From Pseudomonadales bacterium (GTDB taxonomy: Bacteria; Pseudomonadota; Gammaproteobacteria; Pseudomonadales; Azotimanducaceae), in NCBI GenBank assembly GCA_040219935.1, contig JAVJUA010000056.1:14611-78610 (forward strand): a DNA stretch of 64,000 nt, in the 5' to 3' direction. Shown one piece after another: positions 1 to 64,000 of this stretch (positions within the stretch are counted from its first letter, which is position 1; every line of letters begins with the position of its first letter). Position numbers and translations under genes: made by a program. Under the pieces are notes generated by a model. That model did not search any database and was not told where the DNA came from. It worked only from the letters and a program-made list of their open reading frames with translations.

Positions 1-842
1 CCGACGTTGACCGACATGCCCACGGCAATGAAGAACAGCCCCAGCAGCAGGCCCTTGAACGGCGCCACGTCGGCCTCGAGCTGATGCCGGTACTCCGAAT
101 CGGCGACCACCATGCCGGCCACGAAGGCGCCGAGACCCATGGACAGGCCCGCCTCGCCCATGGCCAGGGCGGCACCGGCCACCAGCGCCAGCGCGGCGGC
201 CGTGAACAGCTCGTGGATGCCGCTCTCGGCGACGAAGCGCAGGATGGGGCGCAGCAGGAACCGGGCCGCGACCGTGCCGGCGACGACGGCGGCGATCAGG
301 CCGGGATTCAAGGGCTCGCCGGCGTCCGTGCCGCCCACGGCCAGCAGGTTGACTACGGCGATGCCGGGAATCACCGCCACGTCCTGAAGCAGCAGCACGC
401 CGAACGCTGCCCGGCCGTGGGGCTGGTTCAGCTTCTTCTGCTCGCCGAGCAGCTGCAGCACGAAGGCCGTGCTCGACAGGGCCAGGGCGAAGCCGAGCAG
501 CAGCGAGCTGCCGCCGCCGAGCCCGGCGAGCATCAGCAGCGCGGCAAGCACGGCGGCGGTGCCCACCACCTGGGAAATGCCGAGCCCGAACACGAGGCGG
601 CGCATCACCCACAGCCGGCGCGGATGCAGCTCGAGGCCGATGACGAACAAGAGCAGCACCACGCCGATCTCGGCGAAGTGCAGCACCTCGCGGGCATTGC
701 CGATGATGCCGAAGCCGGGCTGACCGATCAGCACGCCCGTGCCCAGGTAGCCGAGCACGGGGCTGAGCCCCAGGCGTTTGCACACCGGCACCACCACCAC
801 GGCGGCGCCGAGAAAGATCAGAGCCTCGGCCAGAAACGACAT
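1..842 (-). CDS. CPA2-family K+/H+ antiporter (KefB/KefC-like), 5' part only; the gene continues past the window start
   Basis: Absent from the ORF track because the window edge cuts it. Reverse-strand ATG at 842 gives MSFLAEALIFLGAAVVVVPVCKRLGLSPVLGYLGTGVLIGQPGFGIIGNAREVLHFAEIGVVLLLFVIGLELHPRRLWVMRR..., the conserved KefB/KefC N-terminus. The frame stays open to position 1. The + strand ORF 84..1922 is its Arg/Gly/His-rich shadow. Confidence 0.8.
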   Translation of the reverse strand, partial: MSFLAEALIFLGAAVVVVPVCKRLGLSPVLGYLGTGVLIGQPGFGIIGNAREVLHFAEIGVVLLLFVIGLELHPRRLWVMRRLVFGLGISQVVGTAAVLAALLMLAGLGGGSSLLLGFALALSSTAFVLQLLGEQKKLNQPHGRAAFGVLLLQDVAVIPGIAVVNLLAVGGTDAGEPLNPGLIAAVVAGTVAARFLLRPILRFVAESGIHELFTAAALALVAGAALAMGEAGLSMGLGAFVAGMVVADSEYRHQLEADVAPFKGLLLGLFFIAVGMSVNV

Positions 843-851
843 GGGTGGGGC

Positions 852-1760
852 TCAGCGCTCCGGCAGCGGAATGAACTCGTCGTCACCGGGCACCGGCGCG
901 AATCGGCCTTCCCGCCAGTCCGCCTTGGCCTGCTCGATGCGCTCGCGGCGCGACGACACGAAGTTCCACCAGACGTGGCGCGCGCCGGGCGAGCGGCCGC
1001 CGATCACCATGACCCGGGCCGGGCCTTCGCTGCGCAGCAGCGGCCTGCGCCCTGCGGCCACCACGCCCATGGTGTGCTCGGTCAGCGCGCAGCCGCCCAG
1101 CTCCACCGCGCCGGCGACCACGTAGACGGCGAGCTCGTCGGCGCCGTCGGGCAGGGGCAGGCGGGCGCCCGCCTCGAGCACCAGGTCGACGTAGACGGTA
1201 TCGATGCGGGTGGCGATGGGGCTCTTGGCGCCGTAGGCGGCGCCGAGGATGATCGCGCCCCTGGCGCCGTCCATCTCGATCACGGGCAGCTCGTCGCCGG
1301 GCACGTGCTCGAAGGCGGGTTCCATCTCCTCGTCGGCGTCGGGCAGCGCCATCCAGGTCTGAATGCCATGCAGCCGTTGCCCGGACGCCAGCAGCGCCTC
1401 GGACGTGCGTTCGGAGTGGACGATGCCGCGTCCGGCCGTCATCAGGTTGACGGCGCCCGGGCGGATGGGCTGCACGTAGCCCAGGCTGTCGCGGTGCAGA
1501 ATTTCGCCTTCGAACAGGTAGGTGACCGTCGACAGGCCGATGTGTGGATGCGGCCGCACGTTGATGCCCTGGCCCGCTGGAAAGCGGGCGGGGCCCATCT
1601 CGTCGAAGAAGATGAACGGCCCCACCAGGGTGCGGTCCGGCGCCGGCAGCACGCGGCGCACCGAGAACCCGCCCAGGTCGCGGCTGCGCGGCTTGATGAC
1701 CAGCTCGACGTCGTCGGCACGCTCGGTGCACTGCGGCGCTTCGGCTTGCAGAAAGCTCAT
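852..1760 (-). CDS. Pirin family protein
   Basis: 302-aa ORF with pirin/cupin-type motifs (RPHPHIGLSTVTYLFEG, GRGIVHSERT). It ends 9 nt upstream of the antiporter start on the same strand. Confidence 0.9.
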   Translation of the reverse strand: MSFLQAEAPQCTERADDVELVIKPRSRDLGGFSVRRVLPAPDRTLVGPFIFFDEMGPARFPAGQGINVRPHPHIGLSTVTYLFEGEILHRDSLGYVQPIRPGAVNLMTAGRGIVHSERTSEALLASGQRLHGIQTWMALPDADEEMEPAFEHVPGDELPVIEMDGARGAIILGAAYGAKSPIATRIDTVYVDLVLEAGARLPLPDGADELAVYVVAGAVELGGCALTEHTMGVVAAGRRPLLRSEGPARVMVIGGRSPGARHVWWNFVSSRRERIEQAKADWREGRFAPVPGDDEFIPLPER

Positions 1761-1822
1761 GGGGCAGCTCCTTTGGGCAGCGCTCAGGTTACTCCGTCGT
1801 CAGCCGGGTCACCAGACGAGGG

Positions 1823-3532
1823 TCAGGCGGCGTCGGCCACCTGCAGCCGCTCCTTCAGCTCGCGCTTCAGGAACTTGCCGTTGGCGTTGCGCGGCAGCGG
1901 CTCGCTCACGAACCAGACGTAGCGGGGCACCTTGTGGCCGGAGATCAGCGCCCGCAGGTGGGTGCGCAGGTCGTCGGCGCCGAGCCGCTCGCCGGCCTTG
2001 AGGAACACGGCGGCGCCCACCTCCTCACCGAGCCGGTCGTCGGGCACGCCGAACACGGTGGCCTCCGCCACCGCCGGATGCTGATAGATCGCGGCTTCCA
2101 CCTCGGCGCAGTACACGTTTTCGCCGCCGCGCAGCACCATGTCCTTGGCGCGGTCGACGATGAAGATGAAGCCGTCGTCGTCGATGCGGGCGATGTCGCC
2201 CGTGTGCAGCCAGCCGTCGGTGATGCTCTCGGCGGTGGCGTCGGGGCGGTTCAGATAGCCCTTGATCACCGGCGCGCCGCGCACCCACAGCTCGCCCACC
2301 TGGCCGGCGGGCAGGGCGTTGCCTTCGGCATCCACCACCTTGACCTCGAACGACGGCATGGCCGGCCCGCAGCTCGCGGGCTTGTCGATGAAGAAGTCGG
2401 CCGAGATGGAGGTGATGATGCCGCAGGTCTCGGTCATGCCGTAACCGGTGTTGGGGCGCGCCGTCTTCACACGGCTGTCGATCTTGCCTACCAGGTCGGG
2501 CTGTAGCTGGGCGCCGCCGCCGCCTACCGACAGCAGCGACGAGGTGTCGTACTTGTCGAAGTCGGGGTGGGTGATCAGTTCGCGGGACATCACCGGCACG
2601 CCGGTGAGGGCGGTGATGCGCTCGCGCTCGATGAGCTGCAGAGCTTCGGTGGCATCCCACTTGTACATGCATACCAGCTTGCCGCCGTTCAGGGTGCCGC
2701 CGTGGGAGACGCAGTTGTTGGCGGTGACGTGGAACAGCGGCGTGGTCAGCAGCGCCGCCGTCGGCGGCGGCGTGACGCCCGGCTGGGGCACCGGGATGGT
2801 GCCGTTGCGCTGGCCGATGGTGGTGAGGCAGGTGGCCCAGAAGGCCATGTTCATGATGTTGGCCACGCAGCCGCGGTGGGTGAGCTGGGCCCCCTTGGGA
2901 TTGCCGGTGGTGCCCGAGGTGTAGAAGATGCAGGCGTCGTCGTCCGGGTCGATGTCGGCGTCGGGCAGGTCGCCGCCATGGTCGACCAGCGCCTGCCAGC
3001 TCACCGCGCCCTGGGGCAGCGCTTCGGGAATGCGCACGCCCACCAGCGTCATCGGCGGCATCTCGTCGGCGTGCTCGACGATGCGCTGCAGTCTTTCCTG
3101 GTCGGCGATGGTGACCTTGGGCCTGGAGTCGTTGAGGCCGTAGACCAGCTCCCGGCCCACCCACCAGGCGTTGACGCCCACCACCACCGCGCCGATGGAC
3201 ACCGTGGCCCAGTACGCCAGCAGCCACTCGGGATAGTTGCGCATGGCGATGGCGACGCGATCGCCATGGGCCACCCCGTGGGCGCGCAGCCAGGCCGCGA
3301 CCGAGGCGACCTGCCGGTGCGCTTCGGCGTAGCTGAGGCGCTCGTGCTGATAGACCAGGTAATCACGATCGGCGAACTGCCGGGACGCCAGCCAGACGTC
3401 GCGCAGGCTGTTCGGCGCGTTGGCGTAGGTGCGGATCGGGTGGCCGCGTACGGGCACCTGGACAATCTCGAACTGGGCCCCCGGCGCGGTCAGCTCGTTC
3501 CACACCCCGCGAAGCTGATCGTACATGGTCAT
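1823..3532 (-). CDS. AMP-dependent acyl-CoA synthetase/ligase
   Basis: ORF 1823..3646 carries adenylate-forming motifs YTSGTTGNPKGA, GYGMTET and TGDIARIDDDGFIFIVDRAKD. Start trimmed to ATG 3532 (MTMYDQL), which is preceded by GGGGAGA. Confidence 0.9.
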   Translation of the reverse strand: MTMYDQLRGVWNELTAPGAQFEIVQVPVRGHPIRTYANAPNSLRDVWLASRQFADRDYLVYQHERLSYAEAHRQVASVAAWLRAHGVAHGDRVAIAMRNYPEWLLAYWATVSIGAVVVGVNAWWVGRELVYGLNDSRPKVTIADQERLQRIVEHADEMPPMTLVGVRIPEALPQGAVSWQALVDHGGDLPDADIDPDDDACIFYTSGTTGNPKGAQLTHRGCVANIMNMAFWATCLTTIGQRNGTIPVPQPGVTPPPTAALLTTPLFHVTANNCVSHGGTLNGGKLVCMYKWDATEALQLIERERITALTGVPVMSRELITHPDFDKYDTSSLLSVGGGGAQLQPDLVGKIDSRVKTARPNTGYGMTETCGIITSISADFFIDKPASCGPAMPSFEVKVVDAEGNALPAGQVGELWVRGAPVIKGYLNRPDATAESITDGWLHTGDIARIDDDGFIFIVDRAKDMVLRGGENVYCAEVEAAIYQHPAVAEATVFGVPDDRLGEEVGAAVFLKAGERLGADDLRTHLRALISGHKVPRYVWFVSEPLPRNANGKFLKRELKERLQVADAA

Positions 3533-3663
3533 CGACGTCTCCCCTGCTATGACGTTTGCGATACGATGGCGTCGGATACTAAACCAGACGCGGCGATGGT
3601 ACATTGCCGATAACTGAAACGCGTTACAATCATTGACCTTACCCACCGGAGGGGGAAGACCGC

Positions 3664-4935
3664 ATGGATTTCGACATACCCAAGGACATTCAGACGCTGC
3701 TGGATCGGCTCGACAAGTTCATCGAGGACGTCATCAAGCCGCTCGAGCAGAAGGACGACAACATCCGGTTCTTCGACCACCGGCGGGAAGACGCCCGCAC
3801 CGACTGGGAGCGGGGCGGCCTGCCCAATGAGGAGTGGGAGCAGCTTTTGCACAAGGCCAAGCGCCTGGCCGACGAAGCCGGCTTCTACCGTTACCCCCTC
3901 GCCAAGGAATACGGCGGCATGGAGGGCACCAACCTCGGCATGGCCATCATCCGCGAGCACCTGGCGGTGAAGGGCCTGGGCCTGCACAACGACCTGCAGA
4001 ACGAGCACTCCATCGTCGGCAACAACGTCGGCCTGCTGCTGATGATCAACTACGGCACCGAGGAGCAGAAGAAGGAGTGGATCGACGACCTGGCCGAAGG
4101 CCGGCGCGGCTTCGCCTTCGGCATCACCGAGCCGAACCACGGCTCCGACGCCACGCACATGGAAACGAACGCGGTGCGTGACGGCGACGAGTGGGTGATC
4201 AACGGCGAGAAAACCTGGAACACGGGCATTCACAAGGCCCAGTACGACATGGTGATGGCGCGCACCAGCGGCAAGCCCGGCGACGGTGAAGGCATCACCG
4301 CCTTCCTGGTGCCGATGAAGGCCCAGGGCGTGAAGATCGAAGAGATGCTGTGGACGTTCAACATGCCCACCGACCACGGCCGGGTGTCGTTCACCAACGT
4401 CCGCGTGCCGCACGCCAGCATCTTCGGCGGTGAGGGCCGGGGCCTGCAGGTGGTGCAGCACTTCTTCAACGAGAACCGCATCCGCCAGGCAGCATCGAGC
4501 CTGGGCGCTGCGCAGTTCTGCATCAACGAGTCGGTGAAGTACGCCATGGAGCGCAAGCCGTTCGGCAAGCCGCTGTCCAGCAACCAGGGCATCCAGTTCC
4601 CGCTGGTGGAACTGCAGACCCAGTGCGAGATGCTGCGGGCGCTGATCCACAAGACCGCGTGGCTGATGGACCGCGACGGCGCCTTCTCGGTCTCCGACAA
4701 GGTGTCGATGTGCAACTACTGGGCGAACCGGCTGTGCTGCGAAGCGGCCGACCGCGCCATGCAGGTGCACGGCGGCCTGGGATACTCACGTCACAAGCCT
4801 TTCGAGCACATCTACCGGCACCACCGCCGCTACCGCATCACCGAGGGCGCGGAGGAGATTCAGATGCGCCGTGTGGCCGGCTACATGTTCGGCTTCATGA
4901 AGCAGCGGGCGCCGAAAGGGGTAAAGGAAGGCTGA
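3664..4935 (+). CDS. Acyl-CoA dehydrogenase family protein
   Basis: 423-aa ORF with ACAD signatures (FGITEPNHGSDA, WNTG, C-terminal RITEGAEEIQ). RBS GGAGGGGGAAG lies upstream. Divergent from the acyl-CoA synthetase. Confidence 0.92.
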   Translation: MDFDIPKDIQTLLDRLDKFIEDVIKPLEQKDDNIRFFDHRREDARTDWERGGLPNEEWEQLLHKAKRLADEAGFYRYPLAKEYGGMEGTNLGMAIIREHLAVKGLGLHNDLQNEHSIVGNNVGLLLMINYGTEEQKKEWIDDLAEGRRGFAFGITEPNHGSDATHMETNAVRDGDEWVINGEKTWNTGIHKAQYDMVMARTSGKPGDGEGITAFLVPMKAQGVKIEEMLWTFNMPTDHGRVSFTNVRVPHASIFGGEGRGLQVVQHFFNENRIRQAASSLGAAQFCINESVKYAMERKPFGKPLSSNQGIQFPLVELQTQCEMLRALIHKTAWLMDRDGAFSVSDKVSMCNYWANRLCCEAADRAMQVHGGLGYSRHKPFEHIYRHHRRYRITEGAEEIQMRRVAGYMFGFMKQRAPKGVKEG

Positions 4936-4936
4936 G

Positions 4937-6370
4937 GTGGCGGATCGGGGGGAGTTCGAGCAGAAGCTCGAGTCGGTGCTGCGCCGGGCGATGCCCGGCT
5001 GCACCGGCCTGGTGAGCGCCGAGCGGCTGTCCGGGGGCGCCAGCCAGGAGACCTACCGCATCACCATCGCCGTCGACGGCGGCGAGCGGCTGGTGTGCAT
5101 GCGCCGCGCCCCCGGCGGCGTCAGCTCGGAGGAGACGGCCGTCGACCGGCTCAACCCCGGGCTGGCGGTGGAGGCGCAACTCATGCGCTGCGCCCGCGAC
5201 GTCGGCGTGCCGGAGCCGGAGGTCTATCACGTGCTCGAGCCGGACGACGGCCTTGGCGAAGGCTTCGTCATGGAGTGGCTCGAGGGCGAGGCCCTGGGTG
5301 CCCGCATCGCCCGCTCGCCCGACCTGGCCGCGGTGCGTGACAAGCTCGCCTACGAGTGCGGGCAGGTACTCGCCCGCATCCACGCCATCGATCTGAAGTC
5401 CACTGGGCTCGACGCGCATCTGAAGACGGCGACCCCGGAAGAGTTCGTGCGTCAGACCTGGGAGCGTTACCAGACCCTGGAGACGCCCCAGCCGATGATC
5501 GACTTCACCGCCCGCTGGCTGCTGGAGCACCTGCCGAAATCGCCGCGGCAGACGCTGGTGCACAACGACTTCCGCAACGGCAACTTCATGGTTGACGAGC
5601 ACGGCATTAATGCCGTGCTCGACTGGGAGATCGCCCACATCGGCGACCCCATGCGCGATCTGGGCTGGATCTGCACCAGCTCCTGGCGGTTCGGCGTGGC
5701 CGAGAAGCCGGTGGGCGGATTCGGCGAGTACGAGGATCTGTTCCGCGGCTATGAGTCGGTGAGCGGCGAGCCGGTGGATCCCGATCACGTGAAGTTCTGG
5801 GAGGTGTTCGGCTCGTTCTGGTGGGCCGTGGGCTGCCTGGGCATGGCCGAACACTACCGCACGGGGCCGGACCAGACCGTGGAGCGTCCGGCCATCGGTC
5901 GGCGCACCTCGGAGTGCCAGGTGGACTGCGTGAACCTGCTGATTCCGGGGCCGGTGTCGCTGGTGGCCGAGCGCGACCTGACGGTGAGCGACGACATGCC
6001 CCGCGCCGACGAGCTGCTGGTGTCGGTGCGCGACTTCCTGCGCGACGACGTCATGGCCTCGACCCAGGGCCGCACCAACTTCCTGGCCAGGGTGGCCGGC
6101 AACAGCCTGGACATCGTGCTGCGCGAACTCGAGCGTGGCGAGCCCAATCGGGCCGCAGAGCATGCGCGCCTGAAGCGTCTGCTCGGCGCCGATGGCGATG
6201 TCTCCGAGCTGCGCTGGCGACTCACCCACGCGCTGCGCGACGGTTCCCTGGCGCTCAACACGCCCGGTCTCGCCGAGCATCTGCGGCAGACGGTGGTCAA
6301 TCAGATCGCCATCGATCAGCCGAAGTACCCGGGCCTGCGGATCGCCAGGGCCAACGCCGGCATCGCCTAG
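4937..6370 (+). CDS. Phosphotransferase family protein (APH/choline-kinase-like)
   Basis: 477-aa ORF with a GTG start 1 nt after the ACAD stop. Kinase catalytic-loop motif LVHNDFRNGNFMV followed by VLDWEIAHIGDP. Confidence 0.85.
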   Translation: MADRGEFEQKLESVLRRAMPGCTGLVSAERLSGGASQETYRITIAVDGGERLVCMRRAPGGVSSEETAVDRLNPGLAVEAQLMRCARDVGVPEPEVYHVLEPDDGLGEGFVMEWLEGEALGARIARSPDLAAVRDKLAYECGQVLARIHAIDLKSTGLDAHLKTATPEEFVRQTWERYQTLETPQPMIDFTARWLLEHLPKSPRQTLVHNDFRNGNFMVDEHGINAVLDWEIAHIGDPMRDLGWICTSSWRFGVAEKPVGGFGEYEDLFRGYESVSGEPVDPDHVKFWEVFGSFWWAVGCLGMAEHYRTGPDQTVERPAIGRRTSECQVDCVNLLIPGPVSLVAERDLTVSDDMPRADELLVSVRDFLRDDVMASTQGRTNFLARVAGNSLDIVLRELERGEPNRAAEHARLKRLLGADGDVSELRWRLTHALRDGSLALNTPGLAEHLRQTVVNQIAIDQPKYPGLRIARANAGIA

Positions 6371-6434
6371 GCCTGCGGCCTGTGCCAGCATGGGCATGGC
6401 GGCGCTGCCGTCGCCGAGCCGCGGGGAGAGATTC

Positions 6435-6827
6435 ATGGACATGCTGCAGACCGCCCTGACCCTGATCGGCCGCTGGCTGCTGGGTCTGTACTTCCTGGTG
6501 CCCGGCGTCATGAAGATCGTCGGCTTCGAGGCGACGGCCGACTACATGGCCGCCCACGGCATGGTGCTGATTCCCGTGTTCCTCGTTCTGACGATCATTC
6601 TTCAGGTGGGCGGGGCGCTGTGCCTGTTCGCCGGGTACCGGGTGGCGCCGGTGGCGTTCGTGCTGGCCGGCCTGACCCTGGTGATCAGTCTGGTGATGCA
6701 CGATTTCTGGACCATGGAGGCGGGGCTGCAGCGCCAGCACGAGACCCAGAACTTCATCAAGAACCTGGGGATCATGGCAGGGCTGCTGGTGCTGGCCGGG
6801 GGCGCACCTACCGGGCGGACGGCATGA
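6435..6827 (+). CDS. DoxX family membrane protein
   Basis: Inner part of ORF 6192..6827. ATG 6435 is preceded by GGGGAGAG. The product is 130 aa with four hydrophobic helices (MDMLQTALTLIGRWLLGLYFLVPGVMKIVGF...). Confidence 0.8.
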   Translation: MDMLQTALTLIGRWLLGLYFLVPGVMKIVGFEATADYMAAHGMVLIPVFLVLTIILQVGGALCLFAGYRVAPVAFVLAGLTLVISLVMHDFWTMEAGLQRQHETQNFIKNLGIMAGLLVLAGGAPTGRTA

Positions 6828-8428
6828 CGCTGCGCGACCAGCTCGACGCCAGCCGCCGGCAGTCGTTTGCCGGCATGGACATGCCCTGGCTGCTCGAGCA
6901 GTGGGTCGCCCGCGCCCCGGACAAGCCGTTCATGATCTGGGCCCCCTTCGTCGGCGCCGAGGCGGTCTGGACCTTCCGCGACCTGCAACAGCAGGCGCGC
7001 CGGATCGCCGCCGGCCTGCACGCCCGCGGCGTCGGTGCCGGCGACTTCGTGATCATCCACCTCGACAACTCGCCCGAATTCGTTCTCGCCTGGTTCGCCT
7101 GTGCCGAGCTAGGCGCCGTAGCGGTGTCGACCAACACCCGCTCGGTGGCGCGCGATCTGAGCTACTTCGCCGGGCACACCCGCGCGGTCGCCGCGATTAC
7201 CCAGCCGGCCTTTGCGGCATTGATCGATGAGGCCTGCGCCGACCTGCGCTTCGTCGCCGTCACCGACAACGACGCCGGGGAGCCGGGGGCGGCGCCCACG
7301 GGCGGCCGTTTTCTGGCGTTCGCCGACCTGCAAATTGTTGACGCCGAGCTGCCGGCCCTCGGCCGCGAGCCCATGCGGCCGCTCAGCGTGCAGTTCACCT
7401 CCGGCACCACCTCGCGGCCCAAGGCGGTGCTGTGGACCCATGCCAACGGCCTCTGGGCGGGCAAGGCTTCGGCCAGCCACATGCGCCTGCGCCATGACGA
7501 CGTGACCCTGGTGTTTCTGCCGCTGTTTCATACCAACGCCCAGGGCTACGCCATGCTGGCGACGCTGTGGAGCGGCGGCACCATGGTGCTGCAGCCCAAG
7601 TTCTCGGCGTCGCGGTTCTGGCCGGTGTCGCTTGCCCACCGCGTGACCTGGTGCTCCACCATCCCGTTCGCGTTCAAGGCGCTGATGGGTCAGCCGGTGC
7701 CCGATCACCACTACCGGTTCTGGGGCACGGCCGCCCACCTGCCAAAGGTGAGTGCCCATTTCCGGGTGCCCACCATCGGCTGGTGGGGCATGACCGAGAC
7801 CCTGACCCAGGGCATCGTCAGCGACGTCGATCACCCCGGCCCGCACGCCAGCCTGGGCCGGGCTGCGCCCGAGTACGACATTCAGCTCCGCCGGGCCGAC
7901 GGCACCCTGGCGGGGCCGGGAGAGAAGGGTCACCTTTACATCCGCGGGGTGCGGGGCGTATCGCTGTTCCAGGAGTACTACGGCAACCCCGAGGCCAATG
8001 ACAAGGCGTTCGACGCCGACGGCTGGTTCGACACCGGCGACGTGGTGCGCATGGACGAGGACGGCTGGCTGTTCTTCAGCGATCGCGACAAGGACATGCT
8101 GAAGGTGGGCGCCGAGAACGTCGCCGCCTCGGAGATCGAGAGCGTCATTCTGCAGACCGGGCTGGTGCAGGAGTGCGCCGTGGTGGCGCAGAAGCACTAC
8201 ATGCTGGACGAGGTGCCGGTGGCGTTCGTGATTCCCTCGCCCGACGCGCCGGGGTCGATCAGGGACGACATCGTCGCCCACTGTCGCCGCAACCTGGCGG
8301 ATTTCAAGGTGGTGCGCGAGGTGCACGTGGTGGACGAGCTGCCGCGCTCGACGCTGGAGAAGGTGGCCAAGCAGGTTCTGCGCGACCGGCTGGCACCGAT
8401 CACGGGTGACGGCGCCGGGCGCGGGTAA
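6824..8428 (+). CDS. ATP-dependent acyl-CoA ligase (CaiC-like adenylate-forming enzyme)
   Basis: Inner part of ORF 6620..8428. ATG 6824 overlaps the DoxX stop (ATGA). Motifs FTSGTTSRPKAV, WGMTET and TGDVVRMDEDGWLFFSDRDKD. Confidence 0.88.
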   Translation: MTLRDQLDASRRQSFAGMDMPWLLEQWVARAPDKPFMIWAPFVGAEAVWTFRDLQQQARRIAAGLHARGVGAGDFVIIHLDNSPEFVLAWFACAELGAVAVSTNTRSVARDLSYFAGHTRAVAAITQPAFAALIDEACADLRFVAVTDNDAGEPGAAPTGGRFLAFADLQIVDAELPALGREPMRPLSVQFTSGTTSRPKAVLWTHANGLWAGKASASHMRLRHDDVTLVFLPLFHTNAQGYAMLATLWSGGTMVLQPKFSASRFWPVSLAHRVTWCSTIPFAFKALMGQPVPDHHYRFWGTAAHLPKVSAHFRVPTIGWWGMTETLTQGIVSDVDHPGPHASLGRAAPEYDIQLRRADGTLAGPGEKGHLYIRGVRGVSLFQEYYGNPEANDKAFDADGWFDTGDVVRMDEDGWLFFSDRDKDMLKVGAENVAASEIESVILQTGLVQECAVVAQKHYMLDEVPVAFVIPSPDAPGSIRDDIVAHCRRNLADFKVVREVHVVDELPRSTLEKVAKQVLRDRLAPITGDGAGRG

Positions 8429-8443
8429 CGACGGGAGGCAGGC

Positions 8444-9100
8444 ATGAACCGAGACATCTACGAGCTGATGGCGACGCAGCGGGCGATCCGACGGCTGCGG
8501 CCGGACCCGATTGCCGACGATGTGCTGCGGCGCATCCTGCAGGCGGCGGCCTGGGCGCCCAGCGGCGGCAACGCCCAGCCCTGGCGCATGGTGCTGGTGC
8601 ACGACGCGGATAAGAAGACGGCGCTCGGGGCCATGTACGCCAGGCGCTGGGCCCGGTTCGCCGATCTGTACCGGCAGCGCTTCGCCGACGCCGATGAGAC
8701 CGTACGCCGCAAGGAGGGTCGGACCATCGCCGCCGGCGACCATCTGGCCGAGCACTTCGGCGATTGCCCCGTGGTCGCCGTGGTCTGCTTCAATCCCGAG
8801 CAGATGGCCATCACCGATGCCCGCCAGGATCGGGTGTCCGTGGTGGGCGGCGGCTCGGTCTATCCGGCGGTGCAGAACCTGCTGCTGGCCTGCCGGGCCG
8901 AGGGTGTGGGCTGCGTGCTGACCACGCTGCTGTGCCAGGACGAGGCGGCGGTCAAAGCGCTGCTCGGCATCCCGGCCGGCTGGTACACGGCGGCCGCCGT
9001 GCCCATGGGCTACCCGGTGGGCGGTGGCTACGGCCCGACCACCCGGCGCGACCTCGACGCCCTGTTCTACCGCGACGCCTGGAAGGCGCCGCTCCGCTGA
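8444..9100 (+). CDS. Nitroreductase family protein
   Basis: 218-aa ORF with a typical nitroreductase N-terminus (RAIRRLRPDPIADDVLRRILQAAAWAPSGGNAQPWR). Confidence 0.85.
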   Translation: MNRDIYELMATQRAIRRLRPDPIADDVLRRILQAAAWAPSGGNAQPWRMVLVHDADKKTALGAMYARRWARFADLYRQRFADADETVRRKEGRTIAAGDHLAEHFGDCPVVAVVCFNPEQMAITDARQDRVSVVGGGSVYPAVQNLLLACRAEGVGCVLTTLLCQDEAAVKALLGIPAGWYTAAAVPMGYPVGGGYGPTTRRDLDALFYRDAWKAPLR

Positions 9101-9120
9101 CCCCAGGGAGCCTGCAGATC

Positions 9121-9912
9121 ATGAACGTCGACGACTATCAGCGCATCCGCATCAGCCGCCGCGGCCGGGTGCTGGTGCTGACCCTGGACAATGGCCGGGT
9201 CAACGCGGTGGATGCGCAGATGCACCGCGAGCTGGCCCGCGTGTTCCTCGATGCCCAGGACGACGAGGACAGCGACCTGGTGATCCTCACCGGCCAGGGC
9301 CGCGCCTTCTGCGCTGGCGGCGACACCGAGTGGTTCCGCCAGCAGATCGACGACCCGCGCTCGTTCCGCGCCATCGCGCCGGAAGCCAAGCGCATCGTCA
9401 CCTCTCTGCTCGAGCTCGAGAAGCCCCTGATCTGCCGGCTGAACGGCGCCGCCGCCGGGCTTGGCGCCACCATCGCGCTGATGAGCGACATCATCGTCGC
9501 CGCCGACTCCGCTGTGATAGGCGACCCGCACATCAAGGTGGGGCTGGTGGCCGGCGACGGCGGCGCCATCATCTGGCCGCAGCTGATCGGCTTCGCCCGT
9601 GCCAAGGAGCTGCTGCTCACCGGCGACCTGCTGCCGGCAGCCGATGCGGCGCGGATGGGACTCATCAACTACGCCGTGCCCGCGGACGAGCTCGATGCCA
9701 AGGTGGACGAGCTGGCGGGCAAGATCCTCGGCAACCCGCGCTGGGCCGTGCGCTGGACCAAGACCGTGGTCAACATTCCCTTGAAGGAGCTGGCCGCGCG
9801 GCTGTCCGACCCGGCCATGGCCTACGAGATCCTGAGCAACCTGACCGAGGATCGGCGCGAGGCGGTGGAAGCCTTCATCGCCAGGCGCCCGCCCAGCTAC
9901 GGTGGCGAGTAG
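9121..9912 (+). CDS. Enoyl-CoA hydratase/isomerase (crotonase) family protein
   Basis: ATG 9121 within ORF 8764..9912. Crotonase motifs VLTGQGRAFCAGGD and GAAAGLGATIALMSD. Confidence 0.9.
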   Translation: MNVDDYQRIRISRRGRVLVLTLDNGRVNAVDAQMHRELARVFLDAQDDEDSDLVILTGQGRAFCAGGDTEWFRQQIDDPRSFRAIAPEAKRIVTSLLELEKPLICRLNGAAAGLGATIALMSDIIVAADSAVIGDPHIKVGLVAGDGGAIIWPQLIGFARAKELLLTGDLLPAADAARMGLINYAVPADELDAKVDELAGKILGNPRWAVRWTKTVVNIPLKELAARLSDPAMAYEILSNLTEDRREAVEAFIARRPPSYGGE

Positions 9913-9942
9913 GCCGGGCCGTCTTCGGCACGGCCGGCCGCT

Positions 9943-10704
9943 TCAGACGGCCTCGAACTCGCCCAGGAAAACGTCCACGGGCGCCTGCACGGTGAGGGCC
10001 GGCAGTGGAAACGCGAGCCACGGCCGGCCCGGGTCGAGGCGCTGCAGGTTGGCGCGCATGCGCGCGCCTGCCTCGGCCTTGAACTCCCCACGGAAAGTCA
10101 CGAACTGGCCCCAGTTGGCATTGCCGGCGAAGCTCAGACCCGGCCCGTGCAGGGTGGCCGACTGCGCGTAGGCGGAGGGGAACAGCCGGCGGTAGGCGTC
10201 CAGGTGATACAGCCAGGACGTGCCGCGGATGGCTCGGGCCCGTGGCTGCCACCCGGCGACGTGGCGCGTCAGGGCGGCGAGTTCGGCGCGGCGGCGGGCG
10301 ACCTTGCCGGCGGCCAGCGGGCTGACGTCGTCGCCATCGTCGGGGCTGAAATGGATGCGCACCAGCCCGTCGGCGTCGGGCGGGTTGCAGCCGAAGGCGC
10401 CGAAACGCTGCTGATTCGGCAGCGGCGGCTCGGCGCCGGCCGCGGCCCAGGCGGCCACGGCACAGGCGACCCGGGCGTCGTGGTCGGGCAGGGTGAGCAG
10501 GCGGCCGGCGAAGTCGAACCAGGCGGGATGCGGCCCATGGACGTCGGGCGGGCCCAGGGCCAGGCGCCGGTGCAGGTTGGTGTAGCGCAGCAGCGCCTCG
10601 GCCGGATCGAGGCCGCCGGCCTCTGCCAGCCGCGCCGCGAAGCGAAGCTGCAGATCGACGTAGTCGCGCATGTGACGGGCCCGCTCGGCGCGGGTCAGGC
10701 TCAC
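9943..10704 (-). CDS. Hypothetical protein, family not recognised
   Basis: 3' part of ORF 9943..10914 with high GC3. The proposed GTG 10704 overlaps the upstream stop (GTGA). ATG 10671 is an alternative start. Confidence 0.55.
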   Translation of the reverse strand: MSLTRAERARHMRDYVDLQLRFAARLAEAGGLDPAEALLRYTNLHRRLALGPPDVHGPHPAWFDFAGRLLTLPDHDARVACAVAAWAAAGAEPPLPNQQRFGAFGCNPPDADGLVRIHFSPDDGDDVSPLAAGKVARRRAELAALTRHVAGWQPRARAIRGTSWLYHLDAYRRLFPSAYAQSATLHGPGLSFAGNANWGQFVTFRGEFKAEAGARMRANLQRLDPGRPWLAFPLPALTVQAPVDVFLGEFEAV

Positions 10705-11218
10705 GGCCGGGGCTGCAGCTCGAACAGCCACAGGTACCCGCTCTCCACGGCGGCGGGGGTGGCGCCGGCGCCGTACTTGCGATTGATCTCGGCCACCAGC
10801 GCGGCGACGCGCGCGCTGTCGCCGACCCGCACGAGCTGCCTCGGATAGACGGTGTCGCCCACCCGCAGCAGCGCGCGGCCGTCGCGCTCGGCCTCCGGCG
10901 GCCACTGCTTCCACAGGCGGCCCCAGGACGTGGTCATGTAGCCGGACGGTATGTAGATGCGCCCCTCGTGCAGCAGGATCCAGGTGGTGCGCGAGCGGGG
11001 CGGGTCGAGGAGCTGGAACTCCACCGTGTCGACGTCGCGCACGAACGACCAGTCCGGTTCCGGTCCCTGGTGCGGCTCGCCGGATCGGAACGGCCCGCCG
11101 GCGACGATGGCGATGGCCCGTCGCTGAACCGGGCCAGCACCACCAGGGCTCCGATGCCGAGCGCCATGATCACGATTACGCCCACAACGGTGCGAAGCAG
11201 TATCCGCAGCATGCCCAT
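10701..11218 (-). pseudogene. Membrane-anchored hypothetical protein interrupted by a 1-nt frameshift near 11110-11125
   Basis: ATG 11218 opens a high-GC3 frame encoding a TM anchor (MGMLRILLRTVVGVIVIMALGIGALVVLARFSDG). After ~11120 that frame becomes low-complexity. The adjacent frame then carries the coding signal through to stop 10701 (AIAIVAGGPFRSGEPHQGPEPDWSF...WILLHEGRIYIPSGYM...). Confidence 0.55.
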
Positions 11219-11370
11219 CCGAACTCTCCCCGTGAATGCCCGTCTGCAGCGTGCGACGGATTGTGAGCGCGATCAAGTGCCGAGCGTGGCCGCGTTAACG
11301 AATCGCCGGTGCCGGCGGCCACAGCCCCGACGGCTGGGCGATGATGGGGCAAACCGCCAGGGAGACGATC

Positions 11371-11691
11371 ATGCATCGCCCCTCAGTTCGGGCCGTGCTC
11401 TGCGCCGTGCTGCTTGCCGCGCCGGCGCTGGCCCACGATCCGGTGCCGGCGCACGGTTGCCAGGCGCCGGTTCGGCCCGCCGATGACCAGGACGATGCCC
11501 GCTGGCAGGCGTACCTGGATGCCGTGGACGCCTTCCGCGCCTGCATCAGCGACTTTGCCATTGCCCATCGTGCTGCCGCGCGCGCTCATCAGGAGGCGGC
11601 CAATGCCGCAACCCTGGACTGGAACGAGTTCGTGCGCCGCGAGCTGAACGTGCCCGAAGACTATCCCTGGCCGCCCGAGCCCCGGCGCTGA
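11371..11691 (+). CDS. Small secreted hypothetical protein
   Basis: ATG 11371 is preceded by AGGGAGA. Signal peptide MHRPSVRAVLCAVLLAAPALAHD. Product is 106 aa. Confidence 0.6.
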   Translation: MHRPSVRAVLCAVLLAAPALAHDPVPAHGCQAPVRPADDQDDARWQAYLDAVDAFRACISDFAIAHRAAARAHQEAANAATLDWNEFVRRELNVPEDYPWPPEPRR

Positions 11692-12344
11692 GCCGGCATC
11701 AGGTTCGGCAGCTCGAGGGTCGGCAGCAGGCGCCGCTGCAGCCGCGCCAGCAGGCCCGGTGTCACATGCTCGTCGAAGTCTTCCAGCGCGAAGGTCAGGC
11801 GCAGCCGCTCGGGCTCGTGGCGGATGGATTCCAGCCGCGTGTTGCCCGCCAGCGGCGGCAGCGGCAGGTAGGTGCGAAACAGTGATGCCACGTAGTTCGG
11901 TACCCCGAGAATGCTCGCCCGCTTCGGCTGCAGCACGAACCAGCCGCCGATCACCTCGAGTCGCGCTTCCAGCTCGGCCACCGGAAAACCGGCGATCTCG
12001 GTGTGCACGATCAGCCCGTCGTGGCTGAGCTCGAGCCGATAGGGCAGGTCGAAGCGCTTCATCCAGCGGTCGAGCTCGGCCTTGCCGACGGCGATCTCCA
12101 CACCGGGCCCCTCCACCTCGATGCGGGCCGGCATGCCGGGCACGAAGCGCACCCGGCGCGCGTGCCACACCACCTGCTCGAGATCGAGCCACGCGGTGGC
12201 AATGCCGCCGAGGGTGAGCCGGGCGTCGTGGTACTGATCGGGAAACGGGATGCCCGTTGCCTTGCCCCAGTCGATGCGGACCGGCAGCTCGAAGTAGGAG
12301 CTGACGAGCTGATCGATCACCGAAGATCGGGCGTTTCGCGTCAT
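11661..12344 (-). CDS. Hypothetical protein (possibly DUF2993/LmeA-like; weak recognition)
   Basis: 3' part of ORF 11661..13280. ATG 12344 (MTRNARSSVIDQLV...). High GC3. Upstream of it the ORF is the shadow of argE. Confidence 0.55.
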   Translation of the reverse strand: MTRNARSSVIDQLVSSYFELPVRIDWGKATGIPFPDQYHDARLTLGGIATAWLDLEQVVWHARRVRFVPGMPARIEVEGPGVEIAVGKAELDRWMKRFDLPYRLELSHDGLIVHTEIAGFPVAELEARLEVIGGWFVLQPKRASILGVPNYVASLFRTYLPLPPLAGNTRLESIRHEPERLRLTFALEDFDEHVTPGLLARLQRRLLPTLELPNLMPAQRRGSGGQG

Positions 12345-12410
12345 GTCGGCAGTGTACGCCCATTCCGGGGCGCTATCGCGTTTTCGCCGTGACGTCTCTA
12401 TGCTTGCCGC

Positions 12411-13568
12411 ATGCCGATCGACATCCACACCCCCCGGGGCATGCTCGAGACCCTGGTTGGCTTTCCTACGGTCTCCCGCGATTCCAACCTCGAGCTGATC
12501 CGCTTCGTGCGCGACTACCTGGCCCGGCACGGCGTGTCCGCCCGTCTGGTGGACAGCGACTGCAGCGAGAAGGCCAACCTCTACGCCAGCGTCGGGCCGG
12601 ACGTGGACGGTGGCGTGGTGCTGTCGGGTCACACCGACGTGGTGCCGGTGGATGACCAGGACTGGCACACCGACCCGTTTCGCGTGGTGGAGCGTGACGG
12701 TCGGCTGTACGGCCGCGGCACCTGCGACATGAAGGGCTTCATCGCCATCGCGCTGGCCATGGTGCCGGACATGGGCCGGCTGAAGCGGCCCATCCACTTC
12801 GCCCTGTCCTACGACGAGGAGGTGGGCTGTCTGGGGGCGCCGCGGCTGATCGAGGCGCTCACCGCCAACGTGCCGGCGCCTCGAGCCGTCATCGTCGGCG
12901 AGCCCACCAACATGCGGGTCGTGACGGCGCACAAGAGCATGTTCATCTTCGACACCCACGTCGACGGCTTCGAGGCGCACTCCAGCAAGCAGAACCTGGG
13001 CGTGCCGGCGGTGATGGTGGCCGGCCGGCTGGTGAACTGGCTGGCCGAGCAGCAGGACAGGAACCGCCGCAACGCGCGCGCGGACTGTCCGTTCGAACCC
13101 GCCTACTCGACGCTGCACTGCGGCGTGATCCGCGGCGGCACGGCGCAGAACATCACCGCCCGGCACTGCCGCTTCGTCACCGACATCCGCACCCTGCCCG
13201 GCGAGGATCCGCTGGACTTCTTCCGGGCGCTGGAGCGCTATGCCCGGGACGAGCTGGAGCCGGAGATGCGCCGCGTGCATCCCGATACCGGCATCCGCTT
13301 CGACATCCGCTCCCAGGTGCCCGGCTTCCAGGCCGGCGAGGACGAGCCCGCGGTGCTGCTGGCCAAGCAGCTCACCGGGCAGAACGACACCGAGAGCGTG
13401 GCCTACGGCGCCGAGGCCGGCCAGTTTCAGGAGGCCGGCCTGTCAGTGGTGATGTGCGGGCCCGGCAGCATCGACCAGGCCCACCAGCCGAACGAGTACA
13501 TCAGCGTCGATCAGTTCGATCAGGGTGTGGCGTTCATGCGCCGCCTGATCGATCACCTGTCGACCTGA
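12411..13568 (+). CDS. argE: Acetylornithine deacetylase (M20 peptidase family)
   Basis: 385-aa ORF with ArgE/M20 motifs (LSGHTDVVP, GRGTCDMKGF, SYDEEVG, PNEY near the C-terminus). Confidence 0.85.
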   Translation: MPIDIHTPRGMLETLVGFPTVSRDSNLELIRFVRDYLARHGVSARLVDSDCSEKANLYASVGPDVDGGVVLSGHTDVVPVDDQDWHTDPFRVVERDGRLYGRGTCDMKGFIAIALAMVPDMGRLKRPIHFALSYDEEVGCLGAPRLIEALTANVPAPRAVIVGEPTNMRVVTAHKSMFIFDTHVDGFEAHSSKQNLGVPAVMVAGRLVNWLAEQQDRNRRNARADCPFEPAYSTLHCGVIRGGTAQNITARHCRFVTDIRTLPGEDPLDFFRALERYARDELEPEMRRVHPDTGIRFDIRSQVPGFQAGEDEPAVLLAKQLTGQNDTESVAYGAEAGQFQEAGLSVVMCGPGSIDQAHQPNEYISVDQFDQGVAFMRRLIDHLST

Positions 13569-13574
13569 GCGCCC

Positions 13575-14762
13575 TCAGCGGTGGCCGGTCACCGTGCGGG
13601 TGAACGGCAGCCAGGCGCCGAACCGGGTCTGCACCAGCACCTGCACCGAGCACGCCGGCTCCGATTCGGGCACCCGATCGGCATCGTGGGCGGCCGTGAC
13701 CCTCACCGTCTGCTGCGCACCGGGCGCCAGCGCCAGGGCCGGCAGCGCGGCAGGCTCGAAGCGCCAGCGGTCGTCCGCCGAGGCGCAGCTCAGGTAGACG
13801 GTCAGCGGCCGGCCGGTGGGGTTGGCGATGGGCAGATCCATGGTCCAGCGCTGCGGGCCGGCGCCAGCCAGCGCTACCTGTTCCGGCGCCAGCCCCCGCC
13901 ACAGCGCAAACAACACCTGATTGGCCTCGGCATCGGCACTGTCCGGCGGCTCGATGGCGTCGGCGTGCACCACCGCGAAGCCGGCGTCGCCGTCGCGCAC
14001 CGTGACCAGCAGGAAGTGGTCGTAGCCGCCTACCTCCGGATAGGGCACCACGTTGTCGGCTGCGGCGTTGGTCATCACGTAGCGGACGCCGTCGCGCTGC
14101 AGATAGTGGTAGTGGTGCTGATGGCCGTAGAACACGAACCGCACCGGAAAGCGCCGCAGCAGCGCGTGCAGGGCAGCGGCGTCGTCGAGGGTGGCCGGCG
14201 GCCGGTGCAGGAACACGAACACGTGCTCGGCCGTCGACTCGGCCAGCCGGGCCTCGAGCCAGGCGAGCTGCGCCTCGCCGATGCGGCGCTCGGCGCCGGG
14301 AGCATCCGAGTTGAGGACGATGAAGCGGGCATTGCGGTAGTCGAAGCTGCGGTAGGTGGGCCCCCACAGGCCGCGGTAGATGGCCTCGATCTCGGGTTCG
14401 GCGCGACGCTCGGGACCGTAGAGGTCGTGGTTGCCCGGCACCGGCACGAACGGGATCTGCCCCAGCGGCGCCACCTGGCTGCGAAAGCGCTGCCACTGCG
14501 CGCTGATCTCACCCGGCTCGGCATAGCCGTCGATCATGTCGCCGACCTGAATCACGAACGCCGGGTTCAGGTGGCGGACGTCGTCGATCATGCGGTTGAA
14601 GGTGGCCGGGTCGTTGAACTGGCTGTCGCCCAGCACCACGAAGTGGAACTCGTGGCGCGCCGGCTTCGGCACCACCGGCGCCGCGTCGCCGGCGGTGGCC
14701 GGCCAGGCCAGCGCCCAGGCCAGGACCAGCGCGGGGACGTGAAGCCGGCTCAGAGTCGGCAC
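13575..14762 (-). CDS. Secreted metallophosphoesterase (calcineurin-like)
   Basis: 395-aa ORF with a signal peptide and phosphoesterase motifs (VVLGDSQ, QVGDMIDG, PGNHD, YGHQHHYH). Confidence 0.85.
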   Translation of the reverse strand: MPTLSRLHVPALVLAWALAWPATAGDAAPVVPKPARHEFHFVVLGDSQFNDPATFNRMIDDVRHLNPAFVIQVGDMIDGYAEPGEISAQWQRFRSQVAPLGQIPFVPVPGNHDLYGPERRAEPEIEAIYRGLWGPTYRSFDYRNARFIVLNSDAPGAERRIGEAQLAWLEARLAESTAEHVFVFLHRPPATLDDAAALHALLRRFPVRFVFYGHQHHYHYLQRDGVRYVMTNAAADNVVPYPEVGGYDHFLLVTVRDGDAGFAVVHADAIEPPDSADAEANQVLFALWRGLAPEQVALAGAGPQRWTMDLPIANPTGRPLTVYLSCASADDRWRFEPAALPALALAPGAQQTVRVTAAHDADRVPESEPACSVQVLVQTRFGAWLPFTRTVTGHR

Positions 14763-15904
14763 GACGGCGGCGTGCCCGCGGCGGCGGCGTGGGCTTCCAC
14801 CTGCCGCCAGACCCGCATCAGGTTGGCACCGAGGATCTTGCCGATGTCGCCCTCGTCGTAGCCGCGGCGCAGCAGTCCGGCCACCAGGTTCGGGTAGCTG
14901 CTGACGTCCTTCAGGCCATCGGGCAGGGTGTTGCCGACGCCGTCGTAGTCGGAGCCGATGCCGACGTGGTCGACGCCGGCCAGCATCACGGCCCGGTCGA
15001 TGTGGTCGAGCACGTCATCCAGGGTGGCGAAAGGATACGGCCCGTCGCCGTTCTCGTCCCGGTAGCGATTGGCCGCTTCGGTGAGGAAGGCGGAGCCGTA
15101 GTTGATGTGAACGATGCCGCCCTGCCGGCCCAGCGCGCGCACCATGTCGTCGCTCATGTTGCGATGAAACCCCGGGGTGAAGTGGCGCAGCGACGAATGG
15201 GTGGCGATCACGGGCACCGGCGACAGCTCGAGCACCTGCCAGAAGGCGCGGTCGCTGATGTGGGAGACGTCCACCATGACGCCGGCGTCGGCCATGGCCG
15301 GAACCAAGCGCTGCCCGAACTCGGACAGCCCCTGCCAGCGCTCGTCCTCGTCGTAGGACGAGTCGGAAATGTGGTTGGAGCGGGAGTGGGTCAGGGTCAC
15401 GTAGCGGATGCCGCGGTCGCGGAAATGGTTCAGCCGCTCGAGCTCGCCGGCGATGGGGCCGCCGTTCTCCATGCCCATGGGCAGCGCGATCAGGCCCCGG
15501 GCTTTGGCGACGTCGACGTCGTCGGCGCAGGTGGCCACAGCGAACTTGTCCGGGTGTGCGCGGGCCAGGTCTTCCACGCCGTCGATGAGCCGTTCGGCGA
15601 AGGCGCCGGCCTGGCCGGCCTGGTCGACGTCGGCGGGAATGTAGATCGACATGAACAGGGCATCCAGGCCGCCGGCCACCGCCCGCGGATGGTCGAAGTC
15701 GCCGCCGGCGGTTGCCTGGCTGACGTCGTCGTCGCTGCGGCTGAGACGATAGGGCACGTCGATGTGGGTGTCGACGATCAGCAGCCGCTGCGCCAGATCT
15801 CGCGCCCGGCTGGCATCGTCCGGCCGGGAGGCGCAGGCGCCGAGCAGCAGCAGGTTAGCGCAGGCGGCGGCGAGCAGGCATGTGGGTACGGACGGCACGG
15901 GCAT
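14750..15904 (-). CDS. Membrane dipeptidase (peptidase M19), lipoprotein
   Basis: 384-aa ORF with lipobox LLLGAC and M19-type motifs (VDTHIDVPYRL, YVTLTHSRSN, IATHSS). It overlaps the downstream gene by 13 nt. Confidence 0.88.
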   Translation of the reverse strand: MPVPSVPTCLLAAACANLLLLGACASRPDDASRARDLAQRLLIVDTHIDVPYRLSRSDDDVSQATAGGDFDHPRAVAGGLDALFMSIYIPADVDQAGQAGAFAERLIDGVEDLARAHPDKFAVATCADDVDVAKARGLIALPMGMENGGPIAGELERLNHFRDRGIRYVTLTHSRSNHISDSSYDEDERWQGLSEFGQRLVPAMADAGVMVDVSHISDRAFWQVLELSPVPVIATHSSLRHFTPGFHRNMSDDMVRALGRQGGIVHINYGSAFLTEAANRYRDENGDGPYPFATLDDVLDHIDRAVMLAGVDHVGIGSDYDGVGNTLPDGLKDVSSYPNLVAGLLRRGYDEGDIGKILGANLMRVWRQVEAHAAAAGTPPSCRL

Positions 15905-15969
15905 CTCCGGACGGCGTGGCGCGACCGATGTTCACACGGCCCCGTGGCGCAGACAAGAAGGCGCCCCAG

Positions 15970-17523
15970 CTAGTCGCGGGCGCAGTGCACGGCGTTGCGG
16001 CCCGCCCGCTTGGCCTCGTACAGGGCGCGGTCGGCCCGCTGCAGCAAGGCGGCTGCAGACGGTGTCGACGGGCTCACCGTGGCCACGCCGATGCTGGTGG
16101 TGAGGCCGACGCTGGCCGCGGCAACCGTGCTGATGGTGGTGTCTGCGATCAGCACCCGCAGTCGTTCCGCCAGGCGCAGCGCGCCGTCGACGCTGGTCTC
16201 CGGCAGCAGCAGGGCGAATTCCTCGCCGCCGAGGCGGGCGGCCACGTCGCTGTCGCGCTTGCTGGCCTCGATCACGCGTGCGATCTGCTCCAGCATCCGG
16301 TCGCCGGCGTCGTGACCGTGGGTGTCGTTGATCTCCTTGAAGTGGTCGAGGTCGAGCAGCAGCACGCTGAGCGCGTGCCCGTGGCGCTTCACGCGCTCGC
16401 TCTCCTCGTTCATGCGTCGCAGGAAGTAGCGGCGGTTGTGCAGGCCAGTGAGGGCGTCGGTGTGAGCCAGGCGCTCCATCTCCTGCTTGACCTGGCGCAG
16501 CGCACCTTCCGCCTCCAGGCGTTCGGTGATGTCTCGCAGCACCAGCACGGTCTGGCCCGCACCTGGCGCCTCCGGTTCCAGGCGGGTGCCCCTGACGTGA
16601 TAGGTGCGTTCGCCGATGGCCAGCTCGACGCTGTCGGCTTCACCCGTGAGCAAGCCGCGGAGCGGGCCCTCGCGCAGCGCACGCCCGGACCGGCTACCTG
16701 TCGCCCAGGTCGGATCGGTGCTCAGCAGCTTGCGCGCGGCGGGGTTGAGATCGACCAGGTGCCCGTCGTCGTCGACGATGATCACGCCGTCCGCCAGCTG
16801 CTCGACCACCTGGCGATGCAGAACGGGCGAGAGCTGCAGCAGCCCGCTGCGCAGGACGTTGCGGGCGATGACGATCATGCCGAGTGCGAAGCCGAGCGGT
16901 GTGGGGTCGATGTACGGAAACGGGTTCCAGCGGGTCAGGTGCAGCAGGTTGAGGGCCACGACGATGGCGGGGGCGACGATCACTGCCACCAGCGCACGCC
17001 GGTGCTGGGGCGATGCCGACAGCTCGAAGGCCAGGATCAGGGTCGCGGCCGCCACCAGCAGGTAGGCGTAGCCGGCGCTCACGGTGAACCAGGGTCCATA
17101 GTCGATGGCCAGGGCGACGAAGCCGGGCAGGGCGTTGAGGCGCACGTCGGCCCACAGCAGGCCGTGCCAGTCGTTGGTCCAGGCCAGCGACACCGTGATC
17201 GCAGGTACGATGCACAACAGCGTCAGGGTCAGGGGCCGCAACCGCTGGCGACGGCGGATGTAGGTGATGGCGAACGCCATCCATGCGACCGGCAGCAGGG
17301 CGATGCCCGGATACTGGAGCTTCGAGGCCAACATCTTCACCGCCAGGCTTGTGCTGAGGGTGCCAACAAGCTGGCCGGCCGACCAGATCAGCACGCACCA
17401 GGCGACAGCACCCAGGGCGGCGCTGCCCGGCACGCGGCTCACCCGCTCGGGCAGCCGCAGCGCGTACAGGCTGATCAGGATCGCGGCCAGCGACGGCAGC
17501 GACCAGAGGGTGAGTTGGAGCAT
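15970..17523 (-). CDS. Diguanylate cyclase with N-terminal 7TM sensor domain and PAS domain
   Basis: 517-aa ORF. The first ~230 aa are multi-TM and resemble the histidine-kinase N-terminal 7TM domain. These are followed by a PAS-like segment and a GGDEF domain with an intact GGEEF site (ARLGGEEFALLL). Confidence 0.9.
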   Translation of the reverse strand: MLQLTLWSLPSLAAILISLYALRLPERVSRVPGSAALGAVAWCVLIWSAGQLVGTLSTSLAVKMLASKLQYPGIALLPVAWMAFAITYIRRRQRLRPLTLTLLCIVPAITVSLAWTNDWHGLLWADVRLNALPGFVALAIDYGPWFTVSAGYAYLLVAAATLILAFELSASPQHRRALVAVIVAPAIVVALNLLHLTRWNPFPYIDPTPLGFALGMIVIARNVLRSGLLQLSPVLHRQVVEQLADGVIIVDDDGHLVDLNPAARKLLSTDPTWATGSRSGRALREGPLRGLLTGEADSVELAIGERTYHVRGTRLEPEAPGAGQTVLVLRDITERLEAEGALRQVKQEMERLAHTDALTGLHNRRYFLRRMNEESERVKRHGHALSVLLLDLDHFKEINDTHGHDAGDRMLEQIARVIEASKRDSDVAARLGGEEFALLLPETSVDGALRLAERLRVLIADTTISTVAAASVGLTTSIGVATVSPSTPSAAALLQRADRALYEAKRAGRNAVHCARD

Positions 17524-17615
17524 GCCAGGGCGTCCGTGTTCTGCATGTCTCGGCGGTACCGGGTCCGGGAGAATCCGTCATCCATGCCGGTTTCACAATC
17601 GGTGCTCTCCCGGAC

Positions 17616-17631
17616 TGTGACCCCGGTCACC
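17616..17631. promoter_or_regulatory. CRP/FNR-family-like dyad TGTGA-N6-TCACc
   Basis: TGTGACCCCGGTCACC lies in the divergent gap between the GGDEF gene and the fumarase gene. It matches TGTGA-N6-TCACA at 9/10 positions. TAGAAT at 17644..17649 follows. Confidence 0.25.
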
Positions 17632-17682
17632 TCGCGGCTGCGGTAGAATCTGCGGCTTCAGCCAATGGTCGAATCGGTGCCC

Positions 17683-19203
17683 ATGACAGTCATCAAGCAG
17701 GAAGACGTGATTCAGAGCGTGGCCGACGCGCTGCAGTTCATCAGCTACTACCACCCCGTGGACTTCATTCGCGCCATGCGCGAGGCCTGGGAGAAGGAGG
17801 AGTCGCCGGCAGCCAAGGCGGCGCTGACCCAGGTGCTGGTCAACTCGCGCATGTGCGCGCTCGGCAAGCGCCCCATCTGTCAGGACACCGGCATCGTCAT
17901 CGCCTTCGTCGAGGTGGGCATGAACGTGCGCTGGGAAGCCGACATGAGCCTCAACGACATGATCAACGAAGGCGTGCGCCGGGCCTACGGCCATCCGGAC
18001 AACGTGCTGCGGGCCAGCGTGCTCGCCGACCCGGACGGCGGCCGCGCAAACACCAAGGACAACACGCCCGCGGTAATCCACTACAAGGTGGTGCCCGGCG
18101 ACACCGTCAGCTTCGAGGTGGCGGCCAAGGGTGGCGGCAGCGAGGCCAAGGCCAAGTTCGCCATGCTGAACCCGTCCGACTCCGTGGCCGACTGGGTGGT
18201 GTCGGTGGTGCCGCAGATGGGCGCCGGCTGGTGCCCGCCTGGCATGCTCGGGGTGGGCATTGGCGGCACGCCGGAGAAGGCCATGCTGCTGGCGAAGGAG
18301 GCCATGATGGGCCCCATCGACATTCACGAGCTGCAGGCGCGGGGGGCGAGCAATCGGGCCGAGGCGCTGCGCCTCGAGCTGTTCGATCGGGTCAACGCGC
18401 TGGGCATCGGCGCCCAGGGTCTCGGCGGCCTCACCACGGTGCTGGACGTGAAGGTGAAGGAATATCCCACCCACGCCGCCAACAAGCCGGTGGCCGTGAT
18501 TCCCAACTGCTCGGCCACGCGCCACGTGCACTTCACCCTCGACGGCTCCGGCCCGGCCGAGTTCGAGGCGCCGGACCTGTCGGAGTGGCCCGACATCGAC
18601 TTCGAGCTCGGCGACGACGTGCGCCGGGTCAACCTCGACACGCTCACGCCGGAGGAAGTGCGCACCTGGAAGGCGGGCGAGACGCTGCTGCTCTCCGGCA
18701 AGCTGCTCACCGGCCGCGACGCCGCCCACAAGAAGCTGGTGGACCTGATCGAGCGCGGCGAGCCCCTGCCCGTGGACTTCACCAACCGGGTGATCTACTA
18801 CGTCGGCCCGGTGGATCCGGTGCGCGACGAGGTGGTGGGGCCCGCCGGGCCGACCACGGCCACGCGCATGGACAAGTTCACCCGCACGATGCTGGAAAAG
18901 ACGGGCCTGATCGGCATGGTGGGCAAGGCCGAGCGCGGCGACGGCGCCATCGAGGCGATTCGCGACAATCAGGCGGTGTACATGATCGCCGTGGGCGGCG
19001 CCGCCTATCTGGTGGCCAAGGCCATCACCAAGTCGACGCTGCTGGCGTTCCCCGAGATCGGCATGGAAGCCATCTACGAGTTCGAAGTGAGGGATATGCC
19101 GGTGACCCTGGCGGTGGACGCCGCGGGAGAGTCGGTGCACAAGCAGGGCCCGAAGATCTGGTCGGCGAAGATCGCCGAGCGCATCCGCGCCGTGGAGGCG
19201 TAA
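17683..19203 (+). CDS. fumA: Class I (Fe-S) fumarate hydratase, fused alpha/beta type
   Basis: ORF 17665..19203. The N-terminus MTVIKQEDVIQSVADALQFISYYHPVDFIRAM...ICQDTGIV matches the class I fumarase N-terminus I recall from Pseudomonas, so the start is set at ATG 17683. Confidence 0.9.
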   Translation: MTVIKQEDVIQSVADALQFISYYHPVDFIRAMREAWEKEESPAAKAALTQVLVNSRMCALGKRPICQDTGIVIAFVEVGMNVRWEADMSLNDMINEGVRRAYGHPDNVLRASVLADPDGGRANTKDNTPAVIHYKVVPGDTVSFEVAAKGGGSEAKAKFAMLNPSDSVADWVVSVVPQMGAGWCPPGMLGVGIGGTPEKAMLLAKEAMMGPIDIHELQARGASNRAEALRLELFDRVNALGIGAQGLGGLTTVLDVKVKEYPTHAANKPVAVIPNCSATRHVHFTLDGSGPAEFEAPDLSEWPDIDFELGDDVRRVNLDTLTPEEVRTWKAGETLLLSGKLLTGRDAAHKKLVDLIERGEPLPVDFTNRVIYYVGPVDPVRDEVVGPAGPTTATRMDKFTRTMLEKTGLIGMVGKAERGDGAIEAIRDNQAVYMIAVGGAAYLVAKAITKSTLLAFPEIGMEAIYEFEVRDMPVTLAVDAAGESVHKQGPKIWSAKIAERIRAVEA

Positions 19204-19212
19204 GGAGGCTTG

Positions 19213-19722
19213 ATGACTCTTGGTCGCATGACCCGGCGCCGGGCGCTGGCGCTCACGGGCGGCGCCGCGGCCGCCGCGGCGCTGATGCCCGGGCGGCTGC
19301 TGGCGAAGACGGTGGATGCCGGCCTGGCAGAATCCGACCTCATCTACCTCACGCCGCTCAAGGCCGGGGGCACGGAGAGTGCCTGTCAGGCCGAGGTGTG
19401 GTTCGTGGCCGAAGGGCGCGATGCCTGGGTGGTCACCGCCCAGGACTCGTGGCGGGCCCGGGCGCTGGCCCGAGGCTACGACCGGGCCCGGGTCTGGGTC
19501 GGTGACGTCGGCGTCTGGACCCGCTCCGACGGTGCCTACCGGCAGCTTCCCGTGGCGGAGGCCCGAGTCGAGCGGGTCGACGACCCCGACGTGCACACCC
19601 GGGTGCTGGCGCTGTTCGGCGCCAAGTATCCGCTGTCCTGGGTGCTGTGGGGGCCGCGCTTCCGCAACGGCCTGACGGCCCGGTCGCGGGTGATGCTGCG
19701 CTACCGGCTGACGCCGGCCTGA
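19213..19722 (+). CDS. Tat-signal hypothetical protein
   Basis: AAGGAGG at 19202 precedes ATG 19213. Twin-arginine leader MTLGRMTRRRALALTGGAAAAAAL. Family not recognised. Confidence 0.6.
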   Translation: MTLGRMTRRRALALTGGAAAAAALMPGRLLAKTVDAGLAESDLIYLTPLKAGGTESACQAEVWFVAEGRDAWVVTAQDSWRARALARGYDRARVWVGDVGVWTRSDGAYRQLPVAEARVERVDDPDVHTRVLALFGAKYPLSWVLWGPRFRNGLTARSRVMLRYRLTPA

Positions 19723-19734
19723 AGCCGGATCGAC

Positions 19735-20766
19735 TCAGCGTTCGAGAGCTTCGCAAAGCTCCAGCAACAGCGCGCGGGTGGCGTCGAAGGCCAGGCAGCC
19801 GTCGGTGATGCTCTGGCCGTAGCGCAGCGACGGCCCTATGTCCTGGCGGCCGCCCACCAGGTGGCTCTCGATCATCAGCGCGCGAATGCCGCGGTTGCCG
19901 GCCGCCCGCTGGCCGACCACGGCGCGGGCGACGTCGGGCTGGCGCTGCGGGTCCTTGCCGCTGTTGGCGTGGCTGCAGTCCACCATCAGCACCGGCGGCA
20001 GGTCGGCATCGCGCAGCAGGGCCTGGGCGGCGCCAATGGCTTCGGCATCGAAGTTCGGACGCTCGCCGCCGCGCAGCACCAGGTGGCAGTCGGGGTTGCC
20101 GCCGGTCTCGAAAATGGCGGGCGCCCCCTCCTTGGTGAGTGACGGAAACAGGTGCCGATGGCCGGCGGCGCGGATGGCGTCGATGGCCACCTGCACATTG
20201 CCGTCGGTGCGGTTCTTGATGCCCACCGGCATCGACAGGCCGGACGCCAGCTCGCGATGGATCTGGCTCTCCACGGTGCGGGCGCCGATGGCGCCCCAGC
20301 TGATCAGGTCGGTGTAGTACTGACCGAAGGTGGTGTCGAGAAACTCGGTGCCCGCCGGCACGCCGGCGGCGGCCACGTCGATCAGCAGTTGCCGCGCCAG
20401 GCGCAGGCCGCGGTTGATCTGGTAGGTGCCGTCCAGGCCCGGGTCATTGATCAGCCCCTTCCAGCCCACCACGGTGCGCGGCTTCTCGAAGTAGACGCGC
20501 ATGACGCACAACAGCCGCCCACGCACCTCGTCCGCGAGGTCAGCAAGGCGGCCGGCATAGTCCATGGCGGCAGCGGGGTCGTGCACGGAGCAGGGCCCGA
20601 CGATCACCAGCAGCCGCGGGTCGTCGCCCCAGATCACGTTGCGCACAGCGTCCCGCGAAGAATGCACCAGGGCGGCGGCTTCCGGCGTCAGCGGCAGCTC
20701 CTCCTCCAGCACGGCCGGAGAGATGAGCGGGTGGGTGCGGGTGATGCGCAGGTTGTCGGTGAGCAT
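19735..20766 (-). CDS. 3-deoxy-7-phosphoheptulonate (DAHP) synthase, class I (AroF/G/H type)
   Basis: 343-aa ORF with class I DAHP synthase motifs (LLVIVGPCSVHD, KPRT..GWKGLINDP, MVDCSHANS). Confidence 0.92.
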   Translation of the reverse strand: MLTDNLRITRTHPLISPAVLEEELPLTPEAAALVHSSRDAVRNVIWGDDPRLLVIVGPCSVHDPAAAMDYAGRLADLADEVRGRLLCVMRVYFEKPRTVVGWKGLINDPGLDGTYQINRGLRLARQLLIDVAAAGVPAGTEFLDTTFGQYYTDLISWGAIGARTVESQIHRELASGLSMPVGIKNRTDGNVQVAIDAIRAAGHRHLFPSLTKEGAPAIFETGGNPDCHLVLRGGERPNFDAEAIGAAQALLRDADLPPVLMVDCSHANSGKDPQRQPDVARAVVGQRAAGNRGIRALMIESHLVGGRQDIGPSLRYGQSITDGCLAFDATRALLLELCEALER

Positions 20767-20819
20767 GGGTGCCTGTGGCGTGTCGACGGGACGATGGCGG
20801 TGGCGTAGTTTACCCGACC

Positions 20820-21680
20820 ATGACCGAGCAGACCGAATCGCTGACGCCCGAAGAGCGCTTCTGGCGCGACCCGCCGTGGCGCGGCGGCCGCACGCAGTTC
20901 CGCCTCGGCCTGAGCCAGATCGCCGAGGACGAGTGGCTCGATGCCCCCATCGACGAGGGGGAGCGGGCGCGCAAGCGGCGCCTGCTGGAGACGCGCCGCG
21001 ACGCCGTGGTGCGCCGGGTGCCTGGCTTCGAGGCCCTGGAGGCGGCCGCCGCCGGTTTCGTTGCCGGCGTGCTGCGCGGTCGTGGCGTCCCGGCGCCGGA
21101 AGCGCCGGCCACGCTGGAAGCGCTGGCGCTCACCGTGCCGGACGACCTGTGCCTGCTGGCACCGTCGGCCGAGGGCCACCGGCTGGTGGCCGCCTGCCTG
21201 TGCGCGCCGTCCTACTGGCGACTGGGGGAGAAGATCGGCAAGACCATGCCCGGCGTGCACGGGCCGGTGCCCGGGCTGAACGACGCGGTGGGCGACATGC
21301 TGCAGCGGTTCTTCGACAACCTGCCGGCGGGGCGGGTGTTCCGGCGGCGCAACTTCCTGATTCATCAGAGTGACGAGCCGTTCCACCCCGAGGACGAGCG
21401 CTGGGAGCTGCCGGTGACGCCGGCGCGCTGCCCGTCGCTGTTCGTGCGCTCCGAGACCCAGACGCTGCGGCGCGTGCCGGACGACGGCGTGCTGTTCACC
21501 ATACGCGTGCAGAGCCTGGCCCTGGGGGGCATCGCCCGCCACCCGCAGGCGGCCGCCGACCTGCTGGCGGCCATGGACCGTATGTCCGACAACGAGCGCC
21601 GCGCCTTCGGAGCCGCCCATCACGGCGTCGCTTTGCGGCAATATCTCACCTCCATCATTAACGCCGACGCCGACTCGTGA
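20820..21680 (+). CDS. DUF3445-family protein (heme-dependent oxidative N-demethylase-like)
   Basis: ATG 20820 within ORF 20769..21680. Recognition rests on motifs LCLLAP...CLCAPSYW and RRNFLIH...R.E.QTLRR. The stop overlaps the next start (GTGA). Confidence 0.7.
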   Translation: MTEQTESLTPEERFWRDPPWRGGRTQFRLGLSQIAEDEWLDAPIDEGERARKRRLLETRRDAVVRRVPGFEALEAAAAGFVAGVLRGRGVPAPEAPATLEALALTVPDDLCLLAPSAEGHRLVAACLCAPSYWRLGEKIGKTMPGVHGPVPGLNDAVGDMLQRFFDNLPAGRVFRRRNFLIHQSDEPFHPEDERWELPVTPARCPSLFVRSETQTLRRVPDDGVLFTIRVQSLALGGIARHPQAAADLLAAMDRMSDNERRAFGAAHHGVALRQYLTSIINADADS

Positions 21681-24600
21681 CGTTTCAGAAACTGCTCGCC
21701 GCCCTGACCGGGTGGCTGCTGGCCGCCATGCTGCTGCCCGCCGTGGCCGCCGAAGCCACTGCCGACCCGGACGCCGACCTGCCCCTGCAGCCGGCGCGCA
21801 CCGTATCGTTCGAGACCGACCGCGCCACCTGGTTGTCCCTCGACCTCTCGCCAGACGGCGAGACCCTGGTGATCGAGGTGCTGGGCGATCTCCACCTGCT
21901 GCCGGCCGACGGTGGCCAGGCCAGGCCCCTGACCCGGGGCATGGCGTTCGACAGCCAGCCGGCATTCTCGCCAGATGGCCGCCACATCGCCTTCGTGAGC
22001 GACCGCGACGGCGCGGAGAACGTGTGGATCATCGGCGCCGACGGCAACGACGCCCGGCGGCTCACCAGCAACAGCGCCCAGGACGAGTTTGCTTCGCCCG
22101 CATGGGCCCCGGACGGCAGCCATGTGGTGGTCTCCCGCACCAACTGGGGCCTGCGCACGTTCGAGGTGTGGGCCTACCACCTGGAAGGCGGGCAGGGCGT
22201 GCAGCTCACCAAGGCCAAGAGCAACGGCGACACGCCCGCCAACCAGCGCAGCAACAGCCTCGGCGCCGTCTACTCACCGGATGGGCGCTATCTCTACTAC
22301 GCCCGCAAGAACGGCGGCTTCGGCTACAACCTGCGGCTGCCGCTGTGGCAGATCGTGCGCCATGACCTGCGCAGCGGCGAGGAGGACACCATCACCCAGG
22401 CCCGGGGCAGCGCCATCCGCCCGCGGCTGTCGCCGGACGGCGGGCGCCTGGTGTTCGGAACCCGCCACGAGCAGCAGACGGGGCTGCGCATTCGCGATCT
22501 GAGCACCGGGTCGGAACGCTGGCTGGTGCATCCGGTGACCCGCGACGAGCAGGAGTCGCGGTTCACCCGCGACCTGCTGCCGGGTTACGCCTTCTCCCCC
22601 GACGGCGCGGCTCTGCTGCTGGCGCGTGACGGGCGCATCGAGCGCGTCGAGATCGACGGCGGCCGTGCCACCGACGTGCCGTTCCAGGTGGCCGTCGAGC
22701 AGCCGGTGGGCCCGGATCTGACCGCCCCGTACCGGCTTGGTGTGGGGCCGGTGAAGGCGCGCCTGATCCGTGATCCGGCGCTGTCGCCGGACGGTGGGCG
22801 GCTGGCGTTCTCGGCGTTCACCCGCATCTACGTGCGCGACCTCGAGAGTGGCCAGACCCGGCCGCTGTCGCCGGAGGGCGTGGCCGCGTTCCATCCGGCC
22901 TGGTCGCCCGACGGCCGCAGCCTCGCCTACGCCACCTGGGAGGCGCGGGGCGGTCACCTGTGGCGGCAGCGGGCCGACGGTCGCGGCCAGCCGCGGCGCC
23001 TCACCGAGACGGCCGGCTACTACAGCGACCCAGCCTTTGCGCCTGACGGCGCGCGGCTGGTGGCGCTGCGGGCGGCGAGCTACCAGCGCCTGTACCGGGA
23101 GTGGGATTTCGGCATGCCGGTAGGCTCCGACCTGGTCTGGCTGCCGGCCGACGGCGGCGCTGCCACCACGGTGCTGCCGAGCCGCGGTTTCACCGCGCCC
23201 CACTTCGGCCCGGAGCCCGACCGCATCTATCTCTACCAGGGCTCGGGATCAAAGGGCGGCGGGCTGATGTCGGTGCGCTTCGACGGCTCCGATCGACGCG
23301 ATCATCTGAGCGTGAAGGGGCAGGGCGCCTTCCTGGACGAGGATCCGGTGGGCGCCGACGACGTGCGCATCTCGCCGGACGGCCGCCACGCGCTGATCAC
23401 CCATGCCAACCAGCTCTACGTCGCGGCGCTGCTCAATCCGCATCTGCAGGGTCTGGCCATCGCCCTGGAGAAGCCGTCGGTGCCGGTGGCGCGGCTCACC
23501 GACGTCGGCGCCGACTTTGCCGGCTGGGACGGGGCGGATGGCGTGTTCTGGTCCACCGGGCACGTCGTCTACCGGCGGCCCGTCGCCAGCGTCCGCTTCC
23601 GCGACGGCGAGCCGCAGGACGACAAGGCAGCCGACGCGGATGGCGACGGTGCGGAAGCTGGCGAGGACGCCGACGAGCCGCTGCGCGAGGCCCACGAGGC
23701 GGTGCGCGAGACGCTGGTCGAGATCTACCGGCCGCGGGCGGTGCCCGAGGGTGTGATCGCGCTGGAGGGGGCGACGGTGCTGCCCATGACCGACCAGCAG
23801 ACCGTCATCCGCGACGCCGTGGTGGTGATCGAGAACGACCGCATCACCGCCGTAGGCCCGCGGGGCGAGGTGACCGTGCCGGCCGGTGCCGAGCGCCTAG
23901 ATGTGACCGGCAAGTTCGTGCTGCCCGGCTTCATCGACAGCCACGCCCACTTCCGGCCGCTGCGCCGGCTGCTGGACACCGAGAACTGGGCCTTTCTCGC
24001 CAACCTGGCCTACGGCGTGACCACCGGCCTCGACGTCCAGACCGGCACCATCGACACCCTGGCCTATCAGGACCTGATCGACGCCGGGCTGATGATCGGC
24101 CCGCGGGCGCTGTCCACGGGCCCGGGCGTCTTCAGCAATAATGCCTTCCGCTCCCAGGCCCACGCCCGCGCCGTGCTGACCCGCTATCGCGACCACTATG
24201 GGGTGCGCAACCTCAAGGCGTACCTGCCCGGCAATCGCCAGCAGCGTCAATGGGTCGTTCAGGCCGCCCACGAACTCGGCATGCTGCCCACCACCGAGGG
24301 CGGCCTCGACATGAAGCTGGGCCTCACCCATGTCATCGACGGCTTCTGGGGCCACGAGCACAACTTTCCGGTCACGCCGCTCTACCGCGACGTGGTGGAG
24401 CTGGTGGCGCGCACCGGGGTGAAGTACACGCCGTCGCTGCTGGTGAACTACGGCGGGCCGGCGGCGGAAACGTGGTACTACAGCCGCGAGAGCCCGCACC
24501 GCGATCCGAAGCTGCGCCGCTTCACGCCGGATCACATGCTGGCCGCGCGCACCCTGCGCGGCAGCTGGTTTCATGACGACGAGTACGTGTTCCGCGACTT

Positions 24601-25000
24601 CGCCGCCCAGGCGGCCAGGATAGCCCGCGCCGGCGGCCAGGTCGGCGTCGGCGCCCACGGCCAGCTGCAGGGGCTCGGCTATCACTGGGAGCTGTGGGCA
24701 CTGGCCACCGGCATGACGCCGTGGGAGGCCCTCACCGCAGCGACCCGGCACGGTGCCGAGATCATCGGCGTGGCCGACGACGTCGGCACCGTGGAGGCGG
24801 GCAAGCTGGCCGACCTGGTGGTGCTCGACGCCGACCCCCTGACCGACATCCGCCACAGCAACGCGCTGCGCTACGTCATGAAGAACGGCGAGCTGTTCGA
24901 GGCGGACACGCTGGATCGCATATGGCCGTCAGCGCGGCCGCTGCCCGACCAGTGGTGGTGGGATCTGGCGCCGCCGGTGGCTCAGGGCGGGAGTCCGTAG
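21677..25000 (+). CDS. Secreted TolB-like beta-propeller / amidohydrolase fusion protein
   Basis: 1107-aa ORF with signal peptide LLPAVAAEA. At least 9 PD40-type repeats (FSPDGRHIAF, WAPDGSHVVV, YSPDGRYLYY, LSPDGGRLVF, WSPDGRSLAY...). An acidic linker follows, then an amidohydrolase domain (GFIDSHAHF ... ADLVVLDADPL). Confidence 0.88.
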   Translation: MTFQKLLAALTGWLLAAMLLPAVAAEATADPDADLPLQPARTVSFETDRATWLSLDLSPDGETLVIEVLGDLHLLPADGGQARPLTRGMAFDSQPAFSPDGRHIAFVSDRDGAENVWIIGADGNDARRLTSNSAQDEFASPAWAPDGSHVVVSRTNWGLRTFEVWAYHLEGGQGVQLTKAKSNGDTPANQRSNSLGAVYSPDGRYLYYARKNGGFGYNLRLPLWQIVRHDLRSGEEDTITQARGSAIRPRLSPDGGRLVFGTRHEQQTGLRIRDLSTGSERWLVHPVTRDEQESRFTRDLLPGYAFSPDGAALLLARDGRIERVEIDGGRATDVPFQVAVEQPVGPDLTAPYRLGVGPVKARLIRDPALSPDGGRLAFSAFTRIYVRDLESGQTRPLSPEGVAAFHPAWSPDGRSLAYATWEARGGHLWRQRADGRGQPRRLTETAGYYSDPAFAPDGARLVALRAASYQRLYREWDFGMPVGSDLVWLPADGGAATTVLPSRGFTAPHFGPEPDRIYLYQGSGSKGGGLMSVRFDGSDRRDHLSVKGQGAFLDEDPVGADDVRISPDGRHALITHANQLYVAALLNPHLQGLAIALEKPSVPVARLTDVGADFAGWDGADGVFWSTGHVVYRRPVASVRFRDGEPQDDKAADADGDGAEAGEDADEPLREAHEAVRETLVEIYRPRAVPEGVIALEGATVLPMTDQQTVIRDAVVVIENDRITAVGPRGEVTVPAGAERLDVTGKFVLPGFIDSHAHFRPLRRLLDTENWAFLANLAYGVTTGLDVQTGTIDTLAYQDLIDAGLMIGPRALSTGPGVFSNNAFRSQAHARAVLTRYRDHYGVRNLKAYLPGNRQQRQWVVQAAHELGMLPTTEGGLDMKLGLTHVIDGFWGHEHNFPVTPLYRDVVELVARTGVKYTPSLLVNYGGPAAETWYYSRESPHRDPKLRRFTPDHMLAARTLRGSWFHDDEYVFRDFAAQAARIARAGGQVGVGAHGQLQGLGYHWELWALATGMTPWEALTAATRHGAEIIGVADDVGTVEAGKLADLVVLDADPLTDIRHSNALRYVMKNGELFEADTLDRIWPSARPLPDQWWWDLAPPVAQGGSP

Positions 25001-25039
25001 ACTCGGGGCAGATTCTTGGGGCGTTGAACGGGGGCGCCT

Positions 25040-25129
25040 GCCGGACAGGCCATTTCGCGCAGCGGCCGTCATTGTCGTCGGGCTCTGAGATGAGATGCGT
25101 GGCTTAACGCGCGAAAAGGCCTGTCCGGC
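25040..25129. repeat. Long-stem hairpin / inverted repeat H1 (21-nt arms, 48-nt loop)
   Basis: gccggacaggccatttcgcgc (25040-25060) pairs with gcgcgaaaaggcctgtccggc (25109-25129) at 20/21 positions. It begins 40 nt after the amidohydrolase stop. Confidence 0.7.
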
Positions 25130-25266
25130 CACGGCCCCACACCACCCCACAATCTGCTTATCACGTTGAAGAACGCAGCTTCCGGCGCCTTTGCGCACGA
25201 TCACGCGATTCGGCTCTGCACTTTCATTCAGCTCGCAGCGCCAACCCGTAATCCAGGACGAGAGCA

Positions 25267-25284
25267 GGGGGTTGGGGGGGCGGG
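25267..25284 (+). other. Compact G-quadruplex-forming motif (G5-TT-G7-C-G3)
   Basis: gggggttgggggggcggg gives four G3+ tracts with loops of 1-2 nt on the + strand. Confidence 0.5.
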
Positions 25285-25290
25285 CGTGTG

Positions 25291-25379
25291 CCGGGGAACA
25301 CCTGCTGGCCTGTTCAGGCCCCGCAGTACTCCGCCGCCGCTAAAGCGCTGACGCCCGCTGGCCAGCAGGTGTTACCCGG
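25291..25379. repeat. Long-stem hairpin / inverted repeat H2 (20-nt arms, 49-nt loop)
   Basis: ccggggaacacctgctggcc (25291-25310) pairs with ggccagcaggtgttacccgg (25360-25379) at 19/20 positions. Confidence 0.7.
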
Positions 25380-25381
25380 CG

Positions 25382-25463
25382 CGCGATCCGCCGGCCATGA
25401 CCGTGATCTCGATCCGAAACTCCGCGATCCGCCGGCCATGACCGTGATCTCGATCCGAATCCC
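25382..25463. repeat. Tandem direct duplication, 2 x 41 bp (39/41 identical; the first 37 nt are perfect)
   Basis: cgcgatccgccggccatgaccgtgatctcgatccgaa occurs at 25382-25418 and again at 25423-25459. Each copy has three GATC sites. Confidence 0.9.
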
Positions 25464-25468
25464 TGCTC

Positions 25469-25633
25469 TCAGGCCGCCGGAATCAGGTACAGGTTCTCGC
25501 AGTCGGGATCATTCGCCACCGCGTCGTTCACGGGCTCGTACTGCTCGAACAGGGCGGTAGCGTCGTGGATCAGATCGTTGGCGAGGACCTCGGTGATCAG
25601 GGTGTCGGCAGCGGCTTCGTAGAGGGTGTTCAT
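25469..25633 (-). CDS. Unannotated 54-aa acidic micro-protein (no Lys/Arg), function unknown
   Basis: Below the 60-aa cutoff of the ORF track. AAGGAA-N7-ATG at 25633, with an in-frame stop 14 codons upstream. Sequence: MNTLYEAAADTLITEVLANDLIHDATALFEQYEPVNDAVANDPDCENLYLIPAA. 46/53 codons end in G/C, as in the surrounding genes. Confidence 0.55.
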   Translation of the reverse strand: MNTLYEAAADTLITEVLANDLIHDATALFEQYEPVNDAVANDPDCENLYLIPAA

Positions 25634-25682
25634 GGGCGCGTTCCTTGGGGGTGGGCCCCGGCGATGGGTTCGTCATCGACGA

Positions 25683-25698
25683 TGCAACGCGCGTGCCA
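25683..25698 (-). promoter_or_regulatory. Sigma-54 (RpoN) -24/-12 promoter
   Basis: The minus strand reads cCTGGCACGCGCGTTGCAtc, an exact fit to TGGCAC-N5-TTGCA. The predicted start lies ~40 nt upstream of the micro-ORF ATG. Confidence 0.6.
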
Positions 25699-25771
25699 GG
25701 CGGCGGAAGGCCCGTAAATCCACGGCCCGGCGCCGCTGGACGCTTCAGATCCGGGCGTGGCCGAGCGGCCG

Positions 25772-25790
25772 CCGCACCACGGCGGTGCGG
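25772..25790. promoter_or_regulatory. NtrC-family-type enhancer dyad CCGCACC-N5-GGTGCGG
   Basis: Perfect 7-nt arms with the GCACC-N5-GGTGC geometry. Centred ~84 bp upstream of the -24 GG, roughly -108 from the predicted start. Confidence 0.4.
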
Positions 25791-25794
25791 ATCT

Positions 25795-25835
25795 GGGCCT
25801 GTTCACGCTACGCCGGGCGTAGCGTGAACAGGCCC
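25795..25835 (-). terminator. Perfect 20-bp-arm palindrome overlapping the stop of the lipoprotein gene (a terminator-like hairpin with no U-tract)
   Basis: gggcctgttcacgctacgcc g ggcgtagcgtgaacaggccc. Neither strand has a following T/U run. Confidence 0.4.
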
Positions 25836-26200
25836 TAGTTGAGCACCGCGTAGCCGCGGTTGCGCAGGCAGTTGCGCACCACCACCTGCCGCTCCCGGAG
25901 CGCGTCGCCGGTGCCGCGGGCGCCGCCCACCACGGCGCCGGCGCCGGCGGAGCGCTTGGCGGTGTCGCTGTTGCCCACCGCGGCGCCGATCAGGCCGCCC
26001 ACCACGGCCCCGGCAGCGGCGCCGGTGGCGGCCCGGCCGCCCATCTCCACCTGCTCGGCGTACTCCTGACACTCCATGTGGTCAATGCGGTACTGGGCCG
26101 GATCGACGCCGCGCATGTCGACGATGGGGCCGCGGCCGCCGCGGCCCGCGCAGGCGGCCACGGAGCAGACGAGGACGAGGCAGATGAGCATGCGCAGCAT
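25835..26200 (-). CDS. Glycine-zipper outer-membrane lipoprotein
   Basis: ATG 26200 is preceded by GGGAGA. Lipobox LVCSVAAC. Gly-zipper segment GAAAGAVVGGLIGAAVG...GAGAVVGGARG. The longer ORF to 26410 has no support. Confidence 0.8.
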   Translation of the reverse strand: MLRMLICLVLVCSVAACAGRGGRGPIVDMRGVDPAQYRIDHMECQEYAEQVEMGGRAATGAAAGAVVGGLIGAAVGNSDTAKRSAGAGAVVGGARGTGDALRERQVVVRNCLRNRGYAVLN

Positions 26201-26280
26201 GGCGACGGTCTCCCGGTGAGCGTTGTCTATGAGCATAGCCGAGCAGACCACGAGCACCATGAACGGGCGCTGAACGGATC

Positions 26281-27609
26281 TCAGCCGCGTTGCACGGCCA
26301 GCCGCTCGAGGCGCGGATAGAGCGCGCCGAGCAGGGCCGTGCGCGCCACCATGAACGCCGTCATCGACAGCCACAGGCCGTGATTGCCGAATGCGTCGAG
26401 CGTCAGCCACAGGGTGGCGACGAACACCAGCAGGGCCAGAAACATGCAGTTGCGCAACTCGGCCGTACGCGTGGTGCCGATGTACACGCCGTCCAGGTGA
26501 AAGGCGCCCACCGCGGCCAGCGGCGCTACGACGACCCAGGGCAGATAGTCGCGCGCCGCGGCGCGCACGTCGGGTTGCTGGGTGAGGGCGTCGATGAACA
26601 ACCCGCCGCCCAGGGCGAAGACGATGCAGAGGGCGGCGGCGATGGCCACCGACCAGAGCAGGGTGTAGGCGGTGGCGGTGCGCAGCCGTTGCCGGTCACC
26701 GGCGCCGAAGGCGTGCCCGGCGAGGCTCTCCGCGGTGTGGGCCAGGGCATCGAGGCCATAAGCCATGACGAAGAAGAGCTGCATCAGCACCGCGTTGGCG
26801 GCGAGCACCACGTCGCCGAGGCCCGCACCGACGGCGGTGACGGTGAGGAACGGCAGCTGCACGAACAGGGTGCGGATGATGAGGTTGGCACTCACCTGAA
26901 ACAGCGCGCCCAGCCGCTGCCGGTCGAGCAGAGCGGCGCGGTCGGGCCGGCGCGCGCCGAGGCCGCGCAGCAGCCGCACCAGCAGCGTCACGCCGACGGC
27001 GGCGGCCAGCCATTCGCTCATCAGGGTAGCGGCAGCCACGCCCTCGACGCCCCAGCCGAAGCCAATCACGAAGGTCAGGTCGAGGATGACGTTGCAGACG
27101 TTGAGCAGCACGCTCACCACCAGCGCAGTACCCATGCGCTGCAGCCCGAACAGCATGCCCATCACGACGAAGTGGCAGAGCAGCGCCGGCGCGCCCCAGA
27201 CCCGTATGCCGTAGTAGTCGGCGGCGAGGGATTCCACCTGATCGCTGGCCGGGAAGAACCACAGCAGCCCCTTCAGCAGCGGTACCTGAAAAGCCACCAT
27301 GGCGATGCCCAGCAGCGCAGCGATGCCGACCGCGCGTGCGGCGATGGCAGCCAGCGCCCCCGCATCGCCGGCGCCGAAGGCCTGGGCCGAGAGCCCGGTG
27401 GTGCCCATGCGCAGGAAGCCGAACAGCCAGTACACGGCGTTGAACACCGCCGCCCCCACCGCCACCGCGCCGATGTAGGCGGGGTCGGGCAGGCGGCCCA
27501 TGACGGCCGTGTCCACCAGACCCACCATGGGCACGGTGACGTTGGCGAGCACCACGGGCCAGGCCAGGGACCAGACGCGCCGGTTCCATTCCCGGCGGCT
27601 CTGGATCAC
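26281..27609 (-). CDS. MATE family efflux transporter (DinF/NorM-like)
   Basis: 3' part of ORF 26281..28002. GTG 27609 overlaps the RND stop (GTGA). The product is 442 aa with 12 predicted TM helices and a MATE-type N-terminus (SLAWPVVLANVTVPMVGLVDTAVMGRL). Confidence 0.88.
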   Translation of the reverse strand: MIQSRREWNRRVWSLAWPVVLANVTVPMVGLVDTAVMGRLPDPAYIGAVAVGAAVFNAVYWLFGFLRMGTTGLSAQAFGAGDAGALAAIAARAVGIAALLGIAMVAFQVPLLKGLLWFFPASDQVESLAADYYGIRVWGAPALLCHFVVMGMLFGLQRMGTALVVSVLLNVCNVILDLTFVIGFGWGVEGVAAATLMSEWLAAAVGVTLLVRLLRGLGARRPDRAALLDRQRLGALFQVSANLIIRTLFVQLPFLTVTAVGAGLGDVVLAANAVLMQLFFVMAYGLDALAHTAESLAGHAFGAGDRQRLRTATAYTLLWSVAIAAALCIVFALGGGLFIDALTQQPDVRAAARDYLPWVVVAPLAAVGAFHLDGVYIGTTRTAELRNCMFLALLVFVATLWLTLDAFGNHGLWLSMTAFMVARTALLGALYPRLERLAVQRG

Positions 27610-30600
27610 GTCGGTCCGGGTTGCGCCACGCCTTGCGCCACCTCGTCCCAGCCGAACAGGTCTTCGGCGATGGCGTACAGGGCGGGCACCAGGAACAGGG
27701 TGATGAAGGTGGCGAACAGCACGCCATAGGCCAACGAAACCGCCATGGGTATGACGAAGGCCGTCGCCGGCGACGCCGTAGCCATCAGCGGGACCAGGCC
27801 GACGAACGTGGTCACCGAGGTGAGCATGATCGGCCGGAATCGTATCACGCCGGCGTTCATGGTCGCTTCGTGTATGGAGACGCCTTCCCGGCGCTGGCGG
27901 TTGATGTAGTCCACCAGCACCAGGCTGGAGTTCACCACCACGCCGGACAGGGCGACGATGCCGAGCATGGAGAAGAACACCAGTAGCTGGTCCATGATCC
28001 AATGGCCGACGATGGCGCCGACCGCGCCGAACGGAATCACGCTCATGATGACCAGCGGCTGCACATAGGATCGCAGCGGCACCGCCAGCAGCGCATAGAT
28101 GATGACCAGCGCCAGCACGGCGGCATAGGCGAGGCCGGTCATGGCCTTGGTACGCTCCTCCTGCTCACCGGACAGGCCGATCTCGATGCCGCGGTACTTG
28201 TCCCGCAGCGCGGGCAGCACCTGCTGCTGGATGGCGACGTTGATCTCCTCCGGGCTGACCCGGGAGCGGTCGACGTCGCCGATGACGTTGACCACCCGGC
28301 GGCCGTCGACCCGGCGGATGCTGGCGTAGCCGCGGCCGAGCTCGAAGGCGGCCACGCTGTAGAACGGCACTTCCGAGCCGTCAGGCGTGCGGATGTACAT
28401 GTCCTCCAGATTGCCGATCGACGCGCGCTCGGTTTCCGGATACCGAACCATCACCCGCACCTCGTCCTGGCCGCGCTGCAGGCGCTGCGCCTCGATGCCA
28501 TAAAAGGCGCTTCGCACCTGCCGTGCCAGATCGTTGAGGGTGAGCCCGAGGTGGCGGGCTTCGGGCAGCAGCGACAGCTTGATCTCCTGCTTGCCGGCCC
28601 GGAAGGTGTCGGTGATGTCGAACACGCCGTCGAAGCGCGCCAGCTCCGCCTTCAGCTCGGTGGCGGCCTCGCGCATCCGGTCCACGTCCTTGCCGGTGAG
28701 CTGATAATTGATGGGCTCGCCGGCGCTGAAGGCGTCGGCGTTGAAGGTGAGCTTGACCGCGTCCGGAATGTCGCCGGTCAGCTCGCGCCAGCGCTGGGCC
28801 ACCGCCTTGGACGACAGCTTGCGGCGCTGCTCCAGCGGCAGCAGCTCGATCACCACCTCGGCATAGTGGCTGCGGCCGGCACCGTCGCCCTGGTTCGGTC
28901 CGTCGCGCTCGACGACGATGCCGATGCTGGAGAGCATGTTGACCACCACCGAGCCGCTCTCAGGCCCGATCTCGGCGTCCAGCTCCTGCTGCAGCACCCG
29001 GGCTGCCTCTTCAATGCGCTCGGCGGCACGGGCGGTGACGTCAACGGAGACACCCTCCGGCATCTCGAGCTGGGCGTGGACCCGGTCGCCTTCGACGGCC
29101 GGGAAGAAGCCGAAGACCACCCTGCCGCTGGCGATCAGGGCGACGGCCAGGATCAGCACGCCCAGACCGATGGCGGCCGTGGCGTATCGCCACTCGATGG
29201 CGCGCGCCAGGAGCGGCTGGTAGCGATGCTGCGCGAAGTGTTCGAGCCCTCCGGACAGGCGGCTCTGCAGGGTGTTCCAGCGCTTCGACAGGCCGTGGCT
29301 GGCTTCGTTGTGGTTGCGATGGGCCAGGTGCGCCGGGAGGATGAGCTGCGACTCGATGATGCTGAACACCAGGGCGATGATCACTACGTAGCCGATCACG
29401 CCGAAGAAGTCGGCCATGCGCCCCGGAACGATGATCAGCGGCAGAAACGCGGCCATGGTGGTCAGCACGCCGAAGATCACCGGGATCGACACCTCGCGCG
29501 TGCCGTCGATGGCGGCCTGCACCGGGTCCTTGCCCATCTGCTCGTGCCCGTAGACGCGCTCGCCGACGACGATGGCATCGTCGACCAGGATGCCGAGCAC
29601 CAGAATGAACGCCATCACGGTGATGGTGCTGATGGAGATGTCGGCGTAGGGAAACACCGCCAGGGTCCCCAGCAGGGCGATGGGGATGCCGGCGGCCACC
29701 CACATGGCCAGGCGGAAGCGCAGGAACAGGGCGAGGATGATGACCACCAGCACCAGGCCGGAAAGGGCCGTGTTGGTCAGGGTGTCGAGACGCTCGGTGA
29801 GCTGGCGGCTCTCGTCGGTCCAGATGGTGAGGTCGATGCCGGGGGGCAGCAGGGCCTGATAGTCGCGCACGTAGGCCTTGATGTCGCGCGCCATCTGGAT
29901 CGTGTCTTCCTTCCCGACCTGGTAGACCTTCACCACCACGGCGGGGTCGCCGTTGAAGCGGGCCCGCAGGTCGCCTTCCTCGAAGGCGTCGCGGACGCTG
30001 GCGATCTCGTTCAGCATCACCCGCGAGCCGTCGGGGCGGGTAAGCACCACGATGTCCTCGAACTCGGGGCCCCAGTACGACTGACCCTTGGTGCGCAGCA
30101 GGATCTCGCCGCCCTCGGTGCGGATGCTGCCGCCCGGCATGTCGAGCGAGGCATTGCGCACCGCGTTGGCAACCTGGTCGAGCGTCAGGCCGTAGCGGCG
30201 CAGCTCGTACTCCGGGACCTCGATGGAGATCTCGTAGGGGCGCACGTAGGCCAGCGAGACCTGCGAGACGCCCTTCAGTGCCGCGATGTCGTCGCGGACC
30301 TCCTTGCCCACCTCCTTGAGCGTGCGTTCGTCCGCCTGGCCGGAAATGGCGATCTGCACCACGCCGCGGGTGATCATGGCCTTTGAGACGATGGGCTTCT
30401 CGGTCTCCGCCGGCAGCCCCTGCACGCCGTCGACACGACTCTTGATCTCGTTCATCACCTCGTTTTCGTCGGCATCGAGCAGAAGCTCGGCGAGCACGCT
30501 GCAGGCACCCTCCACCGCGGTGGTGCGGATCTTGTCGATGCCCTCCACCCCCTCGATGGCCTCTTCGATGCGCAGGCACACGCCCTGCTCGGACTCCTCC

Positions 30601-30770
30601 GGCGCGGCGCCCAGGTAGGGCACGCTGATGCTCACCATCTGGATGTTGATGTTGGGGAACTCTTCCTGATGGACGGTGAGCAACGCCAGGCCGCCGCCCA
30701 CCAGCAGCACGCTCATCAGCAGATTGGCCGCAACCGGATTGCGGGTAAACCAGGCAATGGCTCCGTGCAT
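27606..30770 (-). CDS. RND efflux transporter permease (AcrB/AcrD/AcrF family)
   Basis: 1054-aa ORF with a typical RND N-terminus (IAWFTRNPVAANLLM) and two large periplasmic loops flanked by 12 TM helices. Confidence 0.93.
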   Translation of the reverse strand: MHGAIAWFTRNPVAANLLMSVLLVGGGLALLTVHQEEFPNINIQMVSISVPYLGAAPEESEQGVCLRIEEAIEGVEGIDKIRTTAVEGACSVLAELLLDADENEVMNEIKSRVDGVQGLPAETEKPIVSKAMITRGVVQIAISGQADERTLKEVGKEVRDDIAALKGVSQVSLAYVRPYEISIEVPEYELRRYGLTLDQVANAVRNASLDMPGGSIRTEGGEILLRTKGQSYWGPEFEDIVVLTRPDGSRVMLNEIASVRDAFEEGDLRARFNGDPAVVVKVYQVGKEDTIQMARDIKAYVRDYQALLPPGIDLTIWTDESRQLTERLDTLTNTALSGLVLVVIILALFLRFRLAMWVAAGIPIALLGTLAVFPYADISISTITVMAFILVLGILVDDAIVVGERVYGHEQMGKDPVQAAIDGTREVSIPVIFGVLTTMAAFLPLIIVPGRMADFFGVIGYVVIIALVFSIIESQLILPAHLAHRNHNEASHGLSKRWNTLQSRLSGGLEHFAQHRYQPLLARAIEWRYATAAIGLGVLILAVALIASGRVVFGFFPAVEGDRVHAQLEMPEGVSVDVTARAAERIEEAARVLQQELDAEIGPESGSVVVNMLSSIGIVVERDGPNQGDGAGRSHYAEVVIELLPLEQRRKLSSKAVAQRWRELTGDIPDAVKLTFNADAFSAGEPINYQLTGKDVDRMREAATELKAELARFDGVFDITDTFRAGKQEIKLSLLPEARHLGLTLNDLARQVRSAFYGIEAQRLQRGQDEVRVMVRYPETERASIGNLEDMYIRTPDGSEVPFYSVAAFELGRGYASIRRVDGRRVVNVIGDVDRSRVSPEEINVAIQQQVLPALRDKYRGIEIGLSGEQEERTKAMTGLAYAAVLALVIIYALLAVPLRSYVQPLVIMSVIPFGAVGAIVGHWIMDQLLVFFSMLGIVALSGVVVNSSLVLVDYINRQRREGVSIHEATMNAGVIRFRPIMLTSVTTFVGLVPLMATASPATAFVIPMAVSLAYGVLFATFITLFLVPALYAIAEDLFGWDEVAQGVAQPGPT

Positions 30771-30787
30771 GGCTGCTGTGTCCCGGG

Positions 30788-31924
30788 TCAGCCGGAGACC
30801 GGGCGGACGGTCATGCCATCCACGGCGGTCTGCAGCGGCGAGATGCAGACGCGCTCACCCGGCGCCAGCCCGCCCCGGACCAGCACCTCGTCCTGATACA
30901 GACGCAGCGGGTCGATCTGCCGGTAGCGCAGCCGGTCTTCGGCATCCACCACCAGCACGCGGTTGTCCTCGCGAAGGGCCGATCGCGGCAGCACCACCAC
31001 GTCCTCCGCCAGCAGGCCCTCGATCTCAGCGTTCACAAAGAGACCCACGGACATGGGGGTGGCGGCACCGTCGTTGTCTACCCGGGCGACCACGTACAGC
31101 ATGCGGCTCGAGGTGTCGATCTGGGCTTCGGTTCGGACGATGCGCCCGTGCCACTTTAGACGCTGGCCGCCGTAGTCGGCCCATAGGGTCACGGCCGGCT
31201 GCTGGTCCGGCGGCAGCTCGCCGCGCGCGCCCAACGGCAGGTTCAGAAACGCGAGCTGGCGGTCGGCGATGGGCAGGCGTACCTCGGCGTCGGCGCTCGC
31301 GTACAGGGTGGCAATGGGATTGCCGCGGGAAACGAACTGGCCGATGTCCACCGAGCGACGCCGCACCAGCCCGGTGAAAGGCGCGCGGATCACGGTGCGC
31401 TCGAGATCGCGGCGGGCCTGATCCATGGCGGCCTGGGCGTCCTGCAACGTCGCTTCGGCGATGCGGTGGGCGCGCAGGGCCGTTTCCAGCGTCGACCGGC
31501 TGGCGAGCTGGCGCGCCTCCAGGCTTTCCATGCGGGTGAGCTCGAAGCGGGCGTGCTCCTGCTCCGCGGCCGCTCGCTGCAGGGCCGCCTCGGCGCGTTC
31601 GAGCGCGGTGCGGTAGTCCTGGTCCTCGAGCCGCAGCAGCTCGTCGCCGGCCTCGAAGCCGCCGCCGTTCACCAGCGATGGTGAGATCCAATGCACCCGG
31701 CCCGAGACCTCGGGGATGAGCTCGGTCTCGGTGTTCGGCGCCACCGTGCCCTGAGAGTGCACGGTGAGCTGCACGGATTGGGGGATCACCGCCAGCACCC
31801 GCACCGTGGTGGGCACCGGCTCCGGGATGCTGGGCTCGAGGCGCGGGCTGGTGGCCAGCAGGGTGAGGGCGCCGAACAGCGCCGCCACGACGATCAGACC
31901 GGGAACGACGAGCTTGCGAATCAT
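30788..31924 (-). CDS. RND efflux periplasmic adaptor (membrane fusion protein, HlyD family)
   Basis: 3' part of ORF 30788..32677. ATG 31924 overlaps the GntR stop (ATGA). It has a TM anchor, a coiled-coil hairpin and the VIRAPFTGLV motif. Confidence 0.9.
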   Translation of the reverse strand: MIRKLVVPGLIVVAALFGALTLLATSPRLEPSIPEPVPTTVRVLAVIPQSVQLTVHSQGTVAPNTETELIPEVSGRVHWISPSLVNGGGFEAGDELLRLEDQDYRTALERAEAALQRAAAEQEHARFELTRMESLEARQLASRSTLETALRAHRIAEATLQDAQAAMDQARRDLERTVIRAPFTGLVRRRSVDIGQFVSRGNPIATLYASADAEVRLPIADRQLAFLNLPLGARGELPPDQQPAVTLWADYGGQRLKWHGRIVRTEAQIDTSSRMLYVVARVDNDGAATPMSVGLFVNAEIEGLLAEDVVVLPRSALREDNRVLVVDAEDRLRYRQIDPLRLYQDEVLVRGGLAPGERVCISPLQTAVDGMTVRPVSG

Positions 31925-32649
31925 GAGCTGGCTACCTGTTGGGGCCGCGATGGCGCCTGACGCAGGGTGGCGAACGCCCTGCGGGCCGCATCCCGGTTGA
32001 AATCGGACCATGTCTTGAAGATGCCGCGCACGGCCTCGGCATCGCGTGCGGCCAGCGCGGCGTCGAGCTGCGCGGCGTGGCGGCGATGGGCGTCCGTGTC
32101 GATGGCGATGCGGCCTTCGAGCACGGCCATGCGCGGCGCGAACTGGGCGAGCAGGGCGCGAGCGATGAGCTGGCAGACCAGGTTGCCGCTGGCCGCCATG
32201 ATGGCGCTCATGAGCTCGAAGCGGGCCTCCGTGGCGAGGACGTCTGCGTCCGGCCGGCTGAGTACCTGCACGCGCTCGCGGATGGTGGCGAGCTCGGCGT
32301 CGGTGGCGCGGCGCACGGCCGATTCGGCCGCCAGGGTGATCAGGTGCTGCATGACCACCAGGATCTGGTCCACCAGATCTTCGTCGGGCACGTCGCCGAT
32401 GGCCAGCAGGTGGCCAATGACGTCGAGGCTGGCTTCGTTGAGCGGCGCCACCCGGGCACCGCCCGGTTGGATGCAGGCGATGCCGAGCTGCTCCAGCTTC
32501 TTCATGGCTTCCCGGACCGCGCCGCGGTTGGCGTCGAATCGCGCCGCCAGGTCGCGCTCGGACGGCAGGCGCTCGCCGGTGCGGTACTGGCCGACCAGGA
32601 TGTCCCGAGTGAGGCTGTCGGCGATTTCTTCGTGCTTGCGAACGGTCAT
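31921..32649 (-). CDS. GntR family transcriptional regulator, FadR subfamily (FCD domain)
   Basis: 242-aa ORF with an N-terminal winged HTH ([30 protein letters not shown]) and an all-helical C-terminal domain. Confidence 0.88.
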
Positions 32650-32670
32650 GGCGCGTCGGGCTCCCTGGCC

Positions 32671-32718
32671 TGACCATATCTGTCAGACCAAATCTGTCTG
32701 ACCAGGTTGGTCAGACCA
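32671..32718. promoter_or_regulatory. Array of three FadR/GntR-type operator boxes
   Basis: TGTCAGACCA (32681-32690), TGTCTGACCA (32695-32704) and the palindrome TGGTCAGACCA (32708-32718), plus half-site TGACCA (32671-32676). They lie 22-70 nt upstream of the GntR start. Confidence 0.5.
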
Positions 32719-32852
32719 AAAACGAGGGGCATTCTACGGAAGTCGCCGACGATGTCCAGCCCGGGCCCGTCGAAAGGCGATGGCGGTCACAGCGCCTGAT
32801 CCGTTGCGGCCATTGCGCTACACTGGGCCGCCCTCCCGCGCGTCGCAGCAAC

Positions 32853-34880
32853 ATGGTTCACGCTCTGGCCGAGTTCGAGGTCGATTCCAGCTATCAGCCC
32901 GCCGGCGACCAGCCCGAGGCGATCAGGCGGCTGGTGGAGGGCCTGGAATCGGGGCTGTCGCATCAGACCCTGCTCGGCGTGACCGGGTCGGGCAAGACCT
33001 TCAGCGTCGCCAACGTGATCCAGACGGTCCAGCGCCCGACCCTGGTTCTGGCACCCAACAAGACCCTGGCCGCTCAGCTCTACGGCGAGTTCAAGGCGTT
33101 CTTCCCGAAGAACGCCGTGGAGTACTTCGTCTCTTACTACGACTACTACCAGCCCGAGGCCTATGTGCCTTCTTCCGACACCTATATCGAGAAGGACGCC
33201 TCGGTGAACGCCCACATCGAGCAGATGCGGCTGTCGGCAACCAAGGCCCTGCTGGAGCGCCGGGACACCATCATCGTCGCCTCGGTGTCGGCCATCTACG
33301 GCCTCGGCGACCCGCAGTCGTACCTGCGCATGGTGCTGCACCTCGACCGCGGCGATAAGGTGGATCAGCGCTACATCATCACCCGCCTGGCGGAGCTGCA
33401 GTACACGCGCAACGACATGGCGTTTCAGCGCGGCACCTATCGGGTGCGTGGTGACGTGGTGGACATCTTTCCGGCGGAGTCCGAGAAGGAGGCGGTGCGG
33501 GTCGAGCTGTTCGACGACGAGATCGAGAACATCTCCGTGTTCGACCCGCTCACCGGCGAGATCGTCAATCGGGTGCCGCGCTACACCGTATTCCCGAAGA
33601 CCCATTACGTCACCCCGCGCGAGCGCATCCTCGGCGTGCTCGACGAGATTCGCGACGAGCTGAAGGATCGGCTCGAGTACCTGCACCAGCACAACAAGCT
33701 GGTGGAAGCGCAGCGGCTCGAGCAGCGCACGCGCTTCGATCTCGAGATGATCAAGGAGCTCGGCTATTGCAACGGCATCGAGAACTACTCCCGCTACCTC
33801 TCCGGCCGCGGCCCGGGTGAGCCGCCGCCGACGCTGTTCGACTACCTGCCCAGTGATGCGCTGCTGATCATCGACGAGAGCCATGTCACCGTGCCCCAGA
33901 TCGGCGGCATGTACAAAGGCGACCGCTCGCGCAAGGAGACGCTGGTGGAGTACGGCTTCCGGTTGCCCTCGGCGCTGGACAACCGGCCGCTGCGCTTCGA
34001 CGAGTGGGAACGCCTGGCGCCGCAGACCATCTTCGTGTCGGCCACCCCGGCCGACTACGAGGCGAAGATGTCCGGTCAGGTGGTGGAGCAGGTGGTGCGG
34101 CCCACGGGTCTGGTAGACCCCCAGGTGGAGGTGCGCCCCGCATCCAGCCAGGTGGACGACCTGTTCGGCGAGATCCGCGCCACGGTCAGCGCCGGCGAGC
34201 GGGTGCTGGTCACCACGCTCACCAAGCGCATGGCGGAAGATCTGACCGACTACCTGGACGACCACGGCGTCCGGGTACGCTATCTGCACTCCGACATCGA
34301 TACCGTGGAGCGCATGGAGATCATCCGCGATCTGCGCCTCGGCGAGTTCGACGTGCTGGTGGGCATCAACCTGCTGCGGGAAGGCCTCGACATGCCGGAG
34401 GTGTCGCTGGTGGCCATTCTCGATGCCGACAAGGAGGGGTTCCTGCGTGCCGAGCGGTCGCTGATTCAGACCATCGGCCGGGCAGCGCGCAACGTCAACG
34501 GCCGGGCCATCCTCTATGCCGACAAGGTCACGGGCTCGATGCAGCGCGCCATGGACGAGACCGAGCGCCGCCGCACCAAGCAGGTGGCATTCAATGCCGA
34601 GCACGGCATCACGCCGCAGACGATTCTGAAACGCGTAGCGGACGTCATGGAGGGCGCGCGCTCGGCCACGCCCGGCATGGGGCGGCGTAGCGCCGCGGCC
34701 GCCGGCCGTCGTGCCCGTCAAGAAGAGCTGGAGATTCCCGACGATCCGCGCGCGCTCGGGCGGCTGCTCGAGAAGCTGGAGGCGCAGATGCTCGAGCACG
34801 CCCGCAATCTGGAGTTCGAGGAGGCCGCCGCCATGCGCGATCGCATCAAGGAGATCCGCGGCGAGCGGCTGATGGCCTGA
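32853..34880 (+). CDS. uvrB: Excinuclease ABC subunit B
   Basis: 675-aa ORF with Walker A GVTGSGKT, conserved UvrB helicase motifs and the C-terminal UVR domain ([17 protein letters not shown]). Confidence 0.97.
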
Positions 34881-34896
34881 GGGCGGGCCGCTGCGC

Positions 34897-35214
34897 TCAG
34901 TCCACCTCTTCGATCTCGACCGTACCCTCGCGGTCTTCCAGCACCTCCGGGTCTAAATCGTACGGGTCCGGCTCCTTGGGGATGAACCAGGGCCGCCAGT
35001 GGGTCACCGGCACGTCGAGGTCGCGGGGCTGCACCAGACGCACGAACTCGCCGTCGTCGGTGAGAATCGCGTACTCCACCCCCTTGCCCGGCGGCTTCTG
35101 GCTGACCACGTAGTCGCCGGCCTCGTTGACGTAGGCATAGACCTCGGCGTGGACCGTGGTCGAGCAAAGCGATCCGGCCAGCAGTATGACGGTGAGCGTC
35201 CATGGTCGCGTCAT
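34897..35214 (-). CDS. Small secreted protein (DUF4124-like)
   Basis: ATG 35214 overlaps the P450 stop (ATGA). Signal peptide MTRPWTLTVILLAGSLCSTTVHA, then EVYAYVNEAGDYVVSQKPP and an acidic C-terminus. Confidence 0.65.
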   Translation of the reverse strand: MTRPWTLTVILLAGSLCSTTVHAEVYAYVNEAGDYVVSQKPPGKGVEYAILTDDGEFVRLVQPRDLDVPVTHWRPWFIPKEPDPYDLDPEVLEDREGTVEIEEVD

Positions 35215-36410
35215 GATGAAACCCCGGGGGTGAAGCGGATCGGCATGCGGCGGATGCCGGAGATGAAGTTGGACGCCAGCCATTCCGGCGGCTCGGTGAG
35301 CTCGATGTCGTGCAGGCGCGTGAGCACCTCGGTGAGCATGCAGTCGATCTCCACCCGGGCGATGTGCTGGCCGAGGCAGACGTGGGTGCCGGCGCCGAAG
35401 GCGATGTGGCCGTTGTCGGCGCGGCGGATGTCCAGGGTGTCCGGTGCGTCGAAGCGGCGCGGGTCGCGGTTGGCGGCGCCGAAGTAGCGCACCACCTTGT
35501 CGCCGGCGCGGATCTTCTGACCGGCGATCTCGGTGTCGGCCAGCGCCGTGCGGCGCATGTAGATCACCGGCGATACCCAGCGCAGCAGCTCGTCGCGGGC
35601 GCCGGGCACCAGCGATGGATCGGCGCGCAGCGCCGCCAGATGCTGCGGGTGCGACAGCAGGGCATGCAGCCCGCCTGCCACCAGGTTGCGGGTGGTGTCG
35701 CCGCCGGCGTCGATCAGCAGCAGGAAGAAAAGCTGGAAGTCCACCAGATCGAGGCGCTGGCCGTCGACCTCGGCATGGACGATCTGGCTCGCCAGATCGT
35801 CGCCCCGGCGCGCCAGCTTGTCGGCGTAGAGCCCCTCGGCGTACTGGAACATCTGCATGACCGCCTGCAGCTGCGCACCTTCGGGCAGCGTTTCCGGTGC
35901 GGAATGGATGGTCTCGGTGAGCGCGTAGAGCTTGCGGCCGTCGTCGAGCGGCATGCCCATCAGCTCGGCGATGACGAACGATGGCAGCTCGCCGGCAATG
36001 TCCGCCACGAAGTCGCACTCGCCGCGCTCGATCACGGCATCGACGATCTGCCGCGACAGTGCCTCGATGCGCGGGCGCAGCTCGTTGGCCGGGCCCCGGG
36101 TGAACTCGCGGCTGATGATCTTGCGGAATCGGGTGTGGTCTGGCGGATCCATCATCAGCATCATCTTGTGATCGCCCACCTGGAAGCTGGTGCCCTGAGC
36201 CGGGTCGGTGATCATGATGGTGGGCTCGGAGGAGAACGTCTTCGGGTCGCGACCCACCGCGTCCACGTCGGCATAGCGAGTCACGGCCCAGAACCCGGGC
36301 CCGTTCGGCTCTTCATGCCAGTAGCAGGGTGCGTGCTCGCGCAACCACGCGTACTGGTCCAGCGGATGGCCCTGGGAGAAGGACTGTGGGTCGAGCAGGT
36401 CGATGCGCAT
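35211..36410 (-). CDS. Cytochrome P450
   Basis: Heme-binding loop FGAGTHVCLGQHIA, I-helix LLIDAGGDTTRN and ExxR (ELLR). ATG 36410 is preferred over the track's TTG 36419. Confidence 0.9.
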   Translation of the reverse strand: MRIDLLDPQSFSQGHPLDQYAWLREHAPCYWHEEPNGPGFWAVTRYADVDAVGRDPKTFSSEPTIMITDPAQGTSFQVGDHKMMLMMDPPDHTRFRKIISREFTRGPANELRPRIEALSRQIVDAVIERGECDFVADIAGELPSFVIAELMGMPLDDGRKLYALTETIHSAPETLPEGAQLQAVMQMFQYAEGLYADKLARRGDDLASQIVHAEVDGQRLDLVDFQLFFLLLIDAGGDTTRNLVAGGLHALLSHPQHLAALRADPSLVPGARDELLRWVSPVIYMRRTALADTEIAGQKIRAGDKVVRYFGAANRDPRRFDAPDTLDIRRADNGHIAFGAGTHVCLGQHIARVEIDCMLTEVLTRLHDIELTEPPEWLASNFISGIRRMPIRFTPGVSS

Positions 36411-36520
36411 GCCCCGCAATATCGCCCGGCCGCGGCGGTGTGTCCAGAGCGGGTGGCGCAGCGCGACAATTGTGTAGAATCCTAAGGGTTAATGGTCGCG
36501 GGGTGGGAGGTCGTAGCTGC

Positions 36521-38251
36521 ATGTGGATGCGTCGCTGTCTGTTGGTAGCCGTCGGGCTGATGTGGGGCGTGCCATCGTGGGGTGGCGAGGATGTGTGCTC
36601 GAACGTCTCGAGCGATGAGAAGCAGCTCTACTGGGGCGACCTGCACGTCCACACAGCATGGTCGCTGGACGCCTATGCCTTCGGGTCGATTGCCACGCCG
36701 GCAGATGCGTATGCGTTCGCAAAGGGTCAGCCGTTGCGGCTGGCAAACGGGGAGCAGGTGGTGATCGATCGGCCTCTGGATTTTGCTGCCGTCACCGATC
36801 ACTCCGAGACCTTCGACGTGATGTTCCTGTGCACTGATCCGGGCTACCGTGACGACGGCTACTGCCGCGCCATGCGCGATCTGCACTCCCGTCGCGAAGG
36901 TCGTCGCATATTCACCGATTACCTCCTGCCGATGATCACGCCCGAAGTTCCGGCTCCTGCGGCTTTGTGCGCCGACGACGAAGTGGACTGCGCGGCGGCC
37001 AGCAGGGGACAGTGGCGCCGGATGCAGGAAGTAGCCAATCAAGCCAACGAACCCTGCGAGTTCAGCGCGCTCATCGGCTACGAGTGGTCGGCGTCTCCCG
37101 GCGGACGGCACTGGCATCGCAACGTCATCTTCCGTTCCGCGTCGGTGCCGGACCAGGCGTTCGACTTCATACGATATCCGAACGTTGCCCGGCTCTGGCA
37201 GGCGCTCGATGATCATTGCCTGCCGGCGGAAGGATGCGACGCCCTGGCGATTCCCCACAACATAAACTGGGCCGACGGCGGCGGGTTCTCGGTTTCCTCG
37301 GAGTCGCCGCAGACGCTGGCGCTGCGGGCGCGGTTCGAGCGCCTGGCTGAGGTCCACCAGGAAAAAGGCAGCAGCGAGTGCCTGCCGCACGATCGCGCCT
37401 CGGCGGAGGATGACTGTGCGTTCGAACGCCTGACCGCGAACTTCGCTCAGCAGCATGTCGGTGGCGGAGACAACGATTCGCCTGAAGACGCGTGGGCGCG
37501 CATGCGTTCGACCTACTATCGAACGCTGCTGGGTGAGGGTTTGAAGAGCCTGGCGGCAGAGGGCTCGGAGCTGAACCCGCTGAAGCTGGGCGCCGTAGGA
37601 TCCACCGACAGTCACTTCGGCACCGCGGGCAGGGTTCAGGAGAAGGGCTACTGGGGAAGCATGTCGATGCTCTGGCAGCCCGATGAAGCGCGTATCTCCC
37701 AGGACGGCTACAACCCTGGCGGGCTGGTTGCGGTATGGGCGATTCAGAACACTCGCGAGGCGATCTTCGATGCGCTCAAGCGGCGCGAAGCGTTCGCAAC
37801 CAGCGGCCCCCGTATCAGTCTTCGCTTCGGCATCGCGCCAGAAGGAGCCTGCGCGCGACCGGGTGTCCAGTTCGATGTTCCCATGGGCGGCACGCTCAAC
37901 GCCGCACGGGCTCCGCACTTCGTCATCATGGCTGGCCGGGACGCGGCGATGCTTGGGGAGGTGCAACTGGTCAAGGGCGAGGTGCGCAATGGTGACGTCG
38001 TTGAGTCGGTGCACACCGTCGACACCTATCCGGATGGGGCTGCTGCGGTGTGTGTCGAGTGGCGTGATGACAAATTCTTCAGCGAGGCGCCGGCATACTG
38101 GTACGCCCGCGTCATCGAGATGCCGACGCCTCGGTGGACGAAGCACCTGTGCGAGGCGATGGGGCGCTGCGACGAATTTCCCGACGCGGATGCGATGGTG
38201 CGTGAGCGAGCCTGGTCATCACCGATCTGGTACGAGCCCGGTCGCGACTAG
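36521..38251 (+). CDS. DUF3604 domain-containing secreted protein
   Basis: ATG 36521 within ORF 36329..38251, preceded by GGGAGG. It has a signal peptide and the motif YWGDLHVHTAWSLDAY that I associate with DUF3604. G+C is lower than in the flanks. Confidence 0.75.
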   Translation: MWMRRCLLVAVGLMWGVPSWGGEDVCSNVSSDEKQLYWGDLHVHTAWSLDAYAFGSIATPADAYAFAKGQPLRLANGEQVVIDRPLDFAAVTDHSETFDVMFLCTDPGYRDDGYCRAMRDLHSRREGRRIFTDYLLPMITPEVPAPAALCADDEVDCAAASRGQWRRMQEVANQANEPCEFSALIGYEWSASPGGRHWHRNVIFRSASVPDQAFDFIRYPNVARLWQALDDHCLPAEGCDALAIPHNINWADGGGFSVSSESPQTLALRARFERLAEVHQEKGSSECLPHDRASAEDDCAFERLTANFAQQHVGGGDNDSPEDAWARMRSTYYRTLLGEGLKSLAAEGSELNPLKLGAVGSTDSHFGTAGRVQEKGYWGSMSMLWQPDEARISQDGYNPGGLVAVWAIQNTREAIFDALKRREAFATSGPRISLRFGIAPEGACARPGVQFDVPMGGTLNAARAPHFVIMAGRDAAMLGEVQLVKGEVRNGDVVESVHTVDTYPDGAAAVCVEWRDDKFFSEAPAYWYARVIEMPTPRWTKHLCEAMGRCDEFPDADAMVRERAWSSPIWYEPGRD

Positions 38252-38411
38252 CGGGCAGCCAACGGCCCCATCCGCCGCTCATCCCGCCAACTACTTCGGT
38301 ACCTAAGGGGTTTGCGATGCAGGCTCTGCCTGTTTATCATCCTCGGCTTGGGTGATGGCGCCGCTGCGTCGCTGTCGCATTGCTGCGGGTCTGGCCGAGA
38401 GGGAGAGGGTC

Positions 38412-40619
38412 ATGTCGAATGCTATCTGGAGATTGGTGGTGCTGGGCTCGATGAGCGCACTTGGCACTCATGGTCACGCTGCGACCTCTGAGCCGTCAGG
38501 GACGACAGCCGGTATCGAGGAGGTCGTCGTTACGGCTCAGAAGCGTGAGCAGAGCCAGCAGGATGTACCCATCTCCATGGCGGCGTTTACCGGGGAAATG
38601 GTGGAGTCAGCGGGCGCCTTCGACATCACCGGCATCAATGGATTGGCGCCCAACATCATTCTTCAGACTCAGGGGTTGGTTCCGAACGTGCCGATGTTCG
38701 CCATTCGCGGCATGAATCACAGCGATCCTGACCCGAACAGCGACCCCAAGATCAGCACCGTGATCGACGGGGTGTACGTTCCGTTCGTGGCGGGCGCATT
38801 GCTGGATCTGTTCGATCTGGAACGCGTGGAGATTCTTCGTGGTCCGCAGGGCACGCTGTTCGGTAAGAACAACCTGGCGGGAACGGTGAACGTCACCACC
38901 GCCAAGCCGACCGGCGAGTTCGGAACCACGTTGCGGGCCACGGTTGGCGACAACGGCCTGCGGCACTATCAGGCCCGGGTCAATACCGACAGCTTCGGTG
39001 GCGACAGATTCGCGGCCAAGCTGGCGCTCAGCAAGCGCGACTACGACGGATTTTCCAAGGACGTCAACACGGGGTCGAGGCTCGGTGGTGTGGATGTACG
39101 GGCCGCGCGCGGGTCTCTGACCTTTGTGCCGAACGATACGATGGATGCAACGCTGGTCGTTGACTACACGAAGGATGAGGTGGATGGTCCCGCCGGTCAC
39201 AGCCTCGGCGTGCCGGCAATTGCGGGTCGGGTCTATCGGTCGTCTCAGTCGTTTGATCCGTTCACGGAGACGGAGACGCTGGGTGTCAGTCTCCAGAGCA
39301 ACTGGTCTTTGGGCGAAGGTGTGGTTTCCCTGGTGGCCGGTCATCGCGACCTGGAGTACTTCAACCGCGGAGACTTCGATGGGCTCCCCAACAATCCCGG
39401 CCTCGATGTCGTTCGAGACTTCGAGGGCGACTATCAAAGCGTCGAGCTAAGGTACTCGAGCCCGTTGGATGGTGCCTTCGACTACGTGGCGGGCCTTTAC
39501 TACATCCAGGACGAGTGGACTCAGATCAATGACGTTATCGTGAATCCGGTGGTGAAGACGTTCGGCATCAACGAGCAGGAGGGTCGAAGCGTCGCGGCGT
39601 TTGCCCAAGCCAATTTTCACTTGCACGAAGATTGGACGCTGACCCTGGGTGGGCGTTACACGCGGGACAAGAAGGAGTTCGGTCTGCTGAGTCAGACCAT
39701 CGTCAACAACGCGATTGTTTCAGAGTTCGTCGTCCCGAAATCAGACACGTGGGACAACTTCTCCCCGAGGGTCGCGGTGGAGTACCGAGCCTCAGAGCAG
39801 GCGATGCTTTACGCATCCGTGTCCCAGGGATACAAGGGTGGCGGCTACAACTCCCGTGGCACGCTGCCGGAGAACATCGGGCCGTACGATGAAGAGACCG
39901 TGACGGCGTACGAACTGGGTATCAAGAGTGATTGGCTGGAAGGCATGCTCCGCTTCAACGGGGCCGTGTTCTTCAATCAGTTCGAGGATCTGCAGTCGTC
40001 GGTGACGCGGCAGGGCTCCGTTCGGACCGAAAACATCACGACCAACATCGCCGAGGTCGAGACGTCGGGAGTCGAGGTAGAGCTCGCGTGGCTCCCGATT
40101 CCCGAACTGCAGTTGGGACTCAATCTGGCATACCTGAAGAGCGAGTACACGGAGTTCTGCGATGACGTCAACGGACCGTCGCCAACGCCGTTCGCGTCGG
40201 ACTGCGGTGGGGCGGTAACGCCTGTCATCGTGGACGGGGCCACGCAGTATCTGGTCGCCGAAGACCAGACCTACCTCGATCTGGCCAACGCGCCGAAGTA
40301 CAGCGGCAGCGTGTCAGCCGACTACGACATACCGGTGCGCACTGGCTCGCTGGCTCTGCATGGCGATGTTCGCTATACGAGCAGATACAACACCTGGGGG
40401 CGTGACAACGACCCTGGATTCGAGCGTGATGCGGTGGCCTTGGTCAATGCCAACATCAGCTACCGGGATCATGACGGCCGGTATCAGATCATGGTTTACG
40501 GGCGCAACCTGACCGACAAGGAAGTCATGTCCGGTGCGATCAGGACGGGCGTGAACCCCCTGATTCAGTACTATCAGCCGCCGCGGGAGTTCGGCGTCAC
40601 GGCGACCGTCACCTTCTGA
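38412..40619 (+). CDS. TonB-dependent receptor
   Basis: ATG 38412 is preceded by GGGAGAGGG. It has a signal peptide, a plug domain (EEVVVTAQKREQSQQDVPISM, ERVEILRGPQGTLFGKN) and a C-terminal beta-barrel ending in TF. Confidence 0.92.
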   Translation: MSNAIWRLVVLGSMSALGTHGHAATSEPSGTTAGIEEVVVTAQKREQSQQDVPISMAAFTGEMVESAGAFDITGINGLAPNIILQTQGLVPNVPMFAIRGMNHSDPDPNSDPKISTVIDGVYVPFVAGALLDLFDLERVEILRGPQGTLFGKNNLAGTVNVTTAKPTGEFGTTLRATVGDNGLRHYQARVNTDSFGGDRFAAKLALSKRDYDGFSKDVNTGSRLGGVDVRAARGSLTFVPNDTMDATLVVDYTKDEVDGPAGHSLGVPAIAGRVYRSSQSFDPFTETETLGVSLQSNWSLGEGVVSLVAGHRDLEYFNRGDFDGLPNNPGLDVVRDFEGDYQSVELRYSSPLDGAFDYVAGLYYIQDEWTQINDVIVNPVVKTFGINEQEGRSVAAFAQANFHLHEDWTLTLGGRYTRDKKEFGLLSQTIVNNAIVSEFVVPKSDTWDNFSPRVAVEYRASEQAMLYASVSQGYKGGGYNSRGTLPENIGPYDEETVTAYELGIKSDWLEGMLRFNGAVFFNQFEDLQSSVTRQGSVRTENITTNIAEVETSGVEVELAWLPIPELQLGLNLAYLKSEYTEFCDDVNGPSPTPFASDCGGAVTPVIVDGATQYLVAEDQTYLDLANAPKYSGSVSADYDIPVRTGSLALHGDVRYTSRYNTWGRDNDPGFERDAVALVNANISYRDHDGRYQIMVYGRNLTDKEVMSGAIRTGVNPLIQYYQPPREFGVTATVTF

Positions 40620-40688
40620 GGCTCGATGAGCGATCTTCGCCGGCGCTGCCGTGCCTCGTGACGGCTCGCCTAGGGGCTCAGCCCTGGC

Positions 40689-40913
40689 TCAGGCCCCCAG
40701 TCGCATCTGGCGGGCGCGTCCGCCGCGTCGGTAAGGTTTCGACAGCAGCAAGCCCGGATCGAGCCGGCCGTAAAGGGCGATGGCGTTCTCTATGTAGCCT
40801 GATGTGTCGACGTGGGTGAGCAGCAGGTCGCTGGGCTCGGCGTTTTTCAGCGTGGTTCATAGACCCGGCGCGGGATTCGGCCCTCGATGAGGCCCTTGCG
40901 GCAGTGGTTTGAG
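40689..40913 (-). pseudogene. 3' remnant of an unidentified gene, cut off by tRNA-Val and carrying one frameshift
   Basis: Two adjacent high-GC3 frames with no usable start: ...NHCRKGLIEGRIPRRVYEPR then TLKNAEPSDLLLTHVDTSGYIENAIALYGRLDPGLLLSKPYRRGGRARQMRLGA(stop 40689). Family not recognised. Confidence 0.3.
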
Positions 40914-40990
<77 letters not shown>

Positions 40991-41145
40991 GAAACGAGCC
41001 ACCGGTGACAGCCTGCCGGTGTCGGTGCAGGCCGCGAACTTTATCGGAGCGCACCCCGCAAGTCGAGTCGTAGGGGAAATCACGGGTTTCGGCAGCCGGA
41101 ACGCGCCGCCAGACTTTAGGCCACAAAATCGATTGGAGATCCGGC

Positions 41146-41481
41146 ATGGCTGGCAAGTTCGAGCTCTACAAGGACAAAGCGGGAGAGTTCCGCTTCCGCC
41201 TGAAAGCTTCCAATGGCCAGAACATTCTCGCCAGCGAAGGGTACTCGGCCCGCAAATCCGCCCTGGGCGGTGTAGAGTCGGTAAAAAAGAATGCCGCAGT
41301 ACCGGCGCGATTCGAGACCAAGAGCTCGAGCAACGGCAAGTGGTACTTCGTGTTGAAGGCGGCCAATGGCCAGGACATCGGCCGTAGCGAACTTTACGAT
41401 TCCGAGGCTTCCTGCGCATCCGGGATCCAGTCGGTTGCCAGCCACGCGCCGGAAGCCGCCCTGGTCGATCTCACTACTTAG
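41146..41481 (+). CDS. YegP family protein (tandem DUF1508)
   Basis: 111-aa ORF with two internal repeats (FELYKDKAGEFRFRLKASNGQNILASEGY and KWYFVLKAANGQDIGRSELY). Confidence 0.85.
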   Translation: MAGKFELYKDKAGEFRFRLKASNGQNILASEGYSARKSALGGVESVKKNAAVPARFETKSSSNGKWYFVLKAANGQDIGRSELYDSEASCASGIQSVASHAPEAALVDLTT

Positions 41482-41732
41482 GCCCCAGCGTCCGGCCCAT
41501 CGAGGCTTGCGCCAACCCGGTCTTGTGCAGCGCACGGCAGGCGGCGTAAAATTCGCGCCGCTGTCGGCATGCGTGAGGGTGCGGATGGCTTGTCCCGCGG
41601 TGCTTGGGCATTGGCGGGCGATGCATGGTCGGCCAATCCCCGGAGAGACAGGGGACGGGCGGCCGTTTTGCGTATGTGTATCCGACGGCCGCGATCGGGT
41701 AGGAGATTTGCCAGGGATGATGGAGAACGCCT

Positions 41733-42299
41733 ATTAAAAAGGGTGGAGCTAAGCGCGTCGAAAAGTCACTTCTCAATGAAGAGATTCGTGCGACGAAAGT
41801 GCGCTTGATCGGAGCCGACGGCAGTCAGGTCGGCGTGGTGCCACGGAGCGACGCCCTGGACGAAGCCCGCCGGGCCGGTCTCGATCTGGTGCTGATTGCG
41901 CCTGACGCCGAGCCGCCGGTGGTCAAGGTCATGGACTACGGCAAGCACCTCTTCGAGCTGAAGAAGACCAAGGCAGCTCAGCGCAAGAAGCAGAAGCAGA
42001 TCCAGATCAAAGAGGTGAAGTTCCGGCCCGGTACGGAAGAAGGCGACTATCAGGTCAAGCTGCGCAACCTGAAGCGCTTCCTCGAAGACGGAGACAAGGC
42101 CAAGGTGTCGTTGCGCTTTCGCGGCCGTGAGGTGGTGCATCCGGAGATCGGCTTGCAGCTCATGACGCGCATCGCGGAAGACCTTTCGGAGATGGGGCAG
42201 GTGGAATCCGAGCCCAAGTTCGAAGGTCGGCAGATGATCATGGTCGTGGCTCCCAGCAAAAAAACGAAGAAGGCCTCGAAAGCCCCAGAGACTCAGTAA
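41733..42299 (+). CDS. infC: Translation initiation factor IF-3, ATT (AUU) start
   Basis: The track ORF (41799) starts too late. The conserved N-terminus [30 protein letters not shown] opens at ATT 41733, 5 nt after GGAGAA. An AUU start is the known infC autoregulatory feature. Confidence 0.92.
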
Positions 42300-42354
42300 C
42301 TTTGAGCGCCCCAGGTCCTAGAGGCTGAAGGGCAGACAGATAGCGGAGCAGATA

Positions 42355-42555
42355 ATGCCGAAGATGAAATCCAACTCCGGCGCGGCGAAGCGTTTTCGCC
42401 GTACCGCCAGCGGGTACAAGCACCGCCAGGCGAACCGGAATCACATCCTGACCAAGAAAGCCTCGAAGCGGAAACGTCAGCTTCGCGGGCTGGAAGCCGT
42501 ATCACCGTCCGATGTCGGACGCATCCGGCGCATGTTGCCGACCAAGGCCCGATAA
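42355..42555 (+). CDS. rpmI: 50S ribosomal protein L35
   Basis: 66-aa ORF beginning [14 protein letters not shown]. Confidence 0.97.
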
Positions 42556-42567
42556 GGAGGACGCCGC

Positions 42568-44159
<1,592 letters not shown>

Positions 44160-44180
44160 TCCGCGGAGAAAGGAGCGCTC

Positions 44181-46565
44181 ATGAAGTTCAGTGAAGCCTG
44201 GCTGCGGGAATGGGTGAACCCTGCCATCGATCGTGATGCCCTGTTCGCCCAGCTCACCATGGCCGGTCTCGAGGTCGAGGGCGCCGAGCCCGTGGCGGGC
44301 GCCTTCGCCGGCGTGGTGGTGGGCGAGGTGCTGAGCGTGCGCCGGCATCCAGACGCCGAGAAGCTGTCGGTGTGCGAGGTGACCGATGGCGCGGAGCGGT
44401 TTCAGGTAGTGTGCGGGGCGCCCAACGTGCGCGACGGCATGCGCACCGCGTTCGCCCGCGTGGGCGCGCTGCTGCCGGGCGACCTGAAGATCCGCAAGGC
44501 CAAGCTGCGCGGCGTGGAGTCGCACGGCATGCTCTGCAGCGCCGCCGAGCTGGGCCTCGGCGACGATCACGACGGCATCATGGATCTGGGAGACGGGGCG
44601 GCCACCGGCGCCGACCTGCGCGAGGCGCTCGCCCTCGACGATGTGATCGCCGAGCTCAACATCACGCCGAACCGGGGCGACTGCCTGTCGCTGCGCGGGC
44701 TCGCGCGTGAGGTCGGGGTGCTGAACGACCTGGCCGTGCGCGAGCCCGAAGATGTGGCGGTGGCGCCCGCCATCGACGACGCCTTTCCGGTGGTGCTGAC
44801 GGCGCCGGAGGGCTGTCCGCGCTACCTGGGACGGGTGGTGCGCGGCATCGATATCACCCGGCCGAGCCCGGCGTGGCTGGTGGAGAAGCTGCGGCGCTGT
44901 GGGTTGCGCAGCATCGACCCGGTGGTGGACGTCACCAACTACGTGATGCTCGAGCTGGGTCAGCCCATGCATGCCTTCGATCTGGCGCGGCTGCGGGGGC
45001 GCATCGACGTCCGCCAGGCTCGATCGGGCGAGACGTTGACGCTGCTCGACGGTCAGTCGGTCAACCTGCACGAGTCGTCGCTGCTGATCACTGACGACGA
45101 CGGCCCGGTCGCCATGGCCGGGGTGATGGGCGGCGAGCGCAGCGGCGTGCAGGACGACACCCGCGACGTCTTTCTCGAGTGTGCCTTCTTCGCGCCGCTG
45201 GCCGTCGCCGGCACGGCGCGCCGCTATGGCCTGCACACCGATGCCTCGCAGCGCTACGAACGGGGCGTGGATCATGCGTTGCAGCACCGGGCCATGGAAC
45301 GGGCCACCCGGCTGCTGCTCGACATCGTCGGCGGTGCGGCAGGACCGGTCTGCGAGTCGGTGGCACCCGAGCACCTGCCGCCGGCCGTCACGGTGCGGTT
45401 GCGGGAGCGTCGGCTGCGTGCCCTGTTGGGGGTGGAGATTGATCCCGCGGACGTTGACCAGGCCCTGCTGCGCCTGCACTTCCGCCTCGTCGAGCGCGTC
45501 GAGACGGGCGACGACGGCGTCTGCTGGACCATCGAATCGCCGAGCCACCGCTTCGACATCGAGCGCGAGGTTGATCTGGTCGAGGAGGTGTGCCGCATCT
45601 ACGGCTACAACCGGGTGACGCCCAGGCGACCGGTGACCGGCCTGGCGCTGCGCGAGGTGCCGCGTACCGAGACCCCCGAGCCGACGCTGAAGCGTCGGCT
45701 GGCGGCCCTCGGCTGGCAGGAGGCGGTCACGTACAGCTTCGTGGATCCGCGCCTGGTCGACCTGCTGGACCCGGGCGCCGACCCGCTGCGGCTGGCCAAC
45801 CCGATGTCGCTGGAGCAGGCGGTGATGCGCACCAACCTGCTGCCGGGGCTGGTGGGCGCGCTGCGGGCCAATCTGGCCCGGCAGCAGGAACGGGTGCGGC
45901 TGTTCGAGGTGGGGTTGTGCTTCCATCCCGGAGCCGAGCTCACCCAGACTGCCTGGGTGGGCGGCGTCTGCTGCGGCAGCCGGCTGCCGGTGAACTGGGC
46001 TCAGCCGGGCGAACCGGCGGACTTCTTCGACGTCAAGGGCGTGGTGGAGCAACTCGTCGAGGCCGGAGGCCCGCGGCGGATCGAATACCAGGCAACGGTG
46101 GACCCGGTGCTGCATCCCGGGCAGGCGGCCACGCTGCTGATCGACGGTGAGACCGCCGGACGGCTGGGTCGGCTGCATCCTGAAATCGAAGCCCGAATGG
46201 AAATTACAAAGCCTGTCTATCTATTTGAAATCAAAGCCGAGATGCTGCTGAGGCAAGCGCTACGTCGGCATCGGGGCATCTCACGATTCCCCAGCGTGCG
46301 CCGGGATCTTGCCCTCGTGGTCGGTCTCGACGTGCCGGCGGGCGCCGTCGAGTCGGTTGTCCGGGAGACCCTGGGCGACATTCTGGTCGACTTCAGGCTC
46401 TTTGACGTTTATCAGGGTAAGGGTATTGATTCTAATGAGAAAAGTCTGGCGGTGGGCTTGACCTTGCAGGACGCCTCGGCCACTCTTACCGACGATCAGA
46501 TCGGACGCTACACACAGCGTGTGGTGACGGCGTTGCAGGAGGCCGTGGGCGCCCGTCTGCGTTGA
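44181..46565 (+). CDS. pheT: Phenylalanine--tRNA ligase beta subunit
   Basis: 794-aa ORF with N-terminus [14 protein letters not shown] and the tRNA-binding, B3/4, B5 and FDX-ACB domain order. Confidence 0.96.
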
Positions 46566-46627
46566 GTCGAGCCAACGCAACAGAACAACGATACCGATTC
46601 GACGAAGAGAGAAGGGGAGGCCCCGAG

Positions 46628-46936
46628 TTGAGTGCTCTGACCAAGGCGCAGATGGCAGACCGGCTGTTCGAGGAGCTTGGCCTCAACAAGCGCGAAGCCA
46701 AGGAGATCGTCGAGATGTTCTTCGACGAGATTCGCAACTCGCTGGAGAAGAACGAGCAGGTGAAGCTGTCGGGATTCGGCAACTTCGATCTGCGGGAGAA
46801 GGGAGAGCGGCCGGGCCGCAACCCCAAGACCGGAGAGGAGATCCCGATCTCGGCGCGTCGCGTGGTGACGTTCCGGCCGGGCCAGAAGCTGAAGTCCCGA
46901 GTGGAAGCCTATGCTGGACGCCAGTCAGAACGATGA
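46628..46936 (+). CDS. ihfA: Integration host factor alpha subunit, probable TTG start
   Basis: (M)[35 protein letters not shown]...[26 protein letters not shown] aligns with E. coli IhfA from residue 1. TTG 46628 lies 8 nt after GGGGAGG. Confidence 0.92.
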
Positions 46937-47267
46937 GTTGCCGCCCATTCCGGGCAAGCGCTACTTCACCATCGGGGAGGTCAGCCAGCTCTGCGACGTG
47001 AAGCCCCATGTGCTGCGGTACTGGGAGCAGGAGTTTCCTCAGCTCAAGCCGGTGAAGCGGCGAGGCAATCGTCGCTACTATCAGCGCCAGGACGTGATCG
47101 TCATCCGCCAGATCCGCGGCCTGCTCTACGATCAGGGCTTCACCATCGGCGGCGCCCGACAGCGCCTGCAGGGCGACGAGGCCAAGCAGGACCAGACCCA
47201 GTTCAAGCTGCTGGTCAAGCAGATGATCGTCGAGCTCGAAGACGTGCTGCGGGTTCTCAAAGCCTGA
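46911..47267 (+). CDS. MerR family transcriptional regulator (the conserved partner downstream of ihfA)
   Basis: 118-aa ORF with [28 protein letters not shown]. It overlaps the ihfA 3' end by 26 nt. Confidence 0.85.
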
Positions 47268-47274
47268 TTCTTCC

Positions 47275-47700
47275 GTGAGCTTTGCCGAAGTCGCCTTGCG
47301 CCTGGGTACTTGCCTGGTGGCGTGGATGGTGATCTACGCTTACCTGCTCTGGGTTGCCGTGCTGCGGGTGAGCGGCTGCGACGCCGATGGCGAGGCGTTG
47401 TGGCGCCTGTTGCTGGGCGTCGCGCCCGCGGCTGCCCTGGCCGCCGGCCTCGTCGGCCTGACCCGGCCGATCTCCGAGGTTCACGAACTGCTGCGCTGGG
47501 GACGACTTCCCCTGCTGCTGCTGCTGCCTCTGTCCCTGGCCGGCATCTGGCCCACGTTCGAGCGCGTGACGGTGTCCGGGCTCGCCATCTGCGGGCCGGG
47601 ACCCGCGCCGATCTGGCAGGCATGGTGGGCGCCGCTGCAGCTCCTCGCGCTCACGGCCGTCATCGTCATCGCGTGGCGCCGGAGTGCGGCTTCGCGCTGA
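47275..47700 (+). CDS. Hypothetical integral membrane protein
   Basis: 141-aa ORF with a GTG start, four hydrophobic segments and high GC3. No family recognised. Confidence 0.5.
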
Positions 47701-47725
47701 CTCCGACCCTACGTGCAACTCCCTG

Positions 47726-47754
47726 TTGGCCGCCGCGCCAGTCAGTGCTATACA
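47726..47754 (+). promoter_or_regulatory. Sigma-70-like promoter candidate for mscL (TTGGCC-N17-TATACA)
   Basis: Hexamers lie at 47726-47731 and 47749-47754 with a 17-nt spacer, ~47 nt upstream of the mscL ATG. Confidence 0.35.
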
Positions 47755-47800
47755 GTCTGCTGACCTGTGCGTGTGTGTTTTCAGAATCGGGGGATGCTCT

Positions 47801-48202
47801 ATGGGAATGGTTGCTGAGTTCAAGGCCTTCGCCATGCGTGGCAACGTGGTCGACATGGCGGTCGGCATCGTCATCGGCGGCGCGTTCGGCAAGATCGTAT
47901 CGTCGTTCGTCGCCGACGTGCTGATGCCGCCGATCGGCCTGCTGATCGGGAACGTGGACTTTTCCGATCTGGTGATCACGCTGGCTGCCGCAGAGGGGGG
48001 GAGTGCGGCCGTGGTGATGAGCTACGGCAAGTTCATTCAGTCGGTGGTGGACTTCGTCATCATCGCCTTCGCCATCTTCCTCGTCGTCAAGGCCATGAAC
48101 TCGCTCAAGAAGAAGGAGGAAGCGGCTCCCGCGGCGCCGCCGGCGCCCAGCAAGGAAGAGGTGCTGCTTACCGAGATTCGCGACGCCCTGCGCGCACGCT
48201 GA
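47801..48202 (+). CDS. mscL: Large-conductance mechanosensitive channel
   Basis: ATG 47801. [46 protein letters not shown] is the canonical MscL N-terminus. Confidence 0.93.
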
Positions 48203-48205
48203 CGC

Positions 48206-49096
48206 TCAGCGCAGCAGCAGCGGCTCCAGCCGCGCCCGCCGCTCCGCAGAGATAGGCACGGCGCGGCGGGTGCTGAGATCCATGGCCACGCCCACCGCGT
48301 CTGCGCTGGCCGCGAAGGCGTCGCGTACGTGGTCGTAGATGAGGTGTGACATGTGCTGGGTCTTGTTGCCCAGGCTGCGCACGCCCGAGAGCTGAGTGTA
48401 GATGCTGCCCCGCATGAGGGGTCGGTGCATCACCAGCCGCTGCTCCAGTGCCGCGCCGCCGAGCGCGCCGGTGGCCCGGGCGGCCCGTTCGGCGTCGGCG
48501 TTCATGAATGCCCACAGGTTCGGCATGCCGTCCGAGATGCGGCCGATGTAGCCGTGGGGCAGCACGTGGTCCGAGGCATCGCACTCATCCGCGCCGATCA
48601 CCCCGCGGCCGACGATCTGGTAGCCTGCCTGCAGTGCCGCCGTCAGGCCGTCCGGCGGCAGCGGCATGGCGTCGGGAACGATGCCCCGGGGTTCGGCGAA
48701 ATCGGGCACCGCGACCAGAGCCTGTTCCGGCGGCAGGGTGGGCTCGGCGCGCTGCAGCGTCAGAACGAAGGCGGCCAGCACATCGCCGCTGATGTTCTGA
48801 TGCACCAGGGCGAGCAGCGTACCGTCGCCGTCGACCACGCCACAGTCGACGCGCAGCGGCGTCGCCGAGCGCGCCTCGGCAAGAAAGCGGATGTGCATCG
48901 CGGCCACCCGGTCCGCCAGGCCCTGGGCCGGGTGTCCTGGTCGCGCCAGAAAGATCTGCACGGCCTGCTGCACCTTGTGCGCGTAGTAACGCACGTTGAG
49001 GTGGTCGTTCTCGTCACACTCCCACTGGTTGACGCTGCCCCAGAAACACGGGGTCATCCCGGGCCGCTGCCCGGGGCAATTGGGCTGATCGAACAC
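48206..49096 (-). CDS. Thioesterase-like (double hotdog fold) protein
   Basis: 3' part of ORF 48206..49315. GTG 49096 lies 5 nt after GAGGAG; ATG 49057 is an alternative. Two halves each carry a hotdog-like D..GH/DH.N..Y motif (WECDENDHLNVRYY, ECDASDHVLPHGY). Confidence 0.7.
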   Translation of the reverse strand: MFDQPNCPGQRPGMTPCFWGSVNQWECDENDHLNVRYYAHKVQQAVQIFLARPGHPAQGLADRVAAMHIRFLAEARSATPLRVDCGVVDGDGTLLALVHQNISGDVLAAFVLTLQRAEPTLPPEQALVAVPDFAEPRGIVPDAMPLPPDGLTAALQAGYQIVGRGVIGADECDASDHVLPHGYIGRISDGMPNLWAFMNADAERAARATGALGGAALEQRLVMHRPLMRGSIYTQLSGVRSLGNKTQHMSHLIYDHVRDAFAASADAVGVAMDLSTRRAVPISAERRARLEPLLLR

Positions 49097-49116
49097 GGAT
49101 ACTCCTCGGCGCGATG

Positions 49117-49542
49117 CTACTCGGCGACGGTCTCCCCGGAACCACCGAGCTCGGCGGGGAAGTCCTTCATCTTCGGCAAGCCGTCGCGCATGGGCAGCAC
49201 CGTCTCTGCGTAGTTGACGTGCAGCGCCGGCTGGAACTTCAACCCCGGCAGGGTCGCCGCGTAGACGTCGGTGAGGCCGAACGTCGGATGCCGGGTCATC
49301 AGGTGTCCGCCGCATCGCTCGCAGTACTGCCGCTCGCTGGTCGGGTTCTTGGTGAAGGTCTTCAGGTGCTCTTCACCACGCACCACGCGCACGGCGTCCG
49401 GCTTCCACAGCGTGAACGCGTTCACCGGCCCCGCCGACCACGATCGGCACGAAGCGCAGTGGCAGTAGCCCATGGCTTCCGGCTCGCCGTTCACCTCTAT
49501 GCCGATGGCGCCGCAGAAGCATTGTCCCTGGTAGCTGGTCAT
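49117..49542 (-). CDS. GFA family protein (glutathione-dependent formaldehyde-activating enzyme / CENP-V-like)
   Basis: 141-aa ORF with the Zn-Cys pattern CFCGAI...CHCASC...CERCG. Confidence 0.85.
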   Translation of the reverse strand: MTSYQGQCFCGAIGIEVNGEPEAMGYCHCASCRSWSAGPVNAFTLWKPDAVRVVRGEEHLKTFTKNPTSERQYCERCGGHLMTRHPTFGLTDVYAATLPGLKFQPALHVNYAETVLPMRDGLPKMKDFPAELGGSGETVAE

Positions 49543-50804
49543 GATGGCGTTTCTCCGTTGGTCGCGGCGATCCTGACCGCCTCCAGCACATCCGGGTCAG
49601 GATGACCGTCGGCGATCAGATTACGACTGCGTTGAAACTGACTCAAGGCGGCTCGGGTCGCCGGGCCGAAGATGCCGTCTGCAGGACCCACCTCATAGCC
49701 GAGGGTGGCGAGATGGCGCTGCAGCGCCTCGACGTCGTCCCGGGCGAGCCGGGCAGCATCGGCCGGTGGCGGCTGTTGCAGCGGCGCGGCCCCGGCGATC
49801 TCGTCGGCCAGCCGGCCCACCGACAGGGCATAGAACTCCGAGCGGTTCCAGCCCATGATCACGTCGAAGTTGCGGTAGACGAGAAATGCCGGGCCGCGAT
49901 GGCCGGAAGGCACCAGCAGGGCGGCCGGCACCTCCGCCCGCGGCAGCGGCCGGCCGTAGGCGTCGGTGACGCCGATGTCGACCCACTCGTGGAGTGGCCG
50001 GCGCTGATCGCGGCCGGCCAGCGCATAGTCGAAGCCGTCCGGCAGCCGCACCTCGCGTCCCCAGCGCATGCCCGGCTGCCAGCCCAGGTCGGTGAGAAAG
50101 CGGGCGGCCGAGGTCATGGCGTCGGGCACGCTCCCCCACAGGTCACGCCTGCCGTCGCCGTCGGCGTCCAGGGCGTAGCGCAGAAAGATGGAGGGCATGA
50201 ACTGCACGTGTCCCATGGCGCCCGCCCACGAGCCCACCATGTTGCCGACGGCCACGTCGCCGGCGTCGATGATCTCCAGGGCCGCCATCAGTTCCTCGGT
50301 GAAGAACCGGCTGCGCCGGGGATCGCAGGCCAGCGTGGCCAGGGAGTCGGGTACGGCGGTATTGCCGAAGTAGCTGCCGAAGTTGGTCTCGAGCCCCCAG
50401 AATGCCGCCAGATAGTGGGCTGGCACGCCGTACTCGTTCTGCACGCGGTCGAACAGCGGGCGGTGTGCCGCGAGCAGGTCACGGCCGCGCCGGACGCGCT
50501 CCGTCGTCACCCGGCGGTTGTAGTACTCCGTGAAAGGCTGGGTGAACTCCGGTTGCCGCCGGTCGAGCTCGATGACGCTCTCGAGATACCGAACCGTCCC
50601 CAGCACCTCGTCCACCACCCGGGGCGAGATGCCACGGTCGCGTGCCGTGCCCTGCAGCGCGGCCACACAGCCCGAGAAGTCCTCCGGAGAGAGCATTGCC
50701 GGCTCGGCAGACTGAACGGAACCAGCCGCCAGCAGTGCGGCCAGCATCCAGGGGCGGGTCATTCGGACGAGCCGTCGCCGCGGCTTCTGATGTGTGCGGA
50801 TCAT
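49539..50804 (-). CDS. Lytic murein transglycosylase (MltB family) with C-terminal peptidoglycan-binding domain
   Basis: Motifs FWGLETNFG and GHVQFMP, plus a PG_binding_1-like tail (LQRHLATLGYEVGPADGIFGPATRAAL). Start is ATG 50804 or 50762. The stop overlaps the GFA start (ATGA). Confidence 0.88.
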   Translation of the reverse strand: MIRTHQKPRRRLVRMTRPWMLAALLAAGSVQSAEPAMLSPEDFSGCVAALQGTARDRGISPRVVDEVLGTVRYLESVIELDRRQPEFTQPFTEYYNRRVTTERVRRGRDLLAAHRPLFDRVQNEYGVPAHYLAAFWGLETNFGSYFGNTAVPDSLATLACDPRRSRFFTEELMAALEIIDAGDVAVGNMVGSWAGAMGHVQFMPSIFLRYALDADGDGRRDLWGSVPDAMTSAARFLTDLGWQPGMRWGREVRLPDGFDYALAGRDQRRPLHEWVDIGVTDAYGRPLPRAEVPAALLVPSGHRGPAFLVYRNFDVIMGWNRSEFYALSVGRLADEIAGAAPLQQPPPADAARLARDDVEALQRHLATLGYEVGPADGIFGPATRAALSQFQRSRNLIADGHPDPDVLEAVRIAATNGETPS

Positions 50805-50894
50805 GACGGCACTGTGCCACGACGGGGCGCCGCCGAGAAGGCGCTGATCGTCCGGTTGACCTAAACTTGCCAAACCGGATTGGGATTTTCCTGG

Positions 50895-53330
50895 ATGCTG
50901 TCGCGCGCCCGGCTACCAGACTTCGAACCGCTGACCAACTATCGGATCATCGCCGTGCTGGGCATGCTGTCCCTGCTGGCAGCCGGTACGGTCAACCCGA
51001 GTCCCGATCCGGCGGTGGCCACGGCCCGATTCGTGACCGTGGCTGCCATGGCCATGATGCTCGGCGCCAGCTTCCTCTGGGCGAGCGTCAGACGCCACGT
51101 CGGCTGGTACGCGCTGCTGGTCAACACGCTGGTGGTCGTCTACCTCTGTACCATGCTCTACACCACGCGGGTGGACGCGGAGAGCCTGCTGGCCAGCCTG
51201 GTCGGGGTGCTGATCTGCGGGATGGTCATGCATCGGGTCGTGCTGGTGGTGCTGTTCATGACGATGGCCTGCGCCCTGCACGTGGTGACGGGTCATCTGG
51301 TCACCGACCCGATCATCTCGCCTCTGGCGCTGACCATCAATCTGGTGCTCTTCAGCGTGTTCGTGGGCGCCTTGCTGTGCCTGCAGATCGTGGCCCGGGA
51401 GCGGCGACGCAACACCGAAACCATCATGGGCGCCATCTTCGATCAGTCGTCTGACGCGCTCATCTACGGAGACCCCGCCGCAGCCGAGGTAGGGCGGGCC
51501 AATCGGCGCGCCGAGGCGCTGTTCGGTTCGACCGACCGCAACCACGTCGGCCGCCTGGTCTGGCGAGCGTTTCGCGAGCACCATGCCGGCGAGGATCTGC
51601 CGGCGTTGCTGACCAAGGCAACGGCCGACCCCGACTTCAGCGAGGTGATCGAGTTCGAAACGGCCGACGGCCGACGCTTCTGGGGCGATCTGGCTCTGCG
51701 TCGGGTTCGGCTGGCGAATGCCAACCTGATCATGGCCCGGGTCACCGACATGACCGAGCACATGGCCCGGGAGACGGCGCTGCAGAGGGCGAAGGAGGCC
51801 GCGGAAGCCGCAGCTCAGACCCGCACTCAGTTCCTGGCGAACATGAGCCATGAGATCCGGACGCCGATGAACGGCGTCATCGGCATGACTTCGCTGCTGC
51901 TGAAGACCCCGCTCGACGACGAGCAGCGCCGTTACGTAGAGGTGGTTCGCAACAGCGGCGAAAGCCTGCTGGCCATCATCAACCAGATTCTCGACTTCTC
52001 CAAGATCGAAGCGCAGCAGCTGCGGCTGGAGCACCGCCGTTTCGATATCGAAGATGTCTGCATGCAGGCGTTGCAGCTGGTGAGCCCGCAGGCGTCGGCC
52101 GGTGGCCTCGAGCTGGTGCTTCGCATGCTGCCCGGCCAGCACCGCTTCTTCGTCGGCGATGCGCAGCGCCTCAGGCAGGTGCTGGTCAACCTGCTCGCCA
52201 ACGCGGTCAAGTTCACCGACCATGGTGAGGTGGTGCTGGCCGTCGACGTGGTGCCGGTCAGCGAGGGCCGCAGCGAGATTCACATGCAGGTGAGCGATAC
52301 CGGCATCGGCATCGAGCCGGACGCGGCGGCGCGTCTGTTTCAGCCATTCGTGCAGGCGGATGCGTCGACCACCCGTCAGTACGGTGGCACCGGCCTCGGC
52401 CTGTCGATCTCCAAGAATCTCGTGGAGCTGATGGGCGGAACCATCTCGATGCACAGCGAGCCAGGCACAGGCAGCGTCTTCAGCTTCTTCGTCGACGTGG
52501 AGATGGCACCGGCCCGCGCGTCGGTGGAGGGCGTGTCCCTGGCCGGTCGCCGTGCGGCGGTGCTGCAGAGCAGCCTCACGGCCGGGGAGACCCTGGGCGC
52601 GATGCTGCGCGCGGTGGGCATGGACGTGCAGGTGTTCACCTCGCGGGAGCAACTGCTGGCCGCGTGGCATGAGTCCTACTGGGAGGTGACGCTGGCCGAT
52701 CTGGAGCTCGGCGACGAGCAGGGCGCCGCCGTCGTCGATCGCCTCGGGGCCGCAGCCGGCGAGGCGCCGCCGACGGTGCTGCTGGCACCGCTGGATTCCC
52801 GGCAGACGGTGGACGATCGCATCGCCCGGATCGTCCGCAAGCCGGTGCGTCCGAGCCACCTGCTGGAGACGGTGGAAATTGCGCTCGGCATCGAGCCGCC
52901 GGGACACGTCGACGAGCACAGGGACGCCGCCTCACGCCCGGACTTCAGCGATCTGTCGGTGCTGGTCGCCGAAGACAATCCCGTCAACCAGCAGGTGGTG
53001 CGACGCATGCTCGAGCGGATGGGCATATCTCCACGGCTGGTGGGCGACGGCCGGGAAGCGGTCGAAGCGGCGATGTCCGGTGACTACCAGCTCATTCTCA
53101 TGGATCTGCAGATGCCACGGCTCGATGGTCTGGAGGCAACGCGTGCCATTCGCGCGCAGATCGGCCCGGACGCGTACATTGCCGCCATGACCGCCAACGC
53201 TCTGGATGCGGACCGCGAGGCCTGCATGGCTGCCGGCATGGACGACTTCATCGGCAAGCCGATGCGCATCGACGATCTCGAGCAGCGGGTGCGGGCGGCT
53301 GCCGCCCGTCGCCACGCCCGCCGGGCATGA
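50895..53330 (+). CDS. Hybrid sensor histidine kinase/response regulator
   Basis: Multi-TM N-terminus, PAS-like segment, HisKA ([16 protein letters not shown]), HATPase_c (GGTGLGLSI), a degenerate receiver-like segment, then a canonical REC ([11 protein letters not shown]...[12 protein letters not shown]...KP). Confidence 0.9.
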
Positions 53331-53374
53331 GCCCCCGCAACGCTTCCTAGGCCTGCTGTCCGAAGCGGCCCCGG

Positions 53375-54559
53375 CTACAGCTCAGCCAGGAATTCGCCGA
53401 TGACGCTGCTGGCCTCAGCGAGATGGGCCCGGCCATCCGGGCCCGTGTAGTAGTGCGTCGCTCCCTTGACCATGTGCAGCCGCTTGCGGTCGTGGGCAAC
53501 GGCTTCGTAGAGGCGCGTCGTGTGATTCGGTGTGCAGGCATCGTCCGCGGTGTTGCCGACCACCAGCACCGGCACGCTGATTCTGCGTCCGGACGTGATC
53601 GCGTCGCAGCGGGCGTCGTCGATACTCCATTGGCTGAGCCAGCTACGCAGGGTGCAGAACCGGGCCAGGCCCACCGGGCCATCATTGACGGCCCGCGGAT
53701 CGCCCAGGTAGCAGGTACCCGGCTCACGGTCGCTGGGCTCGATGCTCGGGTCGAGCCATCGGGGATCGGCCATGGTGCCGTGGACCGTGAACGCGAACTC
53801 CCCCCAGGGGCTGTCGGATGCGCGGATGGCGGCGAGCTTGTCCTTGACCCAGACGGTGATGCGCCGGTTGCGGGCGAGCTGTGCGTCGGCGAAGGCGGCC
53901 AGGAATTCGGCCGAGTAGGGCGGCTGGTTCGGGTTGTCCGGGTCATAGAGGTTCAGGTCGCGGTCGCGAACGGCCGGCTGCGCCTCGTCCTTGATGGAAG
54001 GGTCGAGCCATTCCGTGAAGATGCGGTGCCGACTCACGTGTGCGGCCAGCATCATGATGCCGGCCGCCGGCGGCATGTGCTTGGCCTCGACCCGGTACGG
54101 ATCCCCGGCCGCCGTCTCGGCGATGCCGTTCCCGGCCTCCGCCAGGGCCTGGTACCACATCGCCAGTGATCCGCCGCCGGACCATCCGGCCAGGACGATG
54201 CGGGCGTAGCCCAGCCGGTCACGGGCATCGCAGATGGCCTGGCCCAGATCGCAGGCCACCTTCTCCATGATCAGTGCGTAGTCGGCGCCCCGGTACCGTG
54301 AGTTGGCCCAGAGTACGTGGTGACCGGCGCGGGCAAGCTCCCTGACCATGGGCAGGTACATGCCGCCACCAACCGGATGCATGAACACGATGAGCGTATC
54401 GGAGGGTCGGTCGGTCGGCCTGACCAGGTGGCAATCAAGCCCGATCAGCGAGCCGCCGCCGCCGTAGACGTCACTGTAGGTGGCCTGTTCCTGGAACCCA
54501 ACGGCATAGGCGATGCGCTCGCACCCTGCGGGGGTTCCCGGAATCGCTGCTGTCGTCAT
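53375..54559 (-). CDS. Alpha/beta hydrolase
   Basis: 394-aa ORF with nucleophile elbow GWSGGG and late His (GATHYY). Confidence 0.8.
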   Translation of the reverse strand: MTTAAIPGTPAGCERIAYAVGFQEQATYSDVYGGGGSLIGLDCHLVRPTDRPSDTLIVFMHPVGGGMYLPMVRELARAGHHVLWANSRYRGADYALIMEKVACDLGQAICDARDRLGYARIVLAGWSGGGSLAMWYQALAEAGNGIAETAAGDPYRVEAKHMPPAAGIMMLAAHVSRHRIFTEWLDPSIKDEAQPAVRDRDLNLYDPDNPNQPPYSAEFLAAFADAQLARNRRITVWVKDKLAAIRASDSPWGEFAFTVHGTMADPRWLDPSIEPSDREPGTCYLGDPRAVNDGPVGLARFCTLRSWLSQWSIDDARCDAITSGRRISVPVLVVGNTADDACTPNHTTRLYEAVAHDRKRLHMVKGATHYYTGPDGRAHLAEASSVIGEFLAEL

Positions 54560-54674
54560 GGTGCCGAGGCCGTGTGTGGGAGGAAGTCAGACGAACACGA
54601 CGGGTTCTTGAAAACGAATGAGCTACCCGACACATAGGTAACAGTCCATTCCGGAGACATGGGTTACACAATCA

Positions 54675-54699
54675 GGCATTTGGGGGAACCCCAAATGCC
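54675..54699 (+). promoter_or_regulatory. Perfect 11-bp hairpin sequestering the transposase RBS and start codon
   Basis: ggcatttgggg-gaa-ccccaaatgcc. ATG 54695 lies in the 3' arm, and the GGGGGA Shine-Dalgarno lies in the 5' arm and loop. Confidence 0.45.
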
Positions 54700-55879
54700 G
54701 TGGCAGGAGTGTAACCGCATGGATGAGCGTGTTCGGTTCGTGGCTCGGCTGTTGGAAGGAGAGAAGATGGCGGCGGTCTGCCGCGAGTTCGGGATCTCCC
54801 GCAAGACTGGGCACAAAATATTCAATCGATACAAAGACTTGGGTCTGGAAGGGCTTCAGGATCGAAGCCGCCGGCCGTACCGGCATGCCAATCAACTCCC
54901 GTTCCAGGTAGAGCGCTCCATTCTCGCGATCAAGCGCGAGCACCCAACCTGGGGTGCGCCGAAGATCCGGGAGAAGCTGATCCGTCAGTATCCCGTCAAG
55001 CCGCCCGCCACCAGCACGGTGCATGCGGTGCTGGATCGGCACGGGCTGGTAAAACGCCGCAAACGGCGCCGCTACAAGGCTCGCGGAACGACGCTCAGTG
55101 ATGCGCAAGTGCCCAATGGCCTGTGGTGTGCCGACTACAAGGGCGAGTTCCAGCTGGGTAACCGCAAGTACTGCTATCCGCTGACGATCTCAGACTACCG
55201 GACCCGCTATCTGCTGGCCTGTGAAGGACTCGAGTCCACAAGGGAGCCCTTTGCCTTCGCCATCTTCGAGCGCACCTTCAAGGACTATGGTCTGCCGAAC
55301 GCGATCCGCACGGACAATGGACTGCCGTTCGCCTCGCCCAACGCGCTGTTCGGCCTGAGCAAACTCTCCGTCTGGTGGTTGCGTCTGGGCATCGGCATCG
55401 AGCGCATCAAACCGGGCAATCCTCAGCAGAACGGGCGACACGAGCGCATGCACCTGACACTGAAAAAGGAGACCACCAAGCCCGCTGCCTACAACTTCTT
55501 GCAGCAGCAGGCGCGCTTCGACGACTTCATCGACGAGTACAACACCGAACGCCCACACCAGGCGCTGGGGATGAAGTATCCGGCCGAGCTCTACACACCC
55601 TCAGCACGAGAATACCGAGAGCCTGATGAGCCTGAGTATCCTTACCACGACCGCACCGTGCGCATCACGAACTGCGGGCGCATCTGTATCGGCAAGCGTA
55701 AGATCAATCTGAGCCGGGTCTTCGCCGGCGAAACCGTCGGAATCCGCGAGGTCAGCGACCAGATCTGGCTGGTCAGCTTCTTGGACTACGACCTGGGCTT
55801 CTTCGACAAGGAGGAGAATCGGGTCGAACCGGCGGACAACCCCTTCATACCGAAAGTGTTACCCATGTCTTCGGTATGA
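54695..55879 (+). CDS. IS481-family transposase (HTH + DDE/rve integrase core)
   Basis: N-terminal HTH (MAAVCREFGISRKTGHKIFNRY) and DDE residues in WCADYKG, IRTDNGLPF and NGRHERMH. The start may be ATG 54695 or 54659. Confidence 0.88.
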   Translation: MPWQECNRMDERVRFVARLLEGEKMAAVCREFGISRKTGHKIFNRYKDLGLEGLQDRSRRPYRHANQLPFQVERSILAIKREHPTWGAPKIREKLIRQYPVKPPATSTVHAVLDRHGLVKRRKRRRYKARGTTLSDAQVPNGLWCADYKGEFQLGNRKYCYPLTISDYRTRYLLACEGLESTREPFAFAIFERTFKDYGLPNAIRTDNGLPFASPNALFGLSKLSVWWLRLGIGIERIKPGNPQQNGRHERMHLTLKKETTKPAAYNFLQQQARFDDFIDEYNTERPHQALGMKYPAELYTPSAREYREPDEPEYPYHDRTVRITNCGRICIGKRKINLSRVFAGETVGIREVSDQIWLVSFLDYDLGFFDKEENRVEPADNPFIPKVLPMSSV

Positions 55880-55917
55880 AGTGTCACCCATGTAACCGGA
55901 ACGGACCCGAAGGGAAA

Positions 55918-55995
<78 letters not shown>

Positions 55996-56036
55996 GAGGC
56001 GGGGATCATACTTGAACGATCCCGGGGCGTAACGGG

Positions 56037-56080
56037 CAGCGCCTGCGGGCCGGGTCCGAGGACCCGGTCCGCAGGCGCTG
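56037..56080 (-). terminator. 21-bp-stem GC-rich hairpin 10 nt downstream of the OmpA-like gene
   Basis: cagcgcctgcgggccgggtcc-ga-ggacccggtccgcaggcgctg (one G-U pair). Confidence 0.55.
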
Positions 56081-56089
56081 GATCGACGA

Positions 56090-57223
56090 TCAGCTTCCGG
56101 TCGTGGTGCCAGACACCACCACCGTCACCCGCCGGTTCTGCTGGCGGCCGGCCTCGGTGTCGTTGCTGGCGATCGGGCGCGACTCGCCGTAGCCGCGGGA
56201 AGTGAGGCGGTCGCGGGCGATGCCCGAGTTCACCAGCGCTTCCAGCACCGCAGCGGCGCGACGCTCGGAGAGGTTCTGGTTGTACGCATCGGTGCCGCGG
56301 CTGTCGGTGTGCCCTTCGATGACGGCACTGCTGGTCGGGTATTCCCGCAGGAACTTCAGCAGCTCGAGCATCTCCTGGAACGCCACGCCGGTGATTTCGG
56401 CGGAGTCGAAGCCGAACTCCACGGTCAGGTTGAACGATACGGGCTCCGCGAGCTTGACCTCGCAGCCGCGCTCGTCAACCCGGGCACCTGCGGGGGTGTT
56501 CGGGCAGTCGTCGCGGAAGTCGGGCACGCCGTCGCCGTCGCTGTCGAGGGGGCATCCGCTCGCATCGACCGCCACGCCGGCCGGGGTGCCGGGGCAGCGG
56601 TCGGTGCCGTCGGGCACGCCGTCGCCGTCGGAATCCCGCGGCGCTGCAGGCGCCACCGGCGCGGGCGCCGGCGCCGCGGCCGGGCTGCCGAGCAGCAGGC
56701 TCAACCCCGTGGTCACCATCGGCGAAAACGAAGAAACGTCCTCATGGTAGACGCCGCGGACGTCGAATCGGAACTGCAGCCGTTCGCTCAGGCTGCTGAA
56801 GAAGCCCAGGCCGACGTTGTAGAGATTTTCCCGCTCCTTGTCCTGCAGGCCGTCATAGCGGAATTCGGCGCGCCCGGCACCAAAGGTGACGTAGGGCTGC
56901 CAATGCTCCCCCTGGCCGATGTTGCGGATCATGTTGATGGACCAGTAGTCCATGTCGTCGGCGCCGCGTACGCCGCCAACCTCGTAGCTGGGGTTGAGGC
57001 CGAAATACAGCGCTTCCACCGACCATTCATCGTGGAACGCCCAGCCGAGGCCGCCGCCGACGCCGCCGTCGCCGCTGGTCAGGTCGAGATCTGAGGGATC
57101 TTTGTAGTAGGCCCCCAGCAGAGAGATGAAGAACTGGTCCTTCTCGGGGCCAGCCGCCGCGGCGGCCTGGCCAGAGAAGCCCAGCAGCAAGGCCGTCCAG
57201 GCCAGCCACGTTAGTCGTCGCAT
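56090..57223 (-). CDS. OmpA family outer-membrane protein with thrombospondin type-3 (Ca-binding) repeats
   Basis: Signal peptide, beta-barrel N-domain, repeats DSDGDGVPDGTDRCPGTP / DSDGDGVPDFRDDCPNTP, and a C-terminal OmpA domain (GHTDSRGTDAYNQNLSERRA). Confidence 0.9.
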   Translation of the reverse strand: MRRLTWLAWTALLLGFSGQAAAAAGPEKDQFFISLLGAYYKDPSDLDLTSGDGGVGGGLGWAFHDEWSVEALYFGLNPSYEVGGVRGADDMDYWSINMIRNIGQGEHWQPYVTFGAGRAEFRYDGLQDKERENLYNVGLGFFSSLSERLQFRFDVRGVYHEDVSSFSPMVTTGLSLLLGSPAAAPAPAPVAPAAPRDSDGDGVPDGTDRCPGTPAGVAVDASGCPLDSDGDGVPDFRDDCPNTPAGARVDERGCEVKLAEPVSFNLTVEFGFDSAEITGVAFQEMLELLKFLREYPTSSAVIEGHTDSRGTDAYNQNLSERRAAAVLEALVNSGIARDRLTSRGYGESRPIASNDTEAGRQQNRRVTVVVSGTTTGS

Positions 57224-57251
57224 AATCGGTTCCTTCCTATGGTGGTCGTTG

Positions 57252-58064
57252 CTACCGGCCCTTGAACGCCGGTTTTCGTTTTTCCATGAACGAGGCCATG
57301 CCTTCCTTGAAGTCCTCTGACTGGAACAGCGGCAGCAGTTGCAGGAACACGTGATGGACGTGGTCGTTGAACGTCTCGTTCATGCCCATGCGCATCATTC
57401 GCTTGGATGCCTGAACTGCCAGTGGGGCATTCCCCGCGATCTCCCGGCCGAGCGCCTGGGCCGCGGCCAGGGTTTCGTCGGCGGGCAGCACCCGCGAGAC
57501 GAGGCCGAGCCGTTCGCACTCGTCGGCCAGCAGCGTGCGGCCGGTGAAGATGATCTCGGCCGCCTTGGACCAGCCGAGAAGGCGCGGCAGTATCCACGTG
57601 CCGCCCGACTCTGGCAATACCCCACGGGCGGTGAACGCCGCCGCGAGCTTGGCGTTGTCGGCCATGACCCGGATGTCGCAGCCCAGCGCCAGATCCATGC
57701 CGTAGCCGGCGGCAGAGCCGTTCAGGGCACAGATGGTCGGCGTGTCGAGGTTGTGCAGTACCGTGGGCGGCGTGTTGCGAAGATCGAGATTGCTGGGGGA
57801 GGAATTCTGGTTCGACAGGCCGCTGGATATGCCGCCGCCCCGCAGGTCGAGCCCGGCGCAGAAGAACCGCCCGCTGCCGGTGATCACCATGGCGCGCACG
57901 TCAGGGTCGGCGTTGGCTTCGAGCAGGCGCTTGCTGAGGGCGTCCAGCATCGGGCCGGAAATGGTGTTCTGGCGGTCCGGGCGGTTGATCGTGATGGTCG
58001 CGACGTGATCGGCCACCTCGTAGAGCACGTCGTTGTCGTTGTCTTGTTTCGGAGCGGTTGCCAT
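57252..58064 (-). CDS. Enoyl-CoA hydratase/isomerase family protein
   Basis: 270-aa ORF with crotonase motifs (ITGSGRFFCAGLD, NGSAAGYGMDLAL). Confidence 0.9.
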   Translation of the reverse strand: MATAPKQDNDNDVLYEVADHVATITINRPDRQNTISGPMLDALSKRLLEANADPDVRAMVITGSGRFFCAGLDLRGGGISSGLSNQNSSPSNLDLRNTPPTVLHNLDTPTICALNGSAAGYGMDLALGCDIRVMADNAKLAAAFTARGVLPESGGTWILPRLLGWSKAAEIIFTGRTLLADECERLGLVSRVLPADETLAAAQALGREIAGNAPLAVQASKRMMRMGMNETFNDHVHHVFLQLLPLFQSEDFKEGMASFMEKRKPAFKGR

Positions 58065-58136
58065 GGGTTTCTCCCGAGGTTCGTGAAGGGACGTTAAGGG
58101 TTTGCCGGGATGCGGACAAGCCGCGGCCGGATCTTG

Positions 58137-58934
58137 TCAGGCAGGACGACGGTCCGGCAGCCGCTCCTCGCAGACCGCGTAGCCGGCTTCCGTCTGAATG
58201 CACAGGTAGTTGCCGTCGTCTCGACGCTCGGTCCAGGGTAGCACGCGGACCACGGGTGCCTGCCGGGTCGCCTGCAGCGCCGCTGCGACGGTCGGATACT
58301 GCGCCAGCTTCTCGACGTTGCGCAATGTGGGGAAGATGACCGTGCGTTCGCCGCTGGCCGCCTGCTCGAGGACGTCGACCGGGCGGATCCACACCGAGTC
58401 CACCGATTCGTGGCCGTCGTGCACGGCCAGGTGGTCGGCCGGCGCTTCGGCGAGAAAAAAGTGGGTGTCGAATCGCTTGGGCATCATGTCGGGCGTGACC
58501 CAGTGCGCGAAGTGCACCAGGCGGTCGCAGGCGAGCCGAAGCCGCTCGCGCTGCAGGAAATCGGTCATGCCGACCTCGCCGCTGTGCAGCGTGGTGCGGT
58601 AAGGCTCGAGCGCCGCCAGCCGCTCGGCGCCCACCAGAGAGGTCACCCCGTCGGATCGCGCCAGCAGAATGCCGCACTCCTCGAATGCCTCGCGGATGGC
58701 TGATACCTGCACGCCGCGCATGTCATCGTCGGCCGCGGCGCCGTCGAGCCGGGAGGCGAGGGCGCCATCGAAGTCCTGCGGGTCGGCCTTGCCGCCCGGA
58801 AACACCAGGGCGCCGGAGGCGAAGTCGATCTGATGGTGGCGCACCACCATGAACACCTCGAGGCCGTCGCGGCCGTCCCGCAGCATCATGATCGTGGCGG
58901 CCGGCACGGGTTGGGCTGCAGTCGGGTTGCTCAA
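58137..58934 (-). CDS. NUDIX hydrolase
   Basis: 265-aa ORF with a Nudix box (FPGGKADPQD...AIREAFEECGI). Confidence 0.85.
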   Translation of the reverse strand: MSNPTAAQPVPAATIMMLRDGRDGLEVFMVVRHHQIDFASGALVFPGGKADPQDFDGALASRLDGAAADDDMRGVQVSAIREAFEECGILLARSDGVTSLVGAERLAALEPYRTTLHSGEVGMTDFLQRERLRLACDRLVHFAHWVTPDMMPKRFDTHFFLAEAPADHLAVHDGHESVDSVWIRPVDVLEQAASGERTVIFPTLRNVEKLAQYPTVAAALQATRQAPVVRVLPWTERRDDGNYLCIQTEAGYAVCEERLPDRRPA

Positions 58935-58962
58935 GTTCTTACTCCTGGTCCGGGGCGGCGGG

Positions 58963-59859
58963 TCAACGCCCGGCCACGTAGCCGATGAAGCGGTCGAGGG
59001 TGGCCAGCTTCTGATCCATGGGGCCGAGGGTGAAGTCGGGCACGATCAACTCATCGACGCCAATGGCGCGGTACTGGGCGACGCGATCGCGAATCTCGTC
59101 CGGCGTGCCGATCAGATGCGGCTGCTGGATTTTGGCACCGCGCATCTTCTCGAGGTAGCCAGCGTCGTCGCTCATGAACAGCAGCGCCACCGCCGAGCGC
59201 TTGATCTCGCCCGGGTCGCGGCCGACCTCGCGGCAGTGGCCGTCGAGAACGCTCATCTTCTGCTGCAGAATCTCCGGCGTGCCCCAGACGTTCCACTCGT
59301 CGGCGTAGCGCGCCGTGATGCGCAGGGTGACACGCTCGCCGCCGCCCCCGATCAGCAGCGGCAGCGGGCGCTGCACCGGCTTCGGCTCGAGGCTGGCGTG
59401 TTCGAGCTGGTAGAAGCGGCCGTCGAAGCTGGCCTCGCGCTCGGTGAACAGCAGCTTGATCACCTGGCAGGCTTCATCCAGACGCTGCAGGCGCTCGGCC
59501 ACGGTGTAGAAGGGGATGCCGTACTGGCGGTGCTCGTTCTCCTGCCAGCCGCTGCCGAGCCCCAGCACCACCCGGCCATCGGTGATGTGGTCGAGGGTGG
59601 CCGCCATCTTGGCGAGCACGGCGGGGTGTCGATAGGTGTTGCCGGCCACCAGGGTGCCGATCCGCAGCCGCGGCACCCGCGCCCCCAGGGCGGCGAGCGT
59701 GATCCAGGCCTCCGGCCAGGGGGTGGTGGTGTCGGCGGCGTTGGGCATGAAGTGGTCGGCGTACCAGACGCCGTCCCAGCCCGTGCGCTCGACGTGCTCG
59801 GTCAGGCGCAGCACGTCGCCGAACGCCTGACTCGGCGTCGGCCAGAAGCTGAACCGCAT
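58963..59859 (-). CDS. LLM-class (luciferase-like) flavin/F420-dependent oxidoreductase
   Basis: 298-aa ORF with the typical LLM N-terminus (MRFSFWP..., GWDGVWYADHF, LGLGSGW). Confidence 0.85.
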   Translation of the reverse strand: MRFSFWPTPSQAFGDVLRLTEHVERTGWDGVWYADHFMPNAADTTTPWPEAWITLAALGARVPRLRIGTLVAGNTYRHPAVLAKMAATLDHITDGRVVLGLGSGWQENEHRQYGIPFYTVAERLQRLDEACQVIKLLFTEREASFDGRFYQLEHASLEPKPVQRPLPLLIGGGGERVTLRITARYADEWNVWGTPEILQQKMSVLDGHCREVGRDPGEIKRSAVALLFMSDDAGYLEKMRGAKIQQPHLIGTPDEIRDRVAQYRAIGVDELIVPDFTLGPMDQKLATLDRFIGYVAGR

Positions 59860-59945
59860 GATCTCTCCCTCGACAACCGCTAGGTCGGGCGGGATGTTCG
59901 CTTATGTCCCTGGCTATGGCAAACTCGGCCGCAAGGGGGACTGCC

Positions 59946-60470
59946 ATGCCGATGCTACGCACGGAAAGGCTGGTGCTGCGTCCGATCGCAGGCTCGGACG
60001 CCGTCGCGCTGCACCAGTTCTGGACGGATCCGGCAGTTCGTAAGTACCTGTGGGACAACGAAATTATCTCGAAGCAGCAGGTTCGTCAGATCATCGAGGA
60101 GAGCGACCGGTGCTTTCAGGAGGTGGGCTGCGGACTGTTCGCCCTCGAGCTCCTGGAGGCGCCCGGGCAACTGGTCGGCTTCTGCGGCCTGCGGCGCATG
60201 ACCGATGGTGCGGACATCGAGCTTCTGTACGGCATCCTGCCGAGGTACTGGGGTGAAGGCATGGTCACGGAGGCGGCGCGAGAGGTGCTGCGGTTCGGCT
60301 TCGACGACTGCGGGCTGCCGCGCATTCTGGGCGCGACCGACACGCCCAACCAGCGCTCGGTTAGGGTCATGCAGCGGCTCGGCATGATCTTCGAAGAGCG
60401 GCGCAACTATCGGGGGCTCGATACCGTCTTCTACAGCGTCTCTCCCGAGGAGCTTGCGGCCTCGCGGTGA
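59946..60470 (+). CDS. GNAT family N-acetyltransferase (RimJ/RimL-like)
   Basis: ATG 59946 (MPMLRTERLVLRPI...). Acetyl-CoA binding region (YWGEGMVTEAAREVLRFGF). Confidence 0.85.
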   Translation: MPMLRTERLVLRPIAGSDAVALHQFWTDPAVRKYLWDNEIISKQQVRQIIEESDRCFQEVGCGLFALELLEAPGQLVGFCGLRRMTDGADIELLYGILPRYWGEGMVTEAAREVLRFGFDDCGLPRILGATDTPNQRSVRVMQRLGMIFEERRNYRGLDTVFYSVSPEELAASR

Positions 60471-60751
60471 GCGTCGGGATTCTGAAGGTCGAGTTCTATC
60501 TGCACGGCTGCCGGTCGCTGAAGGAGAAGCGACAGCGCCTGAACGGCCTGCGTGAGCGCTTCGGGCGGGCCCACAACGTTGCGGTGTCGGAGAGCGACTT
60601 CCAGGACCTGCTGCAACGCGCGCAGTGGACGTTCGTGGCGGCGTCGGCCAGCAGCGACATCGTGGATCGCGCGCTCACCGAGATCGAGCACAATCTCCAG
60701 CAGACGGTGGATGCCGAGCTGGTCGGTGTGCGTCGTGCCTGGTTGGACTGA
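60467..60751 (+). CDS. DUF503 (YlxP-like) protein
   Basis: 94-aa ORF. GTG 60467 overlaps the GNAT stop (GTGA). Motif LHGCRSLKEKRQ. Confidence 0.8.
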   Translation: MSVGILKVEFYLHGCRSLKEKRQRLNGLRERFGRAHNVAVSESDFQDLLQRAQWTFVAASASSDIVDRALTEIEHNLQQTVDAELVGVRRAWLD

Positions 60752-61763
60752 GCCTCCCGGGCGCACCTTCGTCCTGACCACGCTTGTGCTCCTTGCGGCC
60801 GCCGGCTGCCAGCCGAGCGGCCCGGACGCGGTGCTGTCGGACTACGTGACCCGGGTCGCGCGAATCGTGGAGCAGCCGGTGCTGCCGGCACCGCCCGAGG
60901 CACTGATGCCCTATCCGGATGCCCGCGACCTGAGCGTCGACATTCCGCGCCGCACCATCGACATCGCCGAGTTCTTCGAGCTCCACGGCTGCGACATGGG
61001 TGCTCTGGTGGGTCTGCGCAACAGCCCGCTGGGGCGCCTGCAGACGCCCAGCCAGCGTCTCGGCTACGAGGCCGCCTGGCTGGCGGCGCTGGCCCGCTGC
61101 GGCGGTGGTGCCGCGGACTGGGCGCAGACGTTGGGGGACGACAAGCGGGCGCTGCTGCCGGCGCTGTTCTGGAATGCCACCTTCGCCGCCCCGGAGCTGC
61201 GCACCGCCATGGGCGGTGCCGGGGCGGCACCGGATGCCGACCTGGCGGACCTGCTCCGATCGCTGCACGACAGCTACCGGGCTCTGGGCGCCGGCAGCTT
61301 CGACCTCTCCGCGCTGGAGCAGACGCTGGCTCGTCTGCGCACCGGGAGTTGGGTGGGTCCGGCACGGCAGCGCTGGCTGCAGTGGCGGCGGCATCTGCAG
61401 GCCACGTCCGCGTTGCTTGGTCCTGCGGCGCCGCGCCTCTGTCTGAATCAGCAGCCCACCCCGCGCAGCCGGCGGCTGCAGAACGTGTTCCTCGGCTTCT
61501 ACGTCGAGCAGATTCAGCCCGAGCTGGCCCGGGAGATGGGGCGTCATGCAGCCTGGATCGAGGAGATCGAACGCCTGACCGGCGCCCTCGGGCCGGTCGT
61601 GCCGGAACCGTTCCAGCAGTGGTATGCCGCCGTGCTCGACCCGGCCGAACCGGGCAGTGAGTGGCAGCGCACGCGGCTGGCCGTCACCGACCACGCCCGG
61701 GCGTGGCAGCGGCTGCTGGCAGCCTGCGGTATTGAACCGGGCGCTGGCGTGAGACAGGATTGA
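60735..61763 (+). CDS. DUF3080-like lipoprotein
   Basis: 3' part of ORF 60552..61763. GTG 60735 (or 60726). Lipobox LLAAAGC. Family recall is weak. Confidence 0.6.
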   Translation: MPGWTEPPGRTFVLTTLVLLAAAGCQPSGPDAVLSDYVTRVARIVEQPVLPAPPEALMPYPDARDLSVDIPRRTIDIAEFFELHGCDMGALVGLRNSPLGRLQTPSQRLGYEAAWLAALARCGGGAADWAQTLGDDKRALLPALFWNATFAAPELRTAMGGAGAAPDADLADLLRSLHDSYRALGAGSFDLSALEQTLARLRTGSWVGPARQRWLQWRRHLQATSALLGPAAPRLCLNQQPTPRSRRLQNVFLGFYVEQIQPELAREMGRHAAWIEEIERLTGALGPVVPEPFQQWYAAVLDPAEPGSEWQRTRLAVTDHARAWQRLLAACGIEPGAGVRQD

Positions 61764-61766
61764 GCC

Positions 61767-62147
61767 ATGAGTTCCCTGCTCCTTGTCGTGGTCGTTGGCG
61801 CCCTCTGCTTCTGGTGGGTGCGCAGCAACCGTCAGTCACGGCAGCGCTGGCTGCAGCGCCTCGACCTGCCCGGCATCTGGGATTGGGAAGGCCATGACGG
61901 CACGATCGAGCTGGAGGGCGGGCTCGACCGCGGCCGCTACCGGCTGCGTGAGGACGATGCCGAGGAGCAGGGCGAGTGGACGCTGCACGGCCACGACCTG
62001 GTGCTGACGCCCCGGCGGGGCGGCGCCAGCGCGCTGGACCTGCGGCTGTTCACGGAGGGCAAGATCGGGCTGCATGGCCAGGGCCGCGAGCACCGCATCT
62101 ACATCAAGCGGCGGGGCAACGTGGTGCCCCTGCGCCGGCCGGCCTGA
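61767..62147 (+). CDS. Hypothetical membrane-anchored protein
   Basis: 126-aa ORF with N-terminal TM helix MSSLLLVVVVGALCFWWV. It starts 3 nt after the preceding stop. Confidence 0.55.
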   Translation: MSSLLLVVVVGALCFWWVRSNRQSRQRWLQRLDLPGIWDWEGHDGTIELEGGLDRGRYRLREDDAEEQGEWTLHGHDLVLTPRRGGASALDLRLFTEGKIGLHGQGREHRIYIKRRGNVVPLRRPA

Positions 62148-62181
62148 GACCCGGCGGGACGCTCATGCCCAGCCGGGCGCG

Positions 62182-62325
62182 TCAGCGCTTGCGGCGGTCG
62201 CTGCGATCCGGATTGCGGCGCGGGGCGAAGTCATCGGCCAGCCGCTCCGGGTTGCGGCGATCCTGCCGCTTGCTGCGGCGGTCCGGGGCTCCCGTGCGGC
62301 GCTCTGGGCCTTTGGCTGGAGACAT
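62182..62325 (-). CDS. Possible 47-aa highly basic micro-protein
   Basis: Not in the track (<60 aa). MSPAKGPERRTGAPDRRSKRQDRRNPERLADDFAPRRNPDRSDRRKR, with ~83% GC3. It lies in an otherwise gene-free 267-bp gap. The RBS is weak (GGAA). Confidence 0.3.
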   Translation of the reverse strand: MSPAKGPERRTGAPDRRSKRQDRRNPERLADDFAPRRNPDRSDRRKR

Positions 62326-62426
62326 GGTCCGTTCCGGCTGCGAGGCATGATCATGCTACCACCAGGGCCGGTCAGGCTCACCCGGGTCGGTACAATGGCG
62401 CCCCGAAATCATGTTTGGATGCGTGC

Positions 62427-63323
62427 ATGAAATCGACTCTGGAGTCCCTCACCGAGGATGCGCGCGAGCTCGCCAGACGCGCCCTGGCGCTGCTGCCTGA
62501 CTCGGGCTCGGTGCGATGGGCGGAGTGTGCGGCCGCGGTCTGGGTCAGCGGCCCGCTGGGGGCCGGCTTCCGGGCGCACGGGGGCGTCGACGACATCACC
62601 CTGGATGACCTGCTGCGTATCGACGACCAGAAGCGCCGCATCGAGCAGAACACGCGCCAGTTCCTCGCCGGCCTGCCGGCCAACAACGTGCTGTTGTGGG
62701 GCTCACGAGGGACGGGCAAGTCGTCCCTGGTGCATGCGCTGCTCAACCGCTACCGGGAGGACGGCCTGCGCCTGGTGGAGGTAGGCCGCCACCGGCTCGC
62801 GGCGCTGCCGGAGATCGTCCGGCGGCTGCGCGACGAGCCCTACCGCTTCGTGCTGTTCTGCGACGATCTGTCGTTCGAAGCAGAGGATGCTTCCTACAAG
62901 GAGCTGAAGAGCGCGCTGGAAGGGTCGGTCTTCAAGGCGTCGGGCAACGTGCTGATCTACGCCACCTCGAACCGGCGTCACCTGCTGCCCGAGTACGCCA
63001 GCGACAACGAGCACGTCAAGGTCGGGGAGGGCGAGCTGCACGAGTCCGAGGCGGTAGAGGAAAAGATCTCTCTGTCGGACCGGTTCGGGCTCTGGCTGTC
63101 GTTCTATCCGTTCCGCCAGGATGCCTATCTGGACGTGGTCGCCCACTGGGTGACGCGCCTCGGCCGGGCTCACGGGCTGACCGTAGCATGGGACGATGCC
63201 CTTCGTGCCGAGGCACTGCGCTGGGCGCTGGCGCGCGGCGTGCGCAGCGGCCGCACGGCGCAGCACTTCGCCCGGCACTGGGTGGGCGCGCGGCTGCTAG
63301 CGGAGGTGGGCGGGAAGCCCTGA
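62427..63323 (+). CDS. DUF815-type AAA ATPase
   Basis: Walker A WGSRGTGKSS and Walker B FVLFCDDLSF. ATG 62427 is preferred over the track's TTG 62415. Confidence 0.85.
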   Translation: MKSTLESLTEDARELARRALALLPDSGSVRWAECAAAVWVSGPLGAGFRAHGGVDDITLDDLLRIDDQKRRIEQNTRQFLAGLPANNVLLWGSRGTGKSSLVHALLNRYREDGLRLVEVGRHRLAALPEIVRRLRDEPYRFVLFCDDLSFEAEDASYKELKSALEGSVFKASGNVLIYATSNRRHLLPEYASDNEHVKVGEGELHESEAVEEKISLSDRFGLWLSFYPFRQDAYLDVVAHWVTRLGRAHGLTVAWDDALRAEALRWALARGVRSGRTAQHFARHWVGARLLAEVGGKP

Positions 63324-63980
63324 GGCCTGTCGCTCTGTCGAGCCATGGACGCGTGCCCGCAGGGCTTCAAGCCGGCGTGCCACGTCGCGCTGGTCGGCGC
63401 CCGCGCCATCCAGATGGCGAACGCTGCGCAGCGCCGCCTCCAGACAGTCGATGGCCTGGGGCAGGCGGTCCAGATACTCCGCCTGCAGCGCGGCCTGGCG
63501 GTAGTGCTGAAACTCCAGCGTGCACAGGGAGTGATCGATGTTGTGCTCGCAACGGGCAATGTCGGCGCCGGAGACCAGACGGTCGCGCGCGCTGTGGGCC
63601 AGCAGCGACTTCAGCTCGTTCAGGGCCGCCAGCGCCTGCTCGCGAGCGGCGCCGGTGACCCGCCTGCCGTCATAGCGGGGCACGCGACCGATGAATCGGG
63701 CGATGCGCAGGGGCTGGTCCTGCAGCAGCGGATGGTCGGGGTGGATCCGGCGGGCACGCTTCAATCGCTGGTACATGATGCGGCCGATGGTCAGGCGCAG
63801 CGGCTGGGTCTGCAGCTCTGCGGGCAGATCATCGATGGCGGCCCACCAGCGATCCAGGGTGCGGCACTCGTCGGCGAATCGGGCGTTCCGGCGCAGGCTC
63901 CGGGCCCTCAGGCCCCAGGCCGCTGCCAGGCTCAGCAAGCCCACCAGCGCCACTGCCACGTGCCAGCTGCTCAGTGTCAT
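63297..63980 (-). CDS. Hypothetical membrane-anchored protein
   Basis: 227-aa ORF with N-terminal TM helix (WHVAVALVGLLSLAAAWGL) and a helical remainder. The 3' end overlaps the DUF815 gene by 27 nt. Confidence 0.55.
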   Translation of the reverse strand: MTLSSWHVAVALVGLLSLAAAWGLRARSLRRNARFADECRTLDRWWAAIDDLPAELQTQPLRLTIGRIMYQRLKRARRIHPDHPLLQDQPLRIARFIGRVPRYDGRRVTGAAREQALAALNELKSLLAHSARDRLVSGADIARCEHNIDHSLCTLEFQHYRQAALQAEYLDRLPQAIDCLEAALRSVRHLDGAGADQRDVARRLEALRARVHGSTERQASGLPAHLR

Positions 63981-64000
63981 TCCGTGTCCCAGATGCGTCC

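Follow-up and report, generated by a model that had tools for sequence, protein, structure and literature searches.

A family of small acidic proteins with a conserved sigma-54 promoter in uncultured Gammaproteobacteria

The small gene and its neighborhood

The DNA analyzed here (the window, 64 kb in all) carries on its minus strand genes for an RND pump (27606-30770), a MatE transporter and a glycine-zipper lipoprotein (25835-26200), in that order, the last lying immediately upstream of a small gene at 25469..25633 (stop codon included). From the other side, a gene on the opposite strand for a 1107-aa Tricorn-like/PD40 amidohydrolase (21677-25000) converges on it. The small gene is also read on the minus strand, from an ATG at 25633 to a TGA at 25471-25469, and encodes the 54-aa acidic protein MNTLYEAAADTLITEVLANDLIHDATALFEQYEPVNDAVANDPDCENLYLIPAA, which has 11 Asp/Glu, a single Cys, and neither Lys nor Arg. 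G or C occupies the third position in 46 of the 53 codons, and the frame is closed by a TGA 14 codons 5′ of the ATG (25675-25673). The Shine-Dalgarno sequence AAGGAA (25641..25646, minus strand) sits 7 nt ahead of the ATG. It is kept as AAGGAA or GAGGAA in L001, L002, and L014, three of the 15 further family loci that, with the window, make up our comparison set (protein identity to the window copy from 89% to ~35%). The first-pass annotation, made from the letters of this DNA, had described the AAGGAA-N7-ATG, the 54-codon ORF, its upstream stop and its composition, together with a sigma-54 element and a dyad farther upstream, and all of these were confirmed in the sequence. It had also called the ORF unannotated. 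The ORF was indeed absent from the ORF track used then, but NCBI assembly GCA_040218135.1 (contig JAVJQH010000004.1) already has a gene call for the identical 54-aa protein.

The gene bears the marks of purifying selection on its product. Among the window copy, L001, and L002, dN/dS was 0.13-0.24, and 14-17 of the 21-29 differences fell at third codon positions, so that the substitutions are mostly synonymous. Across the 16 loci, every nucleotide difference within the codons for LFEQY(E/D)P and N-L-Y..P is a third-position difference, and the single non-synonymous change is Glu to Asp in L008. Since these motif codons differ only at third positions, the constraint acts on the amino acids rather than on an element of the RNA or DNA. 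Furthermore, the window and L014 share only 39% identity in the 54-aa protein but 77% in the adjacent lipoprotein; such fast divergence beside a well-kept neighbor implies that the constraint is concentrated in the two motifs. Judged by its call in GCA_040218135.1, its homologues, and these substitution patterns, the 54-codon ORF is a genuine stand-alone gene.

The surroundings of the gene offer no obvious regulator or partner. A six-frame search of the 64 kb found neither the GAFTGA nor the Walker-A hallmark of a sigma-54 activator, and no rpoN, ntrC, or other activator gene lies in the window; their presence elsewhere in the genome is assumed. Within ~12 kb of the small gene there are no nitrogen-assimilation or peptide-maturation genes. 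The earlier statement that genes of these three kinds are missing nearby therefore holds, for the activator hallmarks over 64 kb and for the others within ~12 kb. Several peptidase genes were observed within the same ~12 kb. The 16 loci span at least eight unrelated gene neighborhoods. At other loci the neighbors include aldehyde dehydrogenase, acyltransferase, and FAA hydrolase genes, a polyamine-type ABC transporter, CNNM/CBS proteins, an aminotransferase, and a phasin, among others. Thus, synteny varies, and no conserved neighbor, linked activator, or maturase was found across the 16 loci. The small gene is monocistronic in six contexts, where the gene that follows runs toward it. In L001, L002, and L014 a same-strand Amidohydro_2 gene lies downstream and may be co-transcribed with the small gene; it has been lost in the window.

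Promoter, upstream dyad, and predicted transcript ends

Upstream of the gene lies the sigma-54 (RpoN) -24/-12 element TGGCACGCGCGTTGCA (TGGCAC-GCGCG-TTGCA; 25683..25698, minus strand), which matches the consensus TGGCAC-N5-TTGC(A/T) (PMC8743547) at 11 of 11 positions. The exact match at 25698-25683 claimed in the first-pass annotation stands, with the correction that the 17-letter string printed there begins at 25699 and its coordinates were off by one. Placing the C of TTGC at -12 puts the predicted transcription start near 25672 and gives a leader of ~39 nt. The exact pattern TGGCAC-N5-TTGCW occurs once in the window, where ~0.077 occurrences are expected on both strands. With one mismatch allowed, 2.1 occurrences are expected; a pattern so far from rare means that the motif alone would not convince.

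Conservation of the element carries more weight. In all 16 loci the best sigma-54 match within the upstream 300 nt sits 34-181 nt from the start codon, and in 13 of them the element is a perfect 11/11. The three imperfect elements read TGGCAT in L014 and L015 and TGGCAC-N5-GTGC (9/11) in L009. Random 300-nt stretches from the same loci held a perfect element in <1% of trials, mostly where they overlapped the real sites. Since flanks and neighbors are unrelated between most loci, the sigma-54 promoter travels with the gene. A scan for sigma-70 promoters detected none. This conservation is the strongest evidence for sigma-54 dependence that sequence can provide, and from it we infer such dependence in vivo.

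Farther upstream is the perfect dyad CCGCACC-GCCGT-GGTGCGG (25772..25790, minus strand), a candidate activator site whose GCAC-N7-GTGC core is centered ~-109 from the predicted start. It was earlier placed at about -108 and likened in its distance to glnAp2, and that reading agrees with ours. The E. coli NtrC box is the 17-bp TGCACCAnnnTGGTGCA (PMC8743547; also Table 1 of PMC4987338). Against this box, the window site CGCACCGccgTGGTGCG matches at 11 of 14 specified positions, with a perfect core and T11 kept. It departs at positions 1, 7, and 17: its outermost bases are C/G instead of the T/A of the E. coli box, and a G replaces the conserved A at position 7.

A perfect GCAC-N7-GTGC stands 82-103 nt 5′ of TGGCAC in six loci from four lineages, against a null of 0.28% per 65-nt stretch. 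These are the window, L001, and L002, which form one clade; L014, which shares the gene order of the window in spite of its divergent protein; and L004 and L016 (site CGCACCAttttAGTGCG), each in an unrelated context. The sites of L001 (CGCACCAccaTAGTGCA) and L016 (CGCACCAtttTAGTGCG) retain both A7 and T11 of the E. coli box. We rejected the idea that the dyad does no more than terminate transcription of the lipoprotein gene ahead of it. The unrelated L004 and L016 repeat its GCAC/GTGC bases and do not show arbitrary complementary stems, so that the comparison argues for a predicted protein-binding site rather than a generic terminator hairpin.

The -60 to -125 stretch is available, and the dyad could be scored, in every locus but the short L003; of these 15 loci, nine lack it (L005, L008-L013, L015, and L017). 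Among the loci without it no common upstream site was recognized, although L005 has TGCGCC-N5-GGCGCA and L015 has TGCGCT-N5-AGCGCA as alternative dyads. In the 220 nt upstream in the window, a second strong NtrC-like site was not found; the next best scores 8/12, is not at a canonical distance, and falls inside the coding sequence upstream. In classic NtrC enhancers there are at least two sites. The shorter pattern GCACC-N5-GGTGC occurs three times in the window against 0.22 expected; the copies at 2788 and 33433 were dismissed as sites, as they fall in long open frames and are taken as chance. The earlier label of an NtrC-type dyad thus survives in part: the core is kept in six of 15 scorable loci, but it forms a single strong site and is off at positions 1, 7, and 17. 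NtrC is plausibly the best candidate activator in the lineage of the window, and NtrC control is not a rule across the whole family.

The predicted leader contains the box AACCCA (25665..25670, minus strand), which is found within 60 nt of the ATG in eight of the 16 loci, against a null of 0.56%. Its position follows the start codon and not the promoter. The box is predicted to lie in a hairpin loop in L001 and L002, and in the fold of the window it is no more than partly paired. A single-stranded box of this kind suggests some post-transcriptional control.

On the 3′ side, two quasi-palindromic, strongly structured tandem repeats of 41 nt (25382..25463, minus strand) are probably part of the 3′ end of the transcript. 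The repeat is present as a single copy in L002, and the repeats are local to the clade of the window. Beyond them a long GC-rich stem-loop (25290..25380, minus strand) is a candidate terminator without a U-tract. The RNA fold of 25290-25480 reaches -103 kcal/mol (z = -4.3), and no canonical terminator emerged from a consensus scan. A perfect hairpin with 20-bp arms (25795..25835, minus strand) separates the lipoprotein stop codon from the dyad and probably insulates the unit or terminates the upstream transcript. It is missing in L001, L002, and L014, where the dyad directly follows the stop codon. A permissive Rfam scan of 24900-26500 returned only sub-threshold noise of the eukaryotic miRNA type.

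A family defined by two short motifs

The family of the 54-aa protein counts at least 77 members, all of them unnamed, 49-82 aa long, and independently called as genes. The family was built stepwise: a first search gave three homologues, and an exhaustive profile search followed by a second profile search brought the number to 77. Scans of sequence collections were sparser, with no loci in a first metagenome scan, two in a second, and two in genome contigs. In the source records the members are named only "hypothetical protein". All of them derive from metagenomes or metagenome-assembled genomes (MAGs), and the hosts so far are only uncultured Gammaproteobacteria, labeled as Pseudomonadales or Pseudomonadota MAGs.

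The family has a common layout. A variable N-terminus leads into [AL]LFEQYEP; then come 12-30 residues of acidic linker, often with ND in it, and a C-terminal motif, (C/Y/hydrophobic)-(E/D)-NLY-x-x-P, after which come 1-3 variable residues. ALFEQYEP and (E/D)NLYxxP are nearly invariant. The median length is 56 aa and the pI ~4, and 61 of 69 members have at most one Lys or Arg. The Cys near the C-terminus that the first-pass annotation had pointed out is present in the window protein, but it does not define the family, since 38 of 69 members keep it and the other 31 have Tyr, Leu, Val, Ile, or another residue in its place.

Database and literature searches did not connect the family to anything described. 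The window peptide had no match in Pfam, NCBIfam, or PADLOC, nor in a PDB sequence profile search, and none of the 69 members matched Pfam or NCBIfam. Literature searches with the motif string and on sigma-54-dependent small proteins found nothing relevant. In tblastn against plasmid and phage collections the family was absent, which leaves a mobile-element or anti-defense origin unsupported. Three apparent fusion proteins were rejected: P0006 is a repetitive spurious match, P0096 is an ABC transporter joined by a clustering artifact, and P0093 is a frameshifted copy. The ssrA tag has the sequence AANDENYALAA. Mimicry of such a tag, as a ClpX degron or an SspB ligand, was also rejected because the defining LAA-COOH C-terminus is lacking; family C-termini are P-x(1-3) and variable, and the ending PAA occurs only in the clade of the window. 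The family, small acidic proteins that go together with sigma-54 promoters, is previously undescribed.

An AlphaFold2 model built on the 69-sequence alignment (pLDDT 71, pTM 0.33) predicts one helix, residues 2-26, and then coil. At this moderate confidence, both invariant motifs fall within the part predicted to be unstructured, which is weak evidence for a binding motif. Fast evolution outside the motifs combined with disorder within them is typical of linear motifs that fold upon binding a partner, and this pattern leads to our preferred model of a small regulatory binder.

Proposed function, alternatives, and meaning

In this model the unit would consist of four parts: an enhancer site at ~-109, the sigma-54 -24/-12 promoter, a ~39-nt leader with AACCCA, and the 54-codon ORF. 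A phosphorylated enhancer-binding protein encoded elsewhere would bind the dyad; NtrC would be the likeliest such protein, which would link the gene to nitrogen limitation. The product, a very acidic protein of ~55 aa, would have an N-terminal helix that evolves fast, and its disordered tail would carry the two motifs. ALFEQYEP and (E/D)NLYxxP could then dock onto a conserved partner in the cell, one whose gene is not close by, and modulate its action under the inducing stress. The identity of the activator, the inducing signal, the binding mode, and the target are what we infer from this arrangement. On balance, we consider it reasonably probable that the locus is a self-contained sigma-54 unit, NtrC being the likely activator, that encodes a stress-induced small protein-binding regulator, with nitrogen limitation as the probable stress.

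The regulatory half of this reading has close relatives in the enterobacterial glnAp2-type NtrC/sigma-54 promoters (glnA, glnK-amtB, glnHPQ, and astC, among others). Like them, the window has TGGCAC-N5-TTGC at -24/-12 and a 17-bp GCAC-N7-GTGC dyad ~110 bp 5′ of the start, with a sigma-70 promoter undetected. Unlike them, it has one strong site instead of two or more, and its box is the GC-rich variant CGCACCG...TGGTGCG. Moreover, the controlled gene here stands alone, has 54 codons, and is unconnected with nitrogen metabolism; no activator is encoded nearby, and the dyad is not kept across the whole small-protein family. The pspG gene of the PspF regulon (PMC4987338, Table 1) and similar single small genes resemble the window gene: each is small and monocistronic, has a sigma-54 promoter to itself, and lies away from the gene for its activator. 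However, PspG sits in the membrane, serves the envelope-stress response, and is under a PspF enhancer, whereas the 54-aa protein is soluble, acidic, and unrelated to it, with an enhancer of another kind.

For the proposed mode of action, the comparison is with small protein binders that are induced by stress, such as the E. coli anti-adaptors IraP, IraM, and IraD, the cyanobacterial glutamine-synthetase inactivating factors IF7/IF17, and PirA. Like these, the window gene is short and stands alone, has a dedicated and probably stress-responsive promoter, and encodes no enzymatic domain, and by analogy its 54-aa product may be expected to act through protein-protein contact. There is zero sequence similarity, so that the analogy is one of mode and not of membership; furthermore, IF7/IF17 are basic, whereas the family described here is extremely acidic.

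The main rival to NtrC control retains the sigma-54 unit and the protein but assigns them to another, possibly lineage-specific, activator, in which case the signal would not be nitrogen limitation. The absence of the NtrC-like dyad in nine of 15 scorable loci and the other dyads in L005 and L015 are in line with it, as are the single site in the window, its deviations from the E. coli box at the three positions named above, and the lack of nitrogen genes nearby. Nevertheless, no other activator site is known to fit the GCACC-N5-GGTGC half-sites and their spacing as well as the NtrC box does (compare Table 1 of PMC4987338), and the L001 and L016 sites have A7 and T11 as well. A different activator is therefore a possibility that we entertain only tentatively. 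Far less room is left for chance, by which a stray motif and a stray ORF would have met in GC-rich DNA, where spurious ORFs are many and, as noted above, a one-mismatch sigma-54 pattern is no rarity. The promoter conserved in 16 of 16 loci, the 77 homologues, and the purifying selection on the gene refute this explanation, and we give it practically no credence. The comparative checks proposed with the first-pass annotation (homologues, synteny, substitution pattern, and sigma-54 motif scores) support its view of an isolated micro-gene behind a sigma-54 promoter and an enhancer-type dyad.

That annotation had offered three functions for the product: a small regulator or mimic protein, a precursor of a modified peptide, or the coding part of a dual-function RNA. 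The latter two have since lost ground. Precursors of modified peptides are almost always linked to their enzymes. A precursor of a modified peptide or peptide-derived cofactor, with Glu, Tyr, and Cys modified by enzymes encoded elsewhere, would suit the small acidic product, the disorder of its conserved region, the Glu and Tyr among its invariant residues (E-Q-Y and E/D-N-L-Y), and the frequent Cys. PqqA and other small precursor peptides are indeed of similar length and also combine invariant Glu/Tyr with a conserved segment lacking stable structure. Yet none of the 16 loci, in at least eight contexts, has a radical-SAM enzyme, a cyclase, a protease/exporter pair, or any conserved neighbor that could serve as a linked maturation gene. 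The E-X3-Y of PqqA is absent from the family, which matches no family model; the Cys is replaced in 31 of 69 members; and 1-3 variable residues follow the final Pro. We hold such a precursor to be improbable. A transcript in which the RNA is the main effector, a sigma-54-dependent regulatory or dual-function RNA with the ORF secondary, seems a shade more improbable still. Small RNAs driven by sigma-54 exist elsewhere (GlmY, Qrr, and NrsZ), and the conserved single-stranded AACCCA box in the leader and the strongly structured 3′ flank with its tandem repeats would fit one. On the other hand, conservation here is at the amino-acid level with synonymous wobble, UTR lengths and sequences vary widely across the loci, the 3′ repeats are confined to the clade of the window, and Rfam gave only noise.

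The reading of a stress-induced small protein-binding regulator thus remains the one we prefer. Sigma-54 promoters are silent without an activator. Since a promoter of this kind is kept in every copy, the small acidic family is likely a dedicated stress effector. A bolder extension, which we regard as speculative and rather unlikely, would see in it a new class of sigma-54-dependent micro-regulators of uncultured marine and sediment Gammaproteobacteria, induced by nitrogen or nutrient stress, whose motifs capture a housekeeping machine (a protease adaptor, a nitrogen-signaling protein, or an efflux component), or else the scaffold of a Glu/Tyr-derived cofactor with unlinked enzymes.

The regulatory architecture is textbook, and what makes the locus interesting is the protein, not the promoter. 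With no name, model, structure, or literature, and with uncultured hosts only, the family makes a clean candidate in the search for new small proteins, and the two short motifs that it keeps invariant provide direct handles for finding the partner. [quoted passage not shown]

Insertions, repeats and a missing gene around the small gene

Between the stop codon of the glycine-zipper lipoprotein gene and the dyad upstream of the small gene, the window carries an inserted perfect hairpin (25795-25835) whose arms are 20 bp long and whose loop is a single nucleotide. It is missing from the two loci of the same clade (L001 and L002) and from L014, which has the same gene order and a small protein only 39% identical. 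Its arm, GGCCTGTTCA, is found again at 25307, within a long stem-loop 3′ of the small gene. Two tandem copies of a 41-nt quasi-palindromic sequence lie just 3′ of the stop codon of the small gene (25382-25463); L002 carries a single copy, and no further copy was found elsewhere in the window.

Furthermore, L001, L002 and L014 have an Amidohydro_2 gene (336 aa) 3′ of the small gene, and this gene is missing from the window. The corresponding stretch, 25005-25280, keeps only the spacer that precedes this gene in L002 (78% identity), and the retained spacer adjoins the stop codon of the convergent 1107-aa gene. The Amidohydro_2 gene appears to have been lost through a clean deletion of roughly 1 kb.

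The palindrome GCACC-N5-GGTGC, as found in the dyad, occurs three times in the window vs. 0.22 expected. The two other occurrences, at 2788 and 33433, were taken as chance; both lie inside apparent long open frames, the latter encoding, by eye, a UvrB-like protein.

Neighboring genes

RND efflux pumps are encoded in the window (27606-30770) and at four of the other family loci, namely L004 (7073-10204), L005 (7041-10166), L011 (1448-4549) and L014 (1-2234). In three otherwise unrelated neighborhoods, too few to weigh, the pump lies less than 6 kb from the small gene. As different paralogues, with 24-35% identity, these pumps do not reflect residual synteny.

In a single case (L016, 1363-1734), a phasin (Phasin_2) gene lies directly 3′ of the family gene on the same strand. 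Phasins are tied to polyhydroxyalkanoate storage, which is typically elevated under nitrogen limitation. On one flank of the small gene in the window (12411-25000), peptide- and amide-degrading genes are grouped, comprising an M20 peptidase, an M19 dipeptidase and the 1107-aa Tricorn-like PD40/amidohydrolase. A 7TM-PAS-GGDEF diguanylate cyclase is encoded at 15970-17523.

A recurrent box in leaders of variable length

Across the small-gene family, the leader ranges from 34 to 181 nt. In the 5′ UTR of L009 (about 5820-5935), a 16-nt unit, GGGTTTTATGTGCGAT, occurs seven times in tandem between the sigma-54 promoter and the gene. At about 5845-5905 of L005, GGATTGCAG units are repeated, and these resemble that locus's own -12 element.

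An AACCCA box is present in the leader of the window's small gene (25665-25670, minus strand) and recurs in L001, L002, L014, L008, L009, L011 and L017. In all, 8 of the 16 family loci, from at least five lineages, have AACCCA(C/T) at 21 to 41 nt 5′ of the start codon (null, 0.56%); other family loci have CCCCA or CCCCC in its place. The position of the box follows the ATG, not the promoter, and the box is predicted to be mostly single-stranded. It may be bound by an sRNA or by an RNA-binding protein.
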